Assembly (NCBI GenBank): GCA_048938105.1 | Contig: JBHLMN010000009.1 | Coordinates: 128,001-192,000, forward strand | Length of the DNA: 64,000 bases | From: Promethearchaeota archaeon | GTDB taxonomy: Archaea > Asgardarchaeota > Heimdallarchaeia > Hodarchaeales > Hodarchaeaceae | Direction: 5' to 3' | In this document: positions 1 to 64,000 of the stretch, in pieces | Position numbering within the stretch: position 1 is the first letter of the stretch | How the letters are laid out: each line of letters opens with the position of its first letter | Position numbers and translations under genes: made by a program | The notes under the pieces: model-generated | What the model saw: the letters and a program-made list of their open reading frames with translations, nothing else | What the model was told of the DNA's origin: nothing | Databases searched by the model: none

Positions 1-174
1 CATGAATAGTAATATCTTACTCATTGCCATATTAAAAAGTACAAACCTCCTTATTTTCTATAAAAACGTTGTGGTTGAGGAAAATTATAAAAATACTCTC
101 ATGTAGCTAACCTAAGGTTGGAAATTCAACTGAATTTTCCAAAAATATTCTTACCTACAAGTGAGAGAAAAATA

Positions 175-2208
175 ATGAGAAAGAAAAAGCTTGTATACTC
201 TGTACTCCTGATACTAGCATTTAGTATTTCTAGTGTGGGATTTATAACAACAGTAAATGCAAGTCCCAGGCATACAGAGTATAAAACAATGGATATAGAC
301 CCAAAACTCAGGGAAATCGAACTTCCCGCAGATATAGAGATTCCTGAGGGGTTATTATCCTCAGAAGGCCAAGAATATGGAGAAGATGGCCAATCAGATT
401 ACTATGTGCCTGGTACTATCCTAGAATGGGCTACATATGATATCATGGATCCCTATCAATTCTATAGCATATATTTCACAGATTTTGAATTACGGGCCAT
501 TGGTACTTACGCTGAAGTGTGGGTTCAAGTTGATCTGAGCTATCCTGATGGCACAGCAGATGTTGTCACAGATGAACAGGTGAACTACATTCTCAATGAG
601 GTCGATAACAACATTTATCCAAACGACACGAATTTTTTCGGGACACCTTATTTTCATAATGGGTCCTTTGACTGGTACGGAGGTTTACATTACGAAGAAT
701 CTGGCCGAAGTGTGATCCTCATCTCCAATGTAAGAGATACCCAATACTATGATCCAAGTTATCCATATTTCGTTATTGGCTTCTACTGGAGGAATTTCGA
801 AATCTTATTTGACCGAAACATTATTACACTAGATAGTCTCGCATGGGATGTATTAACTGGTGATCCCCAATACGCATACGAAGCCACGACTGCCCATGAA
901 TACCAGCACCTGATCCACGACGATTATAACCCTAATGATGCTACTTTCATGAACGAAGGCTGCTCAGTGTTTGCGGAGATGCTTTGTGGGTATGGAACGC
1001 CATGGAATGACATTAACAGTTACTTAGCCACACCAGACAACTCTTTGACTGTGTGGGAAGATCAACCTTACAACGACTTAGCGGATTATGGCGCAGTAGG
1101 TCTGTGGGCAATATACCTTACTGACCGATTCGGGGATGACTTTCTAAGCGGATTTGTGAAAGCAGGAATCCCTGGAATTGAAGGTCTTAATGATGCTCTT
1201 GCGCCCTTAACATTTGATGAAGTCTATCACGACTGGCGAATTGCGAACTTAATCCACTCGGACTGGCCAGGCTGCGGCAAGTACAACTATAAATCAATCG
1301 ATCTAGCAGAAGCAGACCCAGTTAGAACGTATGAAATTTCAGGACTACCAGTTGGAATAACTTACGGTACTGACTTTGGAAATACGATAACAATTTTAGG
1401 GTATGACACGGGAATTTCAAAATTAGCTCCATATGGATCAGATTATATTGTTTTCACAGATTGGCAAAGGAAAAAGTGGAGAAATAAATTCCTTTATTTC
1501 GATGGTGATGATATTGCTGTTCATGGCTGGACCGAAGTAGCTGATGATCTCTGGTATTCTGGTGCTTCCGACCTCTTTAACACACTTCTATATGGGGAAG
1601 TTACTGTAGATTCCGCTGATCCAACTCTGAAATTTACATCCTATTGGGATATTGAAGACTATTGGGATTTCGGGTTTGTTCAAGTATCGACTGATGGAGG
1701 GTCCACCTGGACATCATTGGAAAATGAATACACTACTGATTCCCACTATGAGGAGGCTCTCCCAGATATTATTGCCAATCTCCCAGGACTCACAGGTTGG
1801 AGTGTTGATTATCTAGATCTTACATTTGATCTCTCAGCGTACTCAGGACAAACAATCCTCGTTGGGTTCCGCTATATGACCGATTTGTACACTACATTTG
1901 AGGGATGGTATGTATATAATCCAACAGTGAGTGGCACAGCACTCGAACTTACACCAATCTACGATGAATTACATCAGACTGAAGCTGATTTTCAAGTAAC
2001 TCTTATTTATGTCTATGAGTTCAAGAATAAAGTCTATTACTTCGTCAATGACATGTGGTTGAATGATGAAACTGAATTCGGAATTACTTATGTATCATTA
2101 ATTAAACCTCAATATGCCTATCTAATTGTCAGTCCTATCAATGATGCTGGTTATGCAGATTATAGCTTTGCAGTACCCAAGTGGAAAAAGTGTCGATGGG
2201 ATAAATAA
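175..2208 (+). CDS. Secreted zinc metallopeptidase (immune inhibitor A / M6-M30-like) with C-terminal beta-rich domain
   Basis: Signal-peptide-like N-terminus MRKKKLVYSVLLILAFSISS from ATG 175 (track starts at TTG 118). AHEYQHLIH zincin motif followed by FMNEGCS. WDIEDYWDFGFVQVSTDGGSTW segment typical of InhA-like C-terminal domains. Confidence 0.75.
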   Translation: MRKKKLVYSVLLILAFSISSVGFITTVNASPRHTEYKTMDIDPKLREIELPADIEIPEGLLSSEGQEYGEDGQSDYYVPGTILEWATYDIMDPYQFYSIYFTDFELRAIGTYAEVWVQVDLSYPDGTADVVTDEQVNYILNEVDNNIYPNDTNFFGTPYFHNGSFDWYGGLHYEESGRSVILISNVRDTQYYDPSYPYFVIGFYWRNFEILFDRNIITLDSLAWDVLTGDPQYAYEATTAHEYQHLIHDDYNPNDATFMNEGCSVFAEMLCGYGTPWNDINSYLATPDNSLTVWEDQPYNDLADYGAVGLWAIYLTDRFGDDFLSGFVKAGIPGIEGLNDALAPLTFDEVYHDWRIANLIHSDWPGCGKYNYKSIDLAEADPVRTYEISGLPVGITYGTDFGNTITILGYDTGISKLAPYGSDYIVFTDWQRKKWRNKFLYFDGDDIAVHGWTEVADDLWYSGASDLFNTLLYGEVTVDSADPTLKFTSYWDIEDYWDFGFVQVSTDGGSTWTSLENEYTTDSHYEEALPDIIANLPGLTGWSVDYLDLTFDLSAYSGQTILVGFRYMTDLYTTFEGWYVYNPTVSGTALELTPIYDELHQTEADFQVTLIYVYEFKNKVYYFVNDMWLNDETEFGITYVSLIKPQYAYLIVSPINDAGYADYSFAVPKWKKCRWDK

Positions 2209-2235
2209 TTGAAGAAATAATATTTTCCCTCATAT

Positions 2236-2260
2236 CCCCCCCTTTTTTTTATTTTTACTT
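2236..2260 (+). terminator. Pyrimidine/oligo-T tract, probable archaeal terminator
   Basis: CCCCCCCTTTTTTTTATTTTT about 30 nt after the peptidase stop. Confidence 0.5.
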
Positions 2261-2371
2261 CTTGATATTTATTACCGATATTTGGATTTGGATGTCTAAG
2301 ATTTAATGGAGGTTGAATGCGAATATTAATAGATAACACTTCATTTTTATGGAAAATATGGTGTAGTTATC

Positions 2372-3145
2372 ATGAGATGCCAAATCGTTTTTAATACTTG
2401 GGAAAGTCGCGCATTCATTGCCAAAGCTATTATTAAACATCCACATGTAGAAAATGCTTTAAAAAATGGAGTGATAGCTTTAGGCCGAGGAATAACCAAC
2501 GCCTATATCCTTCGTGAAATGTTAATTTATACAGATAACACTGATTTTCAGATTGATGTTGATAATTATGTCGCAGGTGTGGTGGATGGTTCTCTATGGG
2601 CAAGTAATTCAAGCACGAGGACTCCTGAAGTGGCACTTTACAAGGGAAAGCCTAAGATTGAACCTATACATAAAACAATTGAAAAAGCAGATCTTATAAT
2701 GAAAGGAGGAAATGCTCTTGGACCCGATTGGATTGCAGGAGTGTTATGTGCACATCCAACAGGTGGAACGATAGGGTCTTTTTATGCCATAGCAATATCA
2801 AGAGGAATTAAGATTATTGTTCCAATCTCAACTGGAAAAATGATTCCTTTCTCTGTAACAGAAATTGTTCCAAACCTTGGAGGACAACAATCCATTGATT
2901 ATGTGAGGGGAATGCCAGTCAGTCTTTTTCCTATTGTCGGTGGTGAAGTTTTTTCTGAAATTGAGGCTTTAGAAATGATAGCAAAGGTCGAAGTTTATCC
3001 AATAGGCGCAGGGGGAGTTTATGATGGCGCTGGTGCTACAATCTTTGAAATTTCTGGCGCAAGTGAAGAGATCAGTAAAATTATCGATCTTTATGAAAAA
3101 ATTAAGAATACAAAACCTTTGAATGTTGACCTTCAACCACACTAA
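2372..3145 (+). CDS. Conserved hypothetical alpha/beta protein (possibly NagB/RpiA/CoA-transferase-like fold)
   Basis: 257-aa ORF with Gly-rich motifs GRGITNAY, KGGNA, GGTIG, GAGGV; fold guess is tentative. Confidence 0.55.
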   Translation: MRCQIVFNTWESRAFIAKAIIKHPHVENALKNGVIALGRGITNAYILREMLIYTDNTDFQIDVDNYVAGVVDGSLWASNSSTRTPEVALYKGKPKIEPIHKTIEKADLIMKGGNALGPDWIAGVLCAHPTGGTIGSFYAIAISRGIKIIVPISTGKMIPFSVTEIVPNLGGQQSIDYVRGMPVSLFPIVGGEVFSEIEALEMIAKVEVYPIGAGGVYDGAGATIFEISGASEEISKIIDLYEKIKNTKPLNVDLQPH

Positions 3146-3172
3146 ACAGCTTCAGTGAGGCGTTGGCTCGAA

Positions 3173-4468
3173 TTAATCAATTTCCCCCAATGTCTTTTCT
3201 ACCTGATGAAGAATTTCATCAATATCATTAGGTTGGATGATGAGTGGGGGGAGAAACTTGTTAGTAACCTTATAGTTACCACAGTAGTCACACCAGACAC
3301 CATTTTTGATCATCTTCAGTGTGAAATATAATGAGGTGAATTCATCTTGGAATTCAATACCCCACATCAATCCACGTCCTCTGATATCTACAACTTTCTC
3401 AGACGACTTTTGCTGAAGTTCCGTTAATCCTTTCCCAAATTTAATCCCCATATTTTGTACATGCTTTAAGAATCCAGGACGAGTTATAATATCTAACATT
3501 TTCATTGTAACATAACATCCCAATTCAGAACCACCTGTAGTAGAGATGTGTAAGAAAGGATCTTCCTCAAAGACTTCTTCGAATTTGGGTTTATAGCTAG
3601 TGGTTGAAAGTGGGTAAACTCCTGCACTCATCCCTTTGGCAAGTACAATCATATCTGGAACGATTTTCTCGTTAGGGTATAATCCTCCATATATTCCCCA
3701 CATTTTTCCTGTTCGGCCTAAACCGGTCTGAACTTCATCAACAATCATAACAACTCCTAAATCATCGCATAACTCTCTGACTTCCGCAAAATATCCTTCA
3801 GGAGGAATGAGAATGCCACCAGTGGCAGGGATGGTTTCAAATAATACACATGCTGTTTCCTCATCCATTGTTTTCCTAAGGTATTCAATATCTGCAAAAG
3901 GAACTTGTTGAAAATCAGGTAAACTCCAAAGAAATGGATCTTTAAAACTAGAAGCGCATGCACCGAGAGCAAATCCAGTAACTCCATGATAAGCTCTTTT
4001 GGCCGAGACTATTTTCTTTCTGTTGGTGAAAGCTCGGGAAAGTTTAATAGCTAAATCAATTGCTTCCCCTCCAGCTGCAGAAAACATTGTCTTACAAATA
4101 TTACCTGGAAGAAGATCAGCTAACTGTTTAGCTAATAATGCCCGTTGTTCACTTAGAATGTGATGATCTCCAATATCAAGGCCAGCATCTAAACCCTCTC
4201 TGAGTGCCTGATTGATTTCAGGATGATGGTGCCCTAAATTAAATACTCCTCCACTTGTATGACAATCAATTAATTCTAAAGGAGGTTCTCCATCCGCAGT
4301 TCCCTCCAGCATCTTTATTTTTACTCCCTTTCTTTCTCCTTGGATCACACCTAATCCAAGACTTTCAAAAAAGCCTACCTTATATTTTGAGACATAGTCG
4401 GAATATAATTTCACTAGTTCTTTTTGCCTAGCAGTACCAATGATTTTTTTTATTGTTGACATAATCAA
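3173..4468 (-). CDS. Class III PLP aminotransferase (acetylornithine/putrescine aminotransferase-like)
   Basis: GVFNLGHHHP, AYHG, DEVQTGLGRTG, LAKG (PLP lysine), RGRGLMWG. Confidence 0.9.
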   Translation of the reverse strand: MIMSTIKKIIGTARQKELVKLYSDYVSKYKVGFFESLGLGVIQGERKGVKIKMLEGTADGEPPLELIDCHTSGGVFNLGHHHPEINQALREGLDAGLDIGDHHILSEQRALLAKQLADLLPGNICKTMFSAAGGEAIDLAIKLSRAFTNRKKIVSAKRAYHGVTGFALGACASSFKDPFLWSLPDFQQVPFADIEYLRKTMDEETACVLFETIPATGGILIPPEGYFAEVRELCDDLGVVMIVDEVQTGLGRTGKMWGIYGGLYPNEKIVPDMIVLAKGMSAGVYPLSTTSYKPKFEEVFEEDPFLHISTTGGSELGCYVTMKMLDIITRPGFLKHVQNMGIKFGKGLTELQQKSSEKVVDIRGRGLMWGIEFQDEFTSLYFTLKMIKNGVWCDYCGNYKVTNKFLPPLIIQPNDIDEILHQVEKTLGEID

Positions 4469-4590
4469 AACCGTTTTTCTATCCTTGAGGTTTGCCTTTT
4501 GGGAATACGATGAGTAATAAGAAGCCTTTTGATTTGTCTTTCATTTTTATATCAGATAAAATATTATATTTAGTATTGTAGAAAATCTTT

Positions 4591-4600
4591 TTTATATAAA
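4591..4600 (+). promoter_or_regulatory. TATA box (TTTATATAAA) upstream of the GYD pseudogene
   Basis: Purine-rich GAAAA then TTTATATAAA ending 17 nt before ATG 4618. The box is palindromic and could also serve the aminotransferase. Confidence 0.45.
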
Positions 4601-4617
4601 CAAGTAATACTCAATCT

Positions 4618-4863
4618 ATGCCTCTCTACATACTAGCTACTCGAATTGATTTTGATCAGAATGACTTAACAAAAAGGAAGGAATAGGGTAAAAAATGGCG
4701 AGAATTGGTCAAAGAAAAAGTTCTAGACATTAAGTGGATTGCACATTATACCATCTTAGGTCTATATGATTTTTTGGAAATTTTTGAGGCAAAAACAGAA
4801 ACAGCAAAGGTGTCTTTACTCTCACGAGCTGCAGGTAAAAGATGGTTGCTATTCTCTCCATAG
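4618..4863 (+). pseudogene. Degenerate duplicate of the GYD-domain gene (not in ORF track)
   Basis: Reads MPLYILATRIDFDQNDLTKRKE*GKKWRELVKEKVLDIKWIAHYTILGLYDFLEIFEAKTETAKVSLLSRAAG, colinear with 5473..5769. TAG at 4684-4686 replaces Gln, there is a 2-codon deletion, and homology is lost after about 4836. Confidence 0.9.
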
Positions 4864-5322
4864 AAAAAACATGAAAAGAGTAGACAACACACCACCAATT
4901 ATACCTCCCCAGAAAGCTCCCCCATACCAAAATTCCAGATCTTCAAGAATCATTTCAATGGCAACAATGAATCCACCCACAAGGCAAATTATTACTGTTA
5001 TCAAAGATAAAATGACTCCAATAAGGTAGAATTGATTTCTTGGAGGATTTTCTTGGTAAAGAAGTCCTAATAGAGAAATAATAGAGCAATAGAACAATCC
5101 TCCTGCTGCGAGAAAAAATAGAGGTAAAATAAAAATGGAATCAGGGAAGTTCTCTAAAGCTGATGGAAATCCAACCCAACCCCATCCGTACCCCATCCCC
5201 TAGACATACCAATACCAGCCAGCAAAATCATCAATTAGCACGAAAATCCCTCCTAATAGACTACAAATCAATCCCCCACCATATAGAATATTCTTATTTT
5301 CTAGTAATTTATTAAGGCTCAT
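4849..5322 (-). pseudogene. Four-TM membrane protein interrupted by an in-frame TAG
   Basis: From ATG 5322 the frame reads MSLNKLLENKNILYGGGLICSLLGGIFVLIDDFAGWYWYV*GMGYGWGWVGF. TAG is at 5202-5200; the track ORF 4849..5196 is only the downstream part. Confidence 0.7.
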
Positions 5323-5472
5323 ACTCTTTCTTATGTATATTATTCTTTAAAATTTTTCGAATCTCTCATTATCAATAATACAAAAACTTATTTTTCATCA
5401 TAAAAAGAGGAAAAATCGATCTAATTTCACTAAGGAGAAAACCTTTTTACAGATCTAAAAGAGGTTTAAATT

Positions 5473-5769
5473 ATGCCTAAATACATACTTGTCACAAAAT
5501 TTGATTTTGATGAAGATGATTTAGTAAAACGAAAGGAACAGGGGAAGAAATGGCTTGAAATGGTAAAGGAAAAAGTTCCAAGTATTAAATGGATCTCACA
5601 TTATGCCATTCTAGGCCCTTATGATTTCCTAGACATATTTGAAGCAAAAGATGAAACTGAAGCTGCGAAAGTTTCTTTACTTTCCCGTGCAGCAGGGGCA
5701 TCTTTTGCTGAAAGCTGGACAGCCATTCCATACTCTGAATTCCTTGACTTGCTTGAGGATTTGAAATAA
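5473..5769 (+). CDS. GYD-domain protein
   Basis: 98 aa with Y-x-x-LGPYD motif; GAGGT SD-like sequence upstream. Confidence 0.85.
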   Translation: MPKYILVTKFDFDEDDLVKRKEQGKKWLEMVKEKVPSIKWISHYAILGPYDFLDIFEAKDETEAAKVSLLSRAAGASFAESWTAIPYSEFLDLLEDLK

Positions 5770-5931
5770 ATTATCTTTCTTGTCTCTTTAGATTTGGTTA
5801 TAAACAAATCAAATATTATGCATTTAAGAGTCCAGTGAAGGATTAATCCAATAAACTTTCTTATAAAGAATTTTTTCTAATTTCTGAAATCCAAACTGAA
5901 TATTCATTGATTCTTATTATTGGGTTGAAAA

Positions 5932-6258
5932 GTGACAGAAATTCCAAAATGGGTTACAGAGTGGATAAATAAAGACAGATTAGTTCGAAATAAATATAAA
6001 TTGAGCCGAAAGTATATTCAACATTCCAAACGTATTCAATTTGTTGAAGGTAAGAAAAGAGAGAATGGAGAATGGATATCTTTTCACTTCGTTGTCAATT
6101 CTCCTAAATTTGGAAAATATAATGTTACTTTTAATGATGGTGAATATCATTGCAATTGCCCTTTTTTTAAACATCGGCTTATATGTAGTCATATTTTTGG
6201 AATATGTCAAAAAACGGCCCTTTGGCCAAAAAAAACGACAGTATTTTCAAATGAATAA
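5932..6258 (+). CDS. SWIM zinc-finger protein
   Basis: YNVTFNDGEYHCNCPFFKHRLICSH matches CxC-xn-CxH. Confidence 0.8.
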   Translation: MTEIPKWVTEWINKDRLVRNKYKLSRKYIQHSKRIQFVEGKKRENGEWISFHFVVNSPKFGKYNVTFNDGEYHCNCPFFKHRLICSHIFGICQKTALWPKKTTVFSNE

Positions 6259-6291
6259 AATTTCTGTCATCAAATATAAAGTGAAATTAGC

Positions 6292-7035
6292 TTGAAAATG
6301 AATGATTATCAATTAGCAGTGGAATGGATTTTAGAATCTAAATATACTGTTCTTTTTACTGGAGCAGGAGTTTCTGTTGAAAGTGGAATTCCGCCATTTC
6401 GGGGGGAAAATGGATTATGGAGTAAATATGATCCAACCTTTTTAATGACAAACTATTTTAAGAAACATCCAAAGGAATCTTGGAAATTAATAAACGAGAT
6501 ATTTTATAAATTTTTTAGTCGAGCAAAGCCTAATCAGGCACATTATATTATTACAGAGTTAGAAAAAAAAGGGTTAATTGATATAATAATTACTCAAAAT
6601 ATTGATAATCTTCATCAAAAAGCAGGAAGTAAGAATGTTATTGAATTTCATGGGACTTCAAGGACATTAACATGTATAAATTGTAAAAGACGTTTTGATA
6701 ATGATAAATTTTTAAATAAGTTACCACCACATTGCCCCAAATGTAATGGTCTATTAAAACCCGATTTCGTATTTTTTAATGAACCAATTCCATTGCAAGT
6801 TCACGAACTTTCAAATAAATGTGCTTTAATGTCCGATTTGTTTATATTAGTTGGGACTACTGGAGAAATAATGCCTGCTTCTTTAATTCCATATTTTGCA
6901 AGAGAAAAAGGAGCAAGAATTATTGAAATTAATATTATTCCTACTAAATATACTGATAGAATAGTAGATGTTTTTTTAGAAGGAAAAGCAACAGAAGTAT
7001 TCCTGAAATTAAAAGAATCTTTAGATGTTATTTAA
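6292..7035 (+). CDS. cobB: Sir2-family NAD-dependent protein deacylase
   Basis: TGAGVSVESGIPPFRG, TQNIDNLH, FHG, two CxxC, VGTTG. Confidence 0.93.
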   Translation: MKMNDYQLAVEWILESKYTVLFTGAGVSVESGIPPFRGENGLWSKYDPTFLMTNYFKKHPKESWKLINEIFYKFFSRAKPNQAHYIITELEKKGLIDIIITQNIDNLHQKAGSKNVIEFHGTSRTLTCINCKRRFDNDKFLNKLPPHCPKCNGLLKPDFVFFNEPIPLQVHELSNKCALMSDLFILVGTTGEIMPASLIPYFAREKGARIIEINIIPTKYTDRIVDVFLEGKATEVFLKLKESLDVI

Positions 7036-7097
7036 GAAATTAGAAACTCTAATAAGATTTAGATTAATAGACTTCAATGGTCGAATCTCTTCATAGC

Positions 7098-8015
7098 TCA
7101 TTTTGTTGTGTAAAGAAGCCCGAAAAGTATTCCTCCTCCTATACTAGTGAGGATTACAGTTTTCCACAGAAGAAGAGCTGCATCACGATTTTTTCTCCTT
7201 GCTAAATTACAAGCTAATACTAGTTCTATAGCTCCTAGTAAAAAAGGAATGAAATTCGGTATAAGGATACCCTCATTCATTAGTATCAGATTAACTATAG
7301 CAAATCCAACCACTCTAACACATATAATCGTAGAAGTGAGATAAGAAGCTTTATTCCACCCCAAAAGGACGGCTGTGGTCATTTCACCATTTTCTTGGTC
7401 TACTTCTAGATCTGTTAAAATGGTAGGTAAATGTATTCCTGTCACAAGTAGGATACAAAGAACAACGCCGTAGAATAATAACTGAGTGTCGACAATGGTG
7501 TCAAATCCTAATAATCCTATATAGAATGGAATAAAAACGCCAATTATTAGAACTGTGACAATTAAATCAAAATATGGCCTTGCTTTGAATCTCAAGGGAG
7601 GTACTGAATAACTAATAGATCCTCCTGCAGCTAAAAAATATGCCCCAAAAGCAAGCGGAAGTTTAGGAAAAGTTAATGAATTAGGGATAAAAAATATGTT
7701 TAAAGGAATAACTAAGAACCACAATATACCTACCCACAGATAAATTATTTTAGATGAAAGAAGATTTGAGGAAATAAGGGGATTCCGGAGAGAAAAACCA
7801 CGGGGATTTATTGTATCAGAATCTTTGTCAAAAAAACCATTAAGACTGAAATGACCGCAAGTAAATGCATATATGGATAACCAAGCCACTGAAAGCGAAG
7901 TTAAGGGTAATAGATATAAAAGACTTAACATGTAGGCCACACCAGCAAAAATAAACCCCCATTCGGGCCGGGAAAGAGTAAATAACTCCTGAATGATTCG
8001 TAAAGCTTTTTTCAA
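7098..8015 (-). CDS. UbiA-family prenyltransferase
   Basis: Multi-TM; LSRP, NGFFDKDSD..NP, YSVPPLRFK, DLEVD..G..T. Confidence 0.85.
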   Translation of the reverse strand: MKKALRIIQELFTLSRPEWGFIFAGVAYMLSLLYLLPLTSLSVAWLSIYAFTCGHFSLNGFFDKDSDTINPRGFSLRNPLISSNLLSSKIIYLWVGILWFLVIPLNIFFIPNSLTFPKLPLAFGAYFLAAGGSISYSVPPLRFKARPYFDLIVTVLIIGVFIPFYIGLLGFDTIVDTQLLFYGVVLCILLVTGIHLPTILTDLEVDQENGEMTTAVLLGWNKASYLTSTIICVRVVGFAIVNLILMNEGILIPNFIPFLLGAIELVLACNLARRKNRDAALLLWKTVILTSIGGGILFGLLYTTK

Positions 8016-8039
8016 AGATTAATGCACCATAAAGTAGCG

Positions 8040-8546
8040 TTAAAGTTGTTTCATCAATTGAAAACCTGAATCTGTTGTCTGAACTACCTTATAACCAAGT
8101 GTTTCATAAAGGTGTTTTGCTATCTTATTTTGTTTGAAAACATGAAGAACAATTTTGTTTAATCCTATTGCTTCTACTTCAGTTTCTAATAATTTCAAAG
8201 CTTGTTTTGCGAATCCTTTTCTTCTATGTTCTTCAAAAATGATAATATCAGCAATAAGCATAACCTGTTTCATAAATGATTCGGGAGACGGCCAAAACCA
8301 GATGTAACCTACTCTTTCTTTACTTCCCTTTTTTATAATAAAATTAAAAAATCGATCGGGAGTTTTAAATCCTTCGGGAAGTGATCTCATATAAGCAGTT
8401 TCTGCATGTTTCATCGCAGCTTCGTGGTTAAGGTTAAAAAGGTCGGAAAGCTCCTTAGCAACCTCTACTAACCGATGAGAATAGATCTCCTGAAAATCTC
8501 TCTTGGTCATTTTCTCAAAAAAGATCATATCAGATATTCTCTCCAA
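8040..8546 (-). CDS. GNAT-family N-acetyltransferase
   Basis: IFEEHRRKGFAK acetyl-CoA motif; LHVFKQNKIAKHLYETLGY. Confidence 0.9.
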   Translation of the reverse strand: MERISDMIFFEKMTKRDFQEIYSHRLVEVAKELSDLFNLNHEAAMKHAETAYMRSLPEGFKTPDRFFNFIIKKGSKERVGYIWFWPSPESFMKQVMLIADIIIFEEHRRKGFAKQALKLLETEVEAIGLNKIVLHVFKQNKIAKHLYETLGYKVVQTTDSGFQLMKQL

Positions 8547-8804
8547 TTCTTTCCATATGCTTTTTTAATAATATACTTCTTCTAGAATGTAACTAGGATT
8601 ATCATGATAAAGTAATAAAAAATAATTCCTGTTCTTTAAAGGTAAAATGGATTTTTATCTATATTCTACGAGCTAGCAAAACATTAATAAACTTATTTTT
8701 TGTTTCACACCAGTTGTCAACATCTATGATCAATTACCAACTCTACTACTACGTAAAATCGAAGAACCTAGCTAAAAAGGAATTTAAATGGAGGTAAAAC
8801 ATAT

Positions 8805-9251
8805 ATGGCTAAACCTGCTTTAAGATTAAAAGAAACTCCAGACGAATTAATCCTGAATATGGACGAAGAGCTATTTAACTACAAAAAAATGTCAATGCTT
8901 GCTATTGTAGTTGGAGTCTGTTTACTATGCATTTATTTGATAGGACTCATACCTATTGCTATTGGTGTTTATCGCATTAACCAATTAAATAATCGTCCAG
9001 AAGAAGTTGAATATGATATCAGAAGAAGAGCTGAACAAAAATCAGCAAGAAGAGGAAAAAGATTGACGATTATCTATAACCCTGAGGGACAACAGTTTTA
9101 TCGTCGTACACGGCGTCCGCGTCAACCACAGGCTCAATACACCCCTTATACAACACCTCAAGTTGAAACAAAATCCTCTTTCTGTCCTAATTGCGGAGCA
9201 GAGGTAAGTGAAGGTTTCAAGCACTGTATGAGCTGTGGAGCAAGGCTTTAA
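8805..9251 (+). CDS. Membrane-anchored protein with C-terminal zinc ribbon
   Basis: Hydrophobic hairpin around aa 31-56; FCPNCG..HCMSCGARL; GGAGGT SD upstream. Confidence 0.8.
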   Translation: MAKPALRLKETPDELILNMDEELFNYKKMSMLAIVVGVCLLCIYLIGLIPIAIGVYRINQLNNRPEEVEYDIRRRAEQKSARRGKRLTIIYNPEGQQFYRRTRRPRQPQAQYTPYTTPQVETKSSFCPNCGAEVSEGFKHCMSCGARL

Positions 9252-9255
9252 GAAT

Positions 9256-12200
9256 CTAAGAGCAATTAACACAACGTGCAACTACTTCTTCATTTTTTAT
9301 CTTAACTTTAACCCTACCACATTCACTGCAGACCAATGCTTGACATTTTTTACAGGTAGACATATGATCAGGGCAAAAAGATCTGTGACAACCATCACAA
9401 GTCTTAGCAGTACTCTTCCCTTCTATTTGCCCACATTCAGGACAAGTGAATAAGTAGTCACCTTCACATTCCTCACATACAGGTTTCTGCTCAGTATGAC
9501 CCATCTTGTAAGGAACTTTCTCACTAAAGCCCTTTCCACAGACGATACAGGTCCAAGAGTGATCATTACAGAGGATTCCACCTGTTGATTCGTCAACAAC
9601 ACCACAAGTAGTACATAACGGCTTCTTACAAACAACACATTCCTGTGAATGGTCAATACAAACTTTCTTCCCGCAATCAGAACAAAACACAATATGCTCA
9701 CTGCAGAATGTCTTTAAGCATTCTAAACAAATAAAAGTAGGAGGAGATATTTCTGATTCTAGTAAGGATTGATAGTAATTCTCGGTACTAACTTGAGAAC
9801 CACATCCATCACAAGTAATATCAGCATTCCCATTATATAAGTTTAAGTTGATTATAAATTGCCTTTCTGGCCCCTCCTCCACGTTATCCTTCTTTAGTAC
9901 TATAGGTACCAATAATCTGGGAATCCAATATATAGCTTTTTCAGAAATGGAAACATCGGCCTTTCCTGGGCGAAGAAAATCTTGGGGAACCCCTCTCGCC
10001 TTTAACCTCGCGATTGCCTTATGAAATTCCTCATAAGCGGCCTCTTGCTCCTTCATTAAGTCTTGTCGCTGACTTTCTATATCTTTAATTTGATCACGTA
10101 GTTCACGAATTTTTTCTTCATGTCTTGTTATTTTTGTTTCACTAGATTCGATTGAACGTTCGGTCGCTTTACTTGATTTACCTTCAGCATCACGAGCGCG
10201 TTTCTCCGCTTGGAGTGTCTCCAATCTTATCATCGTTTCATCTAATTTTCGGTTCTCATTTTCCATCCTTTCTTCGAGGCGGCTTATTTGAGAGGATAGT
10301 TTTGATAATTCTTTTCTTACTTTTCTACCAGCCAATTTCTCAACTTCATTCTTCTCAAACTCTCGCAATTGATGATGATATATTACCTCTGCTTCCTTGA
10401 AAGGATTCTGTGTAAAATACCATATTATATTATCAGGTAATTTAGTAATAATCTCCTTATCGAGTTTATAAAACTGCACTCCATCCATTGGCTGGATTTG
10501 TAAGTCAGTAGGGGGTAATGCTGACGCATGAATCCCTTCAATCGTTGTAGCATTCCATTCAATCTTCCTACTTAGATCAAATGATCGGGTCATTTCTTCT
10601 GTAATGGCTACAGGAAAATCTAGACCCCCTTCTTTGATTGTCCGCTTAATGTTAATCTGAGTTGTTGAGTAATAGAGAGGCGAATAAAAATTCGTTGTAT
10701 TTCTAAACTGAACAGAAAATCCATCAATTTCAGGCTCCCCACTTATACTTAATCGATTAAAAATAATATTATCTAGCTGTTTTCCCTTTATTGGTATTTT
10801 AGGGTTAAGAAATCGTTCTGTGATTTTCCCCGTTGCTGGCTTTTTCTTACTGAATTCGAATTCTATTTCTGGCGCTTCTTCTACTACTTCAGCTTCAATA
10901 ACTTCTTTTTTTGGTTTTTTTCTCTTCGTTGGTTTTGGTGGTCTAAGCGTCAAAACTTTAATTTCATTATCCGTTAAAGGGCCTTTATGAAGACTAAGGA
11001 GCCATCGAGTTTTTAACCTATTCACTCCATATTTTGGATTATAAGCAATAAAATTACCTGGCTTTAGAGCTCTAATCTGCCCCATTAATTTTGAGAATTC
11101 TTCTGGTGTTCCACCAGCTCCTTCAAAAACTGGTTTCAATGCTCCTTCGACCTTTGCAATATCCTGATTCGTAGCTAACCTTCCTAAAACCCAAGTTGCA
11201 ATATTTGAAAGTCCACGATAGTCAAGGTCTCCGGGGTTTTGCGTGGCTAATACACAACCCAAACCTGCTGCCCGCGCTTGTTTCAAAATTATTAATAATG
11301 CGGTTTTAGAGGGTGGGCTTAGTGCACCAGCTGGCATAAAACCATAAAGTTCGTCAAAATAGAGTATTGCTCGTAAACGACTCGTACCGCCTTTCGACCA
11401 CGCCCATCTTTGTATTTCTCCTAATATTTCAGCAACGAAATTATTTTTTTCATCTGTGTCAGTTATCTTACGTAGATCAAAAACAATTATCGGTGTTTTG
11501 TTTTTCTTTTTAGCTAAAGCAATCATTTTATCAAAGTCTAGATCTACTCCAGGTACCGCCCGTACCATAAGCGCATTGATGTTCCTTGCCAATTCTGATC
11601 TCTTAGTTTTAGAAATAAACTTATCAACTTCTAAAGAACCAACCTTTTCGAATGGTGGGTTTTGAATACCCTCTATAAGTTGATCCAGTTCCACATTCCT
11701 TTGTTTACCTTCCTCCCAATAATTTCTGATAAGGTTACTCAGAAAAATTACTCTGTTATCAGTTGAAGAACTTGTCCCAATCCCACAGCGAGAGAGTAAT
11801 AACTGAATTTTGAGATCAAGGGTACTTAAAAGAGCATCAGGAGATTCAGTCATCAATTCATCATAGTTTGGTGGTTTTTCAAAGTTTGGAGTCAATGAAA
11901 TTTGGACACCTGCAGAATTTTTAGGGGTAATAAGAATGACAGCTACCTTATCAGAAAAATCTTTCTCAATATCTGCATATTCATCCCCAAAAGAGTCTTC
12001 TAGCTTGTCTTGATAAAGTTCTATCCATTCTTCAGCTATTTGTCTAGGATCTCCGCCCCCTCGATCTTCAGCTTCTACTTCCGCATGAACTAGCAACTTA
12101 TCTTTGGTGAATTCACCAAGTCCGATGCCAAGGGCACCAATATCTCCCTTTGGATCAACAGCAATAATGGGAATGTCCGCTCGAATCGCTTCCTCTACGA

Positions 12201-12348
12201 TAGACTTACATACTACAGTTTTCCCAGAACCACTCGCACCCAGAATAGCTGCATGAGTTAAAAAGGTAGTACTCGGTATTTTAAACTGCTCTTCCCCAAT
12301 TCTTCCTAGATAGAACTCTGGATCTGACATATCAACACCATTAACCAC
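9256..12348 (-). CDS. HerA/FtsK-superfamily (DUF87-like) P-loop ATPase with coiled coil and C-terminal Cys/His zinc-finger array
   Basis: THAAILGASGSGKT (Walker A), VDPKGD, LYFDE (Walker B), KQARAAGLGCVLATQNP; heptad-rich region; repeated CxxC...CxxH at the C-terminus. Confidence 0.85.
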   Translation of the reverse strand: MVNGVDMSDPEFYLGRIGEEQFKIPSTTFLTHAAILGASGSGKTVVCKSIVEEAIRADIPIIAVDPKGDIGALGIGLGEFTKDKLLVHAEVEAEDRGGGDPRQIAEEWIELYQDKLEDSFGDEYADIEKDFSDKVAVILITPKNSAGVQISLTPNFEKPPNYDELMTESPDALLSTLDLKIQLLLSRCGIGTSSSTDNRVIFLSNLIRNYWEEGKQRNVELDQLIEGIQNPPFEKVGSLEVDKFISKTKRSELARNINALMVRAVPGVDLDFDKMIALAKKKNKTPIIVFDLRKITDTDEKNNFVAEILGEIQRWAWSKGGTSRLRAILYFDELYGFMPAGALSPPSKTALLIILKQARAAGLGCVLATQNPGDLDYRGLSNIATWVLGRLATNQDIAKVEGALKPVFEGAGGTPEEFSKLMGQIRALKPGNFIAYNPKYGVNRLKTRWLLSLHKGPLTDNEIKVLTLRPPKPTKRKKPKKEVIEAEVVEEAPEIEFEFSKKKPATGKITERFLNPKIPIKGKQLDNIIFNRLSISGEPEIDGFSVQFRNTTNFYSPLYYSTTQINIKRTIKEGGLDFPVAITEEMTRSFDLSRKIEWNATTIEGIHASALPPTDLQIQPMDGVQFYKLDKEIITKLPDNIIWYFTQNPFKEAEVIYHHQLREFEKNEVEKLAGRKVRKELSKLSSQISRLEERMENENRKLDETMIRLETLQAEKRARDAEGKSSKATERSIESSETKITRHEEKIRELRDQIKDIESQRQDLMKEQEAAYEEFHKAIARLKARGVPQDFLRPGKADVSISEKAIYWIPRLLVPIVLKKDNVEEGPERQFIINLNLYNGNADITCDGCGSQVSTENYYQSLLESEISPPTFICLECLKTFCSEHIVFCSDCGKKVCIDHSQECVVCKKPLCTTCGVVDESTGGILCNDHSWTCIVCGKGFSEKVPYKMGHTEQKPVCEECEGDYLFTCPECGQIEGKSTAKTCDGCHRSFCPDHMSTCKKCQALVCSECGRVKVKIKNEEVVARCVNCS

Positions 12349-12560
12349 ATTAGAAAGATTAAATATTAATTAATATGATTTAAGAGTCTGTAATTCGAAA
12401 ATACATAAAGTAAGCTATTAAATAAACTTTATCAAACTGAGCTTAGTTATCATATGATATATTAAAAAATTCCTCTTAATTAATGCTAAAGTACTTGGAA
12501 GATACTTAAGTCCCTCAGGAATGCTTTATAGTATTAGGTTTAAAACCCACGGACTCTTCT

Positions 12561-13175
12561 GTGAATATAAATCGCGTCAGGATAGGTCGAACATTGGTCA
12601 ACATTGGTATTTTAGGAACAATGAATTGCGGAAAAACATCAGTCTTCGTGTCTTTTATGAATTCTTTAGCTAGCTCGGATGAAAAAATCATTGCTGGCGC
12701 CCCAGGTGGCCCAGAAATGTATACAACGCAGACAGTCGATTTTATTAGATTTACGTCAAAAGGATTCATCCATGTTCTCTATGGCACTGGTGGGCATCAA
12801 ACTCCTATCACTGATTATTATCGTGTTTATGTCTTAAGAAATGCTAATCGATTTCTTTGTATGTTTGATCTAAGTGAGGATCTTGAAGAACAATTTGAAT
12901 TTTATCGCGGATTTGATATTCCAACCAAATCAATTGTTGTTTATCTGAATAAATATGATCTAGCTCCTGAAAATTTGAAAAATTATCAAGAAAAAGTAAG
13001 TTCTTTCTTTATTAATGAGAAGAAAAAACTCATCAAAGATATTTTCCCAACAGTTGCATTAAGAACTGCTGATGAAGAACATGAGGAATATAAACAGAAT
13101 TGTTTGAAAGGGATATTAAGTCTATGTGATTTTGATCGGGATGCTTCTGCTTTTGATGTCTGGGAGGGGCAATAA
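12561..13175 (+). CDS. Small GTPase, MglA/CvnD/Arf-like
   Basis: G1 GTMNCGKT, G2 TTQTVDF, G3 LYGTGGH, G4 NKYD. Confidence 0.8.
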   Translation: MNINRVRIGRTLVNIGILGTMNCGKTSVFVSFMNSLASSDEKIIAGAPGGPEMYTTQTVDFIRFTSKGFIHVLYGTGGHQTPITDYYRVYVLRNANRFLCMFDLSEDLEEQFEFYRGFDIPTKSIVVYLNKYDLAPENLKNYQEKVSSFFINEKKKLIKDIFPTVALRTADEEHEEYKQNCLKGILSLCDFDRDASAFDVWEGQ

Positions 13176-13205
13176 GAGTATAAGAAAGATATAGGATCAG
13201 ATAGT

Positions 13206-14117
13206 ATGACTTCCGAAGAAGATCCTTTTATTAAGCTTGTCGAAACATTAACAGTCTTGGAAAACTATAACCGAGCTCTTTGTCTAATAGCAGTATATTT
13301 AGGCCAAAGGGCTGATCAGAATACTGTTCAAGGAATTACAGATATTTTTTCAGCACTTTTGGGAAAAGAAACCGCAGCTACCCCCACAAAAGTTCGTGGT
13401 TTAATCACTTCATTAGTGAATGTTGGCATCCTTGAACGTGAAAGAGTAAAAATGATCAGTTCGACAAAGGTTTCTTTCCATTCAATTAGCTCTTTGGGTC
13501 TAATTACTTTATTATACATTTTAATTATTTATCTTATAAAAGATCCAATGCATGGAGTAGAATGGGATAACTTGATGTTTGTAGGATATATTTCTGGTGA
13601 TCGAGAGGATAATCTTGTCCGATTCCTAAACAATTCAATCATTGAGAGTAATAGAATAACAGAAAGATTTTGGACATCATTAAAAAGTGGAAAAGAACCA
13701 AAGAAGATTAGGATGAGTAAACCACTCGATTTAGATGTAATGAAAACCTTCAGTGGGAAAGGTGGTATTGACACTTTCAAGATTTTAGAAGAATTAGTGT
13801 GGGATCATCTGAATCTAAATACTGGCATTTCCCAAGATGAATTAGCAAGTCATTTTGAAGGATCAATAACAAGTAATCTCAAGAAATTAACTCCTCTTGC
13901 TTTAGAAGAACAATTAAACAAATCCAAGTATTATCGATTGTCTTCTTTAGGAGTATTTATTTTACCAGTTTTAGCATTAATGATAAAGGAATTATCAGTT
14001 GATCAGTCTATTTTCCAATCAATCCTGACAAAGGATGTAAACACAGAGGAAAATCCATGGGTTGTATTAATACGCCAAGCACGCTTCTTTTTCAAGAATT
14101 TGTATAGAATTCCTTAG
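13206..14117 (+). CDS. Hypothetical protein with two probable winged-helix units
   Basis: Two segments with wHTH-like pattern, ending HSISSLG and YRLSSLG. Confidence 0.55.
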   Translation: MTSEEDPFIKLVETLTVLENYNRALCLIAVYLGQRADQNTVQGITDIFSALLGKETAATPTKVRGLITSLVNVGILERERVKMISSTKVSFHSISSLGLITLLYILIIYLIKDPMHGVEWDNLMFVGYISGDREDNLVRFLNNSIIESNRITERFWTSLKSGKEPKKIRMSKPLDLDVMKTFSGKGGIDTFKILEELVWDHLNLNTGISQDELASHFEGSITSNLKKLTPLALEEQLNKSKYYRLSSLGVFILPVLALMIKELSVDQSIFQSILTKDVNTEENPWVVLIRQARFFFKNLYRIP

Positions 14118-14288
14118 TCCTAATTCTATAAATCCTTTTTTATTTCAAAGGTTTAATTTAATCAAAAAGACAAAAAATACTTGAGTTCATAACTTCAATA
14201 AATTTAATTAATTCGCAGGTAATAGATTACTGCTGTCGTAAACATCATCCCATTTGTGTTAACGAAGTACCCTAGGCTGTGATACAAC

Positions 14289-15683
14289 GTGATTGTCGTC
14301 TTAGATGAACAAGATTCACCATTTCATCTTCCTCTAGTTGATTTTCACACTCACATCGGTAGAGTTAAGATTGAGACTACAAAAGGGGCCTCCCAAAGAA
14401 TAAATCGTCCCCAAGATATCATCAATCTTTATGAAAAATTGCAGTATGAAATACATAGACGTATTTCTCTGAACCAATCAGATTATTATGTTACTCTACC
14501 AAAAGCAGAAGAACTTTCAAATCCTTTACTCCCTGCTGTACAGAAGTTATTAGAATTGAATAGTACTAAAAGTCGAGGATGGATCGTTGATCATATCGTT
14601 TGCTTCCCGTTTAATGATATTTTTCATACAAAGACGTCTCCAAAATTTATTAAAAGTAATCAATATGTACGTCATCAAACACAATCCTTTGATTTTTCAT
14701 TTCGGTTTATTCCATTTTGTAGGGTAGATGTGACTGATGAAGGAGCTGCTGAAGAGGTAAAGAACTCTATTGGTTTAGGAATGAGAGGATTGAAACTCCA
14801 CCCTATGTCACAAGGTTGGATCGAGAGCATTGTGTCATCCGCCTGCAAAGAGGTTTTACAAACAGCGGGAGAGCTTTCAATACCAATCATTTTTGATGTT
14901 CCTAATAAGGGAGTAGCTGTTGACATTACTACAATAGCAGAAGAAGCACGACAAGAGGTTGATTTTCCAATCAATGTCGTCTTAGGTCATTCTGCTTTTG
15001 ACTATAATTCGAAAGAAATCTTTGAATGTTTAACAAAAGATGAAATGTTTGCTGAAACATCAGGAATGAGGGGAAAAGATGTTGAGATTTATTTCAACAA
15101 TGTTGTAAATGTAAAGGGATGGGAAAATAAATTACTGTTTGGAACAGATTCAAATTACTTTGGTGTCTTACAGGCAGCTGATTTCATCACTTTTCTTTTA
15201 TCACAGAAATTTAAAGAGCTAGTTGAAAATACTAGCTCTAATATTGAACCATTAGATGCAGCTGGGAGAATACTTGGAGGTAATGCTCTTAAAATTATTC
15301 CCCCATCTTGGTTCAATAATTCAATTCCACTGAAAAAACATCGTTCGAGCTCTAAAGGATATTCAACAGATTTACTAATTTTACGATCAAATCTAAAAAA
15401 GATTCTAACAAAACAGAACAACACGGGAACAATTGATCTTGCTAAACCGCAGAGAAAAGAGATTTCGATTCAAGTTCTAACTATTGGGCAATTAGACAAA
15501 AAATTCTCTTATATTCTTGAAACTAAGGACAATTATCAAAATATCACACTCAGTCCAATTTCTAATCTTGATAGAATTAATGATTTACCCATAAAATCGC
15601 TAAGCCCTGTTGAATTGATTTCTAAATCGCGGAAAAGGAAACCACGCTTAAAAGATCAAACATTTCTTGAATTATTGGGGTGA
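14289..15683 (+). CDS. Amidohydrolase_2-type TIM-barrel metallohydrolase with C-terminal extension
   Basis: VDFHTH, GLKLHP, VVLGH, LLFGTDS, ILGGNA. Confidence 0.85.
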   Translation: MIVVLDEQDSPFHLPLVDFHTHIGRVKIETTKGASQRINRPQDIINLYEKLQYEIHRRISLNQSDYYVTLPKAEELSNPLLPAVQKLLELNSTKSRGWIVDHIVCFPFNDIFHTKTSPKFIKSNQYVRHQTQSFDFSFRFIPFCRVDVTDEGAAEEVKNSIGLGMRGLKLHPMSQGWIESIVSSACKEVLQTAGELSIPIIFDVPNKGVAVDITTIAEEARQEVDFPINVVLGHSAFDYNSKEIFECLTKDEMFAETSGMRGKDVEIYFNNVVNVKGWENKLLFGTDSNYFGVLQAADFITFLLSQKFKELVENTSSNIEPLDAAGRILGGNALKIIPPSWFNNSIPLKKHRSSSKGYSTDLLILRSNLKKILTKQNNTGTIDLAKPQRKEISIQVLTIGQLDKKFSYILETKDNYQNITLSPISNLDRINDLPIKSLSPVELISKSRKRKPRLKDQTFLELLG

Positions 15684-18646
15684 ATCGCTTGACTAATAAA
15701 GAGTACACACTTAAAACGGAATTATATTTCACCCACGGAATTGAAATAGAGAACCATTTAGTTTCACGAAAAACAGGGGAAGTTATTGTAGGAGATGAGC
15801 TTCTCAACGCGTGGGAGAAAATGTTTTCTGGAGCAGCAGAATTCTTACAGAAATTGAGAAAAGATAAGCACGTTCCTAAAGAAATCTTAAAGAAAATCGA
15901 AAAAGTAGAAGTTAAAGAAGAGGTTAAGAGAGAAAGACGGTTAAAATTCGTCTTTGTCAACTATAAGCTAGGAAAAAAGACTATCCGAGTCAATGTATTT
16001 GGGCCAGATCCCAATATTGGTCAAATCACTTGGTTACTCGAACTGGTGACTCCTCCTTGTGAGTATTTAGAGGAATTGGATTTCTGGATCGATACATTAT
16101 TTGCAGCAGGCCTTCAAGGCCTACCCTCTGATGTAGCTTTACTTCCGATTGGATTAAATCCAACAGAAAAAAGGGTAAGGAGTGGATTGACATGTGGAGA
16201 ACATCATCATATTGGGATGCCAAAACAAATACGTATTCCTATATATAATATGCTTAGAAATTATGTACCTCATTTAATCGCTCTTAGCACAACATCCCCA
16301 TTTTTAGATAAAAAACCAAGTGGTAAGGTTTTGATTCGAAAAACTGATGGAAAAAAACAGATTATAGGAAGATGTGTCCATTCGTACCGATTACTGAAAA
16401 ATAGTGGTCAAATGGGACCAAATATACCTAGTTATCTCCCCGTATTAGATAACAAGTCTACTAGAATGGATTTCGCTAAATCAGTTAGAAAGGCTCCTCC
16501 AGATGACCGAATGGTTGATTTGTATCCTTTTACTGATTACTCTACGATAGAAATTCGTTTTTTTGACGCTCAACCTTGGCCCGAGATCCGCTTGGCCATC
16601 GTACTCTTGATTCAAGCTCTTGCACAGAAAACAAAGAATTTAATTGAGAATAATGAAGAAGTCCCTAAAGTAGCATCCCGATGCCTTTACGAAAACCGAA
16701 GAAAATCTGTGCAATTTGGTCTACTTGCCCAATTTACCACTGACGATAATTTGGCTGATAACTTTTCCAAATTTTACAATTATGATATAACTACTGGTAA
16801 AAAAGCTTCAAAATTGATGCATTCCATAAAATCTTTGTTAGTTTATGTTCAGCATGAGCTCGAGGGATTTGGATCGGAGTTGGTGAATTATATTCTAATA
16901 CCTATCCTTGGTTCTAATGATTATGATCCCCCTCTCACTGTAGCAGAATATTTACTTTCTTTATACAAAATTGCTGATGATATTTCCTTCTTACCAGATT
17001 TATATTATTCTAAAGAAAATAGCTATCCTTTAGTTGTTGCCAGTGATTATACTTCTCTTCAACAGGTGGAAATAACGGATAAAATTGAAGAGACAGAAGC
17101 ATCCCTTCAACAATCATTACGTAAGGATTTAGCTAAACGGAAAATTTCAATCCCAAAAGTAGAGAAAAAACCAGTAAAACCTAAGGGAAAACCTCCTAAG
17201 AAACCACCTAAGAAGAAAGTTCCTCGGAAAAGACCAAAGAAAAAGGAGATTGAGAAACCTGTTATTACACCCACAATAAAGGTCGAAAAGCCACCAACTT
17301 TAGCAGCAATAAAAACTAGAAAACATGTTCCTAAGCCAATTCCACCTCCTACTGAAGAACCAATTGAAACAACAGAAGGGGAAATTAAAATATCTGCTTT
17401 TGAAGATAGTGAGGACCTCGAAGTATTCTCACCAACGATAGAAGTTGAAGCTAAATATCAGAAAATTGAATCTAGAATAGCAAATGTCATGCGAACTCGA
17501 CGTAAAGAAATAGAAGTAAAAAGGCGAGAATTTTTCTTAGATCATCTTAAAAAAGAACGTGTGGCTTTTAAACCCTCTCCAAAAAAGGTTGCCCCTATCT
17601 TTCCAGCCTTAGTATCAGGACCAGAAATATTTGGATACATTGAAATCAGTTTTCGTGATGTTAAAAGAGCCATGTATAAATTTCGAAATAATCCCATCAC
17701 ATTAATATTCAAAGCCAAAGAAAAAGGAAAACCAGTGAAGTCAAAGATAAACACCTCAATAGATATAGCCAGTCTTGAAGAAAGAGGAATGACTAGAATT
17801 CCATGCTCAATAAACCTGGGTGAATTATATGGAGATATAACGGTGAATATAGAGGCAGTTACTGCAACAAACGAAAGCCTATTACCAAAAAAGTTCTCAT
17901 TTAATCTAATCCGCAAGGATGAAATAGCAATAAATCCAAAAGAATTCTATGTTACTGGGAATTATGGCCTTGTAGAGTGTATCTTTCAAGCGGTCAATGA
18001 ATCAAAAGATTCAGAAAAAGGAGAACATGAAGTATTCCTCGTGACCCAGGCTTTAACAGATCCAGTCTTAATATCTTATACAAAATTTAATTTGAAACCT
18101 AAAGAAAATCTAGAACTAGCTCGGAGTATCGATTTATTAATAAATTATCAACACACACCCTTTTACATAGTATCTCAAATCACAATCGGACGATTTAAGA
18201 AGAATAGGTCATTTAAGACAATTGGACCAATAAAACCACTGAAAGAAATATGTGTAGATTGGAATTTCACGGTTGACCCAACAAAAAGAACTAATCTCTG
18301 GGAAGGAGTAGAACCAAAAAAGCAGTATGAAGTGAACTTTGTATTCCATTTTATTAAATCAATGCCGTATGCAACTATAACAATTCATGTGAATACTCTC
18401 CCTGGGGGGCAAACAAAACGATTAGTAAATTTTCGAATCAAAAGAGACATTGATGCAGGGGATGAATTCATCATACCGAATATTAAATTTAAAACACCAA
18501 AAGATTGTGGTTATCTCTATTTTGATGTTGAAATACGCAATGAAATGGGATTAATTCCACTGGATCTCATTTCTGGTCCAATTGGAGTCCAAAGTAAAGG
18601 TGAACAGGCAGCTACATATGAAGAGAGACTTGATTTGACGTTATAG
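15680..18646 (+). CDS. GCS2/YbdK-family carboxylate-amine ligase with Lys/Pro linker and large C-terminal extension
   Basis: THGIEIE, ELVTPP, CGEHHHIG, LIALSTTSPF, TIEIRFFD; GTGA overlap with the amidohydrolase. Confidence 0.8.
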   Translation: MNRLTNKEYTLKTELYFTHGIEIENHLVSRKTGEVIVGDELLNAWEKMFSGAAEFLQKLRKDKHVPKEILKKIEKVEVKEEVKRERRLKFVFVNYKLGKKTIRVNVFGPDPNIGQITWLLELVTPPCEYLEELDFWIDTLFAAGLQGLPSDVALLPIGLNPTEKRVRSGLTCGEHHHIGMPKQIRIPIYNMLRNYVPHLIALSTTSPFLDKKPSGKVLIRKTDGKKQIIGRCVHSYRLLKNSGQMGPNIPSYLPVLDNKSTRMDFAKSVRKAPPDDRMVDLYPFTDYSTIEIRFFDAQPWPEIRLAIVLLIQALAQKTKNLIENNEEVPKVASRCLYENRRKSVQFGLLAQFTTDDNLADNFSKFYNYDITTGKKASKLMHSIKSLLVYVQHELEGFGSELVNYILIPILGSNDYDPPLTVAEYLLSLYKIADDISFLPDLYYSKENSYPLVVASDYTSLQQVEITDKIEETEASLQQSLRKDLAKRKISIPKVEKKPVKPKGKPPKKPPKKKVPRKRPKKKEIEKPVITPTIKVEKPPTLAAIKTRKHVPKPIPPPTEEPIETTEGEIKISAFEDSEDLEVFSPTIEVEAKYQKIESRIANVMRTRRKEIEVKRREFFLDHLKKERVAFKPSPKKVAPIFPALVSGPEIFGYIEISFRDVKRAMYKFRNNPITLIFKAKEKGKPVKSKINTSIDIASLEERGMTRIPCSINLGELYGDITVNIEAVTATNESLLPKKFSFNLIRKDEIAINPKEFYVTGNYGLVECIFQAVNESKDSEKGEHEVFLVTQALTDPVLISYTKFNLKPKENLELARSIDLLINYQHTPFYIVSQITIGRFKKNRSFKTIGPIKPLKEICVDWNFTVDPTKRTNLWEGVEPKKQYEVNFVFHFIKSMPYATITIHVNTLPGGQTKRLVNFRIKRDIDAGDEFIIPNIKFKTPKDCGYLYFDVEIRNEMGLIPLDLISGPIGVQSKGEQAATYEERLDLTL

Positions 18647-18748
18647 ATGAAGAGTCAGTTTTTTTTGATATAAAATTAGTTTAAAAAAGATTAAGAATAC
18701 TGAAGTAGAATAATGTTAGTTAATGATTAAATTTGAAGAGGCTTAATT

Positions 18749-20032
18749 ATGGTTAAACTTAATGTTGTAAATGTTGGGAAGATCGAAGGTCGTGCATATT
18801 TACATCCGTCTGACATTAGTAGCGTTGGTGTTGAAGAATTTGATTTTGTTAAGATTTCAACAGAATGGGAGGATTGGGGGGCAGTTCAAATCCTATCATC
18901 TGATGAAGTTAGTAAGGGAACAATTGCTGTTGATGATAGTGTGTTAAATTCAGCTAATATTTCGGACGGAGACGTATGTGAAGTAGAACCTGCAAAAATC
19001 GCTGCAGGTATTAAATCAATTAAACTTGGGATTGAACCATTAGCAGGCCAAGAAGTCGAGGAAGCAATCTTATGGATTGCTACTGAATTTGAAGAATTAT
19101 CAAATATTCTTCGAAATCGGCCTGTATTTTCAGGATTACAAATTGCTTGGGAAGACTGTCCTATAGGTAGCATAACAGTCAGATTTATGGGCTCGGAACC
19201 AGCCATCCAAGAAAATGAGATTGGTATTGTCGATCCTACTGGTCGTGAAGTTGAAATAAACATCATTCCATTTACTGAAATGAGCTTTAATGCCGTTTTA
19301 GTACTTGATGTTTCAGGTAGTATGCAAAAAAAGGATATGAAGGTAAAGAATATTAGTGGGGCTTTGGAAGGACTTAAAAAAGGTTTAGAGGAGACCGGCG
19401 AACTAAATACATTTATTGAAAGGTTTGTAGATGGAAAAAAGGTGTCTCGCGTTGATGCCGCGGCCATGGCAATTATGTTATTCATGAGCCTGAAGATAGC
19501 AAAAGGGTGGGGTGAACAAGTCCAGCTTATAACCTTCTCTGGGGATGTGGAAAAATTCACTCTGGGTGATTCACAAGTGATTTCTTGTGTTGGTGAAACC
19601 AAAAAAGCTGGAATTGAAAGCATTATCGGTCACGTCGTCCAAAAAACCGAAGAAAGTTCAGGGCTTACATTTCTCAGTGGAGCTCTTGATGAAGCATATA
19701 GCAGTATTGAGAATTTTGATGAAAATCCCACCATTAACAAGCGAAATCCAACGATGATCATTGTACTTACCGACGGTAACCCAAATAAAGGCAATGGCCT
19801 AGGAGTAAATCCAATTCCCGTGGTTAGAAAGAAGGTTGAGGAAAATCCTGAAGCTGTTCTGTATGCAATCGGACTAGGAGAAGCTGATAGGCTGATGCTT
19901 CGTCGTGTTGGAGAAATTGGCCGAGGGGGATCATTGATGGCAGATGATCTCGAGACACTCATTGATTTTTACGATTCATTAGCTCAGAATTTCCAAATGG
20001 TAGTTAAAATGAAGAAACAGGAAGTAGAGTAA
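18749..20032 (+). CDS. Cdc48/VAT N-domain-like region fused to a vWA domain
   Basis: N-terminal GRAYLHP..GV..FDFVKI..GTIAVD..NANISDGDVCEV resembles a double-psi barrel; MIDAS DVSGS, T, LTDG. Confidence 0.75.
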   Translation: MVKLNVVNVGKIEGRAYLHPSDISSVGVEEFDFVKISTEWEDWGAVQILSSDEVSKGTIAVDDSVLNSANISDGDVCEVEPAKIAAGIKSIKLGIEPLAGQEVEEAILWIATEFEELSNILRNRPVFSGLQIAWEDCPIGSITVRFMGSEPAIQENEIGIVDPTGREVEINIIPFTEMSFNAVLVLDVSGSMQKKDMKVKNISGALEGLKKGLEETGELNTFIERFVDGKKVSRVDAAAMAIMLFMSLKIAKGWGEQVQLITFSGDVEKFTLGDSQVISCVGETKKAGIESIIGHVVQKTEESSGLTFLSGALDEAYSSIENFDENPTINKRNPTMIIVLTDGNPNKGNGLGVNPIPVVRKKVEENPEAVLYAIGLGEADRLMLRRVGEIGRGGSLMADDLETLIDFYDSLAQNFQMVVKMKKQEVE

Positions 20033-20210
20033 AACAAACCTTATTATCTTCCTTTTTTTCAGTTATTTATCAATTCCTCTCTGATTATTAACAATGATTC
20101 CCCAGAATCATATACTCAAGTTCTTAAGATAATTATCTAAGTTATATTTTTATAGAATAGCAATAATAGCTTCCCTCCCATTCTGAAAAGGATTTTGGTC
20201 TTTACTATAG

Positions 20211-21740
20211 GTGGGATTAATGCCTCAATTTATAATACGCGAAATCACGATAGAACCAAAAGATATCGTTATAATCTCTCGAATTAATAACGAACACCTT
20301 GTTACACAGGCAAAATTTATTCTTTCTTTTGGTCAGAGAAAAATTACACCTGAGCAGGTACTTAAAGTAGAGAATTGGGTTGGAGAAGATGAAATAGGCC
20401 TATCACACTCTCTGATTAAGAGTCTAGGAGCTAGCGAAGGGGATGAAGTAGTTCTACAAACGCAAAGCCATTCTGCTTCAACAAGCTATTCTTTAATAAA
20501 ACAACGGATTTTACAACCAGGTAAAACATTCAATAAAGCTGAAATTGATCAAATTATCGGCGATATTACAAGCGGAACCCTCACTCCTTTAGAATCGTCA
20601 GTTTTTATAACATCACAGATGTTTCAAGAATGGAATATTTCTGAAATTGAATATTTGACCAAAGCTATTGCATGCTCAGGTCAAACAATAGATTGGAAAG
20701 ATCGTATTATTTTTGACAAGCATAGCTTAGGTGGTGTCCCAGGAAATAAAGTTTCTCTGTTGATTGTACCAATTATTGCTGCGGCTGGATTGACAATTCC
20801 CAAAACAAGTAGTCGTGCTATTACTAGTCCTTCTGGAACAGCGGACACAATGGAAGCTTTGGGTTGTGAGATTGAATTTTCTATTGATGAAATAGTTGAA
20901 ATCACTAGCCGTACTAATGGACTCATTGCTTGGACAGGAGGACTCAATATTGCCCCAGCTGATGAGAGGATTATAAGAGACGTCCAGTTTCCTTTAGGTA
21001 TTGATCCTGAGCCAATGATGATGGCATCAGTCCTTGCCAAAAAAGTTGCTATGGGTATACACTTTTTAGTGTTGGATATTCCAACTGGAATTGGGACTAA
21101 GGTTGAGAATATGAAATCGGGGAAAAGAATAGCGCATAGATTTGCGGAATTAGGCCAAAATCTTGGTATTCGAGTAGAAAGTGGAATAACTTATGGAAGT
21201 AGTCCTGTAGGTCATGCGATTGGTCCTGCTCTTGAAGCTCGTGAGGCATTAAATGCACTGATTAATCCTCAACTAGCCTCAGATTCGTTAATCGGAAAAA
21301 GTACCTCACTTGCAGGAATTCTTCTAGAAATGTCTGGTAAAGCGATTCGAGGTAGAGGTCAAGATTTGGCACTTGAAATAATAAATTCAGGTAAAGCGTA
21401 TAGAAAGTTCCAAGAAATCTTGGAGGCACAAAATGCAGATCCTAAGATCCAACCAGAAGATATTGAGGTGGGGGAATGTATGTACGAATATATCGCTCCT
21501 CAAAGCGGTTGGATTGTGGAGATTAACAACAACGTTATTTCAAGAGCAACACATGCAGCTGGAGCCCCAATGGATAAGGGTGCTGGGATTCAATTTCTCA
21601 AAAAGAAAGATTCTGTTAAAAGAGGAGAAGTTATATTTCAGTTATATGCTCCTAATGAACAAAAATTACGAGCAGCGGAATCGGAATTAGTAAAAAATGT
21701 TCCTTTTATAATCGAAGGCATGTTACTTGCTCGTGAATAA
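20211..21740 (+). CDS. deoA: AMP phosphorylase (archaeal nucleoside monophosphate phosphorylase)
   Basis: DKHSLGGVPGNK, IPKTSSRAITSPSGTAD, GPALEAREAL; about 500 aa with N-terminal extension. Confidence 0.92.
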   Translation: MGLMPQFIIREITIEPKDIVIISRINNEHLVTQAKFILSFGQRKITPEQVLKVENWVGEDEIGLSHSLIKSLGASEGDEVVLQTQSHSASTSYSLIKQRILQPGKTFNKAEIDQIIGDITSGTLTPLESSVFITSQMFQEWNISEIEYLTKAIACSGQTIDWKDRIIFDKHSLGGVPGNKVSLLIVPIIAAAGLTIPKTSSRAITSPSGTADTMEALGCEIEFSIDEIVEITSRTNGLIAWTGGLNIAPADERIIRDVQFPLGIDPEPMMMASVLAKKVAMGIHFLVLDIPTGIGTKVENMKSGKRIAHRFAELGQNLGIRVESGITYGSSPVGHAIGPALEAREALNALINPQLASDSLIGKSTSLAGILLEMSGKAIRGRGQDLALEIINSGKAYRKFQEILEAQNADPKIQPEDIEVGECMYEYIAPQSGWIVEINNNVISRATHAAGAPMDKGAGIQFLKKKDSVKRGEVIFQLYAPNEQKLRAAESELVKNVPFIIEGMLLARE

Positions 21741-21797
21741 TCTACATTTAATATAATAACTTGATGTGTCCAAACTGTGCGTGTAGGCTAGGTAATT

Positions 21798-22181
21798 GTG
21801 TCAGATCTTCAATTATTACTAACAAGATTCATTCAATACTGTAATGAACTTGGGAATGATGCTCTTTTCATCGTAGAGGGAAAAAATGATACTAAAGCGC
21901 TACGATCATTGGGTCTTATGGGACGAATTATAGAAAAAGGAGTGTTACCTCTGAATGAATTAACTGATCTTGTTTTCCATGCTCCTATTATCGTGATTTT
22001 AACAGACTTCGACCGAAAAGGAAAACATTTGAGAAAAATAATTATAAAAGAGGTTCAACATAGACAAAAGCATGGGAAAATTGATAATTACGCTAGGCAA
22101 TTACTTTATAGATTCTGTAGAGCTTATCGAATAACAGAAATTGAAAATCTAGATCGATTTGCTTTTAATATTCAGGATTAA
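21798..22181 (+). CDS. Small standalone Toprim-domain protein
   Basis: IVEGKND..ALR.LG and ILTDFDRKG. Confidence 0.85.
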   Translation: MSDLQLLLTRFIQYCNELGNDALFIVEGKNDTKALRSLGLMGRIIEKGVLPLNELTDLVFHAPIIVILTDFDRKGKHLRKIIIKEVQHRQKHGKIDNYARQLLYRFCRAYRITEIENLDRFAFNIQD

Positions 22182-22333
22182 CACTAAACAGCTTTCTTAA
22201 CAAGTCTATTGAAAAGGACATAAATGCTATTAATTGTATTCGCTGCACTTGAATCTAAACACTATTTTGTTTATACTCCTAGTAATGCGTTCAAAAAATC
22301 CTTATTTGTTATTAAACTCATCAGGTGTAAATA

Positions 22334-23410
22334 ATGCAGGCAATTATGAAGGTAAAAGAGGAAAAAGGGTTTGAAATTCGAGAAGTTCCCGAACCTGAGA
22401 TAACACATACGAATGAAGTTAAAATTAAAGTTGATGTTGCTTCCATTTGTGGTACAGATCATCATATGTGGGATTACGACCAATGGGCTCAAAAACGCTT
22501 ACCTCCAGCTATCCCATTTATCGCTGGTCACGAATTAGGAGGAGAAGTTATCGAAATCGGTACTGATGTCAAGAATCTTCAGATTGGGGACAAAGTTTCA
22601 CTTGAGTGTCATGAGGCTTGTGGTACCTGTTATCAATGTCGAAGTGATCGTATGCACATCTGTCGGTACACTAAGATTTTTGGTGTTGACAAAGATGGGA
22701 TATTCACAGAGTTTGCTGTTGTCCCCGAACTCAATTTAGTAAAAAATGATGCTAATCTTGATCCCGCTCTCGCTTCTCTTCAAGATCCCCTAGGAAATGC
22801 TGTCCATACAGTTTTTCCCAAGAATTTAACTGAAGACGAAGGGATTGCTGGGAAAAATATCTTTATAACTGGTTGTGGACCAATAGGTTTAATGGCCATT
22901 CCAGTTGTACAATCATTTGGAGCAGCCCAAGTCTTTGCTAGTGGTGGAGGTCGAAATTTACTAAGGCTCGAAATGGCGAAAAAATTAGGAGCAGATATGG
23001 TTCTTAATGCTCGTGAAGAAAAGAATATTCCTAAAATCATCAAGGATGCAACTGATGGAAATGGTGTTGACATCCTCTTAGAGATGTCTGGTAATGTTAA
23101 CGCTTTACGTCAAGGTTTGGAATCATTAACATTAGGCGGACGTGTCTCCTTATTAGGCTTCTTCCCTGGCCCAATCGAATTTGATATAAATTCACTAATG
23201 ATTAGTAAAGGTGCTAGTATATATGGGATCGCTGGCCGCCGGATGTTTGAGACGTGGCAAGTTATGGGGGGTATTTTAAAATCTAAAGAATTTCAGAATC
23301 AATTAAAGAAGTTAATAACACATCGTGTTAATATGGCTGATTGGGAAAAAGGAATGATCGAGATCCATGAGAAGAGAGCTGTGAAAGTTGTTATGGATCC
23401 GTTCAAATGA
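22334..23410 (+). CDS. tdh: L-threonine 3-dehydrogenase (Zn-dependent medium-chain dehydrogenase)
   Basis: SICGTDHH, GHE, CGTCYQC..C, DPLGNAVHT, GCGPIG, GRRMFETW. Confidence 0.88.
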   Translation: MQAIMKVKEEKGFEIREVPEPEITHTNEVKIKVDVASICGTDHHMWDYDQWAQKRLPPAIPFIAGHELGGEVIEIGTDVKNLQIGDKVSLECHEACGTCYQCRSDRMHICRYTKIFGVDKDGIFTEFAVVPELNLVKNDANLDPALASLQDPLGNAVHTVFPKNLTEDEGIAGKNIFITGCGPIGLMAIPVVQSFGAAQVFASGGGRNLLRLEMAKKLGADMVLNAREEKNIPKIIKDATDGNGVDILLEMSGNVNALRQGLESLTLGGRVSLLGFFPGPIEFDINSLMISKGASIYGIAGRRMFETWQVMGGILKSKEFQNQLKKLITHRVNMADWEKGMIEIHEKRAVKVVMDPFK

Positions 23411-23420
23411 TTCTCAGAGT

Positions 23421-23738
23421 TTATTTTCCTAAAAATCGCCTTAATAACCCCTTCTTCTTGAAATGTTTATGCCATTGCCGTAGTATTTCATCGCTACAAT
23501 CATAAGGGCCAGTTAACGCATAGAATTCAATTCCTGTATTCACGGCGAGTTTTCTTAAGTATTCACGATCGAGTTGAGATTCATTTATTTCAATAGTTTT
23601 TAATTTCCTTCCAACGTTGAAAAAAGTTAAGCGATAACCCTCTTTGGTTCTTTGCATCTCACAATAGTGATTTCTACTTGAGGGAACCTGGAATCTAATT
23701 TTTTGGTTATTGGGTACCACAAAATCACAGCAAACCAA
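23421..23738 (-). CDS. Hypothetical protein
   Basis: 105-aa ORF filling the gap between tdh and the solenoid gene; start uncertain. Confidence 0.5.
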   Translation of the reverse strand: MVCCDFVVPNNQKIRFQVPSSRNHYCEMQRTKEGYRLTFFNVGRKLKTIEINESQLDREYLRKLAVNTGIEFYALTGPYDCSDEILRQWHKHFKKKGLLRRFLGK

Positions 23739-23922
23739 TTAATCTATAAATTTTTACCTATTTTACACGCTTTAGCTAGTAAAACATCCATTTTGAATGT
23801 TATTTTTATGTTCGATAACAATAAAAAATAACTACTTAGCTTTCATAACAATGAAAGTATTAGCTCCTTCAATAATTAATTAACCTTAGAGGGAATTAAT
23901 CCGCCTATGGGTGGCATAAGGA

Positions 23923-26900
23923 ATGTCAGAAATTCAAAAAGAGCTATCAAAAGCTAAAACAAATGAAGATGAAGGGAATTTTGAGAAAGCTGCTCAAAAC
24001 TACTTCAAGGCAGCTAAGCTGACAAATGATCTCAAACTTTACAATAAAGCCTTTTTTACTGCGAGAAAATCTGGTAGTACCAATCTAATGTTCCAAACAG
24101 GAAAAAACTACTACGATATATTAGATCAAGAGGATCAAGAGGAGAAGATTAAAGAATTAATTCCAACGTTCTTGGAAGTTTCGGGTCGTGAACGAGATCG
24201 TTTGTCTGAATCCCCAGAGGAAATGATTGAGGTTCTAGATTGGACTACTAAATTGTATCAACTAGTAGGAAAAACAGATGCTGCTTATGATATCTCTTTA
24301 CAAACTGGAGACTCTTATTTTTCTTATGGGCAGCACCTCTTAACTACAAAAGCGAGATTAGGCAAGGAAGAAAAATGGCAAAGAGGATTAGAGCTATTTG
24401 AAAAAGCTGTGGAAGCTTTTCAGAAGATAAGGTTAGATAGGCAATCGCTTGAGAAAATTCTTGAAGTTAAGCTTGATAAAATAAGCAAATTAATCGACAT
24501 TAATCGTCATGTGGAGGGGATTGAAGAGACTTCAACTTTAATGGAATTTTATAGATCTCAAGCAGCAGAAATTGTTCCGTATTCCCATGAAGTTTTGTCC
24601 CTAAAGATTGCTGAAACTTTAGCGGATAAAAGTCTTGTTGCTGCCCGAGATAAACAATTTACTATTGCAGATGTGTTAATGAAGTCAGCAAAGGCAGGTT
24701 ATGAGAATGCAGGGGAGTTTATTAAAGTAGCTCCTTATTTGTGGCAGTTAGCAGTAATTTATGATGAATTTGATCAAAAAGAACTCTTTTTCTCTCTTGT
24801 AGACACAACTTATGACACAGTTTTGAAGTATGAGGATGAATCAATCCAACAAACGATTTTAAATTATCTAGACAATCAAGCAAAAAGCATTTGCTCAAAA
24901 ATCATCAATTCTCGTCTTCTAATGGTTAAGAAAGGCCCAATAGAATTCCAAAACAATGATGGTGTGCAGTATTTATTAAAAAGTATAGATTTGGCTAAAA
25001 AAATTAATAATGTTGACATTCCTGACAAAGCACTTGAATTTCTCTTTCAATATGCGCAAACCATGTATGACAAGAAATTAACAAAGCGTTCTCTTCCTTA
25101 CTTAGAATTTTGCGCTCAAAACTGGTGGACCTTACCAGAAAGATCAAATAAGACACATGAAATCATTGCCTACCTAGAATCAAAATTTGGGAATTTAATC
25201 ACCGAGGGTAAATTTAATAAAGCATCAAGGCACCTTAGATGCATAATTTCGATTAAAATCTTTATGGAGGATTTTGAAAGTGCTGGAACTTCCGCCTATT
25301 CATTTGCTCAATCAGCAGGCCAGCAAGGAAAACAAGAGATAGAATTGGAATTTCTAGAACAGGCTTATGATGCTTTTAATTCTGTAAAAGCAACAAAGAA
25401 TTTACAGGATATGCTTAACTATGTTAACCAACAGATGGAACCACTTTTTAATTTGGATTCCAAATCACAAGAACCCAGAGAGAGTTTCATTCATTTAGGA
25501 GAATTAATTGCTGCAGCAATATCAGAAGAAACTCAAGGAGATTTTTTTCAGGGCACTGCCATAAAAGCTCTCAATTCTGGGTTAATTGACTTAGGAATCA
25601 GCTTTACTGATAAAACATTTGAAGTTCTGAAGACTTATGATCAACATGCTGCTGCTGATTTCTACTTCAATGTGGGCTCTATTCTGTTAGAAACTGATAT
25701 GGAAAAAGCATTTAATTTTATTTCAAAATCAACGGAATTTGCAACAAAATATGAACCCCTAAAGGATCTTGTAGATCGTAATCTTGATTATATCCAAAAT
25801 AATGCACTTACAAGTACTGATCTATCTGTTAAAATATTTTTAGTAAAGAAATTGGAACTTCTCTATGAAATAGTTGAGAGAGGTGATGTATTCAATGAAT
25901 TCCTTTTCATATTAGCTCAAAACCTCTCTGAAAATACAAAACAACCAAATTACTTCACTGAAATGAAGAATTATCTCTCTAAGTCTTTTTACGGTTTCCA
26001 TACTCAAGACCCTAATCATCCAAAACTCTCTGAGATCATTACATGGACAAATAATCACATTCTTGAAGCATATACGGATACAGAACATACTCAAATGTAT
26101 GAGCTTGCTATCCAAAATTTAGCATTTCATAAAGAATTGAACCAAATCCAAGAATATATTAATTTCTTTTGGGACCTTTTTAATAAGTTTGTATCAACTG
26201 AGGATTTCCCTCACGCAGTTGCTTATTTCAAACAGTTATATGAAACCCTTGATCAGTTAGAGCAACACACTGAAATTAAAAAGGAAATCACAGAGCAAGT
26301 AGCATCAAGTATAGATCGAGGTATCAAACCACGGATAGCTGATGAAAAATTTGATGAAGCTTGGCCTATCATTGAAGGATTATTCTCAATACTTGAGGAA
26401 GTAAATTCACATTCAGAAGCGATAAACCTTTATCAAACCAATGCTCAACTTTTTGCACCTCATCGCTTAGATCTAGCTTTAACTATGTGGAGTCAAGCTA
26501 TTAACAAAGCTAAGACAATTAACGATACTGATGACATAACCACTATTACAAAGGTTATTATTGATGATATTATACCAATTTATCTTGAAAGAGGAATTCC
26601 ACGGGCAGTAAACCAATTGTATTCCCAGGCTGCTTCTGCTTTCAATGCCTTAGGAAATAGCGCTGCTATGCTAGAAGCCATGCTAAATGTAACTAGGTAT
26701 AACTTATCTTTAAGTGATTTTGAAGCTGTTCATCAACTTGGGAAAAAAGGATTTGATTTAGCCACTAAATTTAAACTTGATGAACCACTGTTTGAATTCG
26801 CCAATATGTTTTTTGCAGTGGGCAGCGGCTTGTTAGTAGAAGATCCTGAGACTGGAGTCGAGTTGATAAAAACTGCTTCAGATTACTTAAGAGATTATGG

Positions 26901-27408
26901 ACCATCTGGTTATGATCATTATTGTATAAAGATGGCAGAAATTTACGAGGAATTATATAACACTCCCTTGACGCAACAAGTAGCGCAAAATGAACGAGAG
27001 AAGATATTACAGCATTTTAAGGATTCAGGAAAAAAGAAAGAAGAAGGACGTTTTCTCGTGAAGAGTGCAAATTTAAGTTTTCAAGCTGGTAATATAAATG
27101 AGGGATTAAACCTAATTTCTCAGGCTACAGGTATCTTAAAGGAGCTAGAAGATGAGGATGGCTTAAGTGAGATAGTAAGTACTTGTCTAAAAACAGCTGC
27201 AAACTATCGTGTTGGAACAGACGAGTATATAGCCCTTTCTCGTCATGCTGCCAGTGTTCAAGAGACAGCGACAGTTAAGATTTCTAAAGAAAAAACACAG
27301 GAAGCATTTACAGATCTTTTTGATGGATTATTAGATGATATGACAAGTCTAATGGATCCAAAAGAACGAGAAAAAAGAGAGAAGGAGAAGAAACGGAAAA
27401 GAAGATAA
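23923..27408 (+). CDS. Large alpha-solenoid (TPR/SNAP-like repeat) protein
   Basis: 1161 aa, apparently all-helical; repeats such as GNFEKAAQNYFKAA and AKAGYENAG; basic C-terminal tail. Confidence 0.7.
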   Translation: MSEIQKELSKAKTNEDEGNFEKAAQNYFKAAKLTNDLKLYNKAFFTARKSGSTNLMFQTGKNYYDILDQEDQEEKIKELIPTFLEVSGRERDRLSESPEEMIEVLDWTTKLYQLVGKTDAAYDISLQTGDSYFSYGQHLLTTKARLGKEEKWQRGLELFEKAVEAFQKIRLDRQSLEKILEVKLDKISKLIDINRHVEGIEETSTLMEFYRSQAAEIVPYSHEVLSLKIAETLADKSLVAARDKQFTIADVLMKSAKAGYENAGEFIKVAPYLWQLAVIYDEFDQKELFFSLVDTTYDTVLKYEDESIQQTILNYLDNQAKSICSKIINSRLLMVKKGPIEFQNNDGVQYLLKSIDLAKKINNVDIPDKALEFLFQYAQTMYDKKLTKRSLPYLEFCAQNWWTLPERSNKTHEIIAYLESKFGNLITEGKFNKASRHLRCIISIKIFMEDFESAGTSAYSFAQSAGQQGKQEIELEFLEQAYDAFNSVKATKNLQDMLNYVNQQMEPLFNLDSKSQEPRESFIHLGELIAAAISEETQGDFFQGTAIKALNSGLIDLGISFTDKTFEVLKTYDQHAAADFYFNVGSILLETDMEKAFNFISKSTEFATKYEPLKDLVDRNLDYIQNNALTSTDLSVKIFLVKKLELLYEIVERGDVFNEFLFILAQNLSENTKQPNYFTEMKNYLSKSFYGFHTQDPNHPKLSEIITWTNNHILEAYTDTEHTQMYELAIQNLAFHKELNQIQEYINFFWDLFNKFVSTEDFPHAVAYFKQLYETLDQLEQHTEIKKEITEQVASSIDRGIKPRIADEKFDEAWPIIEGLFSILEEVNSHSEAINLYQTNAQLFAPHRLDLALTMWSQAINKAKTINDTDDITTITKVIIDDIIPIYLERGIPRAVNQLYSQAASAFNALGNSAAMLEAMLNVTRYNLSLSDFEAVHQLGKKGFDLATKFKLDEPLFEFANMFFAVGSGLLVEDPETGVELIKTASDYLRDYGPSGYDHYCIKMAEIYEELYNTPLTQQVAQNEREKILQHFKDSGKKKEEGRFLVKSANLSFQAGNINEGLNLISQATGILKELEDEDGLSEIVSTCLKTAANYRVGTDEYIALSRHAASVQETATVKISKEKTQEAFTDLFDGLLDDMTSLMDPKEREKREKEKKRKRR

Positions 27409-27532
27409 TAAGACCTAATTCAGCTCTCTCTGGATCTCTTACGACATGTGTTGTTTTTGGCACAACAATTCTTACAGTAATTTTATTAATTCATAAGGAA
27501 ATATTACGATCTACTTTATTATTTCTGTAGAT

Positions 27533-28987
27533 GTGTTTCAAATGAAAACTTCAGCCTATAAACCAGCCCGATTTCAAGCATTTAGTTGGTCCATCGCACG
27601 ATTTGGCGATTCAATTATGGGTAATGTTCTTTCTATTTTTGTGATCTTATTTTATTTACAAGAAGTATTAACTCGACCATCAAATTTTGATGCTCTTTTT
27701 GTCACAATAATTACTTTCTCAGCAAAACTATCTGAAGGTCTCATGAACGTACCAGTTGCTCGCATTTCAGACAATATACGCACAAGGTGGGGTAGGAGAC
27801 GCCCTTTTCTTCTTCTCGCTCCTTTGTGGAGTCTTTTCTTCATTCTTGTCTTTTGGTGTCCTTTTAAAGAAGATCAAATCCTTTTGGTTCTAGTTTGGCT
27901 ATTAATCACCTACGGTGGATTTCGATGGAGTAATGCTGCAGTTATTAATCCACATCTAGCATTACTTCCAGAGATTGCTCCTGAAAAGCATCAACGAACA
28001 AATTATCAAGCATATAAATCTTTTTTTCAACTTATAGGCACAATACTCGGTGTACTAATTTTCCCTATCCTTAGGAGCTTCATTGCATCCAATTTTTTGA
28101 TCAACGATCGTACTACTGCGGGTATAGCTGCGATTCCACTTGGAATCGTAGCATTTCTAGGGATGATGGTGACTTTCTTCGGTGTCCGAGAAAATGAAAA
28201 TGCTAGTTTAACCTATTTTGGTACAATTGAATCATTCAAAGCCACTTTTAAAAATGCGACTTTTTTTCCTAGCTACTTAGCAACGGCAGCAACAGTAATG
28301 TTAGCAGAAGCTATGTTACTTGCTGCCATTCCAATGATTGGAGTAAACATCATTGGTTTAAACCCAGATGATATAATGGTTTCTCTTTTGTCTGGTTTAT
28401 TTGTTATAACTGCAATTGCTGTGATTCCTTTTATTGTTTATTTTTCAAAACGAATGGGAAAAGCACGGCTATACTACTATTGTTTTCTCTTCTTTGGTAT
28501 ACTTTCTTGGTTAACTGTTTTAATTGGTCAAATACCATTCATCACTCCCATTAATACTGTCGAATTTCTTCCTGAATTAGTTGTTAGCCCAGATTGGCAA
28601 AGTTTTGTTATAATCCAAACCCTCTTGACTGTAATTCTAGTTGGAATCCCTGTTGGTGGCGTGATTGTCCTCCAATATTCAGTCTTTGCTGACGTGATCG
28701 ATGTTGATGAAGAATTAACAGGACAACGAAGAGAATCTATGTATTTTGCATCACAGGGGGTTGTTGATTGGTTTTTCGCCGCTTGTGGGGATTTAATGCT
28801 TGGTATCCTCCTCTTTCTTTTTGGTAGAGAATATTACTCCCCTAGTTTTGAAACAGAGGCTGGAATATTGGGTACAGGACCTTTAGGCCTGTTATTGGTA
28901 GGACCAGTGGCAGGAACAACTTTGATCTTAGGAGCTTTACTCTTTCGTCGCTATCCTTTGATGGAAGGGAAGGGGAATTTAAACTGA
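27533..28987 (+). CDS. MFS transporter, GPH (MelB-like) family
   Basis: SDNIRTRWGRRRPF, ADVIDVDEELTGQRRESMYF, about 12 TM segments. Confidence 0.9.
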   Translation: MFQMKTSAYKPARFQAFSWSIARFGDSIMGNVLSIFVILFYLQEVLTRPSNFDALFVTIITFSAKLSEGLMNVPVARISDNIRTRWGRRRPFLLLAPLWSLFFILVFWCPFKEDQILLVLVWLLITYGGFRWSNAAVINPHLALLPEIAPEKHQRTNYQAYKSFFQLIGTILGVLIFPILRSFIASNFLINDRTTAGIAAIPLGIVAFLGMMVTFFGVRENENASLTYFGTIESFKATFKNATFFPSYLATAATVMLAEAMLLAAIPMIGVNIIGLNPDDIMVSLLSGLFVITAIAVIPFIVYFSKRMGKARLYYYCFLFFGILSWLTVLIGQIPFITPINTVEFLPELVVSPDWQSFVIIQTLLTVILVGIPVGGVIVLQYSVFADVIDVDEELTGQRRESMYFASQGVVDWFFAACGDLMLGILLFLFGREYYSPSFETEAGILGTGPLGLLLVGPVAGTTLILGALLFRRYPLMEGKGNLN

Positions 28988-29019
28988 GAAAACATAAGAA
29001 AATTCTCAAGCATCTCAAA

Positions 29020-29490
29020 ATGAGTGGTATTTCTGGAGGTGTCTGGATTGATGCTGGATGTGGGAGAGGAACCTATTCTTTCCCATTGGCAATGTTAGCG
29101 TCTCAGGTCATTGCAATAGACAAAGATCCATATGATATTTCGTTCCTTAAGACTCACCTCCCTCAAAAATCCAAGATTACTGTTTTTAAAAAAGATTTCA
29201 CTAAAGACCACCTTTCTCATGATTTGGTAGATGGTGTATTATTTGGATTTTCACTACACTACAGTCCTAATCCTATAAAAGCGATAATAAATGCCTTCAA
29301 CCACTTAAAACCTAGTGGGAAAATTATAATTTTTGAATATACTCATGAAGTGCCTTTACCTTGGGTTCCTTTCCCCATTCCTAAAAGGGAATTAATTTCA
29401 TTATTAGAAAAAACTGGGTTCCAAGAAATAACTATAATTTTCAATAATACTCGGTTTTATATCGTCCGAGGCAAAAAAGTATCTCATTAA
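29020..29490 (+). CDS. Class I SAM-dependent methyltransferase
   Basis: WIDAGCGRG motif I; LKPSGKIIIFEY; true start may be CTG 28984. Confidence 0.85.
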   Translation: MSGISGGVWIDAGCGRGTYSFPLAMLASQVIAIDKDPYDISFLKTHLPQKSKITVFKKDFTKDHLSHDLVDGVLFGFSLHYSPNPIKAIINAFNHLKPSGKIIIFEYTHEVPLPWVPFPIPKRELISLLEKTGFQEITIIFNNTRFYIVRGKKVSH

Positions 29491-31808
29491 GAATTGCATT
29501 CTTTCTTATTTTCAATAATTGGTAAATCAATAATAAAAGTAGATCCATACCCTAATCCATCACTTTGGGCTACAATTTTACCTTTATGAGCTTCTAGGAT
29601 TTTTTTAGACAAATACAATCCAATTCCAGTCCCTTTTGTAGCATAATTAGTAGAAAAGCTGATAAATTGTTCAAAAATACTTTCAAGGCGCTCGTGAGGA
29701 ATTCCTGACCCATTATCTTTGATTAAAATACGTATTTTATCATTGAAAATTTCTGATGAGACGATAATCCTTCTTTTATCTTTTGGGGTTTGTTTAATAG
29801 CATTATTCATCACATTTACCAATACTTGTTGGAAACGATCGGGATCTATAAGACAAAATAAATGAGTATAATCAGAACATCCATTATAGGAGAATTGATC
29901 TCCTAATGTAATTTTGTACTGATCAAAATGAGATTGTAAAAACGAACAAATTTCGATTCTCTTCTTTTCTATCTCGAATCGCCCTTGTTCAATTCGAGCA
30001 ACTTGAGAAATATCTTCAGTTAAACGTTCAAGACGATTTACATTACTTCTCAAAGAATTATATATTTCAGCTCTACGCTCAAGATCAATGAATTTATCGT
30101 GTCTTTCTAAAAAATCACAATATGCAGAAATAACGGCCAATGGGTTTCGTAATTCATGTGATGTCATTTTAATGAAATTGATACGTTTTTCCTCTGCCTC
30201 CTTCAATATTGTAATGTCTGTGAATACAACTAATGTCCCCGAGAAGTATCCCCTTGAAGAAAAGATAGGAGATGCAGTGATTAGGACAGGAACTACATTT
30301 CTATTCTTAGATAATATTTGGATTTCATAAGTACTTCCAATTCCTTTTGGGCGCTTATCTGATTCATGGTTAACAATAGTAAAATACTCTGGTGTGACAA
30401 GATCTCTCCAAGTCTTACCAATGAGTTCATTTTCTGAATAACCAAGTAATTCTGCTCCTTTTGGATTTACAAATGTTATTATACTTTCTGTATCCTCTAG
30501 GATTACTCCCTCTTGGAGCTTCTCGATTAATAACTGGTATTTTTCTTTAGCTTCCTTTAATGCTAATTCCGCTCTCACACGACCTATAAACCTACCAAGT
30601 TCTCTAGCAATTGCATCAATCAAATTTCGTTCTTCTTTAAGAAAAGGCCCTTCATCTGAAACGAGTTTTTCCTTAAGATAACACACTCGTATAAAGCCAA
30701 CCTTTTTCTTGACTACAAATATATCAGCAGATTGGCACCAAGGAGAATTTTGGAAATTGGCTGATACATATTTCTTTCTTTCAAATTCGAGATGAACGCA
30801 TACTATATCAGGATATTGCCATGCTGATGGTATTAAATCAATAATCAAGTTGAATACTTCATCTATTTCAAGATTTGGATCAGAAAGTAATTTTGAGACC
30901 TGATGAAGACAGTTTAGTTCTTTGATTCGCATAATAAGCTCATGAGTTCGCTTTCGTAGAATTATTTCTGTTTCTTTTTGTCTGGTAATATCAGTAACAG
31001 TTCCTAAAATGCCTTTATCCCCCTCAAAGTCAATTAATTTGGTTGTAAGTAAAGTATTGAATCGTTTCCCATTTTTGGATATTATTTCATATTCTATTGG
31101 TCCAACTTCTTCTCCTTTCATATGTTTTTGAAAGTTTGATACAATCTTTTCTCGAAATTCAGGAGCAACCAGAGTTAGAAAATCAAAATCGCTAGATTTA
31201 AATTCTTCCTGTGTGTATCCTAATAGCTCTTCACATCTTTTGTTTGTGTAAACTATCTTTCCTTTCTGATTAATAAAAATCATATTGGGGGATTGTTCTG
31301 CAAGATTTCTGAACTTTTTTTCAGACTCTCGAATTCTATTTTGAGTTCTTTTGATTTCAGTAATATCTCGAACAATCCCTTGAGTACCAAGAATTTTGCC
31401 ATCTTTGACAATAGGTGCCCCATTGATTTCTACATGTTTAATTTCACCATTTTTATGACAAACTTGTCGTTCGACTAAGTTTACAACTTTTCCCGAAGTT
31501 GCTTGCTTAAACGCCCTTATTGACTGGTTAAGATGAGAAGGTAGAATATACTTCTTAAAGGGAGTGCCAATCACTTCAGAAGGAGAGTAACCCAAGATTT
31601 GCGAAATTGATGGGGAGCAAAAAGTGATAATACCTTCGAGGTTGTTTTGAAAGATTGCGTCAGTGCTAGTCTCTATTATTACTCGGAAATGTTCCTCCTT
31701 CTCTTTTAATTGAGTCTCAATATCTTTTATTCTTTTCATCTCACTCCTAATAATTTTTTTAGCATCTTTAGGAATGTCATCTCTGCCTAGAAGGCTTGAA
31801 AAAGTCAT
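29487..31808 (-). CDS. Cytoplasmic multi-PAS sensor histidine kinase
   Basis: Three PAS/PAC units (RDIT/TDIT ends) plus a GAF-like segment; SHELRNPL, NNAIK, DNGSGI, GTGIGL. Confidence 0.93.
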   Translation of the reverse strand: MTFSSLLGRDDIPKDAKKIIRSEMKRIKDIETQLKEKEEHFRVIIETSTDAIFQNNLEGIITFCSPSISQILGYSPSEVIGTPFKKYILPSHLNQSIRAFKQATSGKVVNLVERQVCHKNGEIKHVEINGAPIVKDGKILGTQGIVRDITEIKRTQNRIRESEKKFRNLAEQSPNMIFINQKGKIVYTNKRCEELLGYTQEEFKSSDFDFLTLVAPEFREKIVSNFQKHMKGEEVGPIEYEIISKNGKRFNTLLTTKLIDFEGDKGILGTVTDITRQKETEIILRKRTHELIMRIKELNCLHQVSKLLSDPNLEIDEVFNLIIDLIPSAWQYPDIVCVHLEFERKKYVSANFQNSPWCQSADIFVVKKKVGFIRVCYLKEKLVSDEGPFLKEERNLIDAIARELGRFIGRVRAELALKEAKEKYQLLIEKLQEGVILEDTESIITFVNPKGAELLGYSENELIGKTWRDLVTPEYFTIVNHESDKRPKGIGSTYEIQILSKNRNVVPVLITASPIFSSRGYFSGTLVVFTDITILKEAEEKRINFIKMTSHELRNPLAVISAYCDFLERHDKFIDLERRAEIYNSLRSNVNRLERLTEDISQVARIEQGRFEIEKKRIEICSFLQSHFDQYKITLGDQFSYNGCSDYTHLFCLIDPDRFQQVLVNVMNNAIKQTPKDKRRIIVSSEIFNDKIRILIKDNGSGIPHERLESIFEQFISFSTNYATKGTGIGLYLSKKILEAHKGKIVAQSDGLGYGSTFIIDLPIIENKKECNS

Positions 31809-32062
31809 TTATTCTCACTAGTAAAATGAATAACCTCATAAGATTTAAAGATTGTTTTTTACATATAGAGAAAAGCTTGAATGAGAATTAAAATCCAGTT
31901 AAAATTATCAAAAGTATAAAAGGAATAATTATATTTCTGGAAATATTCGTGAAGATCTATAACCTTGATCTATATCATATTTTCAAAGAAATTCAAACCT
32001 AATATAAGATTCAAAGCTTTATATTGTTCGTGGGAAGAATTCTTTAATGTGATTTTCTTTAC

Positions 32063-32482
32063 TTATAATTTCATTGGCAAGACTGTAGCTTTACCGTCCA
32101 CAACCAGTTCATTATCTTGATTTATACAAGTTGTCTTCAAAATTACCCTTTCTTTTTCATCATCTTTATCTATCACTTCCACTGCTACAGTAATGGTATC
32201 TCCTATACGAACAGGCTTTTTAAAAATAATCTCCTGCTTTAGATAAATACTACCTGGCCCTGGAAGTTTACTGGCAAGGACTGTTGAAATAAAGGCAGCA
32301 GAAAGCATTCCATGAGCTACCCGCCCATGGAAGAATGTTCTCTTTGCGAATTCTTCATCTAAATGAATTGGATTTCTATCTCCGCTAACATCAGCAAATT
32401 TTCTAATATCATCCTCGGTTACAGTTCTTACTAGTTCAGCTTTTTGGCCAATTTTTATCTCAGAATAACTTAAATTAACCAT
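32063..32482 (-). CDS. MaoC-family (R)-enoyl-CoA hydratase
   Basis: SGDRNPIHLD, RVAHGML, LPGPG, FKKPVRIGD. Confidence 0.92.
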   Translation of the reverse strand: MVNLSYSEIKIGQKAELVRTVTEDDIRKFADVSGDRNPIHLDEEFAKRTFFHGRVAHGMLSAAFISTVLASKLPGPGSIYLKQEIIFKKPVRIGDTITVAVEVIDKDDEKERVILKTTCINQDNELVVDGKATVLPMKL

Positions 32483-32631
32483 TTTATCATCTCAATTAAG
32501 ATATAAATGAGGTAGATTGTTCCGTCACTATCATATATAAGAAAAAGGTTAATAGATTCCTACTTATATCAGAATATTCTTGACAATATTAATGCTGTAG
32601 TTCTTATTTCTCTGACAGAATCTAGCTAAGA

Positions 32632-34749
32632 GTGAGAAAAATGTTTGAAATACCAAAACGGATCGAAAGGCTTGGTGAACTTGCAGAAAATCTTACCTGG
32701 GTTTGGAATCCTAAAGCTCGCGAGCTATTCAAACGTCTCGATCACCCCTTATGGGTCTATACTGATCATAATCCTGTTCGTATGCTTCAAATAATGCCTC
32801 GGAAACGGTTAGAGGCGGCAGCCCAGAACCCCGCATTTCTCAAACATTATGACGGAGTAATGTTTAACTTCGATCGAGACATGGATTTTAAGGAAACATG
32901 GTTCTCAGAAAAATATCCTAATTTCAAGGGAGAGATGGCGTATATAAGCACCGAATACGGTTTACATCAATCATTACCGATATACTCCGGTGGATTGGGA
33001 ATTTTAAGTGGAGACCACATAAAAGAAAGCAGCGATCTAGGATTACCTCTTGTAGGAGTAGGATTTGTATATCCTCAAGGTTATTTCAAGCAGCTCATGT
33101 TAAGAAACGGATGGCAGGAAGCACATTATGACTATATCAAATTTGAACAAACACCCATTAATCCTATTTTTGAAAATGAACATGAACAATTACATATTGA
33201 ACTAAAATTTCCAAAATCACTTTTTTTGCGAGTTTGGACCCTGAAGGTAGGAAGCACGATATTATATTTAATGGACACAGACATAGAACAGAACAAACCT
33301 TGGGATCGAGGGCTCTCAGCACGGCTTTATGGTGGGGATCAAGAAATGCGAATACGTCAAGAAATCGTTCTTGGCTTCGGATCTATAAGAATTCTTTCTC
33401 ATCTTGGTCATGATCCCAAAATTTATCATTGTAATGAAGGTCATACTGCCTTTGTAGCTCTTGAACTACTCAGAAGAGAAATGATTGAAAACGGGAAAGA
33501 TTTCGACGAAGCAAAACAAATTGTTCACAATAAAATAATTTTCACGACACACACACCCGTCCCCGCTGGACATGATCAATTTTCTTTCGAATTAGTTTCC
33601 AAATATTTCCAAAATTACTGGGAAAATTTAAATATCAGTCGAGATGAATTTTTGGCCTTAGGCGCGTTTGACTGGGGGTATGGACAAGGACCTAGATTTA
33701 ATATGACAACTCTCGGTATTAGGTTGAGTAGATATCAAAATGCCGTATCAAAGCTCAATTGTGAGGTGAGTCGCAACATGTGGTCTAATCTATTCTCCAC
33801 AGTTGAGTTTAAAGATCGCCCTCAAATCCAATATATTACTAATGGTGTTCATGTTCCCACTTGGATTGGTATTCCATTTCAGAGATTATACAAAAAGTAC
33901 TTAGGGAAAAATTGGTTAACTAAGCAAGATGATCCAAATTTATGGGAACAAGTAGATGAAATTCCAGATAAAGAACTTTGGGCTGCTAGAGAAGAATCAA
34001 GAGATCGTATGTTCGTATTTTTACGGGAAAGAGCTCGCATCAAAAGAACAGAGGAAGGAAAAGATTCACGTCAAACATTGGCAGCAGGAGCACTCCTAGA
34101 TCCTCATGCATTAACAATTGGATTTGCCAGAAGATTTGCAACATATAAACGAGCATATTTAATTTTCAATGATCTTGAGAGATTCAAAAAGAACCTTCTA
34201 GATCGTTACACTCCTATTCAAATTATTTTTGCTGGAAAAGCACACCCAGCTGATGATCCAGGTAAAAATGTACTTCAACAAGTTTACCAAAAAGCCGTTG
34301 ATCCATCAATTGGGGGCCGTGTTGCTTTTATAGAAGATTATGACATGCAAGTGGGCCGATATTTAGTCCAAGGCTGCGATATCTGGCTTAATACACCACG
34401 TAAACCACTTGAAGCTTCAGGTACCTCTGGTATGAAAGCTGCTATCAATGGTTGCATCAATTTTTCTATTCTTGACGGTTGGTGGCCTGAAGCTTATGAT
34501 GGAAGCAACGGTTGGATTATTGGGGGTAAAGATTATGATAATCAAGAAGAACTGAATCGGGCTGATGCTCAGTCATTTTACGACATTCTTGAAAAAGAAA
34601 TCCGTCCTTTGTTTTACGAACGGGATTCCAATGACATTCCTGTAGAATGGTTAGAAGTAATTCGAAATTCAATCAAAACTGTAACACCAGCCTTTTCCGC
34701 CCGACGAATGCTTAAAGAATATGTTAAAGTGTACATTCCACAAAATTAA
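32632..34749 (+). CDS. glgP: Alpha-glucan (glycogen/maltodextrin) phosphorylase
   Basis: YSGGLGILSGD, HCNEGH, FTTHTPVPAGHD, FARRFATYKR, EASGTSGMK. Confidence 0.95.
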   Translation: MRKMFEIPKRIERLGELAENLTWVWNPKARELFKRLDHPLWVYTDHNPVRMLQIMPRKRLEAAAQNPAFLKHYDGVMFNFDRDMDFKETWFSEKYPNFKGEMAYISTEYGLHQSLPIYSGGLGILSGDHIKESSDLGLPLVGVGFVYPQGYFKQLMLRNGWQEAHYDYIKFEQTPINPIFENEHEQLHIELKFPKSLFLRVWTLKVGSTILYLMDTDIEQNKPWDRGLSARLYGGDQEMRIRQEIVLGFGSIRILSHLGHDPKIYHCNEGHTAFVALELLRREMIENGKDFDEAKQIVHNKIIFTTHTPVPAGHDQFSFELVSKYFQNYWENLNISRDEFLALGAFDWGYGQGPRFNMTTLGIRLSRYQNAVSKLNCEVSRNMWSNLFSTVEFKDRPQIQYITNGVHVPTWIGIPFQRLYKKYLGKNWLTKQDDPNLWEQVDEIPDKELWAAREESRDRMFVFLRERARIKRTEEGKDSRQTLAAGALLDPHALTIGFARRFATYKRAYLIFNDLERFKKNLLDRYTPIQIIFAGKAHPADDPGKNVLQQVYQKAVDPSIGGRVAFIEDYDMQVGRYLVQGCDIWLNTPRKPLEASGTSGMKAAINGCINFSILDGWWPEAYDGSNGWIIGGKDYDNQEELNRADAQSFYDILEKEIRPLFYERDSNDIPVEWLEVIRNSIKTVTPAFSARRMLKEYVKVYIPQN

Positions 34750-34761
34750 GAAGACATTCTT

Positions 34762-34785
34762 CTCACATCTCAAATAAAATGTGAG
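34762..34785. terminator. Short inverted repeat between convergent genes
   Basis: CTCACAT-10 nt-ATGTGAG in the 44-bp gap between the glgP and HhH gene stops. Confidence 0.35.
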
Positions 34786-34793
34786 GTAGGTAT

Positions 34794-35387
34794 TCAACCA
34801 GTCAGCATCTTTTGCGCATTTTCTTGCCAACTTTTAACCTGTTTGTCACTCTTTCGGCCTATCGCTGCTGCAATCTCTTGACTATGTTTACTTAATAAAT
34901 CACCTATTGTCTTAATGCCGGCCTCTGATAGCTTTTCATAAACTGTTTTTCCTATTCCCTTCACTTCTGAAACAGAGGTGAGGGTATTTACGATAGGTTT
35001 AGCGGGGACAACACGTTTCGCAGGTTCGGGTACTGTTACTACTTCGGGAGGTTTTTCAACAACAGGTTCAACTTTCCTTTTGATTTTTACGGGAGGTTTA
35101 GTGATTACTGGCTCTGGTTTGACTTTTTTGGGCTTAGGTTTTGGTGGTACTTTAAGAGAAGGTGCTTTCTTGAATAACTCACCAGTCTCAATACAAAGCC
35201 AAAGATGCTGTTGTTTGGATGGATCATCAGGGAGATAATGAAACCCAATGTCGTAAATAGCACCAGGACATGATTCTTTATGCAAAATTTTAGCCACACG
35301 ATTTGTCTTTGGTATGTTTTTCTTCACCCAATGCTTACCAATAATATAAGTGTCACCTGGTTTGCCAAGTGTGTGTTTCCACAACAT
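34794..35387 (-). CDS. Protein with Pro/Lys linker and C-terminal helix-hairpin-helix (DUF4332/RadA-N-like) domain
   Basis: VKGIGKTVYEKLSEAGIKTIGDL HhH motif. Confidence 0.75.
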   Translation of the reverse strand: MLWKHTLGKPGDTYIIGKHWVKKNIPKTNRVAKILHKESCPGAIYDIGFHYLPDDPSKQQHLWLCIETGELFKKAPSLKVPPKPKPKKVKPEPVITKPPVKIKRKVEPVVEKPPEVVTVPEPAKRVVPAKPIVNTLTSVSEVKGIGKTVYEKLSEAGIKTIGDLLSKHSQEIAAAIGRKSDKQVKSWQENAQKMLTG

Positions 35388-35493
35388 AAATAATACCTAC
35401 TGATTAATTAACTGTTTTAAGACTTATTTTTAAAAAATCTTTAACATTTTCTCTTAATCCATTATTCAATGGCACAATCAAATTTTTCTAGTA

Positions 35494-35503
35494 TTTATAT
35501 AAA
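35494..35503 (+). promoter_or_regulatory. TATA box upstream of pfkA
   Basis: TTTATATAAA ending 30 nt before ATG 35534. Confidence 0.5.
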
Positions 35504-35533
35504 GAAGTGCTTGAAAAGGTTGTGTGAATATTC

Positions 35534-36511
35534 ATGGTAAAAAAGAAAATCGGAGTATTTTGTAGCGGAGGAGATGCTCCAGGAATGAATGCTTGCTTAC
35601 GTGCGGTAGTCCGAAGAGGGATTGCTCGGGGATTAAAAATCATTGCCATTCACAAAGGTTATCAAGGATTATTTGATGAGGCATTTGAAAAGCTCACCCC
35701 TCGGTCTGTTTCAAATATTATTCAGCTAGGAGGTACAATCATCAAAACTGCTAGATGCGAAAAATTCTATAAAGAAGAAGGAGTCCATGAGGCAGCAGAA
35801 ATTTTAAAAAAACATAATTTCGATGGATTAATAGCGATAGGGGGAGATGGGACATTTCGTGGCCTATTAGAATTGAAGAAGTATTGGACAGGCCAAGTTA
35901 TTGGAATTCCAGGAACTATTGATAATGATATTTATGGAACTGATTATACAATTGGTTTTGACACAGCAATTGATACAGTAATCCAAATGCTAGACCGAAT
36001 TAGAGATACAGCCGAATCACATGAGCGTGTTTTTCTTGTTGAAGTAATGGGACGCCAATCTGGCTTTATTGCATTAGAAGTGGGAATTGGATGTGGCGCG
36101 GAAGAGATTTTGGTTCCAGAACATGTTGTTGATTTAGAAAAAGTGGCTAAACGCGTCATAAAAGCACAAAAACGAGAGAAAAAGAGTATTATTATTGTGG
36201 TAGCTGAAGGCGTAAGTAAGAACCAAATCTTCGATTTTTCTAATAGACTCACCAATCAAAAAGGACTTGAATTTCAAACACATATATCTATTTTGGGGCA
36301 TGTTCAACGTGGAGGTTCCCCAAGTGCCCTTGATCGTTGGTTAGCAACACGACTTGGTTCATTTGCTGTTGATTGTATCCTAAATGGAAATACAGGTATT
36401 ATGGTTGGTGAACGCAATCATCAATTAGTTCAGGTTCCACTTGAAGAAACTCAAAAGAAAAAACCATTAGACACTTATGCATATAGCATTATTAGCGATC
36501 TATCAATTTGA
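35534..36511 (+). CDS. pfkA: ATP-dependent 6-phosphofructokinase (bacterial PfkA type)
   Basis: SGGDAPGMN, IGGDGT, PGTIDND, VEVMGR, LGHVQRGG. Confidence 0.95.
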   Translation: MVKKKIGVFCSGGDAPGMNACLRAVVRRGIARGLKIIAIHKGYQGLFDEAFEKLTPRSVSNIIQLGGTIIKTARCEKFYKEEGVHEAAEILKKHNFDGLIAIGGDGTFRGLLELKKYWTGQVIGIPGTIDNDIYGTDYTIGFDTAIDTVIQMLDRIRDTAESHERVFLVEVMGRQSGFIALEVGIGCGAEEILVPEHVVDLEKVAKRVIKAQKREKKSIIIVVAEGVSKNQIFDFSNRLTNQKGLEFQTHISILGHVQRGGSPSALDRWLATRLGSFAVDCILNGNTGIMVGERNHQLVQVPLEETQKKKPLDTYAYSIISDLSI

Positions 36512-36555
36512 ATCTAAGAGGGCATATATAGTTTAATTCTGCAATGTGAATTCGA

Positions 36556-37368
36556 TTAAGGTGTATACACGTGAAACACAGCCCAAGAGGCTGATGGGGC
36601 TAGTATTGGAGCTAATATTGCAAAAACTATCATGCTGGTAAGTGGTACACTAATATTATCAACCTCACTTGGAGAAAGCGCCTCTACTCCAGTACCAGCT
36701 AGGATCACGATTATGCTAAGCAGAAGAAGTGAATCTAAGCTGAAACCAAATATCAACAAAAAAAGAATACAGCTTATAAGAGATGAGACTAACATAGTAA
36801 GAGATCCTGGAACAGATTTTTCAGCAAAAATCTTAAATTTCATCCTGTTTAATTTTCTACCAACAATATCAGCTGTCCCATCTCCAAAAGCTAATATTGA
36901 AACAACAATAATCGAAACAGGACTACAATACTCTGTAAGCGGAATGGTTGTCCAACAAAATAATGTAACAAATACACCAACCAGAACATAATAAAATGTC
37001 CCTCGCAGAAGTTCACGAGGGTCTTCTGAACGGGACATTGACTGAACAAAGTGTTCACTCTTGATTCTTCCAGATCCAATAAGAAGAAATAACAAAACAA
37101 ATATACCTGGTGCAATTGAGGCAATATATGGACTGAACCATTGCCCAGAATAGAAAATAAAACTTATCAGAAGAGTTGGCCCAGCTGTAATGTGAATCAA
37201 CTTACGAGTAACATATTGACTGATAATTCCTTTCTTTCGAAGCCAAAAATTTAGTGAAATGAATAGAATAATTAGTATAATTGTAAGTATTAAAATAGAG
37301 AGATCTTGAATAAAAGCGAGTTCCGTTGGAAGAATTTCCATTATCATCACTAAATTTGTCCATTGCAC
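36556..37368 (-). CDS. CTP-dependent polyprenol/diacylglycerol kinase (phytol/dolichol kinase family)
   Basis: TRKLIH, GTFYY, FGDGTADIVG, KSVPGS, DNISVP; multi-TM. Confidence 0.87.
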   Translation of the reverse strand: MQWTNLVMIMEILPTELAFIQDLSILILTIILIILFISLNFWLRKKGIISQYVTRKLIHITAGPTLLISFIFYSGQWFSPYIASIAPGIFVLLFLLIGSGRIKSEHFVQSMSRSEDPRELLRGTFYYVLVGVFVTLFCWTTIPLTEYCSPVSIIVVSILAFGDGTADIVGRKLNRMKFKIFAEKSVPGSLTMLVSSLISCILFLLIFGFSLDSLLLLSIIVILAGTGVEALSPSEVDNISVPLTSMIVFAILAPILAPSASWAVFHVYTP

Positions 37369-37534
37369 GACTAAAAGAAAATTATGTAATTATTGATTCT
37401 TGGGGTAAAAAATACTCTCCTTTTTTATAATTTATCCTGAATTTCTCTATAATCTTCTCTGTAACCCGAAAACATCTAGGGATAATGATTAAAGTATTTA
37501 ATGATGTCTTAGTAGTTTAAATTCTGGTGATCAT

Positions 37535-38671
37535 ATGTGTGATACTTTCGTGGCCTTAGGATCAGCGACTCACAACGGCATGGTAATTTTCGGTAAAAAT
37601 AGCGATCGACCTTATAATGAACACCAATCTATTGTCTACATTCCGAAAAAAAGACATAAAACAAATTCTGACGTGAAATGTACATATATCTCTATCCCCC
37701 AAGTTGATAAGACAAATGCAGTTATTCTCTCGAAACCTTCTTGGATGTGGGGTGCAGAAATGGGAGCTAATGAATATAATGTTGTTATCGGTAATGAAGC
37801 AATATTTGACACGAAAGAACCCCTGGGGCCTCCTTCATTACTAGGAATGGATTTAGTTCGTCTTGCCCTTGAACGTTCTTCAACCGCAATACAAGCTGTC
37901 CATCTTATTTGTGATTTACTTGAGACGTATGGGCAAGGAGGTGCTTGTTCAGAAAAAGATCCTACACTAATGTACCACAACTCATTTTTGATTACGGATC
38001 CCAGTGAAGCTTGGGTTTTGGAAACAGCCGATAAATGGTGGATTGGTCAGCAAATTAAGGATGGTATAAGAAATATATCTAATGGATTATCCATTAGATC
38101 CCAATATACGATTGTTAAGGACGGAATTATAGATTACGCAATTGAACAAGGCTATTGTGATGATGTAGATAGATTTGATTTTGCTAAATGTTTTTCAGAG
38201 GGAATTTATAAAGAACCATCAAGATTTTCACGAGAAGGTTGGGGGAAGCATCTTTTACAATCAAATTATGGGGAAATCGATCCGATCATTATGATAGAGA
38301 TCCTTCGTGATCATTATGGAGGAATTTGTATGCATGGGGCCTTCCGAACAACAGCTTCTCAGGTTTCCTATCTTTCAAAGACGAAAGCAGTTCATTGGAT
38401 GACAGGATCACCACATCCATGCATCAGCTTCTTTAAGCCATTTGTGGTTCCTACTCAAGAAGATCCTAGTGAATGTGACATCTTTGAATTGCGAGAACAA
38501 TTTAACCTAATGGCGAATGATAGTAAAATTCAAGAACTACATTCCTTAGAGAGAGAATTTATCAAAATAATCGAACAGAGGCTACAAACTGATAACTTGT
38601 CAATAGCAGATATTCAACACCTTACTCTGGAAGCCTTAAACCGTGAAATATCCCTGATTTCTCTAAGATGA
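37535..38671 (+). CDS. Secernin-like C69 peptidase (Ntn hydrolase)
   Basis: MCDT (N-terminal Cys nucleophile), FGKNSDR, WMWGAEMGANE, LLGMDLVRLALER. Confidence 0.9.
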   Translation: MCDTFVALGSATHNGMVIFGKNSDRPYNEHQSIVYIPKKRHKTNSDVKCTYISIPQVDKTNAVILSKPSWMWGAEMGANEYNVVIGNEAIFDTKEPLGPPSLLGMDLVRLALERSSTAIQAVHLICDLLETYGQGGACSEKDPTLMYHNSFLITDPSEAWVLETADKWWIGQQIKDGIRNISNGLSIRSQYTIVKDGIIDYAIEQGYCDDVDRFDFAKCFSEGIYKEPSRFSREGWGKHLLQSNYGEIDPIIMIEILRDHYGGICMHGAFRTTASQVSYLSKTKAVHWMTGSPHPCISFFKPFVVPTQEDPSECDIFELREQFNLMANDSKIQELHSLEREFIKIIEQRLQTDNLSIADIQHLTLEALNREISLISLR

Positions 38672-38698
38672 GTTCATTCCTTTTCCATCAAAAAACTA

Positions 38699-39529
38699 TT
38701 ACTCAAATTTCTCATCTAACCATTTTATTAATCTATCCAAGCTTCTCTCGGGAAAATAAGCATGCTTTGCTCCTGGTATAATGAAGAACTCTTTTTCATC
38801 ACTAGGTATTTCATTAAATAATTCTCGGCCTGCTTCAATAGTAAAAAGCTCATCATCTTCTCCAATGCCAACAAAGATAGGAAAATGAAGTCTTTCTGGT
38901 AATTTTAAGTCTTCAGCTCTGAATATTTTCATAAACCGAAAGGTGTATTTAAAATTGAATAGCGGGTCATCAATCCCCAACATTCCTTCGCGATAGTAAG
39001 TTATTACAGGCTTACTAGGAAAAAACATAGAGCTAATTAGAATTCTCAGCTTTGTCAGAATGGATATTTTTGGATAAACCCCAGGTCGAAAAGTTCTTGC
39101 TGCACTCAGTAATATTAAGCCATTAATATCCTCTAGACAGTGATTTGTGGCAATAAGTGATGATAAAACTCCCAGACTATGACCAAGTAATATTACGTGT
39201 TTAGCTTTTTGTTTTATGTACGTAATTGTTTCGCAAAGATCCTTAACAAGCCTTTCTTTACTAGGATAATCTCCTCTGATACCATCAGATAAGCCATGGC
39301 CACGTAAATCTAAACCATACACTGCATACCCTTTTTGGGTTAAAGGTTCAGCTAGTATTTCGTAGGGCCCACTGTAAGCTGTTATTCCATGAAATACTAA
39401 AATAGCTTCTTTTTTAGGCGTTTTTTGTGGTTTCCATATCCTTAAAAATAATGTTTTGTCATCAGAGGTAGATATTAAATAGTGTAAGCCATCAAATTCG
39501 TTTCTTAGTTTAGTTACGCGAAGATCCAT
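38699..39529 (-). CDS. Alpha/beta hydrolase (lysophospholipase/monoglyceride lipase-like)
   Basis: HG, DLRGHGLS, GHSLG, catalytic D and H (GAKH). Confidence 0.9.
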   Translation of the reverse strand: MDLRVTKLRNEFDGLHYLISTSDDKTLFLRIWKPQKTPKKEAILVFHGITAYSGPYEILAEPLTQKGYAVYGLDLRGHGLSDGIRGDYPSKERLVKDLCETITYIKQKAKHVILLGHSLGVLSSLIATNHCLEDINGLILLSAARTFRPGVYPKISILTKLRILISSMFFPSKPVITYYREGMLGIDDPLFNFKYTFRFMKIFRAEDLKLPERLHFPIFVGIGEDDELFTIEAGRELFNEIPSDEKEFFIIPGAKHAYFPERSLDRLIKWLDEKFE

Positions 39530-39704
39530 TATTCATTCACCCATTACAATAATATAGAAATATATAAACATCAATTATTATTTTTTAGAAATGGGTGAGA
39601 CACAAAGAAAAGGAAATTTTTTTTTAGGAAGGACAATTTTATTACCAATAAAGTAATAAACGGTTAAACATGTTCATTATTTAATTCCATTCCAGGAGAT
39701 AATA

Positions 39705-40874
39705 TTGGAACACAACCAAACTCAAGATTTATCTTCTTTTTATTCTGCATATCAACTCCTTGTAAGAACAGCCAAAAGAACCGTTAATTCTATAAATGAA
39801 AATCCACCTTGTCTGGTTGAATTCTGTAAAACACTTGAGGAAGCGAAAGAAAAGGATAAAAGAATTCATCTCGTTGGGATGGGCAGATCAGGGAAAGTAG
39901 GTATGTTACTGGGAGAATTATTGAAGAATGTTGGTTATAAAGTATCATATTTAGGCAAAAGTTTAGCTAAACCAGTCCGAATGGATGATGTGGTTATTGG
40001 TATCACTGGTTCAGGATGGACTAGCTTCACTATAAATACATTGCAAGAATCTATTAGTAGAGGCGCAAAAATATTAGTTTTTACTGGTGATCAATATTCT
40101 TTAGCTGCTAGATTAGCGGATTCGATAATTCTTATCCCTAGAGGTTATATAAAGGAAAAATTCGCACCTGTTTCTCATGCACCTTTGACACCTGTTTCTC
40201 ATGCTCCTTTAACACCATTGGGTACAGTTTTTGAAATGACTACAATGTGTATCGGAATTGGGGTAGTTTTAGGATTAAGAGACGAATCATCTGTTAAAGG
40301 ATTCAACGAAAATGTGAATGAAGTGTTAAGAGCAGCAGAAATGACATTAAACAATATTAAAAGAAGTGAAAAGCCTTTACAACAGTTTATCACACTCCTT
40401 GAAAGTTATTCTGGCCATTCAAAGAGGAAGCTATTTGTATTCGGTAGTGGATTCGATTCGATTATTGCTAGTATTTCTTCTATTCGATTAAGTCATTTAC
40501 GTATTAATTGTAAATCTAATTATGATTGGAGATTTAGAAGTAAAGAGGATCTATTAATTGGAATCTCGGGGTCAGGTGTGTCTACAAGTACTTTAGAACG
40601 TGTTGAGAGTGCCAAATCTGCGCATATGAGTATAGTCGGGTTAACATCCTTTCCAGAATCAAGATTAGCAAAAGAATCCGATATTGTCCTAGAAATTGAA
40701 GGCAGAACAGAGAAAATTAGTGCTGATTTACATCAGATTTCAAACCTTAGTTTTTTAATTCCATCATTTGAGTATTCTGCTGCGATAACCCTAGATGCAT
40801 GCGTTGCTCAATTAGCAATGGATTTAGGGATTAGTGAAACAGAAATGAAAGAAGAACACGCCAATATTGAATGA
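39705..40874 (+). CDS. hxlB: Double-SIS-domain 6-phospho-3-hexuloisomerase-like protein
   Basis: Two SIS units (GMGRSG..TGSGWT..PLGTVFE; GSG..ISGSG..FE); ends HANIE as in PHI enzymes; adjacent to HPS. Confidence 0.75.
   Translation: MEHNQTQDLSSFYSAYQLLVRTAKRTVNSINENPPCLVEFCKTLEEAKEKDKRIHLVGMGRSGKVGMLLGELLKNVGYKVSYLGKSLAKPVRMDDVVIGITGSGWTSFTINTLQESISRGAKILVFTGDQYSLAARLADSIILIPRGYIKEKFAPVSHAPLTPVSHAPLTPLGTVFEMTTMCIGIGVVLGLRDESSVKGFNENVNEVLRAAEMTLNNIKRSEKPLQQFITLLESYSGHSKRKLFVFGSGFDSIIASISSIRLSHLRINCKSNYDWRFRSKEDLLIGISGSGVSTSTLERVESAKSAHMSIVGLTSFPESRLAKESDIVLEIEGRTEKISADLHQISNLSFLIPSFEYSAAITLDACVAQLAMDLGISETEMKEEHANIE
40165..40212 (+). repeat. In-frame 24-bp tandem duplication (PVSHAPLT x2)
   Basis: cacctgtttctcatgcacctttga / cacctgtttctcatgctcctttaa, 22/24 identical. 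Confidence 0.95.
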
Positions 40875-40879
40875 GCGGA

Positions 40880-41161
40880 TTATCCACCAGCTAATACTGG
40901 AAAAAATGATACATCACAGTTCTTATCGAGAATAGTGTTTAATCCATCCAAAGCATGAATATTTCGGCCATCTATGAGTATTGTCAATCCTTTCTTTAAT
41001 TCATCATTCTCTATGAAAAAAGAGCTTCCTCTTTCCCCTTTTTTGGATTGAAATAGATCAAATACTTGCTGTAACCTTATTGGTTCTTCAACTGTAATAT
41101 TCTGAGTCTCACCTAACTCAGTCTGTAGAATAGCAAAGAATGAGAGCTTAATCGTGATCAT
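40880..41161 (-). CDS. moaD: MoaD/ThiS/SAMP ubiquitin-like protein
   Basis: 93 aa; FFA, ILIDGR, FPVLAGG C-terminus; TAATG overlap with the upstream gene. Confidence 0.9.
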   Translation of the reverse strand: MITIKLSFFAILQTELGETQNITVEEPIRLQQVFDLFQSKKGERGSSFFIENDELKKGLTILIDGRNIHALDGLNTILDKNCDVSFFPVLAGG

Positions 41162-43734
41162 TAGTCTTTTCTCTTCAAGATCACTTCTTTAAGATGTTGA
41201 GTGGCTTGTTGCGGATCTGCTGATCTAGTAATAGCAGAACCAACAATTAAGATATCTGCGCCATATTCAACCGCTTTAGGAATAGTTTCCGCCTTCAATC
41301 CGCCCGCTACTGCAATAGGAATCTTGATTGTTTCCCTTAATTTCTTTAATGTGGGAAATGGAATTTTATCAAAATCTGAACGCAATTGTTGGTCAATACC
41401 AATATGTAATCCAATGATATCGACTCCTAGTTTTTCTAAATGAATAGCTCGGTTGATAGGATCTTGGACGCCAATAAGATCTGCAAAGATTTTAACATCA
41501 AATTTCTTCCCTGCCCCAACCGCATCTTTAATAGTACTATCAGGAGCTATCCCTAAGATGCAAATAACATCAGCACCTGCTAACGCAGCCATCTCTGTTT
41601 CTAGGTAGCTAGCATCCATTGTTTTGAGGTCTGCAACAATTATTTTATGAGGAAAAAGCTCTCGTAATTTTCGTACAGATTCCATACCAGTAGCTTTAAT
41701 CAATGGAGTTCCTGCTTCAATCCAATCTACTCCTCCAAGTGCACTTTTTTGAGCAATTTTAAGCGCCTCATTGAGATCTCTGAGATCTAAAGCGATTTGT
41801 AGTTTTGTGCTGGTTTGAATAGGTTGAATGGATAGTTCTTTTAATTTACGCTCTGAAGGGACACCCAATTCATCCCAACCGCGGATGTGATAATATTCCT
41901 TGAGAAGATTGTGAATATTTACTTTGTGACCTTTTGCTGGCCCTTCAGGTAATGGTTCATTCAGAAATCTTGGGGAGAGATTATCATGGTCTCTTGTTAG
42001 CCCTTCTCGGATATTAAATAAGCGTTCTAAATTATAAATTCTTTCACCAATTCTTTTTAATTCTTTTTCATCAATATAAAAACCAGTAGCAGTAGTTAAA
42101 AGCTTCGCATAGATATCAACCTCACACTTTAATGTTGTGAATACCGCCAATGATGTGAATTTGCACCATTCAGCTGAATCTAGTACTGCAAATACATCTT
42201 GCATTTCTTTAACCAATTCTGCTTTTCCTTCCTCAGTAAAGGGATCAACAAAATGAGGTAAGCTTAAAACCTCTTGAATAACCGTATAACCTTTTAAATG
42301 AGTTCCCCCACTGTTTGAAGTGGCATAACTTAGTGCCATCCCTTTAATCCCTCTTGGATCATATGCAGGCATTTCAAGTCCTTTAACATGACAGGCAAAT
42401 GATTGTGATCCCTTCCCAATCCGTTTAGCGGCTTTTTGTACTCCATTCGCTAATAAATCACCCTCATCCTTCCTAATAGCAATATTTTCGATTAATGATA
42501 GTAATGCTTGACCATCTCCAAATGATATAGAGTTAGATATAATTCCTTTGTCACAACACTCCATGAACCATCCAATAGTATTCCCTGTAGAAATAGTATC
42601 TAATCCAAGTTGGTTACAAAGAGAATTGGCTTTAAAAATGGTTTCTAAATCGCTTATACCACAATTAGGACCTAATGCCCATAAAGATTCAAATTCAGGA
42701 CCGTGTGTTTCGATATCTTTATATTTCATTATACGACCGCAGGCAATAGGACACCCATGGCAAGGTTTTCTCTTTACTAAATATTCCTTGAGGGTTTCTC
42801 CTGCTATTTCACGCACATTCCCGAAAATGCCAGTACTGTAATTTCTTACAGGGAGAACCCCGTGTTTGTTGACAATATTAACTAGAATAGGCGTACCATA
42901 CAATCTCATCCCTGTTCCCGTCACTGGGTGACCCTTCAAGGTTTCTATGAATTTCATTTGGATCTTTTGAAACGCATATTCGTTGACAGGCATAACTTTA
43001 CCAGATCCATGAACAACAATAGCTTTGAGATTTTTTGAACCCCATACTGCTCCGATACCCCCTCTACCTGCGGTTCTTGTGTCATTGATAACACAAGCAA
43101 AATGTACTAAATTTTCTCCTGCTGGGCCTATCGCGGCAACAGAGTGATTTGTATGGATCTCTTTTAGTATTTTAATTGTTTCATTTATTGTTTTGCCCCA
43201 CAAACTCGAAGCATCTTGAATGGAAACGTTATCATCATCAACTAAGAGATATACAGGAGTTTTTGACGAATTCTCAATAATAATCCCATCATAACCAGCA
43301 CGTTTCAACTCAATTCCTAATCTACCACCGCAATGAGTGTCATTTAATGTTTTTTCAGTTAAAGGGCTTTTGAAAATCATACACCATCGAGACGAAGTTG
43401 GAGAAGTAGTTCCTGTCATTGGGCCCGTTAAGAGCACTAGTTTGTTATCGGGACTTAACGGATCTATTCCTGGTTTTAGTTCATCATAAAGGATTTTAAT
43501 ACCGTAACCTCTTCCTCCAAGGTATTTTTGCGCAGTATCGAGGTCTAATGGTTCCTTTTGGATTTTTTTTGTCATTATATTGATTCTTAAAATCTGTTTA
43601 GCATATGTCAGTGTTTTAACCCACCATTGATCTCCTATAATACTTACATAATTCGATAACAACGCCTCATGAAAATCTTGTAATGATTTATAAAAGAAAT
43701 TCACTCTTTCTAAAAAATTCAATAGCTCTCTCAT
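41161..43734 (-). CDS. Tungsten aldehyde:ferredoxin oxidoreductase fused to C-terminal 3-hexulose-6-phosphate synthase
   Basis: AOR: YLGGRG, KSPLT, AGRGGIGAVWGSKNLKA, CHGCPIAC, LGLDTIS, YDPRG. HPS: LQIALD, WIEAGTPLIK..G, ADLKTMD, HIGIDQQ, AVAGG, VGSAIT. True start is probably near 43612. Confidence 0.9.
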   Translation of the reverse strand: MRELLNFLERVNFFYKSLQDFHEALLSNYVSIIGDQWWVKTLTYAKQILRINIMTKKIQKEPLDLDTAQKYLGGRGYGIKILYDELKPGIDPLSPDNKLVLLTGPMTGTTSPTSSRWCMIFKSPLTEKTLNDTHCGGRLGIELKRAGYDGIIIENSSKTPVYLLVDDDNVSIQDASSLWGKTINETIKILKEIHTNHSVAAIGPAGENLVHFACVINDTRTAGRGGIGAVWGSKNLKAIVVHGSGKVMPVNEYAFQKIQMKFIETLKGHPVTGTGMRLYGTPILVNIVNKHGVLPVRNYSTGIFGNVREIAGETLKEYLVKRKPCHGCPIACGRIMKYKDIETHGPEFESLWALGPNCGISDLETIFKANSLCNQLGLDTISTGNTIGWFMECCDKGIISNSISFGDGQALLSLIENIAIRKDEGDLLANGVQKAAKRIGKGSQSFACHVKGLEMPAYDPRGIKGMALSYATSNSGGTHLKGYTVIQEVLSLPHFVDPFTEEGKAELVKEMQDVFAVLDSAEWCKFTSLAVFTTLKCEVDIYAKLLTTATGFYIDEKELKRIGERIYNLERLFNIREGLTRDHDNLSPRFLNEPLPEGPAKGHKVNIHNLLKEYYHIRGWDELGVPSERKLKELSIQPIQTSTKLQIALDLRDLNEALKIAQKSALGGVDWIEAGTPLIKATGMESVRKLRELFPHKIIVADLKTMDASYLETEMAALAGADVICILGIAPDSTIKDAVGAGKKFDVKIFADLIGVQDPINRAIHLEKLGVDIIGLHIGIDQQLRSDFDKIPFPTLKKLRETIKIPIAVAGGLKAETIPKAVEYGADILIVGSAITRSADPQQATQHLKEVILKRKD

Positions 43735-43853
43735 TAATGATTAATCAATATAAGCAAGTTGAATTTTCTTAAGAAAACATCCTACCAAAATGGTAAATCC
43801 TTTATTCATTATCCAAAATGAGGTTTTTATCTTTGAAATGGTGATGAATAATT

Positions 43854-44966
43854 TTGTACGCGGATTATAATGAAAAATTAGCGAAATTAATAGCTCAATA
43901 CGCTGTAAATGTCCAACCAAACGATCTTGTAATGATCCAAGCTCCAATTAATGCAGAAAATCTTGTCAGGGAAGTTTATAGAGAGGTTATACAAGCAGGA
44001 GGTCACATTCTAAGGATGAAGCTTTCATTCGATAGTCAAGATGAAATGATGTATAAATTAGCTACTGATGAACAACTGACATACGTTGACGACCTTGAGG
44101 TAGAATACTGGAAAAAAGCAGACGTCCTGATAGCTATTCACTCTGATTACAATACTCGAGCTTTAACAAATGTCCCCGCAGAGAAAAAAGTAATGGTGAG
44201 ACAAGCTCGAGAGGAGATTACTAAAATATATCTTGAAAGAGCCGCAAAGAAGGAATTGAGATGGAATTTAAGTCCATACCCTTGTGATGCATTTTCTCAA
44301 GAAGCAAATATGGGGAGACTAGAATACTTAGAATTCGTATATAAAGCACTGAATCTGCATCAAAGTGACTCTATAGAGTTTTGGAAACGTATTGAAGCAA
44401 ATCAAGAAGACATTGTTAATATTTTAGACAAAGGTAAAGAATTCCGGATTATAGGAGAAGATACCGATTTAACATTAGCGATTGAGAATCGTAAGTGGAA
44501 AAATTGTTGTGGCCATGAGAATCTTCCTGATGGGGAGGTCTTTACAGGACCACATGAAGATGGGGTAAATGGAAACATAAGATTCACATATCCTGGAATA
44601 TATGAGGGACAAGAGGTTGAGGACATCTTTTTATCCTTCAAAGAGGGTAAAGTTGTGGACTTTGACGCTGCAAAGGGAAAAGATCTCTTAAAGAAGATGC
44701 TTACCATCCCAAATGCGAATATTCTCGGAGAGCTGGCCGTAGGAACTAATTTTGGTATAACTAAATTTACTAAGAATATGCTTTTTGATGAAAAAATGGG
44801 TGGAACCATTCACCTTGCCTTAGGCTCTGGTTACCCTGAAACTGGTTCAAAAAACCAATCATCTATTCATTGGGATATACTAAAAGACATGAAAGGTTCT
44901 GAAGCAAAAATTCTTCTTGATAGTGAGGTTATCTATCAAGCAGGAAAGTGGTTAATTCCTAAATAA
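43854..44966 (+). CDS. M29 aminopeptidase (AmpS/aminopeptidase T)
   Basis: NLPDGEVFTGP, GELAVG, LFDEKMGGTIHLALG, SSIHWD. Confidence 0.93.
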   Translation: MYADYNEKLAKLIAQYAVNVQPNDLVMIQAPINAENLVREVYREVIQAGGHILRMKLSFDSQDEMMYKLATDEQLTYVDDLEVEYWKKADVLIAIHSDYNTRALTNVPAEKKVMVRQAREEITKIYLERAAKKELRWNLSPYPCDAFSQEANMGRLEYLEFVYKALNLHQSDSIEFWKRIEANQEDIVNILDKGKEFRIIGEDTDLTLAIENRKWKNCCGHENLPDGEVFTGPHEDGVNGNIRFTYPGIYEGQEVEDIFLSFKEGKVVDFDAAKGKDLLKKMLTIPNANILGELAVGTNFGITKFTKNMLFDEKMGGTIHLALGSGYPETGSKNQSSIHWDILKDMKGSEAKILLDSEVIYQAGKWLIPK

Positions 44967-44972
44967 ATCTAA

Positions 44973-47288
44973 TTATGATAGATGAATAACCTCACCACTT
45001 TGAAGAGATTTGAGAGCTGCACAAGCCACTCGAAGGGCCAATATTCCATCTTGAATGGGTATTGGACTTGGGTTATCATTCAATATAGCCTTAGCGAAAG
45101 CACTAACTTGTTCAACAAAAAATGGGAGTTGATCAATTTCTTCAAAAGTAGGTTCAGATCCATCCAATTCTGTATTCTTGATTGAGGGTTGCTTGGAGGG
45201 ATCAATTCTGATTGTACCATCTTCACCATAAATTATCATTCCAGTATTGCTTCCTACCTGATCTGTTAGATCTGGTTCAGACCAAGATGCTTCAATAGTA
45301 ATAAGGACTCCAGATTTTGACCGAAGACTAATTTGCACTGTATCCCAGGTTTTTATTTCGGGATAAACTCTATTTGAGCCAATTGCATAAACAGTTGTTA
45401 TTGGATCAGCAGGCCCTAGAAACCATTGCACTAAATCAATATCATGGATTGCTAGATCGACAGCTATTCCTCCACTTTTTGTTTCATCCCAAAACCACTT
45501 AGAAGAGGGAGGACCACGACCCCGACGATGAGCATGAATAGAAACTATGGGGCCAAGCTCGCCTTTGTCAATTACCTTTTTTGCTGCAGAATAATGGGAA
45601 ATGAACCGACAAATCATTGCAACCATTAATTTAACATTATTGTCTCGTAATATTCCTGAAATTTCCTCTAATTCATCCGGATGTAACAAGATGGGTTTTT
45701 CACATAAGATATGTTTCCCTGCCTTTGCTGCAGCAATAATATATTTCTTATGTACAAAGGTTGGAACACAAATCGATACTGCTCTCAATTCAGGGTCTTG
45801 AAGGGCTTCTAGATAGTTTTCATAGATGTTAATCACTCCAAAGAATAAAGCTGCTCCTTGAAGGGCTAATGGGTTTCTGGTAGCTATTGAATGTAATTCT
45901 GTCCAAGAACAAGCTGAGTATGCTGCAGCATGTATTTGGCCAATTCCCCCTAATCCAATTATACCGACTTTTAAGGGATTCATGACCTTTGGAACATCTT
46001 TAATGAGTTCCTGAATTTTTGGGGTTGTACCTGTAGAAATCATGGTTCCAATGATTCTACTCTCAATTTCTAGATCAATATTCAGAATTATCTCCATCTC
46101 TTGAAGAAATTTCGCTGCCACTAATGATAATTCAATGTAGGATAATTGATGCCAATTGGGAAGCCCAATGATGTTTTCAGCTATTTTATCAGTATTAGGA
46201 CAGTTTGGTTCGTTGTAGACTGCTTCCTCCTCCAAAAAAGGACATGTAAACGGACATTTACGTTCCCCGTATCCCTTTTGTTCTTGGAAAAGAGGAGAAG
46301 TATAGAGACCAGCGGGATAAATCAATTGAGTGATCTGAAAGTCACGGTTCAAATGGTCAGCTAATTCTTTCCCAGTCATTCCAACAATTGAAGGATCAAT
46401 TTGGATTGCATACGCATGAAAAACATGTTTTCCATACTCTGGTACTTGAGGTAATCTTACTCCTGGGATGTCTTTTAGTAGTGAATTTAAGTATAGAGAG
46501 TTTTTAATCCGCCCTTCGTTCATTTTTTCAAGTTTTTTTAACTGTTCTATCCCTATAGCTGCTTGTATCGTTGTCATTCGATAATTAAATCCTAATCTCT
46601 CATATTTATACCAAGAAGGCTCCCCATGATGTCTAACCAATCGACATTGTTTTGCAAAATCGTCATCATCAGTAATTATAATACCACCCTCTCCTGTCAT
46701 CATATTCTTTGATTCAAAGAAACTGAAACATCCCGCTTTTCCAAGACTCCCCACTTTTTTTCCTTTGTATTCAGCCCCATGAGCCTGACATGCATCTTCA
46801 ATTACTATAAGATTATGTTGTTGAGCAATTTTAATAATGGGATCCATATCTGCAGGATGACCAAAAAGATGTACAGGAATAATAGCCTTGGTTCGATCTG
46901 TTATTTTATTTAGCAAATCAGTAGGATCCATACAAAAGGAAGTTGGATCAATATCTACAAACACAGGAATAGCATTTTGATGTAACACAGCAGTTGCTGT
47001 GGCAACGAAGGTATATGGAGGGATTAAAACCTCATCACCAGCCCCTACTCCAGCAGCAGCTAAAGACGCATGTAGTGCAGCTGTTCCAGAACTAACAGCT
47101 ATAGCTTGCCTAATATCCATGTAGCTGGCGAAATCAGCTTCAAATTCTTCAATTTCAGTACCACTCATGAATGTCAATCGTTTATTGCGCATTACTCTTT
47201 TTACAGCAAGAATTTCTTCCCGTTCTACTTTACGATCCATTGGAAATAAATCGTGTGGTTTAATTTTACGAGTCATAAACGCACTCAA
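44973..47288 (-). CDS. DegT/DnrJ sugar aminotransferase fused to Gfo/Idh/MocA NAD(P) oxidoreductase
   Basis: SSGTAALH, EDACQAHG, SFFESKNMMTGEGG; then VGIIGLGGIG, LCEKP, GGIAVDLAIHDID. Confidence 0.9.
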   Translation of the reverse strand: MSAFMTRKIKPHDLFPMDRKVEREEILAVKRVMRNKRLTFMSGTEIEEFEADFASYMDIRQAIAVSSGTAALHASLAAAGVGAGDEVLIPPYTFVATATAVLHQNAIPVFVDIDPTSFCMDPTDLLNKITDRTKAIIPVHLFGHPADMDPIIKIAQQHNLIVIEDACQAHGAEYKGKKVGSLGKAGCFSFFESKNMMTGEGGIIITDDDDFAKQCRLVRHHGEPSWYKYERLGFNYRMTTIQAAIGIEQLKKLEKMNEGRIKNSLYLNSLLKDIPGVRLPQVPEYGKHVFHAYAIQIDPSIVGMTGKELADHLNRDFQITQLIYPAGLYTSPLFQEQKGYGERKCPFTCPFLEEEAVYNEPNCPNTDKIAENIIGLPNWHQLSYIELSLVAAKFLQEMEIILNIDLEIESRIIGTMISTGTTPKIQELIKDVPKVMNPLKVGIIGLGGIGQIHAAAYSACSWTELHSIATRNPLALQGAALFFGVINIYENYLEALQDPELRAVSICVPTFVHKKYIIAAAKAGKHILCEKPILLHPDELEEISGILRDNNVKLMVAMICRFISHYSAAKKVIDKGELGPIVSIHAHRRGRGPPSSKWFWDETKSGGIAVDLAIHDIDLVQWFLGPADPITTVYAIGSNRVYPEIKTWDTVQISLRSKSGVLITIEASWSEPDLTDQVGSNTGMIIYGEDGTIRIDPSKQPSIKNTELDGSEPTFEEIDQLPFFVEQVSAFAKAILNDNPSPIPIQDGILALRVACAALKSLQSGEVIHLS

Positions 47289-47495
47289 CTCTTTTAATCT
47301 TTTAACTTAGTAAATATCTAGTTTTGGTTACAATTCGGTCTCTTCAATGCTTGAATAGCTAATTTATGTTTTTAGCCTTATACGATTCAATCACTAATCA
47401 AAATTCCGATTTTAATTTCAAAATCATTTTATTCTAAACAATTATTTGATTCAATATTCGCCTTAACTTGATAGCTTTATGCGACCTAATCAGCT

Positions 47496-47508
47496 GAAAG
47501 TTTATATA
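47496..47508 (+). promoter_or_regulatory. BRE/TATA promoter of the ssb locus
   Basis: GAAAG-TTTATATA; predicted TSS near 47530. Confidence 0.65.
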
Positions 47509-47530
47509 GTATCATTAGATGAAATAACAT

Positions 47531-47652
47531 AAGCCCAACTTCTAGAATAAAAGAGTAATTGTGCGAATGGAACAATTTAAGTCTCAAAAGTCAGTAGAGA
47601 CCAAAAATTAGAACATGTAGGATAATTTTGCTTTTTTTAAAGGATTTGGGTT
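47531..47652 (+). ncRNA. Candidate structured 5' leader RNA (multi-stem junction)
   Basis: Five nested or adjacent complementary stems starting at the predicted TSS; read by eye, see findings. Confidence 0.45.
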
Positions 47653-47668
47653 CTATTCGTCGTTAGAT

Positions 47669-48187
47669 GTGTATAAAATGTCGTATGAAATAGAAGATGA
47701 GACGCATGACGTCCAAATTGAAGAGGTTAAGCCTCTCGAAAAAAGATTAAATGTCGTTTTTCAGGTCACCGATATTGGTGAAGAAAGAGAAATTAACAAA
47801 AGATCAGGGGAAACTCATAGAGTGTGTGACTTCACGGTCGCTGATCAGACCGCTTCTATAACCTTAACGTTATGGAATGAAGATATTGATGCACTCGAAG
47901 TTGGAAAAGTATACAAACTTAGTAATGGTTTTGCTAATGTTTTTCAGAATTCTCTGCGATTATCAAAGGGGAAATTTGGTTCGATAGCTGAAGATTCAAC
48001 AGTCTTTGAAGAAATTAACCAGGATAACAATAAGTCTTCTGAATACGTTGAAGACCCTCGTAGGAGAACCTATAGGCAACGAGGAAGTTATGGCAGCCGA
48101 GGTGGCTATGGCAGTGGAGGAAGATCATCTAGTTATGGTGATCGCCGTTCTCGAAATTCCGATCGGGACTCTCGTTCACGTTGGTAA
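47669..48187 (+). CDS. ssb: Single-OB-fold single-stranded nucleic acid binding protein with Arg/Gly/Ser-rich tail
   Basis: VADQTASITLTLWN, GKVYKLSNG..N.F...L.L..GKFG typical of crenarchaeal SSB/hSSB1; low-complexity C-terminal tail. Confidence 0.88.
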   Translation: MYKMSYEIEDETHDVQIEEVKPLEKRLNVVFQVTDIGEEREINKRSGETHRVCDFTVADQTASITLTLWNEDIDALEVGKVYKLSNGFANVFQNSLRLSKGKFGSIAEDSTVFEEINQDNNKSSEYVEDPRRRTYRQRGSYGSRGGYGSGGRSSSYGDRRSRNSDRDSRSRW

Positions 48188-48258
48188 TCATATTAATTCT
48201 TTTTGGGATAGACAAAGAACAGCCAATTATAAATTCCGTACTTTTTAATACAAATTAT

Positions 48259-48290
48259 CACTCGTGAATCCACACGAGTGTACTTTTTTT
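48259..48290 (+). terminator. Hairpin plus T-tract terminator
   Basis: CACTCGTG-aatcca-CACGAGTG perfect 8-bp stem followed by TACTTTTTTT. Confidence 0.7.
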
Positions 48291-48345
48291 CCTTAATGGA
48301 TCTTTTTGTCTTTTCTTAGTTCCATTCCCAATTTTTTAGCTATAA

Positions 48346-49158
48346 TCATTTATTCTTACGGAATTGTTCAGCAGCAACCAAAGCTCTTGTAGTATCCACT
48401 TTAACTTTCTTTTGAGCCCAAAATAAATCAATACCTCCTGCTAAAAGGGCACAAATGAAAAATGACCATACAAATGGATTGATTATTCCAATTAATAATT
48501 CAACTATCATTTTGGACCAGAGGATAATCAAAGAATACCCAAAAGAAATGAAAATATAGCTCATTGTATCAATATAAAGCCAGTTCTTTATCCATTCAAC
48601 CCCCGCAAACTCAATATACGCTCCAACAAAACAAGCAATAAACATTAAGCCCAAGCTGTTTGAAGCAAGAAAAGCAAGGAATGTAAAGATAACTCGGGCA
48701 AATAAAAAATATTGGTCTTTGCGTGTTTCTCCAAACTTCCATTCAAAAAAGAAAGTAGGCAGAATAAATACTACTCCAGGTAGAAATGCAGCCTCAGGGA
48801 GAGCTATGACCACTTTCCCAATATTATAAGTAAAAATGGAAACCATTCCCCACGCGAAGCCGACATACGCCGAGTAACCATAATTTGGATCCCATGGATG
48901 ATATTTCCACTTTTTAGAGTTAACGCCCCAATAATCGGTAATGTAACCTACTGTTAAACCAAAGAAGAAGAAAAACCATTCATCCCAACCTGGTTGTGCG
49001 ATGATACCATAACACACCATGTATATTGTGCCTAACACAAGACAGATCCAGTCATTCTGAGTTTTGTTATTTAACCATAAAACAAAGGGAACTCCAGCGA
49101 GAAAGAAGATTAGATTAAATAAAGGGATAAAAGGAGCGAGTTGAGTAAAAAGAACCAT
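48346..49158 (-). CDS. Multi-pass membrane protein with internal duplication (DUF2878-like)
   Basis: GYITDYWGVNSKKWKY and GAYIEFAGVEWIKNWLY repeats; hydrophobic. Confidence 0.7.
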   Translation of the reverse strand: MVLFTQLAPFIPLFNLIFFLAGVPFVLWLNNKTQNDWICLVLGTIYMVCYGIIAQPGWDEWFFFFFGLTVGYITDYWGVNSKKWKYHPWDPNYGYSAYVGFAWGMVSIFTYNIGKVVIALPEAAFLPGVVFILPTFFFEWKFGETRKDQYFLFARVIFTFLAFLASNSLGLMFIACFVGAYIEFAGVEWIKNWLYIDTMSYIFISFGYSLIILWSKMIVELLIGIINPFVWSFFICALLAGGIDLFWAQKKVKVDTTRALVAAEQFRKNK

Positions 49159-49398
49159 TATATTATCACTTCAAAAGGAACAATAATTTTAATATAGTTT
49201 CTGATTGTTCTAAAAGCATTCAACCAACCTGATAAATCTATCTAAGATTTTTCGATAATAGTACTAGTCATGAAATTTGCAATGAATAACAATAGAAAGT
49301 CACCAGTAATTTATACCTTAGAATTCTTATTTCATAGGGTGGTCAATTTAAGTAACTAGTAAAAACATTGTTTCAGATCAATTGATCAGGATCATTCT

Positions 49399-49752
49399 TT
49401 GGGGATGATAAATGTGGCCCGAATAATCGATGAGAAAGAATTTGCAGACATTATTAAGACTAATACACAATCGAATTCATCCCGGCCCTTAGTTGTGGAT
49501 TGTTTTACCGATTGGTGTCCCCCATGTAAAGCAAGTGCTCCTATCTTTGAGCAATTTAGTCAGAAATATACTGAAGCCGATTTTGTGAAAATAAATGTAG
49601 ATAAAAACCAGGGAGTAGCTATAAAATTACGGGTTCAAGGTGTCCCAACTTTTGCAATAATAATAGGTAATAGATTAGTTTCTAAGATTGTAGGTGCAGA
49701 TATGAGAAAACTGGAGAGAGAAATTAAAAAAGCAATTAATGGAAAAGAATAA
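49399..49752 (+). CDS. trxA: Thioredoxin
   Basis: WCPPC active site, KINVD, VPTF; start may be GTG 49414. Confidence 0.92.
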   Translation: MGMINVARIIDEKEFADIIKTNTQSNSSRPLVVDCFTDWCPPCKASAPIFEQFSQKYTEADFVKINVDKNQGVAIKLRVQGVPTFAIIIGNRLVSKIVGADMRKLEREIKKAINGKE

Positions 49753-50119
49753 ATAATTTTCCCGTTAAAATCTCCGATATGTTGAATATTCTAATCGGTC
49801 TATTGTTTTATTTTCTAATTTCCAATTAAATCTTAAATTATTTCTTCTTTCCCAACTATTTTAAGTTTCAAAAGGATTAATTAGGTTTTAAGTGTTTTTC
49901 AGAAATAAGAAAAGTATTTTCGATCGTCTCGAGAATAGTATGATTTTATATGGATTTATACTTTATAAGAAAGAGGAGATAAATTTAAGATATCAAAAAC
50001 AAAATTGTTTCTCAACCACCTTATTAATTTCAAAAAAAATAGCTATCAAGTTCATTCATCAATGATCGATTAAGAATTAACTTCAGATAATCATTAAATT
50101 TCCTTATGAGGGCTAAGTT

Positions 50120-51016
50120 TTGGTTAGAGATTATTATGACGCTCTTGGAGTTTCTCGTGATGCAGATCTATCAGCAATCAAAAAAGCATATCGTAAGATG
50201 GCTTTGAAATACCATCCTGACAGAGCGAAGGACAGTGGAATGGATCCGAAGGCTGCAGAGGAAAAATTTAAAGAGATCTCTGAAGCTTATTCAGTCCTTT
50301 CAGATAAAGAAAAAAGAAAACAATATGATATGTTTGGACATGACGCTTTTTCACAATACGGACGAGGAGGGAAGGGGGGATTTAGGATGGATATTGATCC
50401 ATTTGAAATTTTTTCACAATTTTTTGGTGGGGATGATATTTTCTCATCTTTTGGAACAAGAGGATCACCATTTTCAAGCCGAGGAACTCCTTTCAGCAGA
50501 ACTCAACCACCACAAAGAGGTACAGATGTGAAAATCTCCCTTAACATTAAGATATCAGAGATTGAAGGGAGAACAACGAATTTGAAGAAAACTATTAGTC
50601 TAAAACGTAAATATCAGGATGGAACCGTTAAGAAAGAAAAAATCCGCATCCCAATTCCCTCAAACATTGAAAATGGAAAAGTATTGCGCATAGCTGGGAA
50701 GGGAAATCAGGGTAAAATGGGAGGGCCTTCTGGAGATTTATTAATTGAAATTTCCTTAATAGATGACATACTAGAGATACCTGTATCTGTTTTTTTGGCC
50801 ATTCGAGGTTCGGATCTTACGATCAAGACCCCTCTAGGGGATCAATTATCAGGAACTATTCCGAGAAATACGAGAGAAAATGCCATACTTACTTTTATTA
50901 CTGCTGATGGTCAGAGTAAGAAAGTTAGAGTGAAATATCGGTATCCAAAGACTCTATCAGAGAGTCAGGAAGATCTTTTAACAAAATTACTTGAGCTTGA
51001 TAGGAAGAAGGAATAA
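50120..51016 (+). CDS. DnaJ class B (CbpA-like) co-chaperone without zinc finger
   Basis: [22 protein letters not shown]-rich region, shortened C-terminal domain. Confidence 0.9.
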
Positions 51017-51054
51017 ATTCATTCCATTTTAAACGTTTTTCCAGATTCAATTCC

Positions 51055-51393
51055 TTATTGCAGCTGGATTTTCGTTTTCGCTTTCTTTTGGGCTCTTATG
51101 ATGGTTTTTTTGCCTATCCTAGTTATAACATTATCAAATCCTTCTTCTATTATCTGCTTCATGGTAAATTGAAACGTGGGTTTGATGTTGTGAGCAAACT
51201 TCTTATCCACAAATAATAGAAGATATTTAACTGTAAAATTACCTAGATTCGTTTCAATTGTACGAGATAGAATCCCTATTCCTAAACCAGAATTATCTTG
51301 TGTGCTTTGTTCGCAATATTCCTTAATTTCTGGCCATTGATCAAAAGAGTCACCAATAATAGCCAAAGAAGTGACAAGATTGGTATATTTCAC
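51055..51393 (-). CDS. Hypothetical protein
   Basis: 112-aa ORF with AGGTGA SD upstream of GTG. Confidence 0.6.
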   Translation of the reverse strand: MKYTNLVTSLAIIGDSFDQWPEIKEYCEQSTQDNSGLGIGILSRTIETNLGNFTVKYLLLFVDKKFAHNIKPTFQFTMKQIIEEGFDNVITRIGKKTIIRAQKKAKTKIQLQ

Positions 51394-51601
51394 TTATTTC
51401 ACCTATCGACTAATTAATTGTAAATTAGTTGTAAATGATAATGTTTATAATTTCCAACACTGAAAAACATATATATATTAATTGACAAAATTAGTGATTT
51501 CCAAATATTTTTATCTATAACAAAAAAATTGATTTTGGAGCTATTAAATAGTAACTTTCAAAAAATGAAGAAAAAGTCATAACTAATAGGAGAAAAAAAA
51601 T

Positions 51602-51883
51602 ATGGTTAGACTAGTTTTTAAGAATAAATCATTTACAGAAGGTAGAGAGGAGGCAGGTGAAGCGGTTTTGTTTTTAGATGAAGCAACACAGTCAGGAAAA
51701 TTAGAATACTCACCCGAAGCTAGCTTAATTTTGCGTAGAACAGCACGTAGGCAAGCTGAAAGCATTTGTAAGTCGGGATTTTTATTAGCGACTGGAAAGA
51801 GAGTTGGAGCAGGATTCACCTTAGTTGATGAAGAAGACAAAATTGATGAACGTTTACTCCAAGAAGGACATAAGTACCGATAG
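51602..51883 (+). CDS. Hypothetical protein upstream of the Rab-like GTPase
   Basis: 93-aa ORF with AGGAG upstream. Confidence 0.6.
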   Translation: MVRLVFKNKSFTEGREEAGEAVLFLDEATQSGKLEYSPEASLILRRTARRQAESICKSGFLLATGKRVGAGFTLVDEEDKIDERLLQEGHKYR

Positions 51884-51911
51884 TTAACTGTTAAGATATA
51901 GGCAAACCTAA

Positions 51912-52451
51912 ATGGAAGCTATTACGTCAAAAATAGTCATGTGTGGGGATTTTGCAGTAGGGAAAACAACATTTGTCAAGCTGTTCTTAGGAGGAGAAAT
52001 AATAGGGGGTTATAAACCCACAATTGGAGTTGACATTGGCAGAAAAAATTTCAATATCAATCAAAGAAGAATTGTCTTCCAAATTTGGGATCTTTCAGGG
52101 CAACAATCATTTCAATCTATTAGACGCCAGTTTTACAGCCGAACAAATGGAGCAATCCTAATTTTCGATGTTTCTAGACGTGAAACTTACCAGAATATTC
52201 AAAATTGGACTGATGAGCTGATAGATCAGACGGGTAAATTGCCAATGGTGTTAGTTGGAAATAAAATAGATCTACGTGATCAAACTAGTGAGGCTGTGAC
52301 AACTGAAGAAGGAAAATTATTATCTGAAGTCATCTCAAATAAAATTGGAATACAAATACCCTTTGTCGAAGCTAGTGCTATTAATCAACAAAATAATTTG
52401 GAGCCTTTCATTCTTTTGGGAAAAACGATTCTCGAGCAATTTGACACATAA
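51912..52451 (+). CDS. Rab-like small GTPase
   Basis: GDFAVGKT, PTIGVD, IWDLSGQ, VGNKID, EASA; no C-terminal prenylation Cys. Confidence 0.93.
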   Translation: MEAITSKIVMCGDFAVGKTTFVKLFLGGEIIGGYKPTIGVDIGRKNFNINQRRIVFQIWDLSGQQSFQSIRRQFYSRTNGAILIFDVSRRETYQNIQNWTDELIDQTGKLPMVLVGNKIDLRDQTSEAVTTEEGKLLSEVISNKIGIQIPFVEASAINQQNNLEPFILLGKTILEQFDT

Positions 52452-52577
52452 TAAAATTATTTTTAACTAGGAAGTCATCGGAAGTAGATAAAAGGTTATT
52501 GAGTTTTTTTCAGGCATAGGGAGCTTTAAACTCAGCTATCTAGGAAAAGATATTTGAATTAAGGTAAGAATTACATT

Positions 52578-53483
52578 ATGGATTGTGTGATGAGTACATT
52601 TCGTATTTTAGTTCTTGCTGATATCCACGGAAACGTCAAAGCTGTTACTAAAATCATATCAATAATTCATAAAAGAAATTTAAGAATAGATTTGATTGTT
52701 ATTGCTGGGGATCTTCCTGAAACCACACCAATCCGTTTAATGCTCCAATATATATTAACTCATGGTAATCTATCCAAAACAAAATACACACGGTGGGTCT
52801 ATAAAGAACAAGGAAGACAAAAATTTGTCCAGATTCAGATAAAATCTATTAAAACCATCCTATCCTTATTAAGTTCTCTTGATGTGCCTATAATTTATGT
52901 ACCTGGTAATGTAGACAGTTATGAGGTGCAACAAATACTTAGCACCTGGCCCTCATCCGAACTAATTTTTCTAGCGGCTGAAATAACTCAAATCGGACCA
53001 TTAAGAATTTTGGGTTTTGGCGGATCATTATTTTCGCCAGATAGATATAAGCAACCATTGTGTGATATGGAATTCTATTCACATGATTTTTCAACCCGTC
53101 TAAAACCTTTATACAGGTTAAGTAAAACTACTGAATCTAATACAATTGATGTTCTAATCAGTCATGAACCACCAGCATTTCACTACAATACAACCATTGG
53201 TGACATAACAGGAGGTTCATCTTCGATTTCGAAATTTATAAATCATATAAAACCTAAAATAGTAATTTTTGGACATTATCATGAACTACCTCTCATAAAA
53301 AAAGCAAATAACATAATATATATAAATCCTGGACCGCTTACCTGTTATCATTTTGCTTTACTTGATATTGAAAAGAAACATATTCATGTAAGCCTAAAAA
53401 AGATGAATCCTGTTAGATTTGATTATAAAAATATGATATATAGTTACCGATCAATAAACATTCGAAATTTAGCGTTTGAATAA
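52578..53483 (+). CDS. Calcineurin-like metallophosphoesterase
   Basis: DIHG, GD, PGNVD, SHEPP, GHYH, NPG. Confidence 0.9.
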   Translation: MDCVMSTFRILVLADIHGNVKAVTKIISIIHKRNLRIDLIVIAGDLPETTPIRLMLQYILTHGNLSKTKYTRWVYKEQGRQKFVQIQIKSIKTILSLLSSLDVPIIYVPGNVDSYEVQQILSTWPSSELIFLAAEITQIGPLRILGFGGSLFSPDRYKQPLCDMEFYSHDFSTRLKPLYRLSKTTESNTIDVLISHEPPAFHYNTTIGDITGGSSSISKFINHIKPKIVIFGHYHELPLIKKANNIIYINPGPLTCYHFALLDIEKKHIHVSLKKMNPVRFDYKNMIYSYRSINIRNLAFE

Positions 53484-53525
53484 TGTATAATATTTTGGCT
53501 GAATTTTATAGTTAATTTCAATCTT

Positions 53526-54305
53526 TTATACTCGAACTGTTGTTTCCAAACGAATTCCTCGTCGATCTATCGTTACTGGAACTGAAATTGGTAAAAGGGT
53601 GCTTTTCCAAGATTTTTGGACTGCAAAATTAATTGCTATCTTCCCCCCACCAACACGACCAAATGATATATCAAACACGAAATCCGCCAAATGTGATGCG
53701 AGTACTTCAACAGCAGGACCATGTAAGTTTTTAACCATTAATATGAAGTGAATACCAGATCCACGCTCTCTTACAACGTGTTTTAAAGCTTCAATAGCTA
53801 TACTCACACTTTCAATGGAGTTACTACGAATTAATGATGAGATTGAATGAATACAAGTACATACCTTATCATGCAGAATTAGTTCAGGAATAAACACTCT
53901 AGTAAAGAACCGAAGTGAATCTTGTGCATACTCATCTCCTAAATCTACTCCAGGAACCGATTGTAACCCAATAACAGCTCCTTCAGCTGATATTCTTGCA
54001 GTAAAAGCGTCCATAAACTTCCATTTCTCACCAGCAACGATATATGGCTGAAGATTAAAATTATAGATCGCCATTTCTTCCACTATTTCTTTAGGCCGAC
54101 CATCATAAGACAAGTAGACAACTTTTTCAGTTGCTTCTGTTTTCAACATCTGAAATAGCACCTGTTGCGTGAATAATTCAAATTTAGTACCTGGTTCACC
54201 TAGTACAAGAATGACGCTCTTATTCGGAATTCCAGGGTTATCTTCCCCTCCGAGAAACATATCTAACGATAGAACACCTGTACGAATAGTCTGATTAGAT
54301 TCCAC
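53526..54305 (-). CDS. KaiC/RAD55-like RecA-fold protein with degenerate Walker motifs
   Basis: IRTGVLSLD..LGG..GIP, GEPGTKFE, LADFVF, GIRLET. Confidence 0.8.
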   Translation of the reverse strand: MESNQTIRTGVLSLDMFLGGEDNPGIPNKSVILVLGEPGTKFELFTQQVLFQMLKTEATEKVVYLSYDGRPKEIVEEMAIYNFNLQPYIVAGEKWKFMDAFTARISAEGAVIGLQSVPGVDLGDEYAQDSLRFFTRVFIPELILHDKVCTCIHSISSLIRSNSIESVSIAIEALKHVVRERGSGIHFILMVKNLHGPAVEVLASHLADFVFDISFGRVGGGKIAINFAVQKSWKSTLLPISVPVTIDRRGIRLETTVRV

Positions 54306-54508
54306 TTCTGATCACCTAATTCATTAATTACTTACTCGTTTTATAAGTATTAAAATTTTCTTTTTTTCAGCCTCTTTTTGGTGATGAACTTCTATGGCAA
54401 AGTAAATATTTAAGAGCAAAAGACATCTAATTTAACGTGATTTATCATTCTTTTGTTATCATGATGAATTTAAATTAAACATAAAAAAACACTAATGAGC
54501 GTCTAGAT

Positions 54509-55285
54509 ATGTATGATGTCGATCCATTAGCCCTACCTTTTGAATTCAAGGGATTTGGTCCTAAACGCGAGGTGGGTTGCCTTCTCCTTCATTCATTTAC
54601 TGCAAGTCCAAGCGAAGTTCGACCGTTAGGAGTATTTTTACGAAACTGCGGTTATTCAGGGATTGCACCATTATTACCCGGACATGGTAGTGTTCCAGAG
54701 GAGCTAAGACAAACTACTTGGTTAGACTGGTATTCAAATGCGAGGGAAGGGCTCTTTTATTTACTTCAGAATTATTCTAAGATTATTGTTATCGGGGTTG
54801 CTTTAGGGTCTGTTTTGGCAACAATGTTAGCTGCTTCTCCAGAGAGAGACCAAATTAATGGGTTAGTTCTCATATCTCCAAGTCAACATTCTCCATCAAC
54901 ATTAGTTAAAACAGTCTTACCATTTCTCAAGTTTGTGAAGAAGGACTTTTCAACCGTCTCGGATTTAGAAATGGAAATGATAAAGGTCTCTGGTGAGGAA
55001 CGAGAACAATTTTATTATACTAAAAGACCAACAGAATCATTGATCGAACTTTACAGAGTAATTGGGTTCACTAATCGGCGATTATCTCTCATTACTCAAC
55101 CAACTTTAATCATTCATAATGAGAATGATAGCCTTTCTCCAGATTTTATTTATGACAAATTAGTAAATTGCCCCTATAAAGAACGCTGGACTCATGAGAA
55201 AAGATCTCGTTGGTTTTTTTACTCTGAAGAAGCTCAACCAGCATTTGAAAAAATAGATTCTTTTTTAGAAAAATACTGTATTTAA
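54509..55285 (+). CDS. Carboxylesterase-like alpha/beta hydrolase lacking the catalytic Ser
   Basis: LLLHSFTASP, PLLPGHG, GVALG in place of GxSxG. Confidence 0.8.
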   Translation: MYDVDPLALPFEFKGFGPKREVGCLLLHSFTASPSEVRPLGVFLRNCGYSGIAPLLPGHGSVPEELRQTTWLDWYSNAREGLFYLLQNYSKIIVIGVALGSVLATMLAASPERDQINGLVLISPSQHSPSTLVKTVLPFLKFVKKDFSTVSDLEMEMIKVSGEEREQFYYTKRPTESLIELYRVIGFTNRRLSLITQPTLIIHNENDSLSPDFIYDKLVNCPYKERWTHEKRSRWFFYSEEAQPAFEKIDSFLEKYCI

Positions 55286-55332
55286 CTAAAATAAGACATA
55301 ATTAATATGAAAATTGAAGAAAAGACGATAGA

Positions 55333-56976
55333 TTATCTGAGTTTCTTAGGTAAAATTCGATAAAGTATTCCTACGAGAGGGGAACCCATCCAGAAGACGA
55401 AAGATAATGGAATAAAAGGAAAGAATCGGGGAATTCGAGTACCCCAGACTTTTCCTGGGTTAAATATACCTTGTGGATCGATTTCAGTTTTTAGTTGTTT
55501 CATTTTATGTAATTGTTGGCCATAAATCAAACCAGAATACGAACTAAACCAAAGACCACTACTGTATGGCCTGCCTTTCCAGCGACGAACTTTATGAATA
55601 ATATCAATAAACCTTAACCAGTGAAATGCATAAGTAAAAGAGCCAATAAGAGGTAATGACCAGCGTCTCATATCAACGGGGAACCATACAAACATTACAC
55701 TTAGGTGATCTGAAGTAGGAAGAATTTCTAACGCATATGATTCTTTTTCATAACGTTTAGATATTACCCCAATTATCTTCTCTAAGTAAATAGTAGGTAG
55801 GAGTATCTCTATTATTATTAGAAATGGTCCTCGACGTTTGAGCTTAATTGTATTGAATCTCTCATTCCAGAATTTCTTCCCCAGGTCATTTGATTGTTCA
55901 ACAAGCTGAAATTTATCTTTTATTTCATTGAATTCTCCTTGATTCCAGTCCTCCTCCAGAAAACTCATTGAAATAACGCCTCCAGTGCATTCTTGAGACC
56001 CCCCTAGTGATTGATTAGGTTTAGAATTCTTCCAAATCAGGTTATTATAATCATCATACCGTAAAAAGAATGGTAATAAACCTTGATACTCTGAGATTGC
56101 TTTCAATAGCTGGCTTTGGCGAGTAGAGGAGACAATTTTGTGAATCATTGTTGAATAATTCATTATTTTCAAAGTAACTTTCCAAAGAATACCTAACCTT
56201 CCGCAGCTACCGATGAACACTTCAGGATCTTCAAGTTGAAATTCTTTTCCCTCGGTTCCAATAATTGTGACATTTATCATACTCTCGTTAATACTCCCAA
56301 ATTTGGCTGACCCCACTCCCCAACCACCTTGAGTAACCCAACCACCAATTGTTGAGGATGGCGCAGATGAAGGATATGTTTTTAAAGTCTTCCCGTTGGA
56401 CTCTAGGAATTTGCGAAGATGTTCCCAAGTTATTCCACATTCGGCTTCAACTGTATCATTTTCCTCATCTATATCAATAATCTTGTCGAAGAGGGTCATG
56501 ATAACGATAATTCCGTTCTTAATAGGTAAAACACCTCCATAACCACTGGTTCCTGCACCACGGGGAATAAGAGGGATCTTGTATTTTTCACAAAGACTAA
56601 TAATTTCTTTCAATTCTTCAATATTCTTTGGCTGTATAACTGCGAGACAGTTAAAATTAAAGATGAAACGTGCGATTTTAGGAAGATCACCTACATCTCT
56701 GCTATAAAGGAGTTTCTCATATTTTTCGATAAAGACCTGCATTCCTGCTTCTTGAAAAGCTTTAAGATGAATGTGAATCTGATTTCGTTGACGTCTCAAT
56801 CCTAAGAAGTAGAAAAGCAGGATAACTAAACCCAGTAATGTTATGAATAATCCAATTAGGAGATACTCATGGCTCACAGATGATTCATATAGAAAAAAAG
56901 ACGGAATGACAAAATAGCCCAAAATGAACACTATTAGTAACATAAACCACATGAAAAGTGTATCATATGTGCGCAA
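55333..56976 (-). CDS. Membrane-anchored FAD-linked oxidoreductase (GlcD-like)
   Basis: Two N-terminal TMs; PRGAGTSGYGG, STIGGW, LKTEIDPQGIFNPGK. Confidence 0.88.
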   Translation of the reverse strand: MRTYDTLFMWFMLLIVFILGYFVIPSFFLYESSVSHEYLLIGLFITLLGLVILLFYFLGLRRQRNQIHIHLKAFQEAGMQVFIEKYEKLLYSRDVGDLPKIARFIFNFNCLAVIQPKNIEELKEIISLCEKYKIPLIPRGAGTSGYGGVLPIKNGIIVIMTLFDKIIDIDEENDTVEAECGITWEHLRKFLESNGKTLKTYPSSAPSSTIGGWVTQGGWGVGSAKFGSINESMINVTIIGTEGKEFQLEDPEVFIGSCGRLGILWKVTLKIMNYSTMIHKIVSSTRQSQLLKAISEYQGLLPFFLRYDDYNNLIWKNSKPNQSLGGSQECTGGVISMSFLEEDWNQGEFNEIKDKFQLVEQSNDLGKKFWNERFNTIKLKRRGPFLIIIEILLPTIYLEKIIGVISKRYEKESYALEILPTSDHLSVMFVWFPVDMRRWSLPLIGSFTYAFHWLRFIDIIHKVRRWKGRPYSSGLWFSSYSGLIYGQQLHKMKQLKTEIDPQGIFNPGKVWGTRIPRFFPFIPLSFVFWMGSPLVGILYRILPKKLR

Positions 56977-57204
56977 ATTAACTTTGCTCCAAAGAGAAGT
57001 GCAAATATATCTTTTTCAAGCTCTGATTGAATAGCACACTTTACCTGTACATAATTTAGATATTTTCGAACACCTTGTAAGAGGCTTTTAAAAACATTTG
57101 ATAACTACTTTGATTGATTAGATCAATTGATAAAAAAAAATAATATCGAATTAAGAGAAAAAAGATTTGATTAAAGGAATATAACATAGAGGTATCAGAT
57201 AATA

Positions 57205-57858
57205 ATGAAGAAATTATTTGTAAATCTTCGTAAAACTCAGTATATCATGTTTGATTTCGATGGAACCATCGTAGATTCAATGTCTTTTTTGGAGAATAAC
57301 GCAGTCTATCTTCTGACAAAATACTATGGATTTTCTGCTGAAGAAGCTCAGAAAAGCTATCGCGAAACAACTGGGCTTCCATTTATTCAACAAATGGAAA
57401 TTATCGCTCCAAAAAAAGATAATAGTAAAATAGTTGCTAAATTTGAGAAAATGAAGATTGAACGAATTTATGAACAACGACTATTTACAGATTCATACGA
57501 GGTACTTCGAGAACTGAAACAACGTGGATATAAAATAGGAATTTCTAGTGGTTCAATTGAGTCAATAATAACTAATTATCTTCAAAAATATGGATTAGAC
57601 ATAGTTGATGACATACTTGGCTGGCGACCTGGATTTGAGAAGGGTAAAGATCATTTTGAGTTTGTTTTATCAAAATATAATTTTTCTAGCTCAGACATTA
57701 TTTTTATTGGAGATTCACTTCATGACCTTAGAAGAGCTAAAATGAATGATATTTACTTTATAGGTAGAAAGGGAATGTTTCAAAAAGATGATTTTAAGCA
57801 AATTTTTCCTGAAATTATTGTGATTTCATCATTAACTGAGATTTTAAATCTACTTTAA
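57205..57858 (+). CDS. HAD-family hydrolase
   Basis: FDFDGTIVDS, SS, K, FIGDS..D. Confidence 0.92.
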   Translation: MKKLFVNLRKTQYIMFDFDGTIVDSMSFLENNAVYLLTKYYGFSAEEAQKSYRETTGLPFIQQMEIIAPKKDNSKIVAKFEKMKIERIYEQRLFTDSYEVLRELKQRGYKIGISSGSIESIITNYLQKYGLDIVDDILGWRPGFEKGKDHFEFVLSKYNFSSSDIIFIGDSLHDLRRAKMNDIYFIGRKGMFQKDDFKQIFPEIIVISSLTEILNLL

Positions 57859-57871
57859 GAATTGGTTTAAA

Positions 57872-58276
57872 ATGAAGCTTAACTCAAAATATATGATCGG
57901 ATTCAGTGTTATAATAGCCCTTAGTCTTGGTTTCTTTCTTTCAAGCCTCATAATTAACATTTCTCCATCACTTAGATTGTTAACGCTAGGAATTGTTACT
58001 ACAATAACTGGAATGATATTTATTGTTCTCTTATTTGCACCAGAAAGGATAAAAGGATATCAAGCTGAGTATGAGGCTTCCCCTGATTTAACAAACTTCA
58101 AAGTGGTAAAAGTTTACGCTGATAAGGTACAAGAACGACCAGAAATTCCAGAAGTTGCATTTTGCAGCGCTTGTGGAAAGAGGATTTTCAAACCATTTTA
58201 TTGTGCGAAATGTGGCCAGATCCTCTGTGGAACTCATTATCTTCCTGGTAGTCATACGTGCAAGGAGGAGTTATGA
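57872..58276 (+). CDS. Two-TM membrane protein with C-terminal AN1-type zinc finger
   Basis: CSAC-x8-CAKC-x4-C-x2-H-x5-H-x-C. Confidence 0.85.
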   Translation: MKLNSKYMIGFSVIIALSLGFFLSSLIINISPSLRLLTLGIVTTITGMIFIVLLFAPERIKGYQAEYEASPDLTNFKVVKVYADKVQERPEIPEVAFCSACGKRIFKPFYCAKCGQILCGTHYLPGSHTCKEEL

Positions 58277-58972
58277 ATGGATAAAAAGCCTGATTGGGAA
58301 AGTGATTTCACAAAAAAATCTATTCTTGATAGACTCCATCTATCTGTTCAAGAAATTTCAGAACTAGGAATTGGCTGGTTAATCACCAGTTTTGTTATTC
58401 TCTATTTAACTGGAAATATTTTTACTGTTATTCAAGAAGGGAAGATCCCAGATGAATTATTGATCTATCTATTTATCCTAGGTATTAGCTTTTTTGCTCA
58501 TGAATTATCTCACAAATTTATTGCTATAAAGTACGGTGCGAGAGCTTACTACAGGCTTAGTAAGGAAGCACTTTTTCTTACTTTAATCAGTGTTCTCATT
58601 GGTTTTCCAATTTTAGCAACTGGGGCCGTTTTTTGGTGGGGGGAAGCCACTGCATCTCAAGGTATTCGCGGTAGGGTCTCTGCATCTGGGCCAATAACTA
58701 ATTTCATTCTCGCAGGTTTATTTCTTACTCTACAAGGAATAGGATATTTAATGGTTTATGATGATACTATGATGACGTTAGGTGTACTGTTAATATTCAT
58801 CGGATTTGTGGGTGTTTCCTTGAATGTTTTTCTAGGAGTTTTTAATCTCCTTCCTATTGGAGTTCTAGATGGTGCCAAAGTATTAGCTTGGGATCCACGA
58901 ATTTGGATTTCTCTAATTGGGAGTCTACTTGTAATAGGTTTTTTTGGTGGTGGATTTTCCCTATTTCTATAA
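58277..58972 (+). CDS. Site-2 protease (M50) family intramembrane metalloprotease
   Basis: HELSH, SGPITN, FNLLPIGVLDG. Confidence 0.92.
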   Translation: MDKKPDWESDFTKKSILDRLHLSVQEISELGIGWLITSFVILYLTGNIFTVIQEGKIPDELLIYLFILGISFFAHELSHKFIAIKYGARAYYRLSKEALFLTLISVLIGFPILATGAVFWWGEATASQGIRGRVSASGPITNFILAGLFLTLQGIGYLMVYDDTMMTLGVLLIFIGFVGVSLNVFLGVFNLLPIGVLDGAKVLAWDPRIWISLIGSLLVIGFFGGGFSLFL

Positions 58973-58980
58973 AAGAAAAT

Positions 58981-60426
58981 TCATTCGATTATTGATGACC
59001 AAGGATATCGTTTTCTAATCTCTTGGAAGAGTCTTCCAATCTTTTGCTCTTCAAATGTCTTACCATAACATAAGCATAGTACGAGGCCTCCACGTGTTCT
59101 CTTAAATCTCTGGTACATTGTTTTTACAGTATTGACAACATCATAAACGATTAGGAGATTTGATTGAGGTATGTCAATGTCCCTCTCACCTACACTGGTC
59201 ATTACTAAAACTGCTTTATTCTCTGATTCTTTGAAGTGATTGAGAATAGCTATTTTATTCCGTACTTGACCAGTTATTTTGAAAGTGGAAAGCCCTAATT
59301 CCTGAATTTCTTCCTGAAGCTTCTGGGCTGTATCCAAAAATGAACACAGTACAACTGTTTTAGAATTCTGGGATTGTTTTTTAATAAGATCGAGTACTGC
59401 ATCAATCTTAGCGTTATGTTCAGGTAAATCATAAATTAGATCCTTAGTTATCCCGAATTTGGTTAATCTAAAGAGAAATTTTCGGAATTTTGGGGGTTGC
59501 ATTGCGGTACAGTATTTTCGGACAAGTAATAAGCCTTGATACTTCTGAGTGTTTCCAGATTCAAGCATTCCGGAAACTAGAGCGAGCTGCGAAGAGGGAA
59601 TTGTTTCAAGAAGAGTTGGATGTTGCTCCAGAGTCTCCTCGATGATTTCCTTTCTTAATTCCTGAATACCCTGATCTATTAAATTCAAAATTTTTAGTAG
59701 TTCAGGGCTTATCTTCACTTCATATCGCTGAATATAAGTATTTTGAATATAATTTTTAATATCAGTCTGCGCTAGAAGTGTGTCCATCCGAATAATGTGA
59801 AGTTTAGGAATACGCTTATCAAGTGAATCAATTTCAGGTTGAATCTCGATTTGATCTTTCAAATGATTATAGAGAATGTGAGAGTCTCGTATAGTACCCG
59901 TCATTCCTACTATCCAAGCACCAGAACGAATGAAATATGGAATGAGGCTATTATAGGGAAAAATCAATAAACGAGAGCCACCATACCGTCGAACTATTTT
60001 ATCTATTTCGTTAATTATTACAACGTTAAATCTTGGCTTTTTAGATTCGAGGAGTTTGTTAAAGACATTAGCAAATGTTTGGGGAGTTGCAGCAACGATT
60101 CGTGCTTCATTAAGGATTTTGTGTCTAAGCTGTCCTGAAGTTTTAGAAGAGAAAGCTTGAAATTCTGAATCATGAAAACCGCCATACTCCTCCTGAAAGT
60201 AATGAATTGTTTCAGAGTAGCTAATTGTAGAATGTAAGAGAATGAGAATTCTTTGTTCAGAAAGATCTTTAATTAAAAGAAATGCTAGAACGCGCTTTCC
60301 AAGTCCTGTATCTACTTCAACGACCGTGTGACGACCCTGTAAGAAGTTTTCTTTGAGTTTGGAAAGTATTATCTGCTGATATTGACGATTTTGAATCATA
60401 CTTTCCTTTGGATCGGGGGAGGACAA
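58981..60426 (-). CDS. Hef/FANCM-like SF2 helicase-fold protein with degenerate motifs
   Basis: RQYQ, DTGLGK, ATPQT, INEID, GMTGT, TSVGERDIDIP, QRFKRT. Confidence 0.8.
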   Translation of the reverse strand: MSSPDPKESMIQNRQYQQIILSKLKENFLQGRHTVVEVDTGLGKRVLAFLLIKDLSEQRILILLHSTISYSETIHYFQEEYGGFHDSEFQAFSSKTSGQLRHKILNEARIVAATPQTFANVFNKLLESKKPRFNVVIINEIDKIVRRYGGSRLLIFPYNSLIPYFIRSGAWIVGMTGTIRDSHILYNHLKDQIEIQPEIDSLDKRIPKLHIIRMDTLLAQTDIKNYIQNTYIQRYEVKISPELLKILNLIDQGIQELRKEIIEETLEQHPTLLETIPSSQLALVSGMLESGNTQKYQGLLLVRKYCTAMQPPKFRKFLFRLTKFGITKDLIYDLPEHNAKIDAVLDLIKKQSQNSKTVVLCSFLDTAQKLQEEIQELGLSTFKITGQVRNKIAILNHFKESENKAVLVMTSVGERDIDIPQSNLLIVYDVVNTVKTMYQRFKRTRGGLVLCLCYGKTFEEQKIGRLFQEIRKRYPWSSIIE

Positions 60427-60570
60427 TTCAAAAGAATTAATTCTATAATAATTATAAATCTACAAGTTCGCGTAAAACTATTTGATATTATTTTTAATTT
60501 AAACTAACAAATAGGATCTTCCATCTTTAGGTTTGATTGACACTAAGTTGGATTAAAATAAGGGATGAAT

Positions 60571-63500
60571 ATGACTACAGATTTATATAATCAATTAGGG
60601 CTTACAGCAGAAGAGGGTCAAGTCTACACTATTATTGTTTCTAAATCGGTGCGAACGGCCGAAGAAATTATGATATTAGCTAGTGATCTAGATCTTGAAG
60701 CTATTCAAGACGCCTTAGATGGATTAGAAAAAAGAAAATTCATAAGAGTTATCCCAGGAAAGGTGCCACAATACATCGCATTGGCTCCAGCAATCGCTGT
60801 AACTAGTGAAATTGACCTTCAAGTAGAAAGCGAATTAAACCAAATTCAGGAAGAAATCAAAAATCGATGGGAAGAAGGGCAAAAAGAACTAATTAATATA
60901 GTAAGTGATCTCCAGAAAGGGCCAGATTTAGTCTTAAAATCCGAAAAAGAATTTCAATCTCATATTCAGGCTTATTTAGAGCGAATGAAAACTAAAACTA
61001 CTGAAGTTCAACAACAAATCAAAAGTCAAATCTCAAATCAAAACCAGAAAAATTCTGAAAAGCTAGAGAATTTAATTACCGAATTTTCTAACAATTTGGA
61101 AACTGAACTCAATAGAAATACTATTCAACTTGAAGCTGATCTTAAAAATGCTAAAGAATCTCAGGTAGAAGAAAGAAAACAGCACGTTGACAGAATAAAT
61201 GAAATCTATTCAGAAAGAATTGAAAGTTTGAATGCTCTTTCCTCTCAGATGAGGCAAACGATCCAAACACTTCAGAATCAAGTTGTAAATACAACGGAGA
61301 ACTTAAACTCAACCGTTTCAACTATCAACGAACAAATCAACGGAAATATTAAACAAAATAAACTTTCAGGAAGAGATAACCTTAGTTCAATTGGAGGAGA
61401 AATGACCAAAAAAGCTTCTGATAGGTTGGCTATAATCAGGCAACAAATTGAAGCAATACAGACGGAGCTCATTAATCTAGGTGAAGATTCATTAAGATCT
61501 ATCCAGGAAATGGTTCAGGATTTCAGTGAGTGGGCCTCTAAAAGCTCTCTTTCGGTTATAGATTCAGCAAATGAGGCTAGTGAAAATCTTTGGAATAAGT
61601 TACTAGAAATGTTTCATTCATTAGTAGGAATCAGTAATAGACTAGATGAAGCCAAAGAAAAATTAAACTCAGAAAATATAACATTAGTTTTAACTGAAGT
61701 TTTAATGAATGCCAAAGAAGAGTTGATTAGAGGATCAAAGGCATTTAAATCTATTCAGACAAAAGGATTGATGGATATAAACACAGATGTAACCACCCAA
61801 ATATCTTATTTCCAAGAAAAAATAAGCTCTGATATTTCTCAGTTATTTCAAGAATTAGAGGAATCTATTCAAACACAATATAATAAGGGAATAAAAGAGT
61901 TACTAAAATTAGAAGCTGATATCTCTTCCCTCTTGGAAGAAAATGGAACTGTTATTGTGCAAGAAAGCTCAGAGACAATAAAAAAAATAATACAAGATCT
62001 AAAACAACAGACTCAACCATTAGTAGAGTTAAATTCCAATTCTTTCTTGGAAATGATAGAATTAGTGTCTAATACTGAGAAAACGCTTGAAGAGGATTCT
62101 GAATTAAATCTAATTGATATAATAACGGTTATAGACGAATTACACCTAAGAATAAGTGAAACACTTTCTGAAAGAAGTAATAAACTCTCTGAATCTTTGC
62201 AATATCTTCAAAATGTTGCGAATGAGGAATTTTCTTCTTTTGGGTCTTCGGCAAACATGATGCTTGGCCAAATGCAGTCAACGCTAACAGAAAATGTCGC
62301 TGCTAGAACAGAAGAAATCACCCAAAACTTTGATGTCATTAGTCGAGTGTCAGAGGATTTAAACCGAATCTCAAAAAATTCTCAGAATGAAATTTCAAGG
62401 ATTCTTGACCAATTTAAAACTAATATAGAGGCCGGAAATCAAACAATTTCCGAAACATTTGATCAGGATATTTCTAATCTCGCTATGGACGTTACAGAAG
62501 TTAGTGAAGCGGCAAAAAACGAGCAAGAAGAACAAATTATTGCTTCAAAAGAACGATTAAAATCTCTCTCTGAAAAAATAGAGAAATCAACATTGGAACT
62601 GAGTCGTAATATCCCTACTCAACTTGAGGAATACCAAGCAAGACATACTGATGATTTCAACACCTTTGATCGAGCGGTAAAAGCTGAACTCAACAAGATT
62701 AGAACTCGTTTGACTGAAATAAATACTGAGGTTGGTGAAAGATTAAGTAAAAGAGTCAGTCTAGGGAAAGGAGGTTTCCAAGATATCGAGAAGATTGTTA
62801 CTTCTGCAATGAAAGATTTCGAGAGTGCTCAGAAGCGTACAGAAAAGTTGATCGATGATCAGATTAACAACTTCAAGATTTCAAGTGATTCATTTGCTTC
62901 CACAATAAACACGACTTTAAATACACAAAATTTAGAAATTCAGAGGTTAATGGATACTATTGAAGAGGATCTAGTATATTCGATAAATTCTTCTTACAAA
63001 TTGACATTGAAAAATATCTCAGATTTTTCAGATCGAGTAAAAGAGAGATATAACACACGAAAAGCTAATCTTATTGACCAATTAGGGTTTCTTCTCTCGA
63101 CTATTTCAGCTTCACTTGATGAAAGTCTTAAACAAAGTCTTATTAAAGAATTTAATGAGCTAAATACATCCCTAGGACAATTAGATCAAACAAGTCAAGC
63201 TCCACAAGAACTGGAAGCAATTCTTAATGCTGAAGTGGAAAATTTCATCCAAAACCTTCAACTTGCTTTTCAATCTGCAAGTGAGTCTGGAGGAGCACGA
63301 ATTGCAGAAGTAATTAACGAATTTATAATTTCTGAGATAAATAAGACCTTTACTAGTCTCAAAATTCAATCCGACCTTTCTAATCTCAAAGAAGTTATGT
63401 CTTCTCATTGGAAATTGACTTCTCAAAAGGTAAGTTCCATCCTTTCTCAACTCAATGAAGAACTGGACAAAAAATCAAATACATTTCTAGAATCGACAAG

Positions 63501-64000
63501 GAACAACTTGCAAAATGTAATTAAAGTCTTAGAAGAAGCACAAACTCACTTAAAGACGATTATAGATACAAAAATCCAAGCTGTAAATTCGTCTCAAAAA
63601 GAAAAATATCAAGAAATTCCTACTAGTTTAGAGGAAAATGGTAAGGAAATCATTACTAACCTAGACATAACTAATGAAAAACTTCAAGATTCTATGAAAA
63701 CTATTACTGAAACCACTAATGAGTCGATCAAAAAAATCTCCACACAAATTATAGCGACCACAGATGAACAGTTGAATGATATTCGTTCTCTTCTCACTAG
63801 GATTGAGGAAACCTCAGTTCAAGTGGTAACAGATATTAAAGAACAATACAACAATTCAAAAGAAGTTATTGATAACTTAAAGTCCGAGAGCTTAAATCAT
63901 ATCAAGACAATTGAACAACAAGCTTCATCTGAAAGAACAGAGTTTATAGATCAAGTTGAAAAGATTAATATCAGATTGGAAAGCGAAATAAATAGCTTAA
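60571..64000 (+). CDS. TrmB-type winged HTH fused to very long coiled coil (partial, runs off window; not in ORF track)
   Basis: MTTDLYNQLGLTAEEGQVYTIIVSKSVRTAEEI...LDGLEKRKFIRVIPGKVPQYIALAP, then E/Q/K/L/I/S-rich helical sequence; frame still open at 64000; alternative ATG at 60565. Confidence 0.85.
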   Translation, partial: MTTDLYNQLGLTAEEGQVYTIIVSKSVRTAEEIMILASDLDLEAIQDALDGLEKRKFIRVIPGKVPQYIALAPAIAVTSEIDLQVESELNQIQEEIKNRWEEGQKELINIVSDLQKGPDLVLKSEKEFQSHIQAYLERMKTKTTEVQQQIKSQISNQNQKNSEKLENLITEFSNNLETELNRNTIQLEADLKNAKESQVEERKQHVDRINEIYSERIESLNALSSQMRQTIQTLQNQVVNTTENLNSTVSTINEQINGNIKQNKLSGRDNLSSIGGEMTKKASDRLAIIRQQIEAIQTELINLGEDSLRSIQEMVQDFSEWASKSSLSVIDSANEASENLWNKLLEMFHSLVGISNRLDEAKEKLNSENITLVLTEVLMNAKEELIRGSKAFKSIQTKGLMDINTDVTTQISYFQEKISSDISQLFQELEESIQTQYNKGIKELLKLEADISSLLEENGTVIVQESSETIKKIIQDLKQQTQPLVELNSNSFLEMIELVSNTEKTLEEDSELNLIDIITVIDELHLRISETLSERSNKLSESLQYLQNVANEEFSSFGSSANMMLGQMQSTLTENVAARTEEITQNFDVISRVSEDLNRISKNSQNEISRILDQFKTNIEAGNQTISETFDQDISNLAMDVTEVSEAAKNEQEEQIIASKERLKSLSEKIEKSTLELSRNIPTQLEEYQARHTDDFNTFDRAVKAELNKIRTRLTEINTEVGERLSKRVSLGKGGFQDIEKIVTSAMKDFESAQKRTEKLIDDQINNFKISSDSFASTINTTLNTQNLEIQRLMDTIEEDLVYSINSSYKLTLKNISDFSDRVKERYNTRKANLIDQLGFLLSTISASLDESLKQSLIKEFNELNTSLGQLDQTSQAPQELEAILNAEVENFIQNLQLAFQSASESGGARIAEVINEFIISEINKTFTSLKIQSDLSNLKEVMSSHWKLTSQKVSSILSQLNEELDKKSNTFLESTRNNLQNVIKVLEEAQTHLKTIIDTKIQAVNSSQKEKYQEIPTSLEENGKEIITNLDITNEKLQDSMKTITETTNESIKKISTQIIATTDEQLNDIRSLLTRIEETSVQVVTDIKEQYNNSKEVIDNLKSESLNHIKTIEQQASSERTEFIDQVEKINIRLESEINSL

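Follow-up and report, generated by a model that had tools for sequence, protein, structure and literature searches.

The six genes at positions 9256-20032 of the window, the stretch of 64,000 nucleotides from a Hodarchaeales (Asgard) genome analysed here, raise the question of whether they encode a single system, and for which reaction. An initial annotation had read them as a candidate unit in which an amide ligase acts as writer, an amidohydrolase as eraser, a Cdc48N-vWA protein as reader, a HerA-like ring ATPase as motor and a small GTPase as switch.

Organization of the locus

All six open reading frames of that annotation were confirmed, the first on the minus and the other five on the plus strand. 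Core gene 2 (15680-18646) is divided below into its three parts.

9256..12348, minus strand: HerA/FtsK-type P-loop ATPase, a neighbour outside the module (DUF87 and HerA_C above the Pfam cut-off)
12561..13175, plus strand: divergent small GTPase of 204 aa, peripheral, a genus-level neighbour of the trio (weak GTPase family matches)
13206..14117, plus strand: 303-aa protein, peripheral, always directly after the GTPase gene
14289..15683, plus strand: core gene 1, metal-dependent amidohydrolase-fold enzyme of 464 aa (weak Amidohydro_2 match)
15680..17059, plus strand: core gene 2, N-terminal part, GCS2/YbdK-type ligase domain, aa 1-460 of 988 (Pfam GCS2 above cut-off)
17090..17359, plus strand: core gene 2, Lys/Pro-rich polybasic linker, aa ~471-560 (from composition)
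17357..18646, plus strand: core gene 2, tail predicted as a long helix and beta-sandwich array, aa 560-988 (AlphaFold2 and Foldseek)
18749..20032, plus strand: core gene 3, Cdc48/VAT-N-like double-psi beta-barrel (DPBB), linker and vWA domain (VWA_2 and VWA above the Pfam cut-off)

The TGA stop codon of the hydrolase and the GTG start codon of the ligase overlap as GTGA at 15680-15683, and gaps of 171 bp (14118-14288) and 102 bp (18647-18748) flank this pair, as had been claimed. Inspection of the gaps in the cluster revealed no small conserved ORF or RNA. A gene for an AMP phosphorylase adjoins it.

Distribution and inheritance of the six genes

The genes for hydrolase, vWA protein and ligase form a conserved module restricted to Asgard archaea. 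They are mutually adjacent in families f12, f23, f10 and f29 and lie within ~6-10 kb of each other in f4, f11 and f27, in several gene orders; the ligase is encoded on the opposite strand in most families and precedes the hydrolase in the short-form type. Altogether the trio genes are neighbours or close in ten Asgard families, with no occurrence found in ~20 others; these counts overstate independence because the compared genomes are related. Among 300 genomes of the phylum, the family tallies of ligase and vWA protein were identical: both are present in f1, f4, f10, f11, f12, f14, f23, f27, f28 and f29, and searches of the remaining 20 families returned neither (170 and 171 genomes). The distribution of the hydrolase, determined in 150 genomes, matches except in f27, with 0/2 genomes at E 1e-15, and in f29, which that sample left out. 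In one f14 genome (G221) the vWA gene is located ~100 kb from the ligase-hydrolase pair.

The three genes are also inherited and duplicated together. Two genomes from two families (G044 and G073) each carry two full, paralogous trios; all three gene trees part these paralogues alike, into the same clades, and three module types agree across the trees. In three loci, hydrolase and DPBB-vWA are fused in single proteins (L044:14532-17162, 876 aa; L039:13971-16493; L032:17914-20000). Other lineages add a fourth partner family with a peptidase/phosphorylase-like fold that lacks conserved catalytic residues. No published description of the trio was found, and we regard it as an undescribed unit.

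The HerA-like ATPase has another history. Its P-loop part (aa 1-~480, with the Walker A motif at aa 37 and the Walker B motif at aa 328) is followed by a charged coiled region (~aa 655-800) and a Cys-rich tail (aa 851-1030) with 26 Cys and 11 CxxC motifs in these last 180 residues; YjgR and HerA were its matches in the PDB. The protein is present in the trio-less families f5, f7, f15, f17-f20 and f22 and was not found in the trio-bearing families f4, f10, f12, f14, f27 and f29, and none of the other five genes adjoins its full-length orthologues in f19. Because its phyletic pattern differs from that of the trio, the ATPase is placed outside the module, as an unrelated neighbour.

The GTPase displays the motifs G1 GTMNCGKTS (GxxxxGKT), an unusual G3 YGTGGH and G4 NKYD (NKxD). 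It was found in 15/19 congeners with identities of 70-92% within the genus, and relatives at 45% identity occur in f9 and f22, both without the trio. The 303-aa gene occurs in the same 15/19 genomes as the GTPase and was not found outside this genus. Its product had been read as a tandem winged-helix (wHTH) protein, a reading that was not confirmed: searches of Pfam and the PDB gave no match, and profile comparison detected no internal repeat. In genome G002, one contig carries the HerA, GTPase and 303-aa genes, and a second contig the trio. GTPase and 303-aa protein are a genus-specific pair, separable from the trio and dispensable elsewhere.

These distributions bear directly on the proposal that the six genes make up a single system driven by the ATPase and switched by the GTPase. 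The layout is retained in most genomes of the genus, and genome G006, in which the GTPase gene and the four genes after it, up to vWA, were not found, still has HerA, in divergent form, and the flanks; both observations speak for the proposal. Against it stand the occurrence of HerA in trio-less families and the failure to find it in six trio-bearing ones, the solitary f19 orthologues, the restriction of the GTPase and 303-aa genes to the genus or to trio-less families, and the separate contigs in G002. The proposal is therefore largely refuted by distribution, and we consider it very improbable. Scattered and uncorrelated orthologues, which the initial annotation had named as evidence against joint function, were found for HerA and not for the trio. 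Its six-gene unit is not supported; the functional link among the trio genes is.

A defence or conflict system based on a HerA-linked or vWA-linked NTPase is the least probable of the readings considered, scarcely to be expected. The N-terminal half of the ATPase matches the PADLOC HerA and mad8 models (E 4e-16), and vWA domains are known from conflict systems. However, the other five proteins match no PADLOC model, neither a MoxR-type AAA+ protein nor an effector domain is present, and the trio trees follow the taxonomic families, each genome carrying one or two copies, a pattern that, in three concordant trees, suggests mainly vertical inheritance.

Core proteins and the predicted hydrolase-vWA complex

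The hydrolase consists of a TIM-barrel core (~aa 1-345), in which a conserved insert (aa ~38-65) follows HxH, and a C-terminal extension of ~120 aa. It retains the amidohydrolase-barrel set HxH, K-x-H, D, H and D, and the residues H20, H22, K169, H171, D203, H234 and D287 are conserved in 13/14 aligned family members. An Asp occupies the position of the usual amidohydrolase beta-5 His, so that the chemistry could differ.

The ligase domain finds its best sequence match in GCS2/YbdK. It scores 24.8 bits against Pfam GCS2 (cut-off 21), E 1e-17 against the NCBIfam YbdK-family model, though far under every NCBIfam equivalog cut-off, and E 5e-13 in the profile comparison with the YbdK structure 1r8g. 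Seven residues (E22, E24, E121, H175, H177, E291 and R293) are invariant in an alignment of 14 sequences from 10 families. The linker contains 47% K+P, with 50% K+R in its best 40-aa window, and varies among lineages: similar basic stretches occur in the f4 ligase and at the N-terminus of short-form ligases, and no comparable stretch was found in the f11 ligase. The tail model (AlphaFold2, m125a782a9c81; mean pLDDT 85.4) is all-beta after a helix at 40-66, and its top Foldseek matches were macroglobulin/complement MG arrays, FN3 arrays and transglutaminase C-terminal barrels (E ~6e-9, low TM). The tail is accordingly modelled as a long helix leading into an array of Ig/FN3/macroglobulin-like beta-sandwich domains.

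The vWA protein comprises a DPBB and linker (aa 1-~175) and a vWA domain (aa ~180-420), and is devoid of an ATPase domain. The Pfam model CDC48_N matches below its cut-off. In profile searches against the PDB, the protein matched DPBB proteins, VAT-N, the N-domain of AMP phosphorylase and archaeal vWA structures, and the NCBIfam AMP_phos model covers aa 3-105; with the AMP phosphorylase encoded next door it has no detectable pairwise similarity. Its MIDAS (D187-S189-S191...T...D342) is conserved among the aligned stand-alone copies. The catalytic residues of ligase and hydrolase and those of the MIDAS are all intact in the window.

Modelled together, hydrolase and vWA protein gave an ipSAE of 0.78 (runs 0.78, 0.78 and 0.80; best of 3 controls 0.00), a mark that was reached by 58/80 solved complexes and 2/110 mismatched pairs, reference counts that are only rough here because own alignments were used. 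The runs had at least 75% of contacts in common, with partner pLDDT of at least 79. The model supports docking of the family-specific insert and catalytic face of the hydrolase on the DPBB/linker part of the vWA protein, with the MIDAS residues outside the predicted interface and free; the fusions also support this docking. We know of no complex like it. Together with conserved neighbourhood, phyletic pattern, co-duplication and fusions, the predicted interface upholds the functional link that had been suggested between hydrolase, ligase and Cdc48N-vWA protein.

Candidate function of the trio

ATP-driven carboxylate activation is common to all GS/GCS-fold enzymes. With the YbdK/GCS2 ligases (PF04107; E. 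coli YbdK 1r8g, Salmonella 1tt4), the trio ligase has in common the catalytic fold and the metal- and ATP-binding Glu, His and Arg residues. In contrast, YbdK is a single domain of ~370 aa and is not tied to a hydrolase and a vWA adaptor, while the trio ligase extends to 988 aa with basic linker and beta-sandwich array. To our knowledge, the only activity described for YbdK-type enzymes is weak gamma-Glu-Cys ligation.

The actinobacterial PafA/Dop system resembles the trio in outline, a GS/GCS-fold amide ligase being paired with an amide hydrolase on the same bond, an analogy that makes a writer/eraser logic plausible. Still, the trio ligase had no match to PafA/Dop in Pfam or PDB searches, the hydrolase is a TIM-barrel metal enzyme and not a ligase paralogue, and, unlike in pupylation, no Pup-like, Mpa or proteasome gene lies beside the trio. 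A tag gene was looked for and not found, nor was a link of the trio to a proteasome or ring ATPase. As in the vWA/MIDAS adaptors (archaeal ArnB-type vWA 5a8j, Rpn10, MoxR-vWA pairs), a vWA domain with complete MIDAS may serve as docking module, and archaeal vWA proteins are the best solved relatives; however, the N-terminal DPBB stands where those adaptors have FHA, UIM or AAA+ partners, and the predicted partner is the hydrolase instead of an ATPase, with no MoxR gene nearby. By profile, the DPBB is common to the N-domains of Cdc48/VAT and AMP phosphorylase (1cz4, 4ga5), but no AAA+ rings follow it in the trio protein.

We give about an even chance to the reading that the six genes represent two or three entities adjoining by chance in this genus, the trio core of which makes a reversible amide mark. 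The ligase would activate a carboxylate with ATP and couple it to an amine of a target that its beta-sandwich tail holds or recruits. Recognition of the product and cleavage of its amide bond would fall to the hydrolase-adaptor complex, in which the DPBB groove would grip a peptide segment and a carboxylate would be gripped by the MIDAS. The net result would be a reversible mark, most simply of glutamyl type, on a protein or peptide.

Small-molecule metabolism is a distinctly less probable, though serious, alternative: the product of the ligase would be a free amide of gamma-glutamyl type (a derivative of a thiol, polyamine or solute), the hydrolase would recycle or trim it, and vWA protein and beta-sandwich tail would have no more than an organising or regulatory role towards the enzymes. 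Free amino acids are indeed the substrates of the nearest characterised relatives, YbdK/GCS2 and glutamate-cysteine ligases, Amidohydro_2 enzymes mostly act on small molecules, and the missing tag gene fits as well. On the other hand, the ~500 aa of beta-sandwich array and basic linker on the ligase, the DPBB-vWA adaptor predicted to clamp on the hydrolase, the catalytically dead fused paralogues and the recurrent coiled-coil and winged-helix neighbours point to macromolecular partners, and the module has no further metabolic gene as a conserved neighbour.

The hydrolase may also prepare a substrate instead of erasing a product. Dop deamidates Pup before ligation by PafA and also depupylates; likewise, the hydrolase could deamidate or trim the carboxyl partner for the ligase, with the vWA-DPBB protein presenting the substrate. 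The hydrolase gene upstream of and overlapping the ligase gene, and the predicted position of the adaptor on the catalytic face, are in line with this order of events, which we nevertheless deem unlikely, given that the gene order is not conserved across families and that hydrolase and ligase differ in fold, unlike Dop and PafA.

For the reversible amide mark, the writer/eraser/reader idea is compatible with the trio, and the GTPase and 303-aa pair may regulate the module in this genus. Most likely, the trio represents an ATP-driven system for amide-bond writing and hydrolysis built on a hydrolase-adaptor complex, with protein tagging as a possible role in these Asgard archaea.

Gene content and domain architecture

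All six open reading frames that the initial annotation had tentatively joined into one writer, eraser, reader, motor and switch system were recovered at the coordinates it gave, on an assembly of 5.85 Mb:

9256-12348, - strand: HerA-like ATPase
12561-13175, + strand: small GTPase
13206-14117, + strand: protein of 303 aa
14289-15683, + strand: amidohydrolase-fold hydrolase (464 aa)
15680-18646, + strand: GCS2/YbdK-type ligase (988 aa)
18749-20032, + strand: vWA protein with a DPBB (Cdc48N-like) domain

The overlap (GTGA) of the ligase's GTG start with the TGA stop of the hydrolase was confirmed, as were the previously described gaps of 171 and 102 bp. Domain scans also supported most of the family labels, namely HerA-like ATPase, small GTPase, amidohydrolase, GCS2 ligase and Cdc48-N/vWA; the tandem wHTH proposed for the 303-aa protein was not confirmed, since this protein had no match in Pfam or PDB and no detectable internal duplication. 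In public records the module proteins are annotated as 'glutamate-cysteine ligase family protein', 'VWA domain-containing protein' or 'hypothetical'.

The ligase matches Pfam GCS2 (PF04107) with 24.8 bits (cut-off 21) over aa 166-215 only, and a profile search against PDB aligned it with YbdK in three stretches (E 5e-13). Its N-terminal 460 aa retain all conserved Glu, His and Arg residues of the YbdK-type site; E22, E24, E121, H175, H177, E291 and R293 align with the YbdK motifs and are invariant among 14 sequences from 10 families. They include the metal- and ATP-binding positions of the GS/GCS fold, namely a Glu pair on the first strand, a His pair and Glu-x-Arg. The best score against the NCBIfam equivalogs for YbdK and glutamate-cysteine ligase was 63.8 bits, far under the cut-off of 371. 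By these sequence comparisons the protein represents a distinct, much larger subfamily of GCS2/YbdK ligases. A Lys/Pro-rich linker leads to the C-terminal 430 aa, modelled as a long helix followed by an array of beta-sandwiches (pLDDT 85) whose likeness to macroglobulin/FN3 arrays is generic only. The polybasic linker as a universal trait of these ligases was ruled out, as it is missing in the long forms of family f11.

The hydrolase scored 18.5 bits against Amidohydro_2 (PF04909; cut-off 26.4), and its profile found in PDB only amidohydrolase 3nur and IDCase 4hjw at E 0.2. Single-sequence PDB searches matched neither the hydrolase nor the ligase domain, and profiles were needed for both. Of the metal ligands on the strands of an amidohydrolase barrel, H20, H22, H171, H234 and D287 are conserved in the family alignment, in which an Asp (D203) replaces the usual beta-5 His throughout.

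The vWA protein matches VWA_2 (35.9 bits, cut-off 27) and VWA (31.2 bits, cut-off 23.8), and carries a full MIDAS. The residues D187, S189, S191, the Thr of the LTxMS motif (here GLTFLS) and D342 are conserved in stand-alone copies. Its DPBB profile matches designed and natural DPBB chains, VAT 1cz4 included, with E values from 5e-7 to 0.04, and the protein scores 27.4 bits against Pfam CDC48_N, under the cut-off of 35.1. Neither an AAA+ domain nor a Walker motif follows the DPBB; the vWA domain stands there instead. An archaeal-type AMP phosphorylase (20211-21740) lies directly downstream of the vWA gene, and the NCBIfam AMP_phos model also matches the DPBB of the vWA protein (aa 3-105). An origin of this DPBB as a copy from the neighbouring phosphorylase was ruled out, there being no pairwise similarity between them.

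A complex of hydrolase and vWA protein was predicted with an ipSAE of 0.78 (runs 0.78, 0.78 and 0.80), compared with 0.00 for the best of three controls. Of 80 solved complexes 58 attained this mark, as did 2 of 110 mismatched pairs; both counts are only rough because own alignments were used. The runs agreed in at least 75% of contacts, with a partner pLDDT of at least 79. On the side of the hydrolase the predicted interface takes in the catalytic face of the barrel, with the family-specific insert after the HxH motif (aa 38-65) and loops beside H22, H234 and D287; the vWA protein contributes its DPBB domain, its linker and the conserved E96-P97-L98 loop. The MIDAS residues lie outside the interface. 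This prediction supports the binding of hydrolase and vWA protein to each other.

Distribution and inheritance of the hydrolase-ligase-vWA trio

The comparison across the phylum covered 36 loci from other Asgard families (families are given by f numbers), and the ORFs of 25 loci were examined for neighbours. Only the hydrolase, ligase and vWA genes travel together. They are adjacent in f12, f23, f10 and f29, and lie within 6-10 kb of each other in f4, f11 and f27, in several gene orders. Family tallies for ligase and vWA protein were identical among 300 genomes (f1, f4, f10, f11, f12, f14, f23, f27, f28 and f29); searches of the remaining twenty families found neither (170 and 171 genomes). 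In a 150-genome sample the hydrolase occurred in the matching families except f27 (0 of 2 at E 1e-15), with f29 outside the sample. The trio was found in most sampled genomes of its ten families; because the genomes are related, the counts do not represent independent events. Within one class, presence and absence alternate, with the trio in f1 and f4 and none in f2, f3, f5, f6 and f7.

Two complete trios each are present in genomes G044 (f12) and G073 (f23). The tree of the ligase domain recovered the same clades as those of the hydrolase and the vWA protein, and these clades define three module types.

Module types recovered as clades in all three trees
Type A: f1, f4 and one copy each from f12 and f23
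Type B: f11, f10 and f28; the second f12 and f23 copies as a group of their own
Type C: f14, f27 and f29; short ligase

Since the three trees match in their clades, the trio was duplicated and inherited as a unit. It very probably forms a functional unit.

In three loci a hydrolase domain is fused to a DPBB-vWA protein (L044:14532-17162, 876 aa; L039:13971-16493; L032:17914-20000). The L044 copy has lost both HxH and MIDAS and the L039 copy has lost the MIDAS, so that these two look non-catalytic. Encoded near an active trio, they look like catalytically dead scaffold paralogues.

Type C ligases are short and lack the beta-sandwich tail; the gene upstream of them, c12 (~610 aa), encodes a protein whose first segment is beta-sandwich-like and whose last domain is a c3 homologue (HMM E 2e-6). 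The c3 protein (~220 aa), a fourth partner of the module in other lineages, is encoded directly upstream of type B ligases. Its family is very small: 1.84 billion proteins contained 50 representatives. The c3 model (pLDDT 92) shows an alpha/beta domain of the common phosphorylase/zinc-peptidase-like type that bears a helix of 48 aa. At Z 10-12.5 this fold matched poly-gamma-glutamate hydrolase, M42/M20 peptidases, FGase-like proteins and pyroglutamyl peptidase, and because these matches are tied no single family can be named. As one Asp and a GGG loop are its only conserved residues, c3 is probably non-enzymatic. No c3 accompanies type A modules, that of the window included, and neither c3 nor its long form, c12, was found in the genome of the window. 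The 303-aa protein was considered as a relative of c3 and rejected (hhalign probability 0.2%).

Directly upstream of c3 and ligase, two loci (L040:6462-8879 and L039:11560-13944) encode a protein of ~800 aa with a coiled coil and a CarboxypepD_reg-like beta-sandwich; in the L040 protein, Pfam also places an EAP30/Vps36 domain (ESCRT-II-type winged helix; E 3e-19) at the C-terminus. In the window's own assembly, a contig of 4.5 kb (L024, G000:C60:1-4510) encodes a coiled-coil protein together with a hydrolase and a short-form ligase. Both L024 enzymes nest on short branches within the f14 clade, and the contamination of the assembly is 7.25%; judging from the trees, the contig is probably a contaminant or a recent transfer and not a true second module of the organism.

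The HerA-like ATPase, the GTPase and the 303-aa protein

The HerA-like ATPase matches DUF87 (31.3 bits, cut-off 23.2) and HerA_C (23 bits, cut-off 22), with YjgR and HerA as PDB matches. It has a Walker A motif (GASGSGKT) at aa 37, a Walker B motif (ILYFDE) at aa 328 and a charged coiled region, and its last 180 aa hold 26 Cys and 11 CxxC motifs. Within the genus the whole region is collinear, flanks included, so that synteny at this level carries little information. HerA-type ATPases occur in the families f5, f7, f15, f17-f20 and f22, which have no trio, and were not found in the trio-bearing families f4, f10, f12, f14, f27 and f29. None of the other five genes stands beside the full-length orthologues in f19. 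In the congener G006 (L054, G006:C337, 6463-12424) a divergent HerA (33% identity) is directly adjoined by AMP phosphorylase, followed by UbiA, and the GTPase, 303-aa and trio genes were not found at this locus. On the distribution and context of its orthologues, HerA was rejected as the motor of the system.

The small GTPase is divergent (G3, YGTGGH) and is present in 15 of 19 congeners, the same ones that carry the 303-aa gene, which was found in the genus of the window only. In the congener G002, contig C56 has HerA followed by two inserted genes, then the GTPase, the 303-aa gene and further genes; the trio stands on a different contig, C54, where unrelated genes occupy the 7.4 kb in front of it. 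This separation of the GTPase pair from the trio, together with the co-travel of the three trio genes alone across the phylum, is at odds with a single six-gene system; the HerA-like ATPase and the GTPase should not be labelled as parts of the system in annotation.

Relatives of the GTPase (45% identity) occur in f9 and f22, families without the trio, where they follow a conserved gene. The product of this gene, a protein of ~215 aa without known family, always precedes them (L056:7884-9077; L057:9080-10325; L058:8121-9366), and the two may be a GTPase-partner pair of their own. The two genes inserted between HerA and GTPase (L047:6716-8859 in G002; in G017 by spacing) encode an AAT-like protein (acyl-CoA:6-APA acyltransferase-like, Ntn-hydrolase) and a tandem-GNAT acetyltransferase. 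Ras-family small GTPases and winged-helix/HTH proteins are also encoded beside type A trios in f23 (L033:12220-13472) and f4 (L011:2476-4091), an arrangement reminiscent of the GTPase and 303-aa pair; these GTPases belong to families other than that of the window's GTPase, and their proximity may be due to chance, as Asgard genomes hold many small GTPases. Elsewhere in the window, the gene for a UbiA prenyltransferase stands between those for a Sir2-family deacetylase (6292-7035, +) and a GNAT acetyltransferase (8040-8546, -), which could be an acetylation/deacetylation pair or a chance arrangement, and a 1161-aa protein with a weak TPR match only (23923-27408) is conserved and syntenic within the genus.

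Possible function of the trio

The most likely reading is that the trio sets and removes a reversible amide mark on a macromolecule, a suggestion that ranges from tentative to evenly balanced depending on how strictly it is stated. It is favoured because the GS/GCS-fold site of the ligase activates a carboxylate with ATP, because the hydrolase is predicted to sit on a peptide-binding-type DPBB beside a free carboxylate-binding MIDAS, and because the module is surrounded by genes for beta-sandwich, coiled-coil and winged-helix proteins and not for metabolic enzymes. A small-molecule pathway, to which the last of these points is unfavourable, appears rather unlikely. In the macromolecular reading, the GS-fold ligase would write an amide-linked (glutamyl-type) mark, the DPBB-vWA adaptor would read it via MIDAS and peptide groove, and the metal hydrolase clamped to this adaptor would erase it. 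That these roles make up a previously unknown, Asgard-specific system of protein or peptide modification is possible, if doubtful.

The module was also compared with pupylation. The ligase matched neither Pup_ligase in Pfam (E 0.01) nor any PafA/Dop chain in the PDB profile search (E 1). Neither a recognisable small tag gene nor proteasome or Mpa genes were present among the ORFs of the 25 loci, and the intergenic gaps contained no small tag ORF with a Pup-like terminal motif and no known RNA (Rfam). A Dop-like order, in which the substrate is prepared and then ligated, is improbable.

A role in defence is suggested by the HerA-linked systems, among which PADLOC (mad8, HerA types) matched the ATPase; in contrast to those systems the other five proteins were without match, and the three trio trees are congruent, which makes this role unlikely. 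Unlike MoxR-vWA systems, no MoxR-type AAA+ gene adjoins the vWA gene in the neighbourhood of the window or in the 25 related loci. No paper describing the module was found in the literature.

Among the archaea known so far, the Asgard group is the one most closely related to eukaryotes, and a large part of its lineage-specific genes is without assigned function. Such genes include the co-inherited, co-duplicated three-gene module of enzymes and adaptor described here, which occurs in ten Asgard families. A small-molecule product would make it the determinant of an unknown Asgard metabolite. A system of writer, reader and eraser would have been invented independently, as a counterpart of pupylation and of glutamylation and deglutamylation in eukaryotes. 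If the amide mark is placed on proteins, the trio would be the third independent case of reversible protein modification built on a GS fold and would provide a concrete gene set testable in cultivated Asgard strains.

Follow-up and report, generated by a model that had tools for sequence, protein, structure and literature searches.

In archaea whose pentoses come from the reverse ribulose-monophosphate (RuMP) pathway, each pentose formed sets free one molecule of formaldehyde, which is toxic. [quoted passage not shown] Oxidation of formaldehyde to formate with ferredoxin is the reaction of FOR from P. furiosus and T. litoralis (1b25), an unfused homotetrameric enzyme whose Km for formaldehyde is poor. 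To our knowledge, the fate of the formaldehyde in lineages without H4MPT and Fae has so far been left open or loosely assigned to "an AOR". The archaeon considered here belongs to the Heimdall/Hodarchaeales, the archaea held closest to eukaryotes, and its central carbon metabolism is therefore of wide interest.

We analysed a window of 64,000 nucleotides from a Promethearchaeota archaeon (GCA_048938105.1, JBHLMN010000009.1:128001-192000), which contains a gene joining an AOR-family enzyme to HPS, followed by a MoaD-like gene and a PHI-like gene with tandem SIS domains. A literature search for the fusion, which had first been noticed from the sequence, found no account of it, and AOR-HPS is apparently so far undescribed.

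Domain structure and catalytic residues of the AOR-HPS protein

The fusion gene (41161..43734, minus strand) is an open frame of 857 aa with no interruption. Its Pfam and NCBIfam matches, together with its homologues, bear out the prediction that AOR, a linker and HPS are carried by a single ORF. AFOR_N, the pterin-binding beta-grasp pair (residues 47-243; 43006..43596, minus strand; PF02730, E 2e-77), is aligned over positions 2-198 of 199 in the Pfam search and aligns to 1aor from residue 8. AFOR_C, comprising domains 2 and 3 (residues 259-636; 41827..42960, minus strand; PF01314, E 1.8e-141), is aligned over positions 3-385 of 385, so that both AOR-family Pfam domains are full length. The linker, QPIQTST, occupies residues 637-643 (41806..41826, minus strand); a short linker had been correctly foreseen, although the first two residues of the proposed SIQPIQTST belong to AOR. 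The HPS barrel, recognised by TIGR03128 and by comparison with HPS structures, occupies residues 644-857 (41164..41805, minus strand), with the Pfam OMPdecase/HPS match at residues 643-846 (E 5.6e-34).

The probable start is the ATG at 43734 or a TTG at residue 25. Relatives of the fusion begin with M-x-Y-A, which corresponds to residue 42 here. Since codon 42 is CTG in this copy, it probably starts upstream, with an N-terminal extension of 17-41 residues.

In the AOR half, alignment to 1aor identifies Cys325, Cys328, Cys332 and Cys524 as the [4Fe-4S] ligands, and Glu349 and His479 as the equivalents of PfAOR Glu313 and His448. These residues and the pterin-binding Asp379 and Asp519 are invariant in 90 fused proteins. 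A 6-residue insertion at about 527-532, directly after the fourth Cys ligand, is specific to the fused clade. Compared with FOR and AOR, the domain sides with AOR sensu stricto rather than with FOR (542 bits to 1aor in a full-length alignment versus 360 bits to FOR 1b25), and FOR is not its closest characterised relative. Because the domain is nearer to broad-range AOR than to FOR, its sequence gives no pointer to formaldehyde in particular. AOR sensu stricto enzymes do oxidise formaldehyde, which is not their best substrate (4.1 U/mg for the Aromatoleum AOR; PMC6365974).

The catalytic set of the HPS half, judged by alignment to the solved structures 9lj9_B, 3ajx and 3f4w, consists of Asp650, Glu673, Asp702-x-Lys704-x-x-Asp707 and His777. 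The set expected of the OMPDC suprafamily is present, with Asp in strand 1, Glu in strand 2, DxKxxD in strand 3, His in strand 6 and a GG loop for phosphate binding, and the catalytic Asp, Glu, DxKxxD and His are invariant across the fused homologues (44-90 compared). TIGR03128 (RuMP_HxlA) matches the fusion with 214 bits (218 in the genome search), above its cut-off of 200, and the barrel scores 217 bits to residues 3-203 of 9lj9_B and 144 bits to 3ajx. The Fae-HPS profile NF009833 matches the HPS part alone (profile positions 171-377, 147 bits versus a cut-off of 274), indicating that there is no N-terminal Fae domain.

Conservation of the fusion and its neighbouring genes

A search for proteins combining AFOR_N, AFOR_C and OMPdecase/HPS, suggested along with the original prediction, found more than 100 protein clusters at 90% identity, spread over several archaeal phyla (Asgard, Nezhaarchaeota, Methanomethylicia, Thermoplasmata and Thermoprotei). 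Among Asgard archaea, the genomes of 13 further species have matches spanning the junction, with frames of about 815-860 aa where the contig allows; besides these, G070 and G065 carry damaged copies. Among 90 aligned full-length fused homologues the linker is 7 residues long in 86 and 8 in the remaining 4, while its sequence varies, and it is ordered in the AlphaFold2 model of the whole fusion protein (pLDDT 94, pTM 0.92). The fixed linker length, the ordered linker of the model and the clade-specific insertion indicate that the geometry between AOR and HPS is constrained.

The genome encodes 13 AOR genes, namely the fusion and 12 further paralogues. The phylogeny obtained groups all fused AOR domains in a single clade (SH-like support 99), and all seven of the 12 paralogues that could be placed lie outside it. 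In a 50%-identity library the AOR domain has its two highest scores, 676 and 658 bits, against fused proteins, compared with 563 bits for the best of the unfused ones. Sister species that lack the fusion have a stand-alone HPS-like gene in the same position, beside the same tandem-SIS gene, and in one genome (G073) the fused and stand-alone HPS forms are found side by side; it looks as if the fusion has replaced a stand-alone HPS in place. The comparative data indicate that the fusion is genuine and old, and that selection acts on each half as an enzyme.

The start of the gene for a ThiS/MoaD-like beta-grasp protein of 93 aa (40880..41161, minus strand) overlaps the stop of the fusion (TAATG), as had been noticed originally. 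The protein ends in Gly-Gly (...LAGG); it passes the Pfam ThiS cut-off (34 bits versus 22.5) and is below the cut-offs for moaD_arch (34 bits versus 49.5) and SAMP1 (37.7 versus 60). A ThiS-like gene adjoins the fusion in the Asgard genus g1, in G013, G133 and G135, and also in Nezhaarchaeota and Methanomethylicaceae. Five of the seven ThiS/MoaD-like ORFs of the genome adjoin AOR paralogues, and the gene is thus not specific to the module in which it had been placed; in all likelihood its product is a factor associated with AORs in general and not part of the catalytic module. Small MoaD-like genes next to AOR are also found in the aor operon of Aromatoleum aromaticum (aorD and aorE), and are not represented in the purified enzyme (PMC6365974). 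Unlike in that comparison case, MoaE (PF02391), MoaA, MoaC and MoeA were not found in the genome here, and a classical molybdopterin synthase role of the MoaD-like protein is therefore doubtful. In this genome (G000), and likewise in 18 of the 20 members of its genus, neither these proteins nor WtpA were found; two members, G070 and G071, have the pterin-cofactor pathway. That the genome holds 13 AOR genes without a recognisable pathway for their pterin cofactor is an observation in its own right, which bears on the partner dependence of these archaea.

Convergent with the MoaD-like gene, and with its stop 5 bp from the other as predicted, lies a gene for a PHI-like protein of 389 aa with two SIS stretches (39705..40874, plus strand). 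Among solved PHI structures, 1vim, the PHI part of 9lj9_B and YckF match its C-terminal half; its N-terminal half matches MJ1247. The gene adjoins an HPS gene, fused or not, in those genus g1 genomes whose loci were read, occurring in two gene orders with the fused form; in four species that lack the fusion, its neighbour is an unfused HPS-like gene. The prediction of a double-SIS PHI thus holds as regards PHI-like character and pairing with HPS, but the protein scores 131 bits on TIGR03127 (halves 76 and 58), below the PHI cut-off of 160, and a canonical PHI (C53:102716-103243, 164-165 bits) is encoded on the same contig, 65 kb from the fusion locus.

Pathway context, proposed function and alternatives

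The genome is 99% complete, and in a profile search the fused HPS was its only HPS. Fae, transketolase and G6PDH were not detected in it, and RpiA is present. Reverse RuMP has been inferred for most Heimdallarchaeia, transketolase being absent (bioRxiv 10.1101/385732). As to a formate sink or exporter, no FTHFS, molybdopterin-type FDH, PurP or FocA was found in the genome; a PFL-like enzyme, which can yield formate, is the only formate-related enzyme found. Nucleoside and AMP phosphorylase-like genes are located beside a paralogous tandem-SIS gene, and the genes near the fusion encode peptidases (M29, C69) and a hydrolase.

The sequences show the architecture and how well it is conserved, catalytic residues that are intact, and this pathway context; what the AOR domain acts on, which way the flux runs, whether there is channelling and which metal is bound are inferred. 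With a probability of roughly two in three, the gene product is bifunctional and serves the reverse RuMP route to pentoses. PHI, either the tandem-SIS neighbour or the canonical protein, would convert fructose-6-P to D-arabino-3-hexulose-6-P, which the C-terminal HPS barrel would cleave to ribulose-5-P and formaldehyde. The N-terminal AOR-type domain, with one [4Fe-4S] cluster and a pterin metal cofactor, whose metal is putatively the tungsten of the original prediction, would oxidise the formaldehyde to formate and pass two electrons to ferredoxin, and RpiA would turn ribulose-5-P into ribose-5-P. The net reaction, F6P + H2O + 2 Fd(ox) -> Ru5P + formate + 2 Fd(red), would make the scheme a parallel to the oxidative pentose-phosphate branch, linked to ferredoxin. 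Fusion would keep free formaldehyde low and draw the unfavourable cleavage forward, a role that Fae has in the Fae-HPS of H4MPT-using archaea, and it probably shows how such cells dispose of formaldehyde. The core of the original prediction, an AOR in the place of Fae oxidising the formaldehyde of reverse RuMP, is retained on comparative evidence (sole HPS, no Fae, transketolase or G6PDH, RpiA, invariant sites), but the specificity of the MoaD-like protein and the identity of the PHI are not.

A conserved covalent AOR-HPS enzyme offers a concrete, testable answer to the question of formaldehyde fate, and would also regain two low-potential electrons per pentose. An enzyme in which formaldehyde/formate redox is coupled to the RuMP aldolase would also be a candidate building block for assimilating C1 compounds in synthetic biology. 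A more far-reaching version is tentative and, in our estimate, rather doubtful: that this is a true channelling enzyme and the basis of a new "oxidative hexulose-phosphate shunt" (F6P -> Ru5P + formate + 2 reduced ferredoxin) on which many anaerobic archaea lacking H4MPT rely instead of an oxidative pentose-phosphate branch, and that Hodarchaeales depend on a pterin cofactor which they cannot make by a known pathway. If so, the cofactor would be taken up from partners or made by an unknown route involving the AOR-linked MoaD-like proteins.

The two domains might instead be joined for co-expression or stability only, the AOR being a general aldehyde scavenger or an oxidoreductase for amino-acid-derived aldehydes. 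We consider this unlikely. Although the AOR domain is more like broad-range AOR than like FOR, 12 paralogues accompany it in the genome and its neighbours include peptidases and a hydrolase, formaldehyde is the sole HPS product open to AOR action and no other AOR clade carries the fusion. A single fused clade extending over several archaeal phyla, with a 7-8 residue linker and an insertion next to the cofactor site, also argues against a merely practical association.

Flux could also run in the assimilatory direction, with AOR reducing formate to formaldehyde at the expense of low-potential ferredoxin and HPS condensing the formaldehyde with Ru5P, so that formate would be fixed, or pentoses salvaged from nucleosides would enter glycolysis as F6P. 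In principle AOR-family enzymes can work in both directions, and the fused HPS would draw the unfavourable formate reduction forward; RpiA, the PFL-like formate source and the phosphorylase-like genes by the paralogous tandem-SIS gene are consistent with such a route. Formate reduction requires very low potentials, however, and neither transketolase nor another Ru5P-regenerating route was found in the genome, so that a RuMP cycle cannot run and the suggestion that the module might run the other way is weak here. Since the fused HPS is the only one, and no other means of making pentoses could be detected in the genome, the anabolic direction is needed in any case, and we regard assimilation as improbable.

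That the AOR domain is cofactor-less here and acts as a scaffold or regulator for HPS would agree with the failure to find MoaA, MoaC, MoaE, MoeA and WtpA in this genome and most of its genus, but appears very improbable. The cofactor-binding and catalytic residues are all invariant, within the genus too, and thirteen AOR paralogues are retained in the genome; moreover, the two genus members that do have the pathway make cofactor uptake or an unrecognised route more likely than a cofactor-less AOR. An assembly chimera or read-through of two genes, finally, has a negligible probability, since independent assemblies, including the closed genomes G067 (CP070695.1) and G133 and the protein clusters of several sources, carry the same junction.

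Comparison with known systems

The fusion shares the CxxCxxxC...C ligands, the Glu/His pair and the pterin motifs with P. furiosus AOR (1aor), with 9g7j and 9mqx, and with the Aromatoleum enzyme (8c0z). Unlike these AORs, it belongs to a clade of its own and has the 6-residue insertion and a C-terminal HPS domain. FOR is a member of the same family and the reaction proposed for the fusion is identical to that of FOR, which by bit score is the more distant relative.

HPS-PHI of Thermococcales is the nearest type to the fused HPS domain and has the same pathway role, from F6P to Ru5P. PHI is fused to HPS there, whereas it is encoded by one or more separate genes here, and HPS-PHI has no built-in disposal of formaldehyde. 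In this last respect the closer parallel is Fae-HPS, in which a formaldehyde-consuming domain is likewise joined to a C-terminal HPS. The partner differs, being an AOR-family redox enzyme of about 600 residues in AOR-HPS and the 160-residue Fae in Fae-HPS, and so would the fate of the formaldehyde, which is condensed with H4MPT by Fae-HPS and, as proposed here, would be oxidised to formate with ferredoxin by AOR-HPS.

The AOR-HPS gene and its occurrence in archaea

One reading frame of 857 open codons (positions 41161..43734, minus strand) encodes an aldehyde:ferredoxin oxidoreductase (AOR) joined to a hexulose-6-phosphate synthase (HPS) barrel. By Pfam, residues 47-243 are AFOR_N and 259-636 AFOR_C, followed by the OMPdecase/HUMPS barrel (643-846), and the two halves are linked by the seven residues QPIQTST. 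The fused HPS domain scores 214 bits against the NCBIfam profile TIGR03128 (cut-off 200), and 218 bits in a whole-genome search. The stop codon of the fusion overlaps, as TAATG, the start of a ThiS/MoaD-like ORF (40880..41161, minus strand; 93 residues, Gly-Gly C-terminus), whose own stop lies 5 bp from that of a convergent gene encoding a 389-residue protein with two SIS domains (39705..40874, plus strand). The sequence observations in the original prediction, namely the single-ORF fusion, the overlap and the convergent double-SIS gene, were all correct on re-examination.

The start of related proteins (M-x-Y-A) aligns with codon 42 of the fusion, which is CTG in the genome that holds the window (G000, where the window is C53:128001-192000). 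Upstream of this CTG there is no stop for a further 41 codons (43612-43734, minus strand), the first of which is an ATG, and a TATA-like motif, TTATATT, lies about 20 nt upstream of that ATG. The start in G000 is probably upstream of codon 42, giving the protein a short N-terminal extension. The promoter and terminator scan of the locus was of the sigma-70 type and is uninformative for an archaeon.

The original prediction had proposed searching for proteins that combine AFOR_N, AFOR_C and HPS/OMPdecase, and we used residues 560-857 as a junction query against proteins clustered at 90% identity. More than 100 clusters with this architecture were recovered, in proteins of about 805-860 residues from several archaeal lineages; source labels include Hodarchaeales, Heimdallarchaeota, Thorarchaeota, Thermoplasmata, Methanomethylicaceae, Nezhaarchaeales and Thermoprotei. 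In a set of 399 Asgard species genomes, matches that span the junction fall into four groups: the window's own genus-level group g1 (ten further members, plus damaged copies in G070 and G065), G013, G133-G135 and G309. Asgard fusion frames are about 815-860 aa long wherever the contig permits, and two closed genomes are among them (G067 is NCBI record CP070695.1); HPS frames in the other Asgard genomes are about 440-470 or 230 residues long. An assembly chimera, which had been named as an outcome that would overturn the prediction, is excluded by the recurrence of the same junction in these clusters and in both closed genomes. In public records the fused proteins are named '3-hexulose-6-phosphate synthase', 'orotidine 5'-phosphate decarboxylase' or 'aldehyde ferredoxin oxidoreductase'.

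A phylogeny of AOR domains had also been proposed, and we reconstructed one from 94 domains with FastTree. All 27 fused sequences are recovered in one clade (SH-like support 99), together with two partial fused proteins and the short homologue P0149, whose status is uncertain; this separate clade lies near AOR sensu stricto and excludes all seven tree-placeable paralogues among the twelve other AOR genes of G000. When the AOR domain alone was compared with a library at 50% identity, the top two matches were fused proteins (676 and 658 bits), and the best unfused AOR scored 563 bits. The fusion probably arose once.

Metagenomic homologues of about 990 aa (P0037-P0042) carry an extra partial HPS barrel, covering about the first 135 profile positions, between AOR and the complete HPS. 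A reading of these proteins as triple fusions of AOR, 6-phospho-3-hexuloisomerase (PHI) and HPS was ruled out, the extra piece being a partial second HPS barrel. In G065, the gene is interrupted within the HPS barrel by 6.2 kb (locus L063, G065:C1:1040000-1054000, positions 3978-10195) encoding aIF2-gamma, a PIN protein, a P-type ATPase and an ORF of 604 aa that matches no family; a mobile element was considered, but none is obvious from this gene content, and the interruption is a rearrangement or misassembly.

Catalytic residues and predicted arrangement of the two domains

The AOR part aligns over its whole length with Pyrococcus furiosus AOR (1aor), at 542 bits, and scores lower against the formaldehyde counterpart FOR (1b25, 360 bits) and WOR5 (230 bits). 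By alignment and phylogeny it is a member of the AOR family, in a clade of its own near AOR sensu stricto, and the barrel is a bona fide HPS. We assessed residue conservation by aligning 90 full-length fused proteins. Invariant in the AOR part are the [4Fe-4S] cluster ligands (the CxxCxxxC motif and a fourth Cys), the Glu and His flanking the 1aor metal site, and the pterin-binding aspartates; invariant in the HPS part are the strand-1 Asp, strand-2 Glu, DxKxxD motif, strand-6 His and GG phosphate loop. Both halves of the fusion therefore look catalytically competent at the level of sequence.

Of the 90 linkers, 86 are seven residues long and four are eight, and the sequence differs by lineage (QPIQTST, KPLYEGP, IREPRWP). 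An AlphaFold2 model of an 816-residue protein, built with the fused alignment, has a mean pLDDT of 94 and a pTM of 0.92 with the linker ordered, which is consistent with the two domains being held in a fixed mutual orientation; a complex prediction with AOR and HPS domains as separate chains scored 0.01, which has no bearing on this either way. The fused clade is further marked by a six-residue insertion just after the fourth Cys ligand (residues ~527-532) in which Phe532 is invariant; of 148 unfused AORs, 105 to 114 are gapped at these positions. It is conceivable that the fusion serves mere co-expression, the AOR being a general aldehyde scavenger, but this is unlikely given that the fused proteins form one conserved clade with a linker of fixed length and an insertion specific to it.

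Pentose supply, the proposed reaction and the pterin cofactor

The G000 assembly, 99% complete, totals 5.85 Mb over 65 contigs. The fused copy is the only HPS (TIGR03128) recovered from it by whole-genome profile search, and Fae, the formaldehyde-consuming partner in Fae-HPS, was not found, nor were transketolase and glucose-6-P dehydrogenase. RpiA is present, and a canonical PHI (184-residue ORF, 165 bits) is encoded 25 kb upstream of the window at locus L069 (G000:C53:96000-110000, positions 6693-8221), where a PfkB-family sugar kinase begins 5 nt after it. Since RpiA, PHI and the fused HPS are present and neither transketolase nor glucose-6-P dehydrogenase was found, reverse RuMP is, judging from gene content, the sole recognisable pentose-making route in this genome. 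Reverse RuMP is likewise inferred for most Heimdallarchaeia in a preprint (bioRxiv 10.1101/385732).

Each pentose made in this way would free one formaldehyde at the fusion's own HPS active site, and formaldehyde would be the sole HPS product open to action by the AOR domain. Enzymes of the AOR sensu stricto type oxidise formaldehyde, that of Aromatoleum at 4.1 U/mg (PMC6365974). Because the genome has this one HPS, formaldehyde is its sole product usable by AOR and AOR sensu stricto enzymes oxidise it, the best explanation, to which we give about two chances in three, is that the fusion couples F6P -> Ru5P + formate + 2 reduced ferredoxin, with AOR taking the part that Fae has in Fae-HPS. Searches of G000 for formate sinks found no FTHFS, molybdopterin-type FDH, PurP or FocA; the only formate-related enzyme found is a PFL-like glycyl-radical enzyme (760 bits; G000:C53:201302-203251), about 9 kb past the end of the window. 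Formate might be excreted and used by a syntrophic partner, which is plausible but purely a guess. Operation in reverse, either for formate reduction and fixation or for pentose salvage, is chemically possible, but no means of regenerating Ru5P was found in G000 and such a direction cannot stand in for the anabolic need for pentose, so that we consider it improbable.

G000 keeps 13 AOR-family genes with intact motifs; neither the MoaA C-terminal domain, MoaC, MoaE, MoeA and WtpA nor a molybdopterin-oxidoreductase (PF00384) gene was found in this 99% complete genome, and within the genus a set of MoaA, MoaB, MoaE and MoeA occurs in G070 and G071 only. It seems likelier that the cofactor is taken up from partners, or obtained by a route not yet recognised, than that all 13 enzymes are dead, and a role of the AOR domain as a cofactor-less scaffold is very improbable.

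Because these pterin-synthesis genes were not found, the 'MoaD' label of the neighbouring gene is weakened. The original prediction counted this gene as part of the module, a view that calls for correction, as it is not specific to the fusion: five of the seven ThiS/MoaD-like ORFs in G000 lie within ~3 kb of AOR-family paralogues, those near unfused ones being at C14:212545-212868, C42:124578-124883, C6:234125-234436 and C2:59479-59736, and two (on C9 and C59) do not. The MoaD-like aorD/aorE are likewise placed in the Aromatoleum aor operon (PMC6365974). The ThiS/MoaD-like gene directly follows the fusion in g1, G013, G133 and G135, is divergent and upstream of it in Nezhaarchaeota and Methanomethylicaceae, is absent beside one fusion homologue and was not detected at the fusion in G309.

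The tandem-SIS neighbour, locus history and known systems

Both halves of the tandem-SIS protein resemble PHI. Solved PHI-family structures matched by the C-terminal half are 1vim, YckF and the PHI part of 9lj9, and the protein ends in H-A-x-[LI]-E, as do two aligned PHI-family chains (1vim and the PHI part of 9lj9_B). Its earlier designation as a double-SIS PHI stands as regards PHI-likeness and linkage to HPS, but the protein falls below the TIGR03127 cut-off (131 against 160 bits). Within g1 the gene adjoins the fusion in two orders, either convergent or co-directional upstream (G071, G074), and four fusion-lacking species of the genus have its orthologue in convergent orientation with a stand-alone HPS-like gene (247-249 residues). 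Because of this recurrent adjacency, to the fusion in both orders and to the stand-alone genes, its link to HPS is strong.

In those four species (L064-L067, in G063, G058, G062 and G064), the HPS-like gene scores 117 bits against TIGR03128, below cut-off. A 374-aa ORF overlaps it upstream; suspected at first of being a formaldehyde dehydrogenase, this ORF proved to have a weak radical-SAM match instead. Another radical-SAM ORF adjoins the tandem-SIS gene. A paralogous tandem-SIS protein in G000, 47% identical, is encoded after two AMP/thymidine-phosphorylase-like genes (L068, G000:C48:5000-22000, positions 4523-8838), which suggests that this paralogue acts in nucleoside-pentose metabolism.

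The locus of G073 (L055, G073:C6, 1178-5771) contains in a row AOR-HPS, a ThiS-like gene, a stand-alone HPS-like gene (221 aa) whose type is that of Fae-HPS, and, convergent with these, the tandem-SIS gene. This arrangement resembles a halfway stage at which the fusion has not yet displaced a resident HPS. In the simplest history of the locus, an AOR-HPS/ThiS cassette arrived next to a resident HPS/tandem-SIS pair and subsequently displaced the resident HPS; such a replacement speaks for the fused HPS domain being functionally equivalent to the resident one. Also beside the AOR-HPS locus are a DegT aminotransferase-Gfo/Idh/MocA fusion (44973-47288, minus strand) and an M29 peptidase (43854-44966, plus strand), an arrangement shared by G067, G072 and G075 and, in part, by G073 and G074.

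A full-text literature search found no description of an AOR-HPS fusion in the text it covered. Papers such as those on Brockarchaeota (PMC8065059) and Atabeyarchaeia (PMC11291895) present AOR and RuMP alongside each other as separate enzymes. Among known fusions, HPS-PHI is the type closest to the HPS barrel described here. The fusion would work like Fae-HPS, of which it is not a member, the Fae domain being absent; AOR would be a new partner of HPS, answering the same formaldehyde problem by different chemistry.
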